From assembly GCF_000020385.1 (NCBI RefSeq), contig NC_010814.1, positions 3,870,001 to 3,902,000 on the forward strand: a DNA stretch of 32,000 bases, read 5' to 3'. Both the position numbers and the translations under genes were made by a program. This stretch comes from Trichlorobacter lovleyi SZ (GTDB lineage Bacteria > Desulfobacterota > Desulfuromonadia > Geobacterales > Pseudopelobacteraceae). Below the pieces are notes generated by a model. It did not search any database. It saw nothing but the letters and a program-made list of their open reading frames with translations, and had not been told where the DNA came from. Positions 1 through 32,000 of this stretch are shown piece after piece (the first letter of the stretch is position 1; each line of letters begins with the position of its first letter).

Positions 1-660
1 GACCTGATCATTCCCCGCGGCGGTGAAAGCCTGATTCGCTTTGTGGTTGAAAATTCTCGCATTCCGGTCATCAAGCATTACAAGGGGGTCTGCCACCTGT
101 TTGTGGATGCCTCGGCTGATTTTGAGATGGCCACCCGGATCATCATCAACGCCAAGACCCAGCGCCCCGGCGTCTGCAACGCCCTGGAAACACTCTTGAT
201 TCACAAAGATGTGGCGGCCACCTTCATTCCGCCCTTTGCCAAGTCCCTTGGTGAGCTGCAGGTTGAACTGCGGGGAGATGAGGAGTTTCGGAAGTATGCA
301 CCAGCGGCAAAGGTCGCCACTGAAGAGGATTGGGCTGCCGAGTATCTTGAGCTGATCCTGGCCTGCAAGGTAGTGGACGATATGGATGCGGCCATTGACC
401 ATATCAATCAGTACGGCTCACTGCACAGCGAGGTGATTGTGACTCGTGATTATGCCAATGCCCAGCGTTTTATCCGCGAGGTCAACTCCTCCTGCGTGCT
501 GGTCAACGCCTCCACCCGTTTTAACGACGGCGGCCAGCTGGGGTTGGGGGCCGAGATCGGCATCTCCACCACCAAGCTGCATTCTTTTGGTCCGATGGGG
601 CTGGAGGATCTGACCACCACCAAGTTTATTGTGTACGGGGACGGACAGGTCAGGGCCTAA
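1..660 (+). CDS. proA: gamma-glutamyl phosphate reductase, C-terminal part (5' end lies upstream of the window)
   Basis: Frame 1 is open from nt 1 to TAA at 658-660. The translation ([75 protein letters not shown]) carries the catalytic-Cys block and C-terminal signature I recognise from ProA. Confidence 0.9.
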
Positions 661-677
661 ACCAGAAAAGGTCATCA

Positions 678-808
678 GCCGCAAAAGAACGCAAAGAAAC
701 GAAAGAAAAACGTACGGTTAAAAATATTGACCCAAACACTATGCAGAGCGGATTTAGGCCGCTTCGAACAGGTTGAAGTTCTTTGTGATCCTTGCACTCT
801 TTAGCGGC
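678..808. repeat. REP/MITE-like intergenic element with imperfect 28-nt inverted arms
   Basis: Arm 678-705 is GCCGCAAAAGAACGCAAAGAAACGAAAG. The reverse complement of 781-808 is GCCGCTAAAGAGTGCAAGGATCACAAAG. They match at 20/28 positions by hand alignment and flank a 75-nt AT-rich core. The element lies between the convergent stops of proA (660) and the oxidoreductase (819). Confidence 0.4.
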
Positions 809-818
809 CAGCGGTTTG

Positions 819-2393
819 TCAGTTTAACTGTTCCGCAATCTTATCCGCCACCCGCACCCCATCCAGGGCTGCCGACATGATCCCCCCCGCATAACCGGCC
901 CCTTCGCCGCAGGGATATAGTCCCTGCAGCGTGGGGGACTGGCAATCTTCATTCCGCAGAAGGCGCAACGGGGCCGAGGTGCGGGTCTCCACTCCGGTTA
1001 AGGTTGCTTCCCGCGTCACAAACCCCTTCATCTTACGCTCAAATGAGACAATCCCCTCCCGCAGGGTAGTCGCCACATACTCCGGCAGCAGGGTTGCCAG
1101 ATCAGCCTCTACCACTCCGGGACGGTAACTTGAGCAATATCCTCCGGTGCCCTGACCGATAAAGGCCAGCAGGTTCTGGGCCGGGGCATGGTAGTTGCTG
1201 CCACCTGCCACAAAGGCTGCGCGTTCCCACTGTTGTTGAAAACGGACCCCGGCCAGCGGGTCTTTACCGTCAAAATCCTCCGGCCTGACATTGACCACTA
1301 AAGCACTGTTGGCACGACCGGAATCCCGTCCCAGGTTGCTCATACCGTTGACTGCTACCATCTCTGCCTCTGAAGAACTGGCAACCAGCAGGCCGCCCGG
1401 GCACATGCAGAAGGAGTAACAGCTGCGTCGGGTCAGGTCGTTATTGTAGGTCAGGGCATAGTCGGCCCTGGGCAGGGCCGGGTGGGGCTTGCCATACTGA
1501 ATCCGGTCGATCAGCTCCTGGGGATGCTCTACCCGCAGGCCGATGGCAAACGGCTTGGGCTCCATCACCAGCTTCTGGCGGGACAGCATGGCATAGGTAT
1601 CTCTGGCACTGTGGCCAACGGCCAGCACCAGATGTCTGCAGGCAAGCTCATCCCTCTGGTTGCTGCGTACGGCTCTGAGCTGGCCGTTGCTGCAGACCAG
1701 CCCGGTCAGGCAGGTGGAAAAACGCAGATCAGCGCCGTTTTCCAGCAGACCGGCTCGCAGGGCGGACACGACACGACGCAGCCGGTCCGTGCCGACGTGA
1801 GGCTTGGCCTGGTAGCGGATCTCCGGCGGTGCGCCAAAACGGATCAACTGATCCAGCACCCAGCCGGTGTTGGGATCACGCAGGCGACAGGTCAGTTTAC
1901 CGTCTGAAAAGGTACCGGCGCCGCCTTCTCCAAACTGGACATTACTTTCTGTATCAAGCTGACCATCCCGCCAGAAGCGGGCCACATCCTTAACCCGCTC
2001 TTCAACCGGTTTACCCCGTTCAAGGATGGTTACAGCGATACCGTAGGCAGCCAGACGCAGGGCGCAGAACAGCCCGGCCGGCCCCATACCGATAATCACT
2101 ACCGGTTCCGTACTGTTGCGCCTGCTGAACAGCTGCGGAGTCTCAACCTGAAGCTGCTCAAGGTTGGGCATACCACGATGCATTTTCCAGAAGCCGGTCT
2201 CATCGGCCACACTGAAACTGACGGTATAGACCAGCAGCACCCGGGGCTTTTTACGGGCATCAATCCCTTTGCGCAGGATGCGGAATTGCAGCAAGGCTGC
2301 AGCAGTAAGTCCGAAACAGCGGGCTGCAAGGACTGCAAGACGTCCTTCATCCTCGCCTGGTTGCAGGGTGAGATTACGTAACAAAAAGGGCAT
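819..2393 (-). CDS. FAD-dependent oxidoreductase (COG2509-like uncharacterised dehydrogenase)
   Basis: 524-aa ORF. It has the Rossmann motif VVIIGMGPAGLFCALRLAAYG..ILERG and the C-terminal LYPCGEGAGYAGGIMSAALDG block typical of this family. ATG at 2393-2391 lies 5 nt downstream of the preceding gene's stop. Confidence 0.75.
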   Translation of the reverse strand: MPFLLRNLTLQPGEDEGRLAVLAARCFGLTAAALLQFRILRKGIDARKKPRVLLVYTVSFSVADETGFWKMHRGMPNLEQLQVETPQLFSRRNSTEPVVIIGMGPAGLFCALRLAAYGIAVTILERGKPVEERVKDVARFWRDGQLDTESNVQFGEGGAGTFSDGKLTCRLRDPNTGWVLDQLIRFGAPPEIRYQAKPHVGTDRLRRVVSALRAGLLENGADLRFSTCLTGLVCSNGQLRAVRSNQRDELACRHLVLAVGHSARDTYAMLSRQKLVMEPKPFAIGLRVEHPQELIDRIQYGKPHPALPRADYALTYNNDLTRRSCYSFCMCPGGLLVASSSEAEMVAVNGMSNLGRDSGRANSALVVNVRPEDFDGKDPLAGVRFQQQWERAAFVAGGSNYHAPAQNLLAFIGQGTGGYCSSYRPGVVEADLATLLPEYVATTLREGIVSFERKMKGFVTREATLTGVETRTSAPLRLLRNEDCQSPTLQGLYPCGEGAGYAGGIMSAALDGVRVADKIAEQLN

Positions 2394-2398
2394 ACTAA

Positions 2399-2803
2399 TC
2401 AGTGGGGATCCGGCTGGAGCTTGGTGCGTTCGATCAGTTGTTCAACCAGAATCACGATGTCCAGCGGCGCAGTTGATTTGGGGATATGAAAGCGGGCCCC
2501 CATTTCGGGGGTCTCATGTTCGTGAGGCCCTTCCTGAAACATGGAGGTCAGCAGGATGATGACCGGTTGCCGCTCTCCAGCCAGCCGGGCAATCTCCATG
2601 CAGGTGCTGACCCCGCCCATACGGGGCATGACCAAGTCGGAGATGACCACCTCAGGGAGCTGCTCCAGATAGAGTTTGACCCCTTCAATGCCGTCGTTAG
2701 CCGTGTACACGGAAAAGCCGGCCTCCCTGAAGGCATCCGATAAAATCCGCTGAAAAAAAGGATCATCATCGATAATCGCTATTTTAGTGCCTGCTTCTGT
2801 CAT
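2399..2803 (-). CDS. single-domain response regulator (CheY-like receiver)
   Basis: 134 aa. Receiver signatures are IAIIDDDP, the phospho-acceptor context VVISDLVMPRMGG, and a conserved Lys region (HIPKS). Confidence 0.85.
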   Translation of the reverse strand: MTEAGTKIAIIDDDPFFQRILSDAFREAGFSVYTANDGIEGVKLYLEQLPEVVISDLVMPRMGGVSTCMEIARLAGERQPVIILLTSMFQEGPHEHETPEMGARFHIPKSTAPLDIVILVEQLIERTKLQPDPH

Positions 2804-2809
2804 GACTCC

Positions 2810-4009
2810 TCAGCTGCGTCCCGATTTCTGTTCGCGAGGGATGGTGACCAGAAAGGTCGTACCGCTTTCTGAGGTCTGCTCAACCGTGACATCTCCATGG
2901 TACAGGCGTGCAATACGCCGCGCCACCGGCAGACCGATCCCGGTACCGCGGCTTTTGGTTGAAAAAAACGGCTTGAAGATTGACTCAAGATGATCACTTG
3001 CAATGCCGCCGCCATTATCTGCAACACGTATCGCAATCAGTCCTTCCGGGCAGTCGATCCGGATTGACAACTCTCCGCCTTGCGGCAGTTCTTCAACCGC
3101 ATTCATCAGCAGGTTGGTAACTATCTGCTCCAATTCAGTCCGGTCAGCCTTGATCGGCGGGACCGGTTCAGCACAGGTAAAGCTGACCTGAATCTGGCGT
3201 GCATCAATCTGGGGAGAAAAAATATCCAGCGCATCCTTGACGACCTGATCCAGCCGGATATCATCCACCACCAGCCTGCTGCGGTTGGCAGCATCCACCA
3301 GCTTGCGGATAATACCGTCAATCCGGTCCACCTCTTTCAGGATCTTGCCAAGGTAGTCGCCGATCTCCACCTCCTCCACCCCCTGCCCGAGCAGCTGGGT
3401 GAACAGCGAAATGGAGTTGAGCGGATTACGGATCTCATGGGCCATACCGGCAGCCAGATACCCCAGGGCGGCCAACTTCTCTGTCTGTGCTATCTCCGAC
3501 TGAGCCCGGTGCAACGCCTCGGTCCGCTCCTGCACCCTGGTCTGCAGTTCACGGTTCCAGGTTTCAATCTCCAGCAGCAGATGTTCCCGTTCTGCCTGCA
3601 GGGCCTGGTTCGCCAGCTCAATCTCCCGCAATTTGAGGACTGCATCCACCCGGTCCGGCAGAATACGTGCATCAAACGGCTTCAGCAGATACTCTGACGC
3701 CCCGGCCTTCATCAGTTCTACGGCCAGCTCTTCATTTCCTCTGCCGGTTGCCATGATGACATAGCTGGCTGGATGGTGGGTCTTGATTTCCTGCAGCACG
3801 GACAAACCATCACGGTCCGGCAACTGGTAGTCCATCAGGACCAGTTCAGGTTTGTGGACGGCCACCTGTGCCAGCCCCTCGGCAGCGTTACCGGCAGTGA
3901 GAACATGATAGCCCCGGCGAAACAGCATAGCAGCAAGCAGGCCTTGAATTGCAGGATCGTCATCAACCACCAGAACCGTTGCCAACGCCGCTGGATCAGC
4001 AGGGTGCAT
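2810..4009 (-). CDS. hybrid sensor protein: N-terminal receiver + coiled coil + HisKA + HATPase_c
   Basis: Receiver motifs VLVVDDDP and LVLMDYQLPDRDG. H-box GMAHEIRNPLNSI, N-box LLMNAVEE, G-boxes DNGGGI and GTGIGL. Start taken at ATG 4009-4007; the ORF track's upstream start at 4027 is a TTG alternative. Confidence 0.85.
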   Translation of the reverse strand: MHPADPAALATVLVVDDDPAIQGLLAAMLFRRGYHVLTAGNAAEGLAQVAVHKPELVLMDYQLPDRDGLSVLQEIKTHHPASYVIMATGRGNEELAVELMKAGASEYLLKPFDARILPDRVDAVLKLREIELANQALQAEREHLLLEIETWNRELQTRVQERTEALHRAQSEIAQTEKLAALGYLAAGMAHEIRNPLNSISLFTQLLGQGVEEVEIGDYLGKILKEVDRIDGIIRKLVDAANRSRLVVDDIRLDQVVKDALDIFSPQIDARQIQVSFTCAEPVPPIKADRTELEQIVTNLLMNAVEELPQGGELSIRIDCPEGLIAIRVADNGGGIASDHLESIFKPFFSTKSRGTGIGLPVARRIARLYHGDVTVEQTSESGTTFLVTIPREQKSGRS

Positions 4010-4036
4010 GAATGTACCGCTCGTCAACGCAAGCCA

Positions 4037-4492
4037 TCAGGGAGTGGCAACGGGAAGGCGAATGGTCATGACCGGGCAGGGAGCACTGCGCACGACCCGC
4101 TCTGCAGTGCTGCCAAAGATCAGGTGATCCAGGCCGGTCCTGCCATGGGTACCGATTATGATCAGCGAAATATCCTCTTCAGCGGCAACCCGCATGATTT
4201 CCTCATACGGCACACCAGTAGCCACCAATGTCTCAAAATTACTGAATTCTTTAATATTCTCCTGACAGAAACTGTCAAGCATCTTGGCTGCTCCGGTTTC
4301 AATCTCTTTTTCCAGCTGCTCAAAAGAGATATGAGGTACATAAAAGCCGCGCAGATCGACCGGCTCATTGATAACGTGCAGCACCAGCAGTGACGAGTTG
4401 AAGGTCTGGGCCAGAGTCAGGGCATACTCGCAGGCGACCTCGGAGTAGTCAGAAAAATCAGTTGCCAGCAGGATCTTTTCAAAGCGTTTCAT
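4037..4492 (-). CDS. universal stress protein (UspA family)
   Basis: 151 aa. It has ILLATDFSDYS and the ATP-binding type motif GTHGRTGLDHLIFGSTAERVVRSAPCPV. Its ATG shares one nucleotide with the upstream gene's TGA (TGATG at 4494-4490). Confidence 0.85.
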   Translation of the reverse strand: MKRFEKILLATDFSDYSEVACEYALTLAQTFNSSLLVLHVINEPVDLRGFYVPHISFEQLEKEIETGAAKMLDSFCQENIKEFSNFETLVATGVPYEEIMRVAAEEDISLIIIGTHGRTGLDHLIFGSTAERVVRSAPCPVMTIRLPVATP

Positions 4493-4887
4493 CAGTGGTT
4501 CTCCTCTCGCTTGGCAGATGCCGGGAACATCTTGCCCATAACCTTGCGCAATTCTTCTAATCTGAGCGGCTTGTTCAAATATTCAAAGGCACCCAGATTC
4601 AATGCTTCAAGATAGGATTCAACCTCGCCAAAGGCGGTAATCATAATCACATTGCTGGCGGGATACTCGCGGTTCAGCTCCCGCAGAAAACTCAGCCCGT
4701 TCATCTCCGGCATATTGAGGTCGGTAATGATCAGTTCAGCCGGATTATTCCGCAGGCTGCTCAGAGCCTCAAGTCCGTTAGCTGCGGTCTTGACCTCGTA
4801 TCCTTCACGGCTCAACAGGCGTGTCAGGGCGAGACGGGTATTTTCCTCGTCATCCACCACCAGAATTCTCTTGAGCTGCTCAGCCAC
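4492..4887 (-). CDS. single-domain response regulator (CheY-like receiver)
   Basis: 131 aa with ILVVDDEE, LIITDLNMPEMNG and YLNKP receiver signatures. Confidence 0.85.
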   Translation of the reverse strand: MAEQLKRILVVDDEENTRLALTRLLSREGYEVKTAANGLEALSSLRNNPAELIITDLNMPEMNGLSFLRELNREYPASNVIMITAFGEVESYLEALNLGAFEYLNKPLRLEELRKVMGKMFPASAKREENH

Positions 4888-4924
4888 ACCACACCCCGGC
4901 CAGAAAAATACCCGCTTTCAGGTA

Positions 4925-4952
4925 AGTCTAGCACGGAGTCGGACTCTGTCAA
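4925..4952 (-). promoter_or_regulatory. candidate sigma-70 promoter for the receiver/Usp/kinase operon
   Basis: The minus strand reads TTGACA (4952-4947), a 16-nt spacer, then TAGACT (4930-4925). This is about 40 nt upstream of ATG 4887. Pattern match only. Confidence 0.3.
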
Positions 4953-5011
4953 GACAGCCGGATTAACCTTTATTGATCTGCCATGGGGACCGACTCTGCA
5001 GACGGCCCCCG

Positions 5012-5848
5012 CTAACGGTGAAGCCCGTTGGCATCGAGTACGACGTAGGCCGGTTTACCCGGCGTTGCCTGCAGTTTCAGGGGGGTGCCGTTCAGTTCAA
5101 TATCAACACTGCCTGCGTCAGACAGGTCCAGGGCAATGGTACGGGCAGCCTTCCACTCGATCAGGTCGCCGCTGGTCAACTCATAGCCCTGTGATGCGGC
5201 ATCATCGATAATAACCGACAGGGAACTGTTCCGGTTGACCTTCATTCTGACCATGAAACCATCACGGGCTTTGGGGGCCGCCACGGGTTCCAGAGCAGGT
5301 TCCGTTGCGGCGTCTTGCGGAGCTGCGGTGTTTGCAGTTGCGGCAACGGTACTGGAGCGGACGGGTTGCACTGCGGCGGCAGGAATTGCCGGCTGCGGTA
5401 CCGCTGACGCCGGTTGAGGGGCGGGAGGTTTAGGCCGCTCCGGCGTTGAGGGGACCATGAAAACGGCAGAGACGATCACGGCAGTCAGCAGCACAGCCGG
5501 CAGAACCAGGCGTTGCCAGTGAAAACCACCCAGCGTCTGGACTACCTGATCGCTTTTTAACGGTTCTGCGTGAGCTGTCCCGGGCTGTTGGGCAGCCAAC
5601 TGGAGCAGTTCTTCGGCCTGTAAGCCAAGATAGGCCGCATAAGTTCTGAGAAACCCCTTCAGGTATGCCGGACTGGGAAGATCCTGGGGCCGGTTTTCCT
5701 CCAGGGCGCGCAGATAATTTTTACCGATCTTGGTGGCTTCCGCTGCCTCTTCAAGCGAAATACGGTTAAATTCACGGCAACGGCGAAGGATGGAACCCGC
5801 TGAATGCGCTTCCGGTTCGGTAATAGCTGTGTTCTGGTCAGTATCCAC
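5012..5848 (-). CDS. rodZ: RodZ-like cytoskeleton protein (XRE HTH + TM + DUF4115-like C-terminus)
   Basis: N-terminal HTH (LRRCREFNRISLEEAAEATKIGKNYLRALEEN), one hydrophobic span (LVLPAVLLTAVIVSAVFMV), a Pro/Ala-rich linker and a C-terminal beta-rich domain. It sits next to a pilW-like gene downstream of rlmN, as in the conserved gammaproteobacterial arrangement. Confidence 0.75.
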   Translation of the reverse strand: MDTDQNTAITEPEAHSAGSILRRCREFNRISLEEAAEATKIGKNYLRALEENRPQDLPSPAYLKGFLRTYAAYLGLQAEELLQLAAQQPGTAHAEPLKSDQVVQTLGGFHWQRLVLPAVLLTAVIVSAVFMVPSTPERPKPPAPQPASAVPQPAIPAAAVQPVRSSTVAATANTAAPQDAATEPALEPVAAPKARDGFMVRMKVNRNSSLSVIIDDAASQGYELTSGDLIEWKAARTIALDLSDAGSVDIELNGTPLKLQATPGKPAYVVLDANGLHR

Positions 5849-5859
5849 AGGAGGTTCTC

Positions 5860-6606
5860 CTACCTGAGCAGATCAATGTAACCGATAGCGGTGTGGCCAA
5901 TTTCCGAATCAGGGGCAATTCTGACCACTTCCTTGAAAGCTGCCCGGGCGGCAGCAAGCTGGCTTTGCTTCATCAACGCCAGGCCCAGCTGAAAATGTGC
6001 CTGGGCATAATCCGGGGCTATTTCGATGGCCCGCCGATATTCATCAGCAGCCTGTTGGGTCTTGCCCTGGGCAAACAGCACGCGGCCGATGGCTACCTTG
6101 ACAATTGGATTGCGCGGATCGGCAGAGCGGGCAGTATACAGCTCTTCCAGGGCAGCGCTGTAGTCACCCTTGCCAAGATAGGCCAACCCGAGATTGATCA
6201 GGGCATGGTCATGGCGGGGGTAAAACAGGTCATCTTTAACCGCACGGAACTGCTGGATGGCATTATCCCAGCGGCCGGTTTCAAGATAGAGGACCCCTAA
6301 ATCGTTGCGGGCCTCTGAGTATTTGGGACGCAGGGCCAGCGCCCGTAGGTAGCGCTGTTCCGCCAGGTCAAGACGCCGTTTACCGGTCAGGGCCCGTCCC
6401 AGATTATATTGTAGCTCTGCATTATCCGGATCCAGCTTTTCCGCTTCACTCAGATCGGTCAGAGCAGCGGTGTAGTTGCGTTCCTCAAGGAATGAGACCC
6501 CCATCTGGTAATGATACGAGGCGGGACGCCCGCTTGACGAAGTGGCGGCACACCCGGCCAGTGTGGATACAACCACCAGAGCTGTCAGCAGGGTTCCATA
6601 ATGCAT
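5860..6606 (-). CDS. TPR-repeat lipoprotein, PilW/PilF-like
   Basis: Signal peptide with lipobox LAGC (MHYGTLLTALVVVSTLAGCA), followed by repeated TPR units (A..Y..AL...P....A...LG). Confidence 0.7.
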   Translation of the reverse strand: MHYGTLLTALVVVSTLAGCAATSSSGRPASYHYQMGVSFLEERNYTAALTDLSEAEKLDPDNAELQYNLGRALTGKRRLDLAEQRYLRALALRPKYSEARNDLGVLYLETGRWDNAIQQFRAVKDDLFYPRHDHALINLGLAYLGKGDYSAALEELYTARSADPRNPIVKVAIGRVLFAQGKTQQAADEYRRAIEIAPDYAQAHFQLGLALMKQSQLAAARAAFKEVVRIAPDSEIGHTAIGYIDLLR

Positions 6607-6672
6607 GGCGACTCCTTGAAATGGTTAAATTACGTAACATGCTGTAAAAACTACCAGACATCAGTATGCCTG

Positions 6673-7590
6673 TCAATTAAACCCCAGATCCCGGAAACTG
6701 GTCAGCCCCTTGAAGCTGCGGTAGCGCGCCTCAATCTCCGGATAAGTCAAACGTTTCATCCGGTTCAGGCTGAAATCCTCCACATTGAAGGAGGCCATCA
6801 CCGAACCGAACACCAGGGCCTGGCGGATGCCGTCTTCCGAGAGATCACCGGTATTGGCCAGATACCCCATGAACCCGCCGGCAAAGGTATCACCGGCGCC
6901 GGTGGGATCAAAGACCTCTTCCAGGGGCCAGGCCGGGGCGGCAAAAACTGTCTCGGCGGTGAACATCAGCACGCCGTACTCGCCCCGTTTGACCACCAGA
7001 CGCTTGCAGCCCAGACTGATAATCTGACGGGCCGCCTTGACCAGATTGGCTTCACCGGTCAACATGCGGGCCTCCCCCTCGTTGATCACCACAATATCAA
7101 CCCGCTTCATCACCTCTTTCAACGCGTCAGGCTTGGAGGAAATCCAGAAGTTCATACTGTCGCAGGCGGTCAGGCGCGGCCTTTCCACCTGATCCAGCAC
7201 CTGCAGCTGCAGTTCGGGATCAATGTTGGCCAGAAAGAGCACATCGGTAGAGCGGTAGGCATCCGGCAGTTCCGGTTTGAAATCCAGCAGCACATTCAGC
7301 TGGGTATCCAGAGTCTGGGCCTCGTTCAGGTCGTAGCCGTACTTGCCGGACCAGTGAAAGGTCTTGCCCGGTATCCGCTGCAACCCCTGCAGGTCAATCT
7401 CCCGCGACTTGAGAAAACTGACATGCTCTTCAGGGAAGTCCTCACCCACCACCGCCACCAGCGAGACATCGCTGAAAAAACTGGCTGAAGTGGAAAAATA
7501 GGTGGCAGAGCCGCCCAGCACATTTTCGCCCTTGCCAAAGGGGGTCTCTACCGTATCAAAGGCAACCGTACCGACAACGACAATACCCAT
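6673..7590 (-). CDS. PfkB/ribokinase-family sugar or nucleoside kinase
   Basis: 305 aa with an N-terminal GG motif (NVLGGSATY) and the C-terminal DPTGAGDTFAGGF anion-hole motif of the PfkB family. Confidence 0.8.
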   Translation of the reverse strand: MGIVVVGTVAFDTVETPFGKGENVLGGSATYFSTSASFFSDVSLVAVVGEDFPEEHVSFLKSREIDLQGLQRIPGKTFHWSGKYGYDLNEAQTLDTQLNVLLDFKPELPDAYRSTDVLFLANIDPELQLQVLDQVERPRLTACDSMNFWISSKPDALKEVMKRVDIVVINEGEARMLTGEANLVKAARQIISLGCKRLVVKRGEYGVLMFTAETVFAAPAWPLEEVFDPTGAGDTFAGGFMGYLANTGDLSEDGIRQALVFGSVMASFNVEDFSLNRMKRLTYPEIEARYRSFKGLTSFRDLGFN

Positions 7591-7602
7591 GTCAAAAACT
7601 CC

Positions 7603-8457
7603 TTAAGGTAGATACTTGGAAACGATCGGGCCAAGTTTGGCAATGGTTTCAGCCGGTATTACGGCCCGGTCGGTTATAATCGCATACTGCAGGACAGAGC
7701 TGCAGCTGCAGTTCTGTTCAAGCACGCTGTCCTGCACTGCATGACGGATGATCTCTTTGGCCATGACCACGTTTTTATGCATGATCTCCAGGATCGCCTC
7801 CACCGTCACATCTTCATGGGTTTCGTGCCAGCAGTCATAATCAGTGGAAAGGGCGATTACACCGTAACAGATCTCTGCCTCACGGGCCAGCTTGGCCTCG
7901 GTCAGGTTGGTCATGCCGATGATATCCCCTCCAATACTGCGATACATGAAAGATTCTGCACGGGTGGAGAAGGCCGGGCCCTCCATGCAGATATAGGTAC
8001 CCCCCTTGTGCGTCACGGCACCGGCTGCCTGAGCTGCCCGGAACAGTTTATCAGACAGGCAGGCACAGGTTGGATCGGCAAAGCCGACATGGGCCACAAC
8101 CCCTTCCCCGAAAAAAGTCGCCTGACGACTTCCCCTGGTACGATCGATAAACTGATCAGGAATCACAATATGACCCGGTATGACCTCCTCTTTCAGGCTG
8201 CCCACGGCAGAAACCGAGATGATCCGCTGAACCCCCAGCTGCTTCATGCCATAGATGTTGGCCCGGTAATTGACTTCGGAGGGCAGCAGACGGTGTCCCC
8301 GGCCATGACGGGGGAGAAAGACCATCTTGACGCCATTCAGTACGCCGGTGATATAGGCATCCGAAGGCTGTCCAAAGGGGGTATCCAGCGTTATCTCTTC
8401 AATCTGTTGCAACCCTTCCATCTCATACAGACCGCTGCCGCCAATCACGCCAATCAT
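7603..8457 (-). CDS. mtnP: S-methyl-5'-thioadenosine phosphorylase
   Basis: IGVIGGSGLY N-terminus, FLPRHGRGH, RIISVSAVGSL and GMTNLTEAKLAREAEICY blocks typical of MTAP/PNP-family enzymes. Its ATG overlaps the upstream gene's stop as ATGA (8457-8454). Confidence 0.85.
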   Translation of the reverse strand: MIGVIGGSGLYEMEGLQQIEEITLDTPFGQPSDAYITGVLNGVKMVFLPRHGRGHRLLPSEVNYRANIYGMKQLGVQRIISVSAVGSLKEEVIPGHIVIPDQFIDRTRGSRQATFFGEGVVAHVGFADPTCACLSDKLFRAAQAAGAVTHKGGTYICMEGPAFSTRAESFMYRSIGGDIIGMTNLTEAKLAREAEICYGVIALSTDYDCWHETHEDVTVEAILEIMHKNVVMAKEIIRHAVQDSVLEQNCSCSSVLQYAIITDRAVIPAETIAKLGPIVSKYLP

Positions 8458-9746
8458 TCCGGTGTCCCCTCCTCCTGCTCTTTTTCCTGCTGTTCGCGTT
8501 GTTTTTTTCTCAATACCTTTTCGGCAGCCATGGCAGCCGAGGCCTCGCGTTGCGCCCGCAACAGCTCACTGCCGGTATGGGCCGTACTGGCCCCCATACA
8601 GAAAAAGACTGCCGGAGCATGTTCTGAGGCACGTGCCACTGCCGCCCTGAAGCGAATCAGGCCGGTTGCCGTCTGCTGTTCATCAAGCCCCGGCAGTAGA
8701 ATTGCAAAGCCATCGCCACCGGTACGGGAGACCAGGTCTTCGGCCCGGAACCCCTCTTTCAGCAGGCGGGCCGCCTTCATCAGGATCAGATCCCCCTGCT
8801 CGCGCCCCTGTTCGTCATTGGTCAGCTGAAGATTATCAAGAGAGGCGATCACCACGCTGACCGGGAAACGCCGACCACGGGAAAGACGCTCAAACTCGGT
8901 GTCAAAGTAGGCCCGGTTATAGAGGCCGGTCATCGGGTCATGGACCGTCAGATAGGCCAGCTGTTTCTCTCGCTGACGCCGTTCCGAGACATCATGGCCG
9001 ACACTCAGGATTTCCAGCCGCCCCTTTTCATCATAGGCAGGCGAATTATTCCAGGCCACCCAGATCCGGCTGCCGTCCCAGCAGATAGTTTCATGTTCAG
9101 AGGTACGAAACTGTTCAGGATTCGCCCCTATTTCCGCAATTAGCTGCCGCAGACTCTGACCGGTACTCTCGATCTCCGGTACTATCGTCCCCACCAGGTG
9201 ACGGCCGACCAGCTCTTCCGGCAAAAATCCGAAAAATTCGCAGGTATGGGAATTAGCAAAGGTAATGATCCCATCGCTGGTCCAACGCAGGATGAAACTG
9301 CTGGAACGCTCCACCAGTTCACGGTAGTTGCGTTCGGAAAGCCGCATCCGCTCTTCAATCCGCACCCTGTCAGCAATGTTGCGGGTTACCCCCTGAAAAC
9401 CGACCAGGTCACCGGCATCATTACGGATGGCAGCAACGGTCACCTCAGACGGAATCAGCCGGCCGGCCTTACTGATAATCTGGATCTCGAGCAGACGCTG
9501 GCCAAGCTTCTTGCCGCTCAGCTCATCGGCCATCCTGGCGGCCAGGCGGGCCAGAACAAAATCTCGGGAGGCGGGGGCAAGCAGCTCCGTCAGCGTGCGC
9601 CCCAGCAGTTCTTCCGGGTTGTAGCCGAACTGCTCTGTGACCGCAGGATTCAGGTAGCTGAAACGCAGCTCGTGATCAGTCCGCCAGATCACATCCGGAC
9701 TGTTCTCCACCAGGGTTTGATAGAGTGAGCAGGATTCAGAACGCAT
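8454..9746 (-). CDS. PAS-PAS-GGDEF protein with degenerate active site (GGDGF) and intact RxxD I-site
   Basis: Two PAS-like blocks (LVENSPDVIWRTD... and LVERSSSFILRWTSDG...). The GGDEF domain reads RAEDLVSRTGGDGF: GGTGGCGATGGCTTT on the minus strand at 8720-8706, with RAED at 8747-8736. Start chosen at ATG 9746, 1 nt after the V4R stop. The 43-codon extension in the ORF track would overlap the V4R gene. Confidence 0.8.
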   Translation of the reverse strand: MRSESCSLYQTLVENSPDVIWRTDHELRFSYLNPAVTEQFGYNPEELLGRTLTELLAPASRDFVLARLAARMADELSGKKLGQRLLEIQIISKAGRLIPSEVTVAAIRNDAGDLVGFQGVTRNIADRVRIEERMRLSERNYRELVERSSSFILRWTSDGIITFANSHTCEFFGFLPEELVGRHLVGTIVPEIESTGQSLRQLIAEIGANPEQFRTSEHETICWDGSRIWVAWNNSPAYDEKGRLEILSVGHDVSERRQREKQLAYLTVHDPMTGLYNRAYFDTEFERLSRGRRFPVSVVIASLDNLQLTNDEQGREQGDLILMKAARLLKEGFRAEDLVSRTGGDGFAILLPGLDEQQTATGLIRFRAAVARASEHAPAVFFCMGASTAHTGSELLRAQREASAAMAAEKVLRKKQREQQEKEQEEGTPE

Positions 9747-9747
9747 A

Positions 9748-10275
9748 TCACACCTCGCAGGCGGTTGCCACAAAACGGCAGGTCCGGGCACCGTTGGCCC
9801 AGCAGTCCACCTCGCGCACCACAAAGGGCCGGCCGCTGTAGCTCTCCAGCAGGGCCGCAACAAATCCTTCATCATAGGTACAGATCGTATTGTCCAGCAC
9901 CGGCAGACCTGAACAATCCAGATCCTCGGAAACCGTCACCACAAACCGCCCGTCAATCAGGTCTGCCTCTTCAATCGCCAGAATGCCGATCCCCAGATCT
10001 CGCAAGGCCTGTCCGAGCCGCTTGCTAAAGAGATGCAGGTCAGCCACCGGCCCGACCAGCTGGTCGTAGAAATGCTTACCGGCCAGGTAACCTGACTCAT
10101 ACAGCAAGCTGTCGGTAACCGTAGTACCGTAGTGCCGTTCCAGCACCTCCCGCAGGGTAAACTGCATCAGACGGTACGCTTCGACCCGCATCTGCGGTCC
10201 CAGAGAGGGACGGCCAACGGCAAGATCACCAAGCAACTCCCAGCTAAAGGGATGATTACATTGCACATCAGACAT
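9748..10275 (-). CDS. V4R (4-vinyl reductase-type) small-molecule-binding domain protein
   Basis: 175 aa. The C-terminal block EDLDCSGLP...[13 protein letters not shown]...[11 protein letters not shown] matches the Cys-containing V4R pattern as I recall it. Its ATG overlaps the rlmN stop by 8 nt (ATGTCTGA, 10275-10268). Confidence 0.7.
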
Positions 10276-11323
10276 CGGGAGACTCCTGGGACGGTTTGCG
10301 ATCCAGCTTTCCCTTCAGTTGTCCACAGGCAGCGGATATATCGCTACCGCGGCTGTCACGGGTGATTACGGTAAAATGGCGATCCAGCAGATACTTGTGG
10401 AACGCATCCAGCGCAGCACGGCTGGGAGGCCTGAAATCAGCCCCTTCATGGGGATTGAACGGTATCAGATTGATCTTACAGGGGATATCGGATAACAGCC
10501 GCACCAGCCGCTTGGCATCCTCCGGCGTATCATTCAGCCCGCCCAGCAGGACATATTCAATGGTGATCTTGCGCCGTCCCGGCAGGGGGTAGTTTTTCAA
10601 GGCAGCCAGCAGCGTCGCGATCGGGTAGGCCTTGTTGACCGGCATGATCCGGTCCCGCAACTCGTCAGTAGTGGCATTCAGGGAGACGGCCAGGTTGACG
10701 GTCACCTCACGCCCCAACCGCTCCAGCTCCGGCACCAGCCCGCAGGTAGAGACCGTCACCCGCCGGGAGGAGAGCTGCAGCCCGTTATCCTCCGCCATGA
10801 TCTGCAGGGCCGGGATGACATTGTCCAGGTTGTGCAACGGCTCTCCCATCCCCATCATCACGATGTTGCGCACCTCCACATCCCGCTGCACCGCCAGGAT
10901 CTGGTTAACGATCTCGGCGGTCGTCAGATTACGCGTCAGACTGAAGGTACCGGTCAGGCAGAAGGCACACTGCATGGCGCAACCGGCCTGGGATGAAATA
11001 CAGAGGGTGTTGCGATCTTCGTCGGGAATGATCACCGACTCCACGGCATTGCCATCTTCAAGCATGAACAGGTACTTGCGGGTACCGTCACTGCCCACCT
11101 CAACGGTCTCAGGCTCAAGACGGCTGATACAGGCGGTCCGGACAAGCTCGGCACGCAGCGCCTTGGAGACATTGGTCATCTCGTCAAAGCTGCTGACGTC
11201 GTGTTGATAGAGCCACTTGAAGATCTGGGTTGCGCGATAGCGCTCTTTGCCCTGCCCCTGTAGAAACTGCTCCAGAGCAGGCAGGGTCAGGTTTTTGAGG
11301 TCGGTTCGGAGGGAATCGGGCAT
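10268..11323 (-). CDS. rlmN: 23S rRNA/tRNA adenine-C2 methyltransferase (radical SAM)
   Basis: Radical-SAM CxxxCxxC (GCAMQCAFC), [11 protein letters not shown]-terminal block, MGMGEPL, and the C-terminal [10 protein letters not shown] with catalytic Cys. ATG at 11323; GTG at 11332 is an alternative start. Confidence 0.9.
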
Positions 11324-11332
11324 ACGCCGCAC

Positions 11333-11368
11333 AAAAAAGCGGCCCTGTCACCAGTGTGAAAGGGCCGC
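11333..11368 (-). terminator. rho-independent terminator after ndk
   Basis: The minus strand reads GCGGCCCT, a 14-nt loop, AGGGCCGC, then TTTTTT (stem arms 11368-11361 and 11346-11339, U-run 11338-11333). It begins 10 nt after the ndk stop. Confidence 0.7.
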
Positions 11369-11378
11369 TTCCTTATGG

Positions 11379-11795
11379 TTAGCCCACCAGCTCGAAGCTG
11401 TTGAAGAAATAGGGGATCTCAAAGGCTGCGGTCTCAGGCGCGTCTGAGCCGTGGGATGAGTTCTCTTCGATATTCTTTGCAAACTCCTTACGGATGGTGC
11501 CGGGCTCTGCATTGGCAGGGTTGGTGGCACCCATCAGGGTCCGCCAGTCAGCAATGGCATTCTCTTTCTGGAGGCACATCACGATCACCGGTGAACGGGA
11601 CATGAAGCTGCAGAGGTCGTTGAAGAACGGACGCTCTTTGTGAACATAGTAGAAACCTTCAGCCTGGGCACGGGAAAGATGGATTTTCTTCATGCCGACG
11701 ATGGCAAAACCGGCTTCTTCAATCTTGGTGATGATTTTGCCGGACAGGCCCCGCTCAACGGCATCCGGCTTGATGATAGCAAAGGTACGTTCCAT
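11379..11795 (-). CDS. ndk: nucleoside diphosphate kinase
   Basis: [14 protein letters not shown]-terminus, the [10 protein letters not shown] block, and the active-site His context NSSHGSD. Confidence 0.95.
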
Positions 11796-11835
11796 AACTT
11801 TTCTCCTTCATAATTCAAGTGGCAATGAAAGGATG

Positions 11836-11865
11836 CTCATAGCATGTGACTGCGTGAAATGTCAA
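11836..11865 (-). promoter_or_regulatory. candidate sigma-70 promoter for ndk
   Basis: The minus strand reads TTGACA (11865-11860), an 18-nt spacer, then TATGAG (11841-11836). A GAAGGAG SD follows, just before ATG 11795. Pattern match only. Confidence 0.35.
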
Positions 11866-11978
11866 GCTGTTACGGGCTGCCGGCATGATACCGGGAAACG
11901 TCATGTCTGTCACTTGAGCAGCCTGAAATATACCTCAACTATGCGTTAAGTGATTGCCAATACAGTCTGTTACGTTCT

Positions 11979-13373
11979 ATGCTGCTGCCCATGTCCAAAC
12001 AACAACCCGCCACACCAGCGACCGGCTCACCCCGCCAGGCCGCCTATACGACCCTGCAGCGGCTGTCCGGCAGTGACCTGCACGCCGATGATCTGATCGA
12101 TCAGGAGTTGTCCCGCAACCAGCTGCAGGGACCGGACCGTGGCCTGTTTGCCGAGTTGGTCTTCGGCGTGCTGCGCCGCCAGGGGACCCTTGATCATTAC
12201 CTGAAACAGCTGGTGCAGCAGCCCCTGGAACGGCTGGAGCTGCCGGTACTGCTGCTGTTGCGCCTCGGGCTGTACCAACTGCGCTATCTGGACCGGGTGC
12301 CCAGCCACGCTGCTGTGCATGCCACTGTAGAGCTGACCAACGAAATCCTGCCGCGTGCCAAGGGATTGATCAACGGCGTCCTGCGCAGCTACCTGCGCCG
12401 GCAGGAGTCTCTGACACTTCCCGACCCGGCCCGGCAACCGGCGGCCTGGCTGGCTGCTGCCTATTCACTGCCTGGCTGGCTGGCTGAACAGTGGTTACAG
12501 CAGTTTTCCCAAAACGAGGCAGCCGGGCTTGCTGCCGCCTCCACAGAGATTCCACCTCTAACCCTGCGGGTCAACACCCTCAGAATCAGCCGTAGCGCCC
12601 TGCTGGAACGTTTCCATGCCGCTGAACTTGCCGCTGAACCATGCCGCTTTGCGCCTGAAGGAATACAGCTTCTGCAACGCTGCCAGATTACCGGTCTACC
12701 CGGTTTTGATGAAGGCCTGTTTATGGTGCAGGATGAGGCATCACAACTGGTGGCCCACCTGCTGGCGCCCCAAACCGGCGAACAGATCCTTGATATGTGC
12801 GCTGCACCGGGCGGTAAGGCCACCCATCTGGCGCAGTTGATGAATGACCGCGGCTGCATTACCGCAACGGATCTGAACGCCCGCCGGATCCGACGGATCT
12901 GTGAATCGGCGCAGCGACTCGGCCTGACAAGCATTCAGGCCGTGGCTGCTGATGCCCTAACCAGCGATTATCTGGAAGGACTGCAGTTCGACCGGATTCT
13001 ACTGGATGCCCCCTGTTCCGGCCTGGGTGTCATCCGCCGTAACCCGGAAGCAAAATGGCGGTTAACCCCTGCCGAGATCAGCCGTTGCGCCGCCCGCCAG
13101 CACCTGTTGATTGATGCAGCTGCCGCCCGGTTAAAACCAGCTGGCGTGCTGGTCTATGCCACCTGCTCCACTGCAATGGAAGAAGATGAAACCGTAATTA
13201 AGGATTTTCTTTCACGCCATCCAGAGTTTGTGGTAGAAAATGGCGCTCAGTTCTTTCCTGCATGGACCGATCTGTTTGATTGCTCCGGCTATCTGCGGGC
13301 CTGGCCCCACCGCCACGGGACCGATGGTTTTTTTGCTGCACGCTTACGCAGGGTTATGCAAAGCCCCTCATAA
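11979..13373 (+). CDS. rsmB: 16S rRNA (cytosine-C5)-methyltransferase, RsmB/Sun type
   Basis: N-terminal NusB-like region, SAM motif DMCAAPGGKATHL, and catalytic-Cys motifs DAPCSGLGV and YATCS. ATG at 11991 is an alternative start. Confidence 0.85.
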   Translation: MLLPMSKQQPATPATGSPRQAAYTTLQRLSGSDLHADDLIDQELSRNQLQGPDRGLFAELVFGVLRRQGTLDHYLKQLVQQPLERLELPVLLLLRLGLYQLRYLDRVPSHAAVHATVELTNEILPRAKGLINGVLRSYLRRQESLTLPDPARQPAAWLAAAYSLPGWLAEQWLQQFSQNEAAGLAAASTEIPPLTLRVNTLRISRSALLERFHAAELAAEPCRFAPEGIQLLQRCQITGLPGFDEGLFMVQDEASQLVAHLLAPQTGEQILDMCAAPGGKATHLAQLMNDRGCITATDLNARRIRRICESAQRLGLTSIQAVAADALTSDYLEGLQFDRILLDAPCSGLGVIRRNPEAKWRLTPAEISRCAARQHLLIDAAAARLKPAGVLVYATCSTAMEEDETVIKDFLSRHPEFVVENGAQFFPAWTDLFDCSGYLRAWPHRHGTDGFFAARLRRVMQSPS

Positions 13374-13383
13374 GGAATAACCG

Positions 13384-14049
13384 ATGAAAAAGATAGCACC
13401 ATCCATACTTTCCGCTGATTTTTCCCGTCTGGGCGACGAAGTCCGGGCTGTTGAGGCTGCCGGTGCCGACTACATCCATATTGATGTCATGGATGGCCGC
13501 TTTGTACCAAACATCACCATCGGCCCATTGGTGGTGGAGGCGGTACGCAAGGTAACCAGCCTGCCGCTGGATGTGCACCTGATGATTGAAGAACCGGAAC
13601 GGTATGTGGAAGAGTTTGCCAAGGCCGGGGCCGATATTATCGTGGTGCATGCCGAGGCCTGCCGCCACCTGCACCGGGTGGTGCAGCAGATCAAGGGGCT
13701 GGGCAAGAAGGCCGGCGTCTCCCTGAACCCGGCGACACCATTGCATGTGCTGGACTATGTCCTGGAAGAGCTTGATCTGGTGCTGCTGATGACCGTTAAC
13801 CCCGGCTTTGGCGGCCAGTCGTTTATTGAGGCCTGCATCCCCAAGATTCAAGCCCTGCGTGGCATGCTGGACCGCCGCGGTTGTGAGGCAGAGCTGGAGA
13901 TAGACGGCGGTGCCAAGCCATCCAATGTCGCCCGGATCGCCCATGCCGGGGCTGATGTCCTGGTTGCCGGCAGTGCCGTATTCGGCAGCAATGACTACGC
14001 TGCCACCATTGCTGAAATGAAGCGCCTGATGCAGGAACCTCGCCTGTAA
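13384..14049 (+). CDS. rpe: ribulose-phosphate 3-epimerase
   Basis: [34 protein letters not shown] and EIDGG blocks are diagnostic of Rpe. Confidence 0.92.
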
Positions 14050-14062
14050 AAAAGGGAGTCTT

Positions 14063-14995
14063 ATGGCCGACAGTGTACTGATCATTGACGATTCTGAAGC
14101 TGTCCGGGAAAAGATCATCAAGACCCTGGAGTCCCGTGATCTTTTTTCCCGTTTCTATCAGGCCGAAGACGGCCTGGAGGGGTTCAAAAAGCTGCTGGCT
14201 TCGCCGGTGGATATCATCCTCTGCGACCTTGAAATGCCTCGCATGGACGGCTTCAAGTTCCTGGGGATGCTGAAGGGACGACCGGAAGTATCCGATACCC
14301 CGGTCATCATCCTGACCGGCAACGATGACCGCGAGTTGAAGATCAAGGGGCTTGAGCAGGGGGCCTGCGACTTCATCACCAAGCCGTTTGATCCGGAGGA
14401 ACTGGTGGCCCGGATGCGGGTGCATCTCAAGATCAAGCATCTGCAGGACGACCTGAAACGATCCAATGAACTGCTGCTGGAGCTGTCCAACACCGACCAC
14501 CTGACCGGCCTGTTCAACCGCCGTTTCCTGATGGAGGCGCTGGATAAAGAGGTGCAACGGGCACGGCGCAAGGATGGCCAGGTAGCACTGCTGTTGATGG
14601 ATATCGACCACTTCAAACGGGTCAACGACACCCACGGCCATCTACAGGGTGACGTGGTGCTGCAGAAGGTGGCGCTGCATATCCAGAAAGAGCTGCGCAG
14701 CTATGATATTGCAGCCCGCTATGGCGGCGAGGAGTTTGTTGCCGTACTGCCGGATACCTCGTTGAAAGAGGCCTTTAATGTGGCAGACCGGATCCGCCTT
14801 TCCGTGCAGGGGATGCATTTTGCCGGTTCTCTTGCCAATGAGCGGGTCACGGTCAGCCTGGGGGTTGCCCTCTTTCCTTCACCCTGCTTTGATGATATTG
14901 ACGGTCTGCTGCGGGCCGCCGACGAGGCGCTCTACCAGGCCAAGGAGCGGGGCCGTAACCGGGTCATCATCAGTGATCCCGGCTGCTCACAGTAA
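14063..14995 (+). CDS. response-regulator diguanylate cyclase (REC + GGDEF, PleD-like)
   Basis: Receiver motifs VLIIDDSE and IILCDLEMPRMDG. Canonical GGDEF domain with DIDHFKRVNDTHGHLQGD, I-site RSYD, and A-site GGEEF five residues after it. Confidence 0.85.
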   Translation: MADSVLIIDDSEAVREKIIKTLESRDLFSRFYQAEDGLEGFKKLLASPVDIILCDLEMPRMDGFKFLGMLKGRPEVSDTPVIILTGNDDRELKIKGLEQGACDFITKPFDPEELVARMRVHLKIKHLQDDLKRSNELLLELSNTDHLTGLFNRRFLMEALDKEVQRARRKDGQVALLLMDIDHFKRVNDTHGHLQGDVVLQKVALHIQKELRSYDIAARYGGEEFVAVLPDTSLKEAFNVADRIRLSVQGMHFAGSLANERVTVSLGVALFPSPCFDDIDGLLRAADEALYQAKERGRNRVIISDPGCSQ

Positions 14996-15042
14996 CCGGC
15001 TCGTGCAGTAGTGCAACATTCTACCTGACAGGACAGTTGACG

Positions 15043-16500
15043 ATGTCACGATTCAAGCAATCTGTTTTTTTCCTGCTGTCGGCGGCCCTGGTCGCCGTTT
15101 TTTTATCACTGCCGGCCTTTGCCGCAGCTGCAGCCCACCAGCTTACAGCTCCCCCGCTGGGAGAACGCTGGTTTGCCATTCTGATCGATAACGAGCAGGT
15201 CGGATTTTACCGGCAACTGACCACACCGTTGCCGGAAGGCGGCTACCGGATTGAAGGCGATGGCAGTGTCCGGATGAAGGTAATGGGCTTTACCAAAGAG
15301 TCCAGCTCCCGGGAGATCTACCAGGTTGGACCAAATCTGGCTTTGAAATCGCTGGAGGTGGAACAGACCATCAACGGCAGCAAATCCCGCCTGAGTGGCA
15401 AGATGGTTCCTGGCGGGCTGCAGATCAAACGGGAGGCAGACGGCAAAAGCAGTGTGAAAACCTTGAAGACCAAGTCCGAACTGTTTCCCGGGCCGGCCTT
15501 GAACCTGATACCGCTCTTCAAAGGTACTGCGCCGGGGAAAACCCTGCGGGTATTCAGCTTTGACCCGGAAGAGCTGGCGATCAAGGAGGTCAAGATCACC
15601 GCGCTGGGGGAGGAGAAGACCCCGGACGGACAGCCTGCCCTGAAGCTGCGCAACAACCTGTATCCCTTTGTTGACAACGACATCTGGCTTGATCAGCAGG
15701 GCAATACCCTGCTGGAATCGGTGCGGGATGGCCTGGTGATTACCAGGGCAGAACCGTCGGAAAAGTTGGCCGGTTTTGTCAGCGGCATGGCCCTCTCAAA
15801 AAAGGATCTGATCTATGATTTCAGCCTGGTTCGGATCAGTCCGCCCCTGAAAAAAGCCCCGGCAAAACTTGCTGGACTATCTGTAGCCATCACCGGCTAC
15901 GGCGATCAGATCCCCTTGCTTAGTAGCGGTTGGCAACAGCTTGAGCGTCAGCAGGGCAGGGTGGTCATTACTACCGGCAGCCTGCGTAAGCCGGCTGACA
16001 CACTACTCAAGCAGACAGCTGAAGCCTACCTGCAGCCATCGGAGGGGATTGAGTCTGCCTCGGCAGAGATTTCAGCCAAGGCCAGGGAGTTGACCGGCAG
16101 CCTAAAGACCGATCTGGAGCGGATTCAAGCATTGACCACCTGGACCTCCAGCTGGCTTGAGGACAGCATTGAAGATGGCGGTAGCGCCGTGGTGGCACTC
16201 AACAAAAAGAAGGGCAATTGCCAGACCCATGCCAAGCTGTACACCGCTCTGGCCCGTGCTGCAGGCATCCCGACCCGTTTTGTCTCCGGCCTGGTTTCAC
16301 AGGACGGGGCCGGTTTTTTATACCACAGCTGGGCAGAAAGCCTGGTGGAGGGACGCTGGCTAGCGGTTGACCCCACCTTTAATCAGGTTCCGGCTGATCC
16401 GACCCATCTGGCCTTGTTTGAAGGCAACCGGTTGGCTGATCTGGCACCACTGGTGGGGGTAATCGGCAAAATCAAGGTGACGATACTGGAAGAACAATAA
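15043..16500 (+). CDS. exported transglutaminase-like (Cys-His-Asp core) protein
   Basis: Signal-peptide-like N-terminus (FFLLSAALVAVFLSLPAFAAAAA). C-terminal core is GNCQTHAKLYTALARAAGIPTRFVSGL ... YHSWAE ... VDPT. TTG at 15037 is an alternative start. Confidence 0.7.
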   Translation: MSRFKQSVFFLLSAALVAVFLSLPAFAAAAAHQLTAPPLGERWFAILIDNEQVGFYRQLTTPLPEGGYRIEGDGSVRMKVMGFTKESSSREIYQVGPNLALKSLEVEQTINGSKSRLSGKMVPGGLQIKREADGKSSVKTLKTKSELFPGPALNLIPLFKGTAPGKTLRVFSFDPEELAIKEVKITALGEEKTPDGQPALKLRNNLYPFVDNDIWLDQQGNTLLESVRDGLVITRAEPSEKLAGFVSGMALSKKDLIYDFSLVRISPPLKKAPAKLAGLSVAITGYGDQIPLLSSGWQQLERQQGRVVITTGSLRKPADTLLKQTAEAYLQPSEGIESASAEISAKARELTGSLKTDLERIQALTTWTSSWLEDSIEDGGSAVVALNKKKGNCQTHAKLYTALARAAGIPTRFVSGLVSQDGAGFLYHSWAESLVEGRWLAVDPTFNQVPADPTHLALFEGNRLADLAPLVGVIGKIKVTILEEQ

Positions 16501-16587
16501 CATGACCTTATTCCGATTTCAGTTCAACAGTACGTTGAGGAGCCGATGACGAGCCAACGAAGATTGCGCCTTGAAATGGAATCGGAA

Positions 16588-17865
16588 CTACCGTTGTAAC
16601 AGCTGTTCAATCCTCTGCTGATCAATACTCTCAATCGGCCCGATAACCCCCAGAAAACGGTTTTCGGGCCGAAACAGTTCTGCTGCCAGCTCTTGCAACT
16701 CTTTTGCTGAAACCTGCGCAACCAGCTGCTGATCCTCATCAATGCTGCGGGCCACCCCCATCAAGGTGCCCCAGCCAAACCTGATCCCCATCTCACTGAC
16801 CGAATCACGGCTGTAATCCAGATCTGCCAGATAGACGGTTCTGACCCGCTCCAGCTCCTGTTCCGGTACTGGGGACGCTGCCAGTAACCGCAACTCTTCC
16901 AGAGTTGCTTTCAACACCGTTACCAGATTTTCAGGTGCGGTTGAGAGATCAATCGAAAGGCAGCCGGTTTCATCATAGCTGCCGATCGAGGCATCAACCG
17001 AATAGATCAGACCCAATCGTTCCCGTAACGCCAGATGCAGCCGCGAGCAGCCGCCTCCAGCCAGAATCCTCCGCAGCAGCTTCAGGGCGGTCAGCTCCGG
17101 TGCCGCACGGTGGCAGGCCCTGAAGGCCAGCTGCATGGTCATCTGGCTGTCTGAATCCCTGACAAAGCGACAATTGGGGCCATCAGCAGGAGATGCGGCA
17201 ACCGGCTGGACAACCGGCAGGGCCGCCCCCTGCCACCCCCCCAGAAAACGCTCGGCAGCCTCAACCATCAGCCCGTGCTGCACAGGGCCGGCGGTTACCA
17301 CCACGGCATTGTTGGGACGATACCAGGTGGCAAGGTGCTGTCGCAGATCAGCCTCGCTTATCCGGGCAATATCCTCCAGGCTGCCCACCGTGGATTCCCC
17401 CAGCGGATGGTCAGGCCAGAGCATCCGTCCCACCACCACATCAGGACTGATCTCGTCTCCCTCCTGGCTGATGTCCTCCAGCGCCTCTTCACCGATAATC
17501 CGACGCTCCAGCTCGATCCCCTCCAAACGTGGCCGCAGCAGCATGGAGGCCAGGATTTCAAGCCCCTGGACGGCAAAACGGGGGTGGATCCTGCCGTAGT
17601 AGCAGGTCGAATCAGCATCGGTGGCAGCATTGATTCCGCCCCCCAATGACTCAAAGGCAGCCTCAATCTCAAGCGAACTGGCGTAGTCGGCAGTACCGCG
17701 AAACAGCATATGCTCCAGAAAGTGGGACAACCCGGTTTTCCCGGCCGGATCGTTACGGCCACCCACCTTCAGGTAGACCGCTACATCGGCGCTGTGCAGG
17801 TGGGACAACTCCACCGTAACCACCTGCAGACCATTGGCCAGGGTTGTACAGCAGGGCCTTTTCAT
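16588..17865 (-). CDS. M16-family (pitrilysin/insulinase-like) zinc peptidase
   Basis: Inverted zinc motif HxxEH in GLSHFLEHMLFRGT, with the two-domain length typical of M16. Its ATG overlaps the HIT gene's stop (ATGA at 17865-17862). Confidence 0.8.
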   Translation of the reverse strand: MKRPCCTTLANGLQVVTVELSHLHSADVAVYLKVGGRNDPAGKTGLSHFLEHMLFRGTADYASSLEIEAAFESLGGGINAATDADSTCYYGRIHPRFAVQGLEILASMLLRPRLEGIELERRIIGEEALEDISQEGDEISPDVVVGRMLWPDHPLGESTVGSLEDIARISEADLRQHLATWYRPNNAVVVTAGPVQHGLMVEAAERFLGGWQGAALPVVQPVAASPADGPNCRFVRDSDSQMTMQLAFRACHRAAPELTALKLLRRILAGGGCSRLHLALRERLGLIYSVDASIGSYDETGCLSIDLSTAPENLVTVLKATLEELRLLAASPVPEQELERVRTVYLADLDYSRDSVSEMGIRFGWGTLMGVARSIDEDQQLVAQVSAKELQELAAELFRPENRFLGVIGPIESIDQQRIEQLLQR

Positions 17866-18296
17866 GCCGCCTCCAGTGCCTGGCGGATCTGCTCACAACG
17901 CTGGCGATATCCTTCATTTGAAAGGTGGCTTTCTGGATGGGGCTCTGCCCAGACCGGCCTGGGCCAGAGCGGCTCATTGCTGAAACGGGGTATCAGATGC
18001 CAATGGATGTGGGGCACCATATTGCCCAGTAGCTCGTAATTGATCTTGTCCGGCTTGAAAAGACCGGCAAGGGCGGCTGCGGTTCTGGTCACCTCTTCCA
18101 TCATCCCCTGGCGGGTCTTGAGGTCCAGATCAAACAGTTCGGTGACATGCTGCTTGCTGAACAACAGACAGTAGCCGGGAAAGAACTGATCCCGGTTCAG
18201 AATCAGATAGCTGTACTCAAATTCCACAATCCGCAGATCGGCATCATCATCCCAGCGGCTGCACATCGGGCAGCCGGTTTGCTCTCTTATCGTCAT
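17862..18296 (-). CDS. HIT (histidine triad) family hydrolase
   Basis: Histidine triad HIHWHLIPRF near the C-terminus and a typical HIT fold length (144 aa). Confidence 0.8.
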   Translation of the reverse strand: MTIREQTGCPMCSRWDDDADLRIVEFEYSYLILNRDQFFPGYCLLFSKQHVTELFDLDLKTRQGMMEEVTRTAAALAGLFKPDKINYELLGNMVPHIHWHLIPRFSNEPLWPRPVWAEPHPESHLSNEGYRQRCEQIRQALEAA

Positions 18297-18300
18297 GGTG

Positions 18301-18440
18301 AGCCTCTTTCAAAATGTTGTGAGGAAGGTCGGATACAAGGCGCACGGAGCGCAACGACTGAGACATACCATTCAGGTAGGCGAAGAAGTGAGCACCGCGC
18401 AACGCAGTATACGGCCTCCGCAGTAGTTTTGAAAGGGGCT
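18301..18440 (-). other. structured intergenic element / candidate cis-regulatory leader closed by a 14-nt helix
   Basis: Arms 18301-18314 (AGCCTCTTTCAAAA) and 18427-18440 (TTTTGAAAGGGGCT) are complementary at 13/14 positions, with one T-G. They enclose a 112-nt GC-rich core with several local hairpins. The element fills the whole spacer between the kinase stop and the HIT start, and the proximal arm contains the HIT SD (GAAAGAGG on the minus strand). Confidence 0.35.
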
Positions 18441-19384
18441 CATGATTTCTCCACAAGGGGTAGTTGCAGGGTAATGGTACAACCGCTGCCGGGACCGGCA
18501 CTTTCAGCCTGCACTGCGCCGCCGCAGCCTTCAATCACGGACTGGACAATATACAGCCCCAGTCCGGTGCCACGAATCCGCTCATCCGGCAGTTCTACCC
18601 GGTAAAAACGACGGAAAATCTTGCGCAGTTCTGCTTTAGCAATACCACGACCGTGATCTTTTAATGCAATAATCGCCCAGCGGCCTTTACGACTCAGCCG
18701 CAATTCCAGCTCCGGCACACCGGGCGAATAGAGTACTGCATTTTCCAGCAGGTTACGCAACACAGTCCCCAGCTCATCAGGCTCCACCGCCGCCTTCAGA
18801 CCAGGTTCAAGTTCCAGCTCAAGCCGGGTACCCGGTGGCAGGCGATCACGGTTTTCATCCAGATATTTCTGCACAAAGGCTGAGAGATCAATCACCCGCC
18901 GGTCAGCCGGACGCCGGCGCTGTTCAATCCGGGCGGCCAGCAGCAGGTTGTCAATCTGGGAATGCAAGCGATGGGTATCATCCAGCATGGTATCCACAAA
19001 GCTGTCCAGGCGTTCTGCCGAGGGACGGCGCAACTGGATCGTCTCAAGATGAAGCTGGATTGATGCCAGGGGCGATTTCAGCTCATGGGTCACCTGGGTG
19101 ATAAACTCGCGCTGTTCCTGATAGAGCCGCGACTGACGGCGCCAGAAGATGAACAACGTATAAACACCGGCCAAAATCGCTGCCAGCAGCAGCAAGCCCT
19201 GCACCAGTGGAGACCAGCCCTCGGTCCGGGCCAGCAGCTCCGGACTGTAGCGGGTGGCCAGTTCTTTCAACTGGCGATGCCTGCCCACAAACCAGGTTAC
19301 CCACAGTACCACCACCACCACCCAGACCAACTGGATGGCCACCAGGGCAATCACCGGATTAAAAATACGACGAATCAGTTTCAT
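18440..19384 (-). CDS. membrane sensor histidine kinase (2 TM, HisKA + HATPase_c), no adjacent regulator
   Basis: Two hydrophobic spans, H-box VTHELKSPLASI, N-box LLENAVLYS, G-boxes DHGRGI and GTGLGLYI. Confidence 0.8.
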   Translation of the reverse strand: MKLIRRIFNPVIALVAIQLVWVVVVVLWVTWFVGRHRQLKELATRYSPELLARTEGWSPLVQGLLLLAAILAGVYTLFIFWRRQSRLYQEQREFITQVTHELKSPLASIQLHLETIQLRRPSAERLDSFVDTMLDDTHRLHSQIDNLLLAARIEQRRRPADRRVIDLSAFVQKYLDENRDRLPPGTRLELELEPGLKAAVEPDELGTVLRNLLENAVLYSPGVPELELRLSRKGRWAIIALKDHGRGIAKAELRKIFRRFYRVELPDERIRGTGLGLYIVQSVIEGCGGAVQAESAGPGSGCTITLQLPLVEKS

Positions 19385-19407
19385 CTGATATGACGCGTCT
19401 TTCCTGG

Positions 19408-19436
19408 TTGAATTTGTAACGCCGTTCTGTTATAAC
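19408..19436 (+). promoter_or_regulatory. candidate sigma-70 promoter for the 19489 membrane-protein gene
   Basis: TTGAAT (19408-19413), a 17-nt spacer, then TATAAC (19431-19436), about 52 nt upstream of ATG 19489. Pattern match only. Confidence 0.4.
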
Positions 19437-19488
19437 CCAGACCCGCTGCAGATCACACCACTAAATACACGCAAGTAAGGAACAAATA

Positions 19489-19971
19489 ATGGCATCCTAC
19501 GACTTCACCCGCCTCAGACGTCTCACGATCATCCACAACGTGGTGCAGGTCGGCCTGCTGGGCCTGTTAATGTTTATGGCCTACAATTTTATGCTGGCTT
19601 TTGCCAAGTATGGCATGTCCGGTTTGTTTGTCAAAAGCTTCATCATGGCGGTGGTCGTGCAGCTGATCTGTATGTATCCTGCTTGGTGGCTTGCCGGCAA
19701 GGATGTTGAGGTAGAAGTTGAGACAAGCCTTGTTGGAGTTACGCCGGAACAATTGGTGGCACTGCGCCGCAGACGGCTGCTTGGTGATATCTGGAAGCTC
19801 TCTGCCCTGGGCGCCTTTGTGGTCTTTATTTTCATGTCACCCAGTGTGGAAAAAGGACGGGCGGCATCGCTGTTCCTGTCGGTTTCCTACTATTCGTTCC
19901 TGCTGGTGGCCATTACCTACTTCCAGTGCTTTAACTTCATTGCCAAAAAGCGCCGCAGGGAACTTGCCTGA
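19489..19971 (+). CDS. small integral membrane protein of unknown function
   Basis: 160-aa ORF with about four hydrophobic helices and a basic C-terminus (KKRRREL). SD-like AAGGAA lies upstream and a strong terminator follows. I recognise no family. Confidence 0.55.
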   Translation: MASYDFTRLRRLTIIHNVVQVGLLGLLMFMAYNFMLAFAKYGMSGLFVKSFIMAVVVQLICMYPAWWLAGKDVEVEVETSLVGVTPEQLVALRRRRLLGDIWKLSALGAFVVFIFMSPSVEKGRAASLFLSVSYYSFLLVAITYFQCFNFIAKKRRRELA

Positions 19972-19993
19972 AACACTACCGCCGTACTTGAAT

Positions 19994-20023
19994 GAAACGG
20001 CCCGGTGTAAACCGGGCCGTTTC
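19994..20023. terminator. bidirectional hairpin terminator between convergent genes
   Basis: GAAACGGCCCGGT, loop GTAA, ACCGGGCCGTTTC form a 13-bp stem with a 4-nt loop. T and A runs are built into the stem ends. It lies between stops at 19971 (+) and 20032 (-). Confidence 0.7.
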
Positions 20024-20031
20024 TGTATCAA

Positions 20032-20586
20032 CTAGTCATTATCACGGCCATGGCCGCGGCCATGTTTTTTGTGTTCCTTCCACTCCTCGCGCGCTTCCCG
20101 CTTGTCCTCCTTACGACGGTCCTTCTCATCCCGCCACTCTTCTCGTTCCTCCCGACCAGGCCGGAAATGTTTACCGCGGTAGTGATCACGATTCGCATGG
20201 TAGGCGCGGTACTCATGATCACGGTAGTAGCGGATCTTCTCCACCTTGTATCGTCTGACCGGTGCCGGGAGCTGCTCGTAGCGGGTTACCACCCAGGGAC
20301 CGTTATAATGGTTGGCCCGATACCAGTGATTACCTTGAAAGAGGTAGTAGACGCCGGAAATGAGAACCATGTCGTAGGACATATCAACTCCCACATAGAA
20401 CCCCAGTGACGATGGCGCCAGAAAGAGCGGCGGCGCATCAAAGACCACCCGGGGCGCCACCACAACCGTGGGAGGCGGCGGTACCGGCACTCCCAGATTA
20501 ACATTAACATTGAAATTGGACTCAGCTGCTCCAAGTGACGGGACCGCCATAAGTGCTGCCAGGACCAGAGCTGTTGCGATTCGCAT
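20032..20586 (-). CDS. secreted protein of unknown function with highly charged Arg/Glu/His-rich C-terminal tail
   Basis: Signal peptide MRIATALVLAALMAVPSLGAAES, a Pro-rich stretch, an aromatic core (YYLFQGNHWYRANHYNGPWV), then the tail REEREEWRDEKDRRKEDKREAREEWKEHKKHGRGHGRDND. A strong AAGGAGG SD lies 9 nt upstream of the ATG. Confidence 0.55.
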   Translation of the reverse strand: MRIATALVLAALMAVPSLGAAESNFNVNVNLGVPVPPPPTVVVAPRVVFDAPPLFLAPSSLGFYVGVDMSYDMVLISGVYYLFQGNHWYRANHYNGPWVVTRYEQLPAPVRRYKVEKIRYYRDHEYRAYHANRDHYRGKHFRPGREEREEWRDEKDRRKEDKREAREEWKEHKKHGRGHGRDND

Positions 20587-20623
20587 CTGCTGTTTCCTCC
20601 TTATAATGGAATACTCTGCCTAA

Positions 20624-20639
20624 AGCATATTCAGTGCCA
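20624..20639 (-). promoter_or_regulatory. candidate sigma-54 (-24/-12) promoter upstream of the 20586 gene, overlapping the helicase stop codon
   Basis: The minus strand reads TGGCAC-TGAAT-ATGCT with GG-N10-GC spacing. Only the first base of the -12 block departs from the TGGCAC-N5-TTGCW consensus. The -12 element lies about 38 nt upstream of ATG 20586. Confidence 0.4.
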
Positions 20640-23147
20640 TGATTGGAAAAACTGCTCCATCCGGCTGAATACCTGATCCAGCGGAGCGATCAGTTGTGCG
20701 GCCTCAGGCAAAGACTTTCTGAAACGCGCACCATAATTCTTGGTGACCATCCGGCTATCAAGAATCAGCACGGCCCCACGGTCAGTCCGGCTGCGGATCA
20801 GGCGGCCAAAGCCCTGACGCAGCTTGAGCACCGCCTGGGGCACTGACATCTCACGGAACGGATCGCCCCCCAGGCTGGTGATCCGCTCTGCCCTTGCCTG
20901 CTGGATCGGCTCTGTCGGCACCTGAAACGGCAGCCGGGCAATCACCACCAAGCGCAGGGCATCCCCCTTGACATCCACCCCTTCCCAGAAAGAATCAGTA
21001 CCGAACAGCACGGCATGCTGTTCCTTGCGGAAACGGGCCAACAGCTGGTGCCTGCCGCCCCCCTCACCCTGCCGCAATACCGTTATTCCCTGATTTTCCA
21101 GTTCAGCTTTAAGGGCAGCATGAGTCTGACGCAGCAGGTCAAAAGAGGTGAACAGCACAAAGGCGCCTCCCTGCGAGATGCTGATCGCCCGCAGCACTGC
21201 ATCAGCCAATGGCTGGCGAAAGGCAAAACTGGTTGGGTCAGGTAGATCCCGGGGGATGGCCACCAATGACTGCTCTGCATAATCAAAGGGTGAGGCCAGT
21301 GCCAGCTCCTGCAGCCGCTCCGACTCCAGCAGGTCAAGGCCGGTCCTTCTGCGCAGATAGCCGAATGAGCCACCCACGGTCAGGGTGGCTGAGGTCAGCA
21401 CCACCGTGGGGATCGGATCAAGCAAAGCGGTCTTGATGGTCTCTGCCACATCCAGGGGTGCCACACAGACCGTGGCCTGGCTGCCCCGGCTGGTCTGCTT
21501 GGCCTCCAGCCAGCAGCAGGCCTCAGGATCATCAGTGCAGAACCAGGCCAGTTCACGGCTGATCGCCACCAGACGCTGACCAATGCCAAAGGCGTCAGTT
21601 AACAGCCCGTTCACCGCCTGCATGACCGTGTCCGGCAGCTTGGCAGCAGCCCGGTCCAGTGCTCCCAGACCATCGGCCAGTTCCTGCAACTGCTCGCCCA
21701 GACGCTTCAGGCGGGTCTCCAGCTCATGCCAGAACGGTGTGGCACGCACCTCTGCGGTAATCCTGCGCTTCAGCTCACCACCCCGCTGATCATCTCCTTG
21801 TTGCATTTCACCTTGCAAGGCCTGGGCAAGCCAGTCCAGCTCACGGTCAACCGCGCCTGCCAGCTCATGGACCTGGGGCAGTAGGGCAGCCTCGATCAGG
21901 CCGGATAGTTCCTGATACAGGGCATCCAGCTCTTCCGGTAGTTCCTTGCCGATCTTGGTGTTCAGTACGCTCAGGATGCCGGCTCTGCCACCGGATGGCG
22001 CCAGCCTTGACAGTTGCTTCATCAACCCGGCCCGGCTGATCCTGACTGACAAGGCGCCGGTGGCCGCCTCTTCCAGGTGGTGGGCCTCATCAATAATCAG
22101 ACGGCTGAAGGGTGGCAGAATGGCAACCGCATCATAACCGCTCTCACGGCGCAGGGCGATATCAGCCAGCAGCAGGGCGTGGTTGACCACCAGCAGCCGG
22201 GCTGAAGCGGCATCGCGGCGCGCCTTGTAGAAAAAGCAGCGGTTAAACTCCGGACAGCGGGAACGGCCACACTGGTCTGCCTCGCAACGCAGGTCATCCC
22301 AGACCTCCCAGGCAGGATGGAAGGAGAGATCGCTCAGGCAGCCGCTGCGAGTGGTTTCGCTCCAGGCAGCTATGGCCTGTAACTCCTCCGAAGCGCTGTC
22401 CGGGAACAGGGACGGCTCATCCAGCACCCCGCCCAGTTTGCGCAGGCAAAGGTAGTTGCCGCGCCCCTTGACCAGACAGGCGGTGAACTCCGTGGCAGCA
22501 TGGCGTTGCAGCAGGGGAATATCCTTCTTGATCAGCTGTTCCTGCAGGTTGATGGTGTTAGTGGAGATCACCACCCGTTGATCATTACGCATGGCCCAGA
22601 GCAGGGCAGGCACCAGATAGGCCAGTGATTTGCCGGTGCCGGTACCGGCCTCAATCAGCGCCACGGTGTTGTCGTTAAAGGCGGTTGCCACGCTAAAGGC
22701 CATCCGCACCTGTTCATCCCGTTTTTCATACCCCTTAAGATGCTTAGCCAGCATCCCGTCAGAGCCAAAGACCTTTTCCAGCTCATCAAAATTAAGCCGT
22801 TCGCCGGTGCGGGGGGTATGGGGCGCCACCACCAGATAGCAACGCTGGCAGTCATTGTCGATGATGCCGAAACCGATCCCGTTGTTGCCGCAGATCGAGG
22901 CCAGATCAAGATCAGCATCAGAGGGGATCAGCTCGCCGGAGGGGTGGTTGTGCAGCACCATCTGGCCGGCCGAGGCGCGGGAGAGGATGGCCGGTACGGC
23001 GTGCTTATTGCCACGGGCAATGGCCTCGGCAGAGACCATCACACCATTGTCGTCCAGGCAGGCGATGAAGAAGACCTCATTACCACGGGCCTGTTTGATC
23101 TCAAAACGGATCAGGGCGCTGCAATCAGTTGAAAAGGTTGCGGGCAT
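20631..23147 (-). CDS. DinG/XPD-family (DEAD_2/helicase_C_2) Fe-S helicase with N-terminal RadC-like JAMM/MPN+ domain
   Basis: Residues 1-110 carry E24 and HNHPSGELIPSDAD (H66, H68, S76, D79; nt 22952-22911), the H-x-H-x7-S-x2-D JAMM motif in its RadC form. The helicase part has Walker A EAGTGTGKS, the Cys cluster CEADQCGRSRCPEFNRC, DEAH box IIDEAHHLEE, and the C-terminal motifs SATL, FWEGVD and QGFGRLIR. Confidence 0.8.
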   Translation of the reverse strand: MPATFSTDCSALIRFEIKQARGNEVFFIACLDDNGVMVSAEAIARGNKHAVPAILSRASAGQMVLHNHPSGELIPSDADLDLASICGNNGIGFGIIDNDCQRCYLVVAPHTPRTGERLNFDELEKVFGSDGMLAKHLKGYEKRDEQVRMAFSVATAFNDNTVALIEAGTGTGKSLAYLVPALLWAMRNDQRVVISTNTINLQEQLIKKDIPLLQRHAATEFTACLVKGRGNYLCLRKLGGVLDEPSLFPDSASEELQAIAAWSETTRSGCLSDLSFHPAWEVWDDLRCEADQCGRSRCPEFNRCFFYKARRDAASARLLVVNHALLLADIALRRESGYDAVAILPPFSRLIIDEAHHLEEAATGALSVRISRAGLMKQLSRLAPSGGRAGILSVLNTKIGKELPEELDALYQELSGLIEAALLPQVHELAGAVDRELDWLAQALQGEMQQGDDQRGGELKRRITAEVRATPFWHELETRLKRLGEQLQELADGLGALDRAAAKLPDTVMQAVNGLLTDAFGIGQRLVAISRELAWFCTDDPEACCWLEAKQTSRGSQATVCVAPLDVAETIKTALLDPIPTVVLTSATLTVGGSFGYLRRRTGLDLLESERLQELALASPFDYAEQSLVAIPRDLPDPTSFAFRQPLADAVLRAISISQGGAFVLFTSFDLLRQTHAALKAELENQGITVLRQGEGGGRHQLLARFRKEQHAVLFGTDSFWEGVDVKGDALRLVVIARLPFQVPTEPIQQARAERITSLGGDPFREMSVPQAVLKLRQGFGRLIRSRTDRGAVLILDSRMVTKNYGARFRKSLPEAAQLIAPLDQVFSRMEQFFQSWH

Positions 23148-23152
23148 GAAGA

Positions 23153-23332
23153 TCAGGATTGTTCGTCAGACAATAAGTTCATATCTGAGTATGGTGCCGG
23201 GCGTATCTCCCCCAGCGACTTCAGGCAGGTCTTCCGGTCCTCATCACCCCCAAAAATCGTAGCGCGGTTGTTGTCGCGTTGCATAATCTGATATGGGTGA
23301 CCAGGCGCTATGCTGCAGGCTGTTTTTAACAT
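23153..23332 (-). pseudogene. decayed N-terminal fragment of a Y1 (IS200/RAYT-like, COG1943-type) transposase
   Basis: The translation MLKTACSIAPGHPYQIMQRDNNRATIFGGDEDRKTCLKSLGEI resembles the conserved N-terminus of this family (..PG..YHV..RGN.R..IF.DD.DR..FL.LL) as I recall it. The expected HUH region reads LLSDEQS and is followed by a stop after about 60 codons, against full-length proteins of well over 150 aa. Confidence 0.4.
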
Positions 23333-23486
23333 CGGTTGGATAGTAATGACAGTTATTCGCATTGGCAATACAAATGTGGTGAATGGCCCGAATGGTGCGT
23401 TGTCGGCAATAGTACATGCACCTGAAAGCAACTCGACTCAACAGATGGTGTTCGCTATTGACAGCACACATCATTCCGCTAAGCTA

Positions 23487-25208
23487 ATGCCTATGTTAAA
23501 CAGAATCTGCTTTCTAATAATCATCATTTCATTTTTCGGTGGGTTGCCGCTCCATGCTGAGCAGGCTACCCCCGACAATGCCCATGTGATCGTCGTCGGA
23601 GGTAACAGCAACTACCCGCCCTATCAATTTATCGGCAAAAATGGCCAACCTGACGGATATATTGTCGATCTGACCAAGGCGATTGCAGGCGTGATGGGGA
23701 TGAAGATTGATATCCGCCTCGGAGATTTCGGGGGAATTCTGGATGAGTTGGAGAATGGCCGGATTGATATCCTTGAAGGTCTTTCCTATTCAGAAAGCAG
23801 GGCGCAGCACTACGATTTTTCCCCCCCGCACTCAATTATCGTGCATGCCATCTTTGCACGAAAGGGGACTAAAGAGGTTAAAACGCTGGATGAACTGCGG
23901 GGTAAAAAAGTGTTGGTGCATCGGGGTGGCGGTATGCACAGCTACATGAAGGAGCACAATTACGCCCACGACCTAGTCCTGACCGATAGCCCGCGTGAAA
24001 CCTTGCAACAGCTTGCCGTCGGCAAATGTGATTATGCCGTCGTGGCACTTTTGCCCGGTATGTATATCATTCGCGAAGAAAACCTGACCAATATTGTGCC
24101 GATAGCCAAGAACATCATCCAGCAGCGTTACTATTGTTATGCGGTCAAAAAAGGAAATACCGAGCTCCTTGCCAGGTTTAACGAAGGGCTCACCATCCTT
24201 AAGAAAACCGGCCAGTACGATGCAATATATAACAAATGGCTGGGGGTACTGGAACCGCAAAGGGTTTCCTGGAGGGTTATTGCAAAATATGCCGCGTTAG
24301 TGGTGATTCCGCTTGTGTTGGTACTTATGGGAACGGTGCTCTGGTCTTATTCCCTGCGCAAGCAGGTGGCACAGCGAACAGAATCTCTTTCAAAGGCTCT
24401 GGTTGAGTTGCGCTCCAATCAGCAGCAACTTGTTCAAGCGGATAAAATGGCTGCGTTGGGAATACTCGTGTCAGGCGTAGCCCACGAAATCAATAACCCG
24501 ACCGGTATCATCCTGATGAATATGCCGACGCTGAGAAAGATTCTCCGCGATGCCGAGCGCATTCTGGACCAATACCGCGAGGAGCATGGCGATTATTCGC
24601 TCGGCGGACTTTCGTACGAACGTGTGCGGCAGGAATTGCCGCTCCTTCTGGAAGAAATGCAGGATGGAGCAGAGCGAATCAAACATACCGTAAATGACCT
24701 TAAGAATTTTGCCCGCAAGGATGATGAAGCCGCCAAGGTGTTACTTGATTTCAATGCCGTGGTACAGACGGCGGTACGGCTGGTCGATGTAACAACCAGA
24801 AAAGCTACCAATAGTTTTACAACAAGCTATGCAGACAATCTTCCGGGGATCATGGGCAACGCGCAACGCATCGAGCAGGTGGTGGTGAACCTGATTATGA
24901 ATGCCTGCCAGGCGCTTCCTGATCCCGGCCGTGCCATTGCCATCTCGACCCACTTTGATCCACAAGCCAACGTCGTTGTCCTTACCGTCAAGGATGAAGG
25001 ATCCGGCATTCCGCCGGAGCATCTGCCGCGTCTGACGGACCCTTTCTTTACCACCAAACGTGAAAGCGGGGGGACGGGATTGGGGCTCTCTGTCTCAGCC
25101 TCTATTATTAAGGATCACGGCGGAGAGCTTACCTTCGACTCAGCGCATGGTAAGGGAACGACGGTTAAATGTACGTTTCAGGCCGCCATGGAGGGCAAGA
25201 AGCTGTGA
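23487..25208 (+). CDS. sensor histidine kinase with periplasmic family-3 solute-binding (SBP_bac_3-like) domain
   Basis: Signal/TM segment (LNRICFLIIIISFFGGLPLHA), then a periplasmic domain of about 230 aa with PBP type-2 features (NYPPYQF, DIRLGDFGGILDELENGRIDIL, YAVKKGN). Second TM is AALVVIPLVLVLMGTVLW. H-box GVAHEINNPTG, N-box LIMNACQA, G-boxes DEGSGI and GGTGLGLS. Start at ATG 23487 or 23493; the ORF track start at 23310 is an unlikely extension. Confidence 0.8.
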   Translation: MPMLNRICFLIIIISFFGGLPLHAEQATPDNAHVIVVGGNSNYPPYQFIGKNGQPDGYIVDLTKAIAGVMGMKIDIRLGDFGGILDELENGRIDILEGLSYSESRAQHYDFSPPHSIIVHAIFARKGTKEVKTLDELRGKKVLVHRGGGMHSYMKEHNYAHDLVLTDSPRETLQQLAVGKCDYAVVALLPGMYIIREENLTNIVPIAKNIIQQRYYCYAVKKGNTELLARFNEGLTILKKTGQYDAIYNKWLGVLEPQRVSWRVIAKYAALVVIPLVLVLMGTVLWSYSLRKQVAQRTESLSKALVELRSNQQQLVQADKMAALGILVSGVAHEINNPTGIILMNMPTLRKILRDAERILDQYREEHGDYSLGGLSYERVRQELPLLLEEMQDGAERIKHTVNDLKNFARKDDEAAKVLLDFNAVVQTAVRLVDVTTRKATNSFTTSYADNLPGIMGNAQRIEQVVVNLIMNACQALPDPGRAIAISTHFDPQANVVVLTVKDEGSGIPPEHLPRLTDPFFTTKRESGGTGLGLSVSASIIKDHGGELTFDSAHGKGTTVKCTFQAAMEGKKL

Positions 25209-26617
25209 ATAATGATCTATATCCGGCATTTGGAGTGCTGCTTGTGGATGACGAACCGGCATGGCTTCGTTCTCTCTCTCTTGCTCTGGAAAGCAACTCG
25301 GGGATTACCAATGTCGTGCTCTGCAAGGACAGCCGCGAGGTCATGGGCATCCTGGAGCGTCAGAATATCGGCCTTATCCTCCTTGATCTCACCATGCCGC
25401 ATCTTTGCGGTGAAGAATTGCTGACACTCATTGGCGAGCAGTATCCCGATATCGCCACGATTGTGGTAAGCGGTCTGAATCAGGTCGGTACGATTGTTAC
25501 CTGCATGAAGCTTGGCGCATATGATTATTACGTTAAAACCGACGACGAAGAACGGATCGTCTGTGGTGTTCTCCGTGCCATTAAACTGCTGGAGTTGCAG
25601 CGGGACACCAAAGAGATGACACAACGCTTTGTGACATGCGAGTTGAAACACCCGGAAGCATTTCATGCAATCTGTACCGTTGATCGTGCCATGCAGTCAA
25701 TCTTTGCCTACATTGAGGCGGTGGCCCAAAGTCCACTACCGCTACTCATTACCGGAGAAAGCGGCGTTGGCAAAGAGCTCCTGGCCAAAGCGGCTCACGA
25801 CCTCAGCGGATGCAAAGGAGAACTGGTTGCAGTAAACGTCGCCGGACTCGACGATACGGTTTTTGCCGACACCCTCTTCGGCCATGTCCGAGGTGCCTTC
25901 ACCGGCGCGGAAAGTGTTCGCCGCGGCATGATCGAAGTGGCAACCAATGGAACGCTATTTCTCGATGAAATTGGTGATCTCAGCACGGCATCGCAGGTCA
26001 AGTTACTCCGCCTTATTCAGGAAGGGGAATATTTCCCGCTTGGCAGCGACCAACCCAAACGCCTCAAGGCGCGGATCATCGTTGCCACCCACCAGAATCT
26101 GGAAACAAAAGAGGCGTCCGGCGCGTTCCGCCGGGATCTGTTCTATCGGCTTCGCACCCATCATGTTCTGATTCCACCACTACGCAAACGCATAGACGAC
26201 CTTCCCTATCTGCTGGACCTCTTTCTGGAAGAAGCGGCTCGCACGCTGGGCAAAAAGAAGCCGACACCGCCGCCCAGCCTTGTGCCACTACTGTCTACCT
26301 ACAGTTTTCCCGGTAACATCCGCGAGCTTAAGGCCATGATCTATGACGCCGTAAGTACACACAAAGGTCATATGCTCTCGATGGATTCATTTCTAAAGGC
26401 CATCAACAACTCTTCAGAACATCCCGTGACGATGGCCAGTGTACCGGAGCATAATCCCTTTGCCTGCTTCGAGCGGCTGCCAACCTTTGCCAATGCCGCA
26501 ACCTACCTTCTTGAAGAAGCGCTCACACGCGCCAAAGGCAATCAGACTCTGGCTGCCCGTCTGCTCGGTATTTCCCAGCCGTCTCTCTGGAAAAGACTCA
26601 AACTCGCACGTCGCTAA
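25205..26617 (+). CDS. sigma-54-dependent response regulator (REC + AAA+ sigma54-interaction + Fis-type HTH; NtrC family)
   Basis: Receiver motifs VLLVDDEP and LILLDLTMPHLCG. Walker A GESGVGKE, intact GAFTGA loop, Walker B LFLDEIGDL, FRRDLFYRL, and C-terminal HTH GNQTLAARLLGISQPSLWKRLK. GTG 25205 overlaps the kinase stop as GTGA and has a GGAGGG SD 9 nt upstream. In-frame ATG 25169 is the alternative start. Confidence 0.85.
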   Translation: MNNDLYPAFGVLLVDDEPAWLRSLSLALESNSGITNVVLCKDSREVMGILERQNIGLILLDLTMPHLCGEELLTLIGEQYPDIATIVVSGLNQVGTIVTCMKLGAYDYYVKTDDEERIVCGVLRAIKLLELQRDTKEMTQRFVTCELKHPEAFHAICTVDRAMQSIFAYIEAVAQSPLPLLITGESGVGKELLAKAAHDLSGCKGELVAVNVAGLDDTVFADTLFGHVRGAFTGAESVRRGMIEVATNGTLFLDEIGDLSTASQVKLLRLIQEGEYFPLGSDQPKRLKARIIVATHQNLETKEASGAFRRDLFYRLRTHHVLIPPLRKRIDDLPYLLDLFLEEAARTLGKKKPTPPPSLVPLLSTYSFPGNIRELKAMIYDAVSTHKGHMLSMDSFLKAINNSSEHPVTMASVPEHNPFACFERLPTFANAATYLLEEALTRAKGNQTLAARLLGISQPSLWKRLKLARR

Positions 26618-26620
26618 ACA

Positions 26621-26661
26621 GCTATTGCCAAAGTCTATACTCTATAGATTTTGGCAATAGC
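26621..26661. promoter_or_regulatory. 41-nt near-perfect palindrome: candidate activator-binding site (UAS) and/or terminator of the kinase-regulator operon
   Basis: GCTATTGCCAAA (26621-26632) and TTTGGCAATAGC (26650-26661) are perfect 12-nt inverted arms. Pairing continues inward (one G-T, then 6 bp) to a 3-nt loop. It starts 4 nt after the regulator stop and is centred about 180 nt upstream of the -12 element. No T-run follows. Confidence 0.5.
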
Positions 26662-26806
26662 CATTCTATCCCGGCCAATTACCTGCCTTTCAACACTTCC
26701 GCAATATCCCTCCATAGCCTGCGGCTATAACGGATACGTTCTGTCCAATTACCTTAATTTGTTTAAAACAATAGTAAATATAGGCTGTTGTGCATAAACG
26801 CCCCTT

Positions 26807-26822
26807 TGGCACCGTTCGTGCT
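26807..26822 (+). promoter_or_regulatory. sigma-54 (-24/-12) promoter for the flavocytochrome operon
   Basis: TGGCACC-GTTC-GTGCT matches TGGCACG-N4-TTGCW with correct GG-N10-GC spacing. It lies 63 nt upstream of ATG 26885 and immediately downstream of a gene for a sigma-54 activator. Confidence 0.6.
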
Positions 26823-26884
26823 CCTACTGTGATTGGAATTACTATCAAGGAGGACGCTTCGGATGTCACAAAAAGGAGGAGTTT

Positions 26885-28675
26885 ATGAGACTGTTTAGAG
26901 CAGGCACCGTACTACTTTGTTCGCTGGTTTTGCTGGTCGGAAGCTCGCAGGTGTGGGCAGATGGAGGGACTTCAAAAACCACATTCCTGGCAGGTATTCA
27001 CAAAAAGAACCAGATGAGTTGTGCCGATTGTCATGGCAAATCTCTTGCCGTTGATGACAGCGAGACGGTTCTAAACAAAAAATGTGTTGAATGCCATGGG
27101 ACATTTGCAAGTCTTGCAAGCAAGAAAAAAGAACATATCAATCCGCATAAGTCCCACCTGGGAGAGGTCAACTGTACCACGTGCCACAAGGGACATACGG
27201 CGTCCAAGGCGTACTGCAATTACTGCCATTCGTTCGGTATGAAAATCCCTGCTATGGGCAGCGTCGAACAGTCCAATAGTAAAAAATGGATTCAGGAAAC
27301 AGCTCCCAAAAAATCTGACACAGCCAAGACTGTTACGGAACGTGCCGACATTGTTGTTATCGGTGCCGGTGGCGCCGGTTATGTGGCTTCGATCACTGCC
27401 CATGACGCCGGAGCCAAGGTAATCCTCTTGGAAAAGATGCCGATAACCGGTGGAAACAGCATGCTTGCAGCAGGCGGCATTAATGCGGCAGCAACACGAA
27501 TCCAGAAAGAACGCGGCATTCAGGATGATCCGGCTGAAATGGTTAAAGAGACCATGAAAGGCGGAAGAGAAAAGAACGACCTTGAACTGGTAAAAATCCT
27601 CTCGTACCGTTCATCCGACGCAGTTGATTTTCTGGTATCCCTTGGCGCAGACATGAGCGATTTGGTGCGCTCAGGCGGTGTACACGCCGACAGAACCCAC
27701 AGACCTGTAGGCGGAGCAGCGGTAGGCCCCCATCTGGTAAAAGTCTACAGAGAAAATGCTGCTAAACGCAACATTGACGTACGCGTAAATTCTGAAGTCG
27801 TAAAGATCCTCACTGACAAAAACGGCAGGGTAACCGGCGTACAGGTAAAAGGTAAACACAGAGGGTTGTACACCATAAAGGCTAAAGCGGTAATCGACAC
27901 AGCAGGCGGTTTTGCTGCAAACAATGATCTGGTTGGTTTTTACAAACCGCAGTTCAAAGAAACAGCTTCTTCAAACCAGCCCGGCGCAACCGGAGAAGGT
28001 GTTGTTCTGGCTGAAAAAATTGGTGCAAAAGTGATCGACATGGAGCAGATCCAGATCCATCCGACCATGGGCGGCGAAACCAAGGTGCTTGTCTCTGAAA
28101 CGGTTCGGGGCAGCGGCGCCATTCTGGTAAATCATGCGGGCAAGCGTTTTGTTAATGAGCTGACAACCCGCGACAAAGCCTCAGCAGCAATCTTTGCACA
28201 GCCGGAGAAGACAGCATTTCTTGTCCTTGGCGAAGATATCCGCAAGAGCAATGTGCAGATAGACGGGTATATCGAGCTCGGCCTCGTACAAGAATCCGAT
28301 TCAATTGAAGGATTAGCAACAAAGATGGGCGTTCCTGCCGCAACCCTTGCCGCAACAATTGCATCATACAACAAGGCCTATGACGCAAAGAATGACCCTG
28401 AGTTCAAACGTCAAGACATCCCGCGAAAAATTGCCGGTCCCAAGTACTATTCCATCTGGGTTAAGCCAGGCCGCCATCACACTATGGGCGGCGTCAAAAT
28501 CAATACGGAAGGTCAGGTAATCAGCACAAATGGCACACCGGTGGTTGGTCTGTATGCCGCCGGAGAGGTTACCGGTGGCGTCCATGGCTGGAACCGGCTG
28601 GGTGGCAACGCCATTACCGATACTGTTGTGTTCGGTCGTATCGCCGGGGCAAGTGCAGCCAAATTTGTCAAGTAG
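26885..28675 (+). CDS. periplasmic flavocytochrome c: N-terminal tetrahaem cytochrome domain + FAD-dependent fumarate/enoate reductase domain (Shewanella FccA/Fcc3-like)
   Basis: Signal peptide (LLCSLVLLVGSSQVWA). Four CxxCH motifs: CADCH at 27020-27034, CVECH, CTTCH, and CNYCH at 27215-27229. FAD Rossmann DIVVIGAGGAGYVASITAHDAGAKVILLEK. Catalytic blocks QIHPT, VSETVRGSGAILVN, GKRFVNELTTRD, RHHTMGGVKIN and GEVTGGVHGWNRLGGNA. Strong AGGAGG SD. Confidence 0.9.
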   Translation: MRLFRAGTVLLCSLVLLVGSSQVWADGGTSKTTFLAGIHKKNQMSCADCHGKSLAVDDSETVLNKKCVECHGTFASLASKKKEHINPHKSHLGEVNCTTCHKGHTASKAYCNYCHSFGMKIPAMGSVEQSNSKKWIQETAPKKSDTAKTVTERADIVVIGAGGAGYVASITAHDAGAKVILLEKMPITGGNSMLAAGGINAAATRIQKERGIQDDPAEMVKETMKGGREKNDLELVKILSYRSSDAVDFLVSLGADMSDLVRSGGVHADRTHRPVGGAAVGPHLVKVYRENAAKRNIDVRVNSEVVKILTDKNGRVTGVQVKGKHRGLYTIKAKAVIDTAGGFAANNDLVGFYKPQFKETASSNQPGATGEGVVLAEKIGAKVIDMEQIQIHPTMGGETKVLVSETVRGSGAILVNHAGKRFVNELTTRDKASAAIFAQPEKTAFLVLGEDIRKSNVQIDGYIELGLVQESDSIEGLATKMGVPAATLAATIASYNKAYDAKNDPEFKRQDIPRKIAGPKYYSIWVKPGRHHTMGGVKINTEGQVISTNGTPVVGLYAAGEVTGGVHGWNRLGGNAITDTVVFGRIAGASAAKFVK

Positions 28676-28705
28676 GATCGCGCGTTACTAACAACGCAAG
28701 TAAAT

Positions 28706-28740
28706 GGAGTTCCTGAGCTCATGGGGAGTTCAGGAACTCC
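28706..28740 (+). terminator. strong intra-cassette hairpin (partial terminator or mRNA-stabilising stem) between the flavocytochrome and MFS genes
   Basis: GGAGTTCCTGAGCTC (28706-28720) pairs with GAGTTCAGGAACTCC (28726-28740), giving a 15-bp stem with one G-T and a 5-nt loop. It begins 31 nt after the stop at 28675. No T-run follows. Confidence 0.4.
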
Positions 28741-28778
28741 ACACCCAGGCTTTGAGAAGCATCCGAGAGGTTATACCT

Positions 28779-30023
28779 ATGGAAACCCGTAGTCTGTTTC
28801 GGGCACTGTTCCTGATCAACTTCGCCATCACCCTCGGTTTTGGCATTGCCGACGCATTCTTCTCTATGTACGTTTTCAGCCTGGGAGCCAGGGGCATCCT
28901 TCTGGTGCTGCCGCTGGTACTCTATTCACTCTCAAAGATTCTCTTCAGCCCTTTTATGGGGGCCTGCTCCGACAAGATAGGACCAAGAAGAATTGCTTCC
29001 ATCAGTCTCGGTCTCTATCTACTCGTATCAATCTGCTATTTCTTCACTACCAGTCTGATGCTTATCACCATTATGCGCCTGTTTCAGGGGATCGGCTGCG
29101 CAATGTTCAGACCGTTGGTTGCCTCTCTTGTGGGTGAGAGGACGACAAGTGAAAAACGTGCAACCGTCTTGGGGACCTTTGACATTTCCTTTTACGGTGC
29201 TTTAAGCGTCGGGCCGGTTGTCGGCGGAATACTCAAGGATATCTGGGGCTTTGAGGGGATTTTTGCAGTGCTGACGCTGCTTTGCATCGTGGCGCTGTTG
29301 GTGGCACTGTTTTACATTCCTGCACAAAGACTCTCCAAGAACCATGCGGCAGAACGCAAAACGGAAAACCAATGCAAGTGCAGGACTATTTTTACGATGG
29401 CCCGGCAAAACTCCCTACGGGGGCTTCTTGCCTTCATCTTTGGCCGGGCCTGCGGGATATCGCTGCTGAGTGCCTTCCTGCCGATACTGCTAACAACCAA
29501 GCTCGGATTGAGCGGCATACAGACCGGATTGGTGATGGCCTCCGGCTCCCTGGTATTCACCCTCCTCCTGCGGCCAATCGGCATGCTTTCAGATAAGACA
29601 CCGCGCAAGCCTCTGATTGTCGCCGGCGGCACCATCGTATCGTTGCTCTACTTTCTGATACCTGTTGTGTCCGGATTTAGCCAGATACTGTTCCTGGGGT
29701 TGGGAATAGGCATGTTCAGCGTGCTCTCTCAGCCCGCCTGTACAACGCTCCTGATAGAAGAGGGAGTCCGTCACGGCATGGGGTTAACCGTTGGAATCTT
29801 TAATTCGGTGCTGAACCTGGGGTTTATTGCGGGTCCGTTATTCGGAGCAGGTATGCAACACACGTTCGGCCTGTCCTCGGTTTTTTATGCCGCTGGAATC
29901 TTGGGGTTTGTTGCAGTTGGACTGTTTATCACAACAATCGTGTCAGAGGATACGCCATCTTCAGCGCTTTTCCTTGAGAAGGGCGACGTCACACTATCTT
30001 ACGTAACATCAGAAAAGCTGTAA
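28779..30023 (+). CDS. MFS transporter (12-TM type)
   Basis: Repeated hydrophobic helices throughout, with an MFS motif-A-like loop GACSDKIGPRRIA between TM2 and TM3. Start at ATG 28779 with a GAGAGG SD; the ORF-track start at 28704 lies inside the hairpin. Confidence 0.8.
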   Translation: METRSLFRALFLINFAITLGFGIADAFFSMYVFSLGARGILLVLPLVLYSLSKILFSPFMGACSDKIGPRRIASISLGLYLLVSICYFFTTSLMLITIMRLFQGIGCAMFRPLVASLVGERTTSEKRATVLGTFDISFYGALSVGPVVGGILKDIWGFEGIFAVLTLLCIVALLVALFYIPAQRLSKNHAAERKTENQCKCRTIFTMARQNSLRGLLAFIFGRACGISLLSAFLPILLTTKLGLSGIQTGLVMASGSLVFTLLLRPIGMLSDKTPRKPLIVAGGTIVSLLYFLIPVVSGFSQILFLGLGIGMFSVLSQPACTTLLIEEGVRHGMGLTVGIFNSVLNLGFIAGPLFGAGMQHTFGLSSVFYAAGILGFVAVGLFITTIVSEDTPSSALFLEKGDVTLSYVTSEKL

Positions 30024-30061
30024 TCAAGAAATACAACTATTTAAACCAAAGGAGCTCACAC

Positions 30062-31369
30062 ATGAAATTTGCAAAACTTGGTTTGGCGGGGATAATCGTT
30101 GCTGGCCTTGCGACCAGTTCGTATGGAGCAGACTCACTGTTTGATGCCTTTAAAAACGGGAAAACAAACGGGGAGCTCAGGGCATGGTATTTTGATAGAA
30201 AAGTAGAAAATGCCCCTACTAGTTCAGCAGGCATCTTCACTACCGCGGCAATATTAGGCTATGTTACTGATACTTTTTACGGTTTTAGCTTAGGAGGAAC
30301 ATTTGAGGCAGTCTATGCTCCTGAGGCTAGTTCTGGTGCAAAGAATGTTTACAAAAGCGACATGTACGCCTCAGGTGCAGTTCTTTCAGAGGCGTATTTA
30401 CAATATGGCATAGCGAAAACGGCAGTTAAAGCCGGACGGCAATATATTTCTACGCCGTTGGTTACCGGAAGCGGTACGAGAATTGTTAAAGAATCCTTTC
30501 AAGGGGCTATGCTTACCAGTAAAGACCTCTCTGATACGACGATAACCGGAGGCTATATTAATAAGTTTCAAGGTAGAACCGGCTATGCCACAGGAGATTC
30601 CGTGGGTGATGCTCCGGATTTCGCCTCAAGATCAATATTCCTTGGTATTTCAGGGTCAACAACCTATGAATTTAATGGAGCTTACACCGTTGCGGTTATT
30701 AACAAGTCCATTCCAAACCTGACACTGACTGGACAATATCTTAATGTGGGCGACGTGAAGGTCGGTACAAAGAAATCAGATATCCATGTCTATTATACTG
30801 ATGCTAAATACTTACTCCCAATGGATGGGTACAAATTGGAATTTGCTCTTAACTTTCGCGGATCGCAGACAGAGGATCCACTATCTGCTACAATAAAGTA
30901 TAATGGTACGTATGCTGCTGGTAAAATTGCGGTCAGCGAGCTGGCAGGATTTGGAGCAAGCTTTGTTGCCGCAACAACCAGCCGTGATGATGCAGTGATA
31001 GCCGGTATGGGGAACGGCCCTTCAAGTTACACGGCAACACTGATAAGGGCAAGTACAGCCACCTTGACAGCCAATACCAATTCGTACCGGTGCGATGTGA
31101 CTTATGATTTTTCAAAAATCGGTCTTGCCGGGCTTAAAGGTGCATTGCAGTATGGTTGGACAAATCAAAACAGAGTAGGGACGGCAGCAACCAGTTCAGA
31201 TTATACTTCATATGCAGGGAGTTTGGATTACGCTGTTCCTCTGCTTAAGGGGCTGTCTTTGGCAGTACAGTATGAAAAACAGGAGAATGAGACCACGAAG
31301 TATACCTCCAATACCAAAACCTCCATTGACACCGATGAGTTGCGAATTAAACTGGCCTATAAATTCTGA
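30062..31369 (+). CDS. outer-membrane beta-barrel porin (OprD-like/unclassified)
   Basis: Signal peptide MKFAKLGLAGIIVAGLATSSYG-AD, alternating amphipathic beta-strand pattern rich in Y/G/T/S, and the C-terminal barrel signature ...LRIKLAYKF ending in Phe. AAGGAG SD. Confidence 0.7.
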   Translation: MKFAKLGLAGIIVAGLATSSYGADSLFDAFKNGKTNGELRAWYFDRKVENAPTSSAGIFTTAAILGYVTDTFYGFSLGGTFEAVYAPEASSGAKNVYKSDMYASGAVLSEAYLQYGIAKTAVKAGRQYISTPLVTGSGTRIVKESFQGAMLTSKDLSDTTITGGYINKFQGRTGYATGDSVGDAPDFASRSIFLGISGSTTYEFNGAYTVAVINKSIPNLTLTGQYLNVGDVKVGTKKSDIHVYYTDAKYLLPMDGYKLEFALNFRGSQTEDPLSATIKYNGTYAAGKIAVSELAGFGASFVAATTSRDDAVIAGMGNGPSSYTATLIRASTATLTANTNSYRCDVTYDFSKIGLAGLKGALQYGWTNQNRVGTAATSSDYTSYAGSLDYAVPLLKGLSLAVQYEKQENETTKYTSNTKTSIDTDELRIKLAYKF

Positions 31370-31404
31370 AAGCCTCTTGTCGAAATTGCACTTGCTTTAT
31401 GACA

Positions 31405-31436
31405 AAGCCTCCGGGGTAGTAAAGTCCCGGAGGCTT
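31405..31436. terminator. hairpin terminator shared by convergent porin and ABC-F genes
   Basis: AAGCCTCCGGG (31405-31415) and CCCGGAGGCTT (31426-31436) form an 11-bp stem with a 10-nt loop. It is followed by GTTG on the plus strand and TTTGTC on the minus strand. Confidence 0.55.
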
Positions 31437-31474
31437 GTTGCCTAACCCTCACCCCCACTTTCCCTAGGGTGAAA

Positions 31475-32000
31475 TTATGACAACTCCTCCCACTGCGCGT
31501 ACAGTTCCTCAAGCCTGGTGTTCAGTGCTGTATGCTGCTCACCGGCAGCCAGCCCTTGCTCAGGATCATCAAAGAAGCCGGGCCTGTTCATCTCTGCCTC
31601 AAGCTCAGCAATTTTTTGCTCAACCGTGGCGATCTCCTTCTCAATCGACTGTTGCTGTTTCTCCCGTGCCTGTTCTTCCTTTTTACGACGTTTCTGTTCT
31701 TCACGATCTTTAAGACGGTCTTCCTTATTCTGGGGGGGTAGCAACGCTACAGCGGATACGTTTGGTGCCGGTTCGGCTGCCGTCTTGATCTGGCGCGCTG
31801 ATGCAACAGGTGTCTGGGCTGATTCGCTCTCTTTTTTTGATAAATAGTATTCGTAATCGCCGTAATAATCGGTCAGCTTGCCTTCGCCAACCTCTACAAT
31901 CCGCGTTGCCAGACCGTTCACAAAGTAGCGGTCGTGGGAGACAAACACCACGGTGCCGTCAAAGCCCTTCAGGGCATCCAGCAGCACCTCTTTGCTGAAC
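31475..32000 (-). CDS. ABC-F family ATPase, C-terminal part (5' end lies beyond the window end)
   Basis: The frame is open to nt 32000. The H-loop region FDGTVVFVSHDRYFVN is followed by the Lys/Glu-rich coiled-coil tail (EEQKRRKKEEQAREKQQQSIEKEIATVEQKIAELEAEM) typical of ABC-F proteins. Confidence 0.85.
   Translation of the reverse strand, partial: FSKEVLLDALKGFDGTVVFVSHDRYFVNGLATRIVEVGEGKLTDYYGDYEYYLSKKESESAQTPVASARQIKTAAEPAPNVSAVALLPPQNKEDRLKDREEQKRRKKEEQAREKQQQSIEKEIATVEQKIAELEAEMNRPGFFDDPEQGLAAGEQHTALNTRLEELYAQWEELS

What the first reader, a model, noticed from the sequence alone, without database searches (positions are those of the whole stretch)
23148..31474. AT-shifted 8.3-kb cassette: solute-binding-domain kinase, sigma-54 activator, FccA-like flavocytochrome c, MFS transporter and porin (candidate self-contained periplasmic respiratory module)
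Seen in sequence: five co-directional plus-strand genes (23487-31369) sit in a window otherwise dominated by GC-rich minus-strand genes. My hand counts of single 60-nt lines give about 42-53% G+C inside (lines starting 24241, 27541, 30301) and about 70% in a core line (9781). These are rough samples, not statistics, but the shift is obvious by eye. The left edge carries a decayed Y1/RAYT-type transposase fragment (23153-23332) and the right edge a strong hairpin (31405-31436). The internal logic is complete. A periplasmic ligand-binding kinase pairs with an NtrC-type activator with an intact GAFTGA loop. Palindromic sites and a near-consensus -24/-12 promoter follow, then a signal-peptide-bearing tetrahaem/FAD reductase, an inner-membrane MFS carrier and an outer-membrane porin. 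Inference: this is a horizontally acquired unit that senses a periplasmic organic acid, lets it through the outer membrane and reduces it in the periplasm with electrons from the host's cytochrome network. As far as I know, a dedicated sensor, sigma-54 control and a private porin bundled with this enzyme class is not a described operon type. The substrate is not deducible from sequence.
Basis: partly seen in the sequence, partly recalled or inferred. Interest (0 to 1): 0.72.

Follow-up and report, generated by a model that had tools for sequence, protein, structure and literature searches.

The report
Acquired periplasmic fumarate-respiration gene cassette
An 8.3-kb, probably horizontally acquired gene block in Trichlorobacter (Geobacter) lovleyi encodes a fumarate sensor, its sigma-54 activator, a Shewanella-type periplasmic fumarate reductase and a porin; these parts are known, but its efflux-type transporter may supply flavin to the periplasmic enzyme, which nobody has described.

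Summary
Five co-directional genes lie between a DinG-type helicase gene and an ABC-F gene in the T. lovleyi SZ chromosome. Their G+C is 0.50 against 0.57 for the rest of the window, with tetranucleotide z-scores of 5–10.

The two nearest relatives lack the block at this junction. One has nothing there and the other has an unrelated 6.5-kb insert. The same module sits in other genomic contexts in two other contigs, AT-shifted there too.

- The enzyme scores 591 bits against Shewanella FccA and keeps every catalytic residue.
- The kinase and activator are orthologues (63% and 70%) of the pair directly upstream of dcuB in G. sulfurreducens, whose RpoN promoter is experimentally verified.
- The two loci share an upstream palindrome, ATARCC-N3-GGYTAT.

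So this is a new variant of known kinds, not a new operon type.

The most novel lead concerns the MFS gene. Its subfamily resembles efflux pumps. It almost always lies next to Sec-exported FAD reductases, tetrahaem cytochromes or an extra ribBA gene. This suggests a flavin exporter for periplasmic cofactor loading. That role is inferred from gene neighbourhood only and is untested.

The parts
20631..23147 (-). Left flank: host RadC-like/DinG-YoaA-type helicase gene
   Evidence: Pfam Helicase_C_2, DEAD and RadC; NCBIfam YoaA/DinG. It is 97% identical to the sister-species locus L007.
23148..23480 (.). Left junction DNA, found only in this lineage and not part of the conserved module
   Evidence: No homology in L092 or L087. 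It is found only in the identical contigs L001-L003.
23207..23311 (-). N-terminal remnant of an IS200/RAYT-type Y1 transposase (open frame 23156-23359). It has no HUH motif or catalytic Tyr region.
   Evidence: tblastn against plasmids gives E = 7e-4. It is 54% identical over 35 aa to residues 8-42 of a Y1_Tnp protein.
23487..25208 (+). Sensor histidine kinase with a periplasmic SBP_bac_3 (Venus-flytrap) domain between two TM segments. It is an HK29/3H7M-type sensor and a probable C4-dicarboxylate sensor.
   Evidence: Pfam hits. TM segments at residues 4-22 and 269-287. PDB 3h7m matches at E = 1.1e-87. It is 63% identical to the G. sulfurreducens kinase upstream of dcuB. Start 23487 agrees with orthologues of 571-573 aa and with the left end of module homology at 23481.
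25205..26617 (+). NtrC-type sigma-54 activator (receiver, AAA+ with GAFTGA, HTH_8). Its GTG start overlaps the kinase stop codon (GTGA).
   Evidence: Pfam and NCBIfam. It is 70% identical to the G. sulfurreducens enhancer-binding protein (EBP) upstream of dcuB, with a nearly identical HTH. Start codon checked.
26621..26661 (.). Upstream activator site 1: 19-nt inverted repeat GCTATTGCCAAAGTCTATA / TATAGATTTTGGCAATAGC
   Evidence: Arms are 95% complementary. It is conserved in L092, L087 and C. bremense, with compensatory changes (AAAG/CTTT to GGAG/CTCC).
26714..26728 (.). Upstream activator site 2: ATAGCCTGCGGCTAT. This is the same motif class as the two sites upstream of G. sulfurreducens dcuB.
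   Evidence: It is invariant in alignment A1. The ATARCC-N3-GGYTAT motif is also found in L092, L087 and twice upstream of dcuB in L178. There are 18 hits in 2.2 Mb of fetched DNA.
26807..26822 (+). Sigma-54 (-24/-12) promoter TGGCACCGTTCGTGCT, followed by RBS AGGAGG at 26873-26878
   Evidence: Exact pattern match. The GG-N10-GC spacing is conserved in four loci.
26885..28675 (+). Flavocytochrome c (FccA/Ifc3-type periplasmic fumarate reductase). It has a Sec signal peptide, four CXXCH motifs and an FAD domain.
   Evidence: 591 bits against 1d4c, E = 2e-176. Fcc3 residues H365, E378, R381, R402, H504 and R545 correspond to window residues H392, E405, R408, R429, H531 and R571. CXXCH motifs at residues 46, 67, 97 and 111. 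TIGR01813 scores 509 bits against a cut-off of 285.
28705..28741 (+). Intercistronic 16-bp stem-loop between fccA and the MFS gene, with no U-tract. It may be a transcript-processing or stability element.
   Evidence: Arms are 94% complementary. The fold is -42.9 kcal/mol, z = -5.3. A hairpin is kept at the same place in L092, L087 and C. bremense despite sequence changes.
28779..30023 (+). DHA1/efflux-type MFS transporter. It belongs to a distinct subfamily linked to Sec-exported flavoproteins and ribBA, and is a candidate flavin exporter.
   Evidence: MFS_1 scores 159 bits, and the best NCBIfam hits are efflux families. The closest solved proteins are NorA, YajR, EmrB, QacA and MdfA. It is 100% identical to an NCBI T. 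lovleyi protein of 414 aa. Start 28779 is conserved in L092 and L087.
30062..31369 (+). OprD/Occ-family outer-membrane porin, with a signal peptide and C-terminal YKF
   Evidence: PF03573 scores 49.4 bits against a cut-off of 25. There are weak PDB hits to OpdC, OpdO and VanP. Termini checked.
31401..31439 (.). Strong hairpin at the right end of the conserved module. It may act as a bidirectional terminator, but the tail is not canonical.
   Evidence: -25.2 kcal/mol, z = -3.3. Module homology with L092 runs to 31456.
31475..32000 (-). Right flank: 3' end of the host ABC-F (Uup-like) ATPase gene
   Evidence: Pfam ABC_tran_CTD. The full-length protein is 94.6% identical to that of L007.

Best explanation
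The block 23481-31456 is a laterally acquired, self-regulated module for periplasmic fumarate respiration in Trichlorobacter lovleyi SZ.

Proposed mechanism:
1. Fumarate, or a close C4-dicarboxylate, enters the periplasm through the OprD-type porin (inferred).
2. It binds the Venus-flytrap domain of the kinase (inferred from orthology).
3. The kinase phosphorylates the NtrC-type activator.
4. The activator binds the two conserved palindromes and opens the sigma-54 promoter at 26807-26822 (sequence and conservation shown; function inferred).
5. fccA, the MFS gene and the porin gene are transcribed together.
6. FccA is exported unfolded by Sec. It receives four haems and non-covalent FAD in the periplasm. 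It reduces fumarate to succinate with electrons from the host's quinol-oxidising cytochrome network (by analogy with Shewanella FccA).
7. The efflux-type MFS most likely exports a flavin (FAD or a precursor) for this periplasmic cofactor loading, rather than carrying the substrate (inferred from gene neighbourhood).

The module sits in a variable junction between the ABC-F and helicase genes, next to a dead RAYT-type transposase remnant. How it integrated is not visible.
For: Identity of the genome: the kinase and the MFS are 100% identical to NCBI T. lovleyi (SZ) proteins on the 3,917,761-bp contig.

Acquisition:
- G+C is 0.50 against 0.57, GC3 is shifted, and tetranucleotide z is 5.3-9.7.
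- In sister species L007 (helicase 97%, ABC-F 94.6%) the ABC-F stop and the helicase ATG are 1 nt apart.
- L012 (helicase 88%) has a MacB-type efflux system and three toxin-antitoxin pairs at the same junction.
- More distant relatives have no cassette within 10 kb of the helicase gene.
- The module recurs at 87% and 78% DNA identity in L092 and L087, with unrelated flanks. Homology begins and ends at 23481 and 31456. The module is AT-shifted there too: 0.49-0.50 against 0.54-0.57.

Fumarate:
- 591 bits against Shewanella FccA, with all catalytic residues conserved. M375L and T377S match the fumarate reductase Ifc3.
- The sensor domain matches 3h7m at E = 1e-87.
- The G. sulfurreducens orthologues (kinase 63%, activator 70%) lie directly upstream of dcuB.
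- The dcuB RpoN promoter was mapped by primer extension, and an EBP gene lies upstream of it (PMC2725144).
- The ATARCC-N3-GGYTAT palindromes are shared.
- T. lovleyi grows on fumarate, and the genome paper could not say which of its seven pfam00890 proteins is responsible (PMC3403914).

Regulatory sites: phylogenetic footprint with compensatory changes.

Porin: OprD family.

MFS: see the novel case.
Against: - No experiment exists on this locus. Ligand, regulon and enzyme activity are all inferred.
- The 'empty' junction in L007 may itself be derived. Its ABC-F ends in WESCA*, whereas the window (WEELS*), L012 (WEGLSG*) and the distant orthologue in L087 (WEELSG*) agree. The direction of the event therefore rests on composition and distribution, not on a pristine target site.
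- There are no target-site duplications, terminal inverted repeats or a tRNA gene.
- The RAYT remnant lies outside the conserved module.
- The hairpin at the 3' end lacks a U-tract.
- The ligand of the 3H7M-type domain is not known to me.
- FccA-type enzymes in Shewanella also act as general periplasmic electron carriers.
Confidence: 0.72

Rival explanations
1. The enzyme reduces a different alpha,beta-unsaturated carboxylate (acrylate, methacrylate, crotonate, urocanate, cinnamate and so on), and the sensor detects that compound.
For: The FAD_binding_2 soluble reductase family includes methacrylate and urocanate reductases (PMC4427408). T. lovleyi has a second fccA paralogue (60% identity) next to dcuB, which could be the dedicated fumarate enzyme. 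The window enzyme would then be free for another substrate. The sensor's ligand has not been determined.
Against: Every residue that binds and protonates fumarate in Fcc3 is conserved, and the overall match to FccA and Ifc3 is far stronger than to urocanate reductase (591 and 565 bits against 248). The kinase and activator are orthologous to the dcuB-linked pair, and the upstream-site motif is shared.
Confidence: 0.1
2. The cassette is ancestral in this clade and was lost or displaced in relatives. The AT shift would reflect gene-specific constraints rather than recent transfer.
For: The L007 junction looks secondarily altered (ABC-F C-terminus WESCA*). Module identity between the window and L092 (87% DNA) is about the same as core-gene identity between the window and L007 (88%). 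In L087 the module lies about 6 kb from the orthologous ABC-F gene. There are no mobility signatures.
Against: The tetranucleotide and GC3 deviation covers all five genes. The same module is AT-shifted in three different hosts but matches host composition in C. bremense (0.617 against 0.62-0.63). It has three different flanking contexts. The two closest relatives and four further ones lack it at this junction. The ancestry is mosaic: kinase and FccA are about 75-80% identical to Geomonas but 56-58% to Oryzomonas, whereas the MFS is 73% to Oryzomonas and 57-59% to Geomonas.
Confidence: 0.15
3. FccA here serves mainly as a periplasmic electron carrier or electron buffer for extracellular electron transfer, not as a terminal reductase.
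For: In S. oneidensis, FccA and CctA are described as functionally redundant carriers between CymA and MtrA (PMC12485616). T. lovleyi has a reduced cytochrome complement (PMC3403914).
Against: A dedicated ligand sensor orthologous to the dcuB regulator, a carboxylate-type porin and an intact active site are hard to explain for a pure carrier.
Confidence: 0.05
4. The MFS is a carboxylate carrier (succinate uptake or fumarate/succinate exchange) that works with the reductase.
For: It is co-transcribed with the reductase. Taking up the succinate product would be useful. MFS families do include carboxylate symporters.
Against: The best family and structure matches are all efflux or drug:H+ antiporter types, and none is a carboxylate symporter. 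The subfamily recurs next to ribBA and next to reductases in unrelated clusters, for example a methylmalonyl-CoA mutase cluster, which probably handle different substrates. Some ribBA-MFS pairs have no reductase within 8 kb (L098, L111).
Confidence: 0.25

Closest known systems
Shewanella flavocytochrome c3 fumarate reductases (FccA/Fcc3, PDB 1D4C and 1QJD; Ifc3, PDB 1QO8)
   Same: The architecture is the same: Sec signal, N-terminal tetrahaem domain and FAD_binding_2 domain. Scores are 555-591 bits. All catalytic and proton-pathway residues are conserved.
   Different: From my own knowledge, Shewanella fccA stands alone and is not under a dedicated two-component/sigma-54 system. Here the gene is bundled with a sensor, an activator, an MFS and a porin, and the host is a Geobacterales bacterium. 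From memory, and not verifiable in the library, the S. frigidimarina ifcA gene is flanked by a porin-like ifcO and a LysR-type ifcR. That would be a partial precedent for a private porin.
G. sulfurreducens HK29-type kinase / sigma-54 activator / dcuB locus (GSU2751 region)
   Same: The kinase (63%) and the activator (70%, with a near-identical HTH) are orthologous. Both loci have a sigma-54 promoter and ATAACC-N3-GGTTAT-type palindromes. Both are linked to fumarate respiration.
   Different: The target there is the inner-membrane fumarate/succinate exchanger that feeds a cytoplasmic-face FrdCAB. Here the target is a periplasmic reductase plus an MFS and a porin, with no dcuB. An extra long palindrome (26621-26661) is present here.
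Split flavoprotein/cytochrome enoate reductases (G. sulfurreducens AM-1 Mrd-Mcc, W. succinogenes FccABC)
   Same: They are periplasmic FAD_binding_2 reductases paired with tetrahaem cytochromes. They tend to be transferred horizontally as a unit, and a transposase and a GTP cyclohydrolase gene lie nearby in AM-1 (PMC4427408).
   Different: Those flavoproteins carry Tat signals, so the cofactor is loaded in the cytoplasm. The window enzyme is a fused, Sec-exported flavocytochrome. Identity is only 38-39%.
Bfe, the MATE-family FAD exporter of S. oneidensis
   Same: The proposed role is analogous: moving flavin across the inner membrane, where periplasmic flavoproteins and shuttles need it (PMC3551548; PMC12485616).
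   Different: It belongs to a different superfamily (MATE, not MFS) and is not linked to fccA. A bfe deletion strain grows normally on fumarate, so Bfe is not the only route. No transport data exist for the MFS.

Membership tests
Flavocytochrome c fumarate reductase (FccA/Fcc3/Ifc3; TIGR01813) | Sec signal peptide plus an N-terminal tetrahaem domain with four CXXCH motifs | tested here: met
   The N-terminus is MRLFRAGTVLLCSLVLLVGSSQVWA/DGG. CXXCH motifs lie at residues 46, 67, 97 and 111. Cytochrom_c3_2 matches at E = 1.4e-20.
Flavocytochrome c fumarate reductase (FccA/Fcc3/Ifc3; TIGR01813) | FAD_binding_2 domain scoring above the curated family cut-off | tested here: met
   TIGR01813 scores 509 bits against a cut-off of 285.45. 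PF00890 scores 282 bits. The narrower NF005064 scores 504 bits, below its cut-off of 542.
Flavocytochrome c fumarate reductase (FccA/Fcc3/Ifc3; TIGR01813) | Catalytic and substrate-binding residues H365, R402, H504 and R545, plus proton-pathway residues E378 and R381 (Fcc3 numbering) | tested here: met
   All are conserved in the alignment to 1d4c. M375 is L and T377 is S, as in Ifc3 (1qo8).
Flavocytochrome c fumarate reductase (FccA/Fcc3/Ifc3; TIGR01813) | Fumarate reductase activity with non-covalent FAD | not testable with these tools
   This needs enzymology.
NtrC-type sigma-54 enhancer-binding response regulator | Receiver domain, AAA+ domain with a GAFTGA loop, and a Fis-type HTH | tested here: met
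   Response_reg, Sigma54_activat (181 bits), AAA_lid_14 and HTH_8 all match. GAFTGA is visible in the sequence.
NtrC-type sigma-54 enhancer-binding response regulator | A target promoter with -24 GG / -12 GC elements and upstream palindromic sites | tested here: met
   TGGCACCGTTCGTGCT lies 63 nt upstream of the fccA ATG and is conserved in four loci. Two conserved palindromes lie 80-190 nt upstream of it. RpoN dependence itself was not tested.
HK29/3H7M-type SBP_bac_3 sensor kinases (dcuB-linked in G. sulfurreducens) | A periplasmic family-3 solute-binding fold between two TM helices, and orthology to the crystallised sensor | tested here: met
   3h7m matches at E = 1.1e-87. TM segments lie at residues 4-22 and 269-287. 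It is 63% identical to the G. sulfurreducens kinase next to dcuB.
HK29/3H7M-type SBP_bac_3 sensor kinases (dcuB-linked in G. sulfurreducens) | Binding of fumarate or another C4-dicarboxylate as the signal | not testable with these tools
   The ligand is inferred from the target genes only.
OprD/Occ outer-membrane carboxylate channels | A family HMM match above the cut-off, a signal peptide and a C-terminal aromatic residue | tested here: met
   PF03573 scores 49.4 bits against a cut-off of 25. The NCBIfam Opr porin model scores 42.9 bits, below its cut-off of 150. The N-terminal signal and the C-terminal YKF were checked. PDB matches are weak (E = 3e-6 to OpdC).
DHA-type (drug:H+ antiporter-like) MFS exporters | MFS_1 fold with about 12 TM segments, and closest relatives that are exporters | tested here: met
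   MFS_1 scores 159 bits. The hydropathy scan finds 11 segments. The profile search of PDB gives NorA, YajR, EmrB, QacA, VMAT and MdfA as best hits. All NCBIfam hits are below their cut-offs.
DHA-type (drug:H+ antiporter-like) MFS exporters | Identity of the exported substrate (flavin) | not testable with these tools
   There is only neighbourhood evidence. No FMN riboswitch was found.
Genomic island / horizontally acquired cassette | Compositional deviation from the host | tested here: met
Genomic island / horizontally acquired cassette | Absence from the same site in close relatives, and presence elsewhere in other contexts | tested here: met
Genomic island / horizontally acquired cassette | Mobility hallmarks: integrase or transposase, flanking repeats, or a tRNA target | tested here: not met
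   There is only a dead 35-68-aa Y1 transposase remnant, and it lies outside the conserved module. There are no flanking direct or inverted repeats and no tRNA gene in the window.

The most novel reading that the evidence does not exclude
The MFS gene downstream of fccA would represent an undescribed subfamily of inner-membrane flavin (FAD or riboflavin) exporters. Its proposed job is to deliver cofactor to flavoproteins that reach the periplasm unfolded through Sec. This would answer an open question: how do Sec-exported flavocytochromes such as FccA get their FAD? In S. oneidensis the known FAD exporter Bfe is dispensable for growth on fumarate.

Evidence for:
- The subfamily is sharply bounded. 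It spans 37-100% identity and then drops to 32% or less.
- In all 8 genome or long-contig contexts I inspected (the window, L087, L088, L092-L096), it lies next to, or within two genes of, an FAD_binding_2 reductase.
- In 13 non-redundant metagenome loci (MFS at least 45% identical to the window's, at least 2 kb of upstream sequence), 10 have such a reductase, 7 have a tetrahaem cytochrome, 6 have ribBA, and 12 have at least one of these within 4.5 kb.
- ribBA lies directly upstream of the MFS gene in L094, L097/L098, L104, L107, L108, L111, L112, L120 and L169.
- All 12 co-directional adjacent non-haem flavoproteins have Sec-type signals, not Tat-type. Described homologues are Tat-exported.
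- The nearest families and solved structures are exporters.
- A different efflux-type MFS follows the second fccA of T. lovleyi.

Evidence against:
- No FMN riboswitch was found.
- FccA homologues in Nitrospirota and Syntrophaceae have no MFS nearby.
- The more distant subfamily members (38-40% identity) sit next to a small cytochrome only.
- There is no transport data.
Probability: 0.4. Interest if true: 0.65.

Novelty: new variant of a known kind. Interest (0 to 1): 0.45.

Why it matters
- It names a concrete, regulated candidate for periplasmic fumarate respiration in T. lovleyi. This is a bioremediation organism whose genome paper could not say which of its seven pfam00890 flavoproteins does the job.
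- It shows that one fumarate-sensing two-component/sigma-54 circuit controls two different solutions to fumarate respiration in Geobacterales. One imports fumarate through DcuB. The other reduces it in the periplasm with FccA.
- It shows that the sensing and respiration package can move as a unit between genomes.
- The MFS lead gives a directly testable candidate for an unsolved step in the biogenesis of periplasmic flavocytochromes, namely cofactor supply after Sec export. It may also bear on flavin secretion in electroactive bacteria.

Tried and rejected
- Pfam and NCBIfam on the transposase fragment gave no hit. The remnant was confirmed only by tblastn against plasmids.
- The search for target-site duplications or terminal inverted repeats found none. 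No tRNA gene is present. The simple terminator scan did not pick up the 3' hairpin because its loop is 10 nt and there is no T-run.
- An FMN riboswitch near the ribBA-MFS pairs or in the window was not found at Rfam gathering thresholds. The only hits were V_AS9 matches antisense to ribBA coding sequence, plus a tRNA-Sec.
- The plasmid database was tried as an independent Sec-versus-Tat control. It returned only distant flavoprotein homologues and was uninformative. It did show a subfamily MFS on T. lovleyi plasmid pIAE1 flanked by transposases.
- I first counted the MFS after the second T. lovleyi fccA (L090) as the same subfamily. Direct comparison shows it is not (26% over 86 aa), so I removed it from the count.
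- I first read L007 as a pristine empty site. The ABC-F C-termini argue that this junction is derived, so I downgraded that argument.
- Pooled Pfam annotation of 103 other neighbours of the MFS subfamily found no further recurrent partner.
- The literature search for ifcO/ifcA returned nothing relevant, so that precedent rests on memory only.

Full report
**What is there.** The window is chromosomal DNA of Trichlorobacter (formerly Geobacter) lovleyi SZ, or an identical strain. The sensor kinase and the MFS protein are 100% identical to NCBI proteins named for T. lovleyi (SZ) on the 3,917,761-bp contig. Five plus-strand genes lie between the start of a RadC/DinG-type helicase gene (20631-23147, minus) and the stop of an ABC-F ATPase gene (31475 onwards, minus).
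- An SBP_bac_3/HisKA/HATPase_c kinase, 23487-25208.
- An NtrC-type activator with GAFTGA. Its most likely start is the GTG at 25205, which overlaps the kinase stop codon. It ends at 26617.
- A 596-aa flavocytochrome c, 26885-28675.
- An MFS transporter. Its start is 28779, not 28704. This agrees with the NCBI model and with conservation of the start in two related loci. It ends at 30023.
- An OprD-family porin, 30062-31369.

**Composition.** G+C is 0.500 for 23148-31474 against 0.571 for the rest of the window. One-kb windows run 0.44-0.54 inside and 0.52-0.63 outside. GC3 of the five genes is 0.58, 0.57, 0.51, 0.61 and 0.39, against 0.652 +/- 0.043 for 24 host genes. The tetranucleotide distance of every 2-kb window from 23001 onwards is 5.3-9.7 standard deviations above the host windows.

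**Edges.** The left 333 bp (23148-23480) are not part of the conserved module. They hold a dead N-terminal remnant of an IS200/RAYT-type Y1 transposase on the minus strand (23207-23311). The remnant is 54% identical over 35 aa to residues 8-42 of a Pfam-confirmed Y1_Tnp protein, with E = 7e-4 in a 7.3-Gb tblastn search. HMM libraries did not detect the fragment. At the right edge, a 10-11-bp G+C-rich hairpin (31401-31439) folds at -25.2 kcal/mol, z = -3.3. It has no U-tract and was not called by the terminator scan. There are no flanking direct or inverted repeats and no tRNA gene in the window.

**Is it acquired?** Five lines of evidence bear on this.
- The closest species representative is L007, a Geobacteraceae MAG. 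Its helicase is 97% identical, its ABC-F is 94.6% identical, and its DNA is about 88% identical. Its ABC-F stop codon lies one nucleotide from the helicase ATG, with no cassette.
- The next relative, L012 (helicase 88%), carries an unrelated 6.5-kb insert at the same junction. The insert encodes a MacB-type ABC efflux system and three toxin-antitoxin pairs.
- Four further relatives (helicase 74-80%) have no cassette within 10 kb.
- The same module occurs at 87% DNA identity in L092 and 78% in L087, with entirely different flanks. Homology to the window runs exactly from 23481 to 31456. In both contigs the module is again AT-shifted relative to its flanks: 0.49-0.50 against 0.54-0.57. In Citrifermentans bremense the related cluster matches host composition.
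- The module also looks mosaic. The kinase and FccA are 75-81% identical to Geomonas and Citrifermentans but only 56-58% to Oryzomonas. The MFS is 73% identical to Oryzomonas and 57-59% to Geomonas. The porin family also differs: OprD here, Porin_O_P in C. bremense.

One caveat weakens the 'empty site' argument. The ABC-F protein ends in WEELS* in the window, WEGLSG* in L012 and WEELSG* in the distant orthologue of L087, but in WESCA* in L007. The tight L007 junction is therefore probably derived, for example by deletion. I conclude that the ABC-F/helicase junction is a variable hot spot, and that acquisition by the T. lovleyi lineage is the most parsimonious reading (about 0.8). The integration mechanism is not visible. 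The RAYT remnant is evidence of past mobile-element activity at the site, not of how the cassette moved. The T. lovleyi genome paper lists six genomic islands and does not include this block (PMC3403914).

**What it does: the enzyme.** The reductase matches the solved Shewanella fumarate reductases end to end. Scores are 591 bits (E = 2e-176) for 1d4c, 565 bits for Ifc3 (1qo8) and 555 bits for Fcc3 (1qjd). Urocanate reductase scores 248 bits. Counting along the gap-free blocks of the 1d4c alignment, the residues that define fumarate binding and catalysis in Fcc3 are all present. H365, E378, R381, R402, H504 and R545 correspond to window residues H392, E405, R408, R429, H531 and R571. M375 is L and T377 is S, exactly as in Ifc3, which is itself a fumarate reductase. 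The protein has a Sec-type signal peptide and four CXXCH motifs. It is the protein listed as YP_001953845.1 (596 aa, Sec, four haems) in a published table of Geobacter flavocytochromes (PMC4427408).

**What it does: the regulators.**
- The periplasmic domain of the kinase matches PDB 3h7m ('Sensor protein') at E = 1.1e-87. From memory, this is the HK29 sensor domain of G. sulfurreducens.
- The full-length G. sulfurreducens orthologue (63% identity) and its activator (70% identity, almost identical HTH) lie immediately upstream of dcuB.
- dcuB encodes the fumarate/succinate exchanger that is essential for fumarate respiration. Its RpoN-dependent promoter was mapped by primer extension, and the authors noted the EBP gene upstream (PMC2725144).
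- The dcuB upstream region carries two ATAACC-N3-GGTTAT palindromes and a -24/-12 element. The window carries ATAGCC-TGC-GGCTAT at 26714 and TGGCACCGTTCGTGCT at 26807. The same motifs occur in L092 and L087.
- An alignment of the intergenic region from four loci shows both palindromes, the -24/-12 element and the RBS as islands of conservation. The long palindrome (26621-26661) shows paired compensatory changes in C. bremense.

The sigma-54 consensus alone is no rarer than chance in the window (3 matches against 6.4 expected). The case therefore rests on position, conservation and orthology. Taken together, the ligand and the substrate are very probably fumarate or a close C4-dicarboxylate. 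T. lovleyi SZ does respire fumarate, and which enzyme is responsible was left open.

**The porin.** The porin passes the Pfam OprD cut-off (49.4 bits against 25) but not the NCBIfam one. Its best solved relatives are Pseudomonas and Acinetobacter Occ channels. From established knowledge, that family conducts small carboxylates, which fits dicarboxylate entry.

**The MFS gene: the unexpected part.** A periplasmic reductase needs no inner-membrane substrate carrier.

*What the transporter resembles.* It resembles exporters. Its best NCBIfam hits are multidrug, Tet, EmrD and siderophore-export families, all below their cut-offs. A profile of 14 subfamily members finds NorA, YajR, EmrB, QacA, VMAT and MdfA as the closest solved proteins.

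*Genome contexts.* The subfamily is sharply bounded: about 110 clusters at 37-100% identity, then a drop to 32% or less. Every genome context I could inspect puts it beside a periplasmic FAD_binding_2 reductase:
- the window, L087, L088 (C. bremense) and L092;
- L093 (Shewanella atlantica): XylR-type sigma-54 activator | flavoprotein - tetrahaem cytochrome - MFS - MetA-type outer-membrane channel;
- L094 (Desulfuromonas): XylR-type activator | cytochrome - flavoprotein - OprD - RibBA - MFS;
- L095: sigma-54 activator - flavocytochrome - MFS;
- L096: methylmalonyl-CoA mutase - B12 domain - flavoprotein - MFS - MeaB.

*Metagenome survey.* A metagenome scan with the subfamily profile gave 80 loci, 56 of them non-redundant. 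I took the loci whose MFS is at least 45% identical to the window's and which have at least 2 kb of upstream sequence (n = 13). Of these, 10 have the flavoprotein, 7 a tetrahaem cytochrome, 6 a ribBA gene, and 12 at least one of these within 4.5 kb. An extra ribBA gene (riboflavin synthesis) lies directly upstream of the MFS gene in L094, L097/L098, L104, L107, L108, L111, L112, L120 and L169. Pooled Pfam annotation of 103 other neighbours showed no further recurrent partner.

*Sec versus Tat signals.* All 12 non-haem flavoprotein subunits that lie co-directionally next to this MFS have Sec-type signal peptides. The only twin-arginine flavoprotein, in L119, is convergent. The described split homologues (Mrd, W. 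succinogenes FccA and others) are Tat substrates. A Sec-exported FAD protein must be loaded with cofactor in the periplasm.

*Why this matters.* In S. oneidensis the MATE-family FAD exporter Bfe is thought to feed periplasmic flavoproteins, yet a bfe deletion strain grows on fumarate at the wild-type rate (PMC3551548; PMC12485616). The route of FAD to FccA is therefore unresolved. I propose that this MFS subfamily exports flavin for periplasmic flavoprotein assembly.

*Counter-evidence.*
- There is no FMN riboswitch.
- FccA homologues in Nitrospirota and Syntrophaceae stand alone.
- The 38-40% identity branch of the subfamily sits next to a small cytochrome and unrelated genes.
- The MFS after the second T. 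lovleyi fccA belongs to a different efflux-type lineage. This could mean convergence on the same need, or coincidence.

I put the probability of the flavin-exporter reading at about 0.4.

**Comparison with what is known.** The parts are members of known families: FccA/Ifc3, an NtrC-type EBP, an HK29-type sensor, an OprD porin and a DHA-type MFS. The regulatory logic is that of the published G. sulfurreducens dcuB system. What differs is the combination. The fumarate-sensing circuit drives a Shewanella-type periplasmic reductase, an exporter-like MFS and a porin instead of dcuB, and the package behaves as a transferable unit. T. lovleyi also has a second locus that combines both strategies: sigma-54/cNMP activator - dcuB - fccA2 - MFS, with similar palindromes and a -24/-12 element. 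I found no paper in the searchable library that describes this bundle or the MFS link. The genes are annotated in public genomes, and one source already names the C. bremense protein 'Periplasmic fumarate reductase, FccA'.

**Verdict.** Novelty is 'new variant of a known kind'. Interest is moderate (0.45), and most of it comes from the MFS/flavin lead rather than from the cassette itself.

Noticed in passing
window 28705-28741: A 16-bp perfect-stem hairpin with no U-tract lies between the fccA stop and the MFS start. It folds at -42.9 kcal/mol, z = -5.3. A hairpin is kept at the same position in L092, L087 and C. bremense despite sequence change. It could set the FccA:MFS expression ratio through partial termination or mRNA stabilisation. 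The mechanical ORF start at 28704 lies inside it.
   Followed up: partly
window 20624-20639 (minus strand): A perfect sigma-54-type element, TGGCACTGAATATGCT, overlaps the helicase stop codon. It lies 38 nt upstream of the ATG of the WXXGXW-repeat, Lys/Glu/Arg-rich secreted protein gene (20032-20586), which has a strong AAGGAGG RBS. This may be a second RpoN-dependent gene in the window.
   Followed up: no
window 30542-30556 and 30904-30919: A copy of the activator-site motif (ATAACCGGAGGCTAT) and a one-mismatch -24/-12-like element (TGGTACGTATGCTGCT) lie inside the porin coding region. The motif copy is also present in L092. About 0.07 motif hits would be expected by chance in 8 kb. This could be an internal promoter or a coincidence.
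   Followed up: no
L012 1780-8312 (Geobacter sp. UBA6169): The same ABC-F/helicase junction holds a MacB-type tripartite efflux system (HlyD, ABC, two FtsX/MacB_PCD genes) plus ParE, PIN and HepT/MNT toxin-antitoxin modules. The junction is an integration hot spot in this clade.
   Followed up: partly
L090 (second T. lovleyi locus), 5650-13053: An 857-aa sigma-54 activator with a cNMP-binding domain is followed by dcuB, a second flavocytochrome c (60% identical to the window's) and an unrelated EntS-like MFS. The dcuB upstream region has ATAACC-N2-GGTTAT palindromes and TGGCACTGTTGCTGCT. The window's activator might cross-regulate this locus.
   Followed up: partly
L096 and L151: A Sec-exported FAD_binding_2 flavoprotein and a subfamily MFS are embedded in a methylmalonyl-CoA mutase / B12-binding / MeaB cluster. 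This is an unexpected pairing of a periplasmic reductase with cytoplasmic mutase genes.
   Followed up: no
L098, L111, L108 (ribBA-MFS pairs): A stand-alone extra ribBA sits directly upstream of the MFS gene, separated by a 430-690-bp spacer. In L098 and L111 there is no flavoprotein within 8 kb. This may be an autonomous flavin synthesis and export pair. No FMN riboswitch was detected in the spacer.
   Followed up: partly
L179 (T. lovleyi strain IAE plasmid pIAE1, 205646-206833): A subfamily MFS (50% identical to the window's) lies on a 290-kb plasmid. Two identical transposase genes lie upstream of it, and a TatA gene lies between them. The subfamily is therefore also plasmid-borne in this species.
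   Followed up: no
window 31475-31477 vs L007 9997-9999: The last residues of the ABC-F protein differ between the window (…WEELS*) and the sister species (…WESCA*). More distant orthologues agree with the window. The cassette-free junction in L007, where the stop codon lies 1 nt from the helicase ATG, is probably a secondary deletion product.
   Followed up: yes
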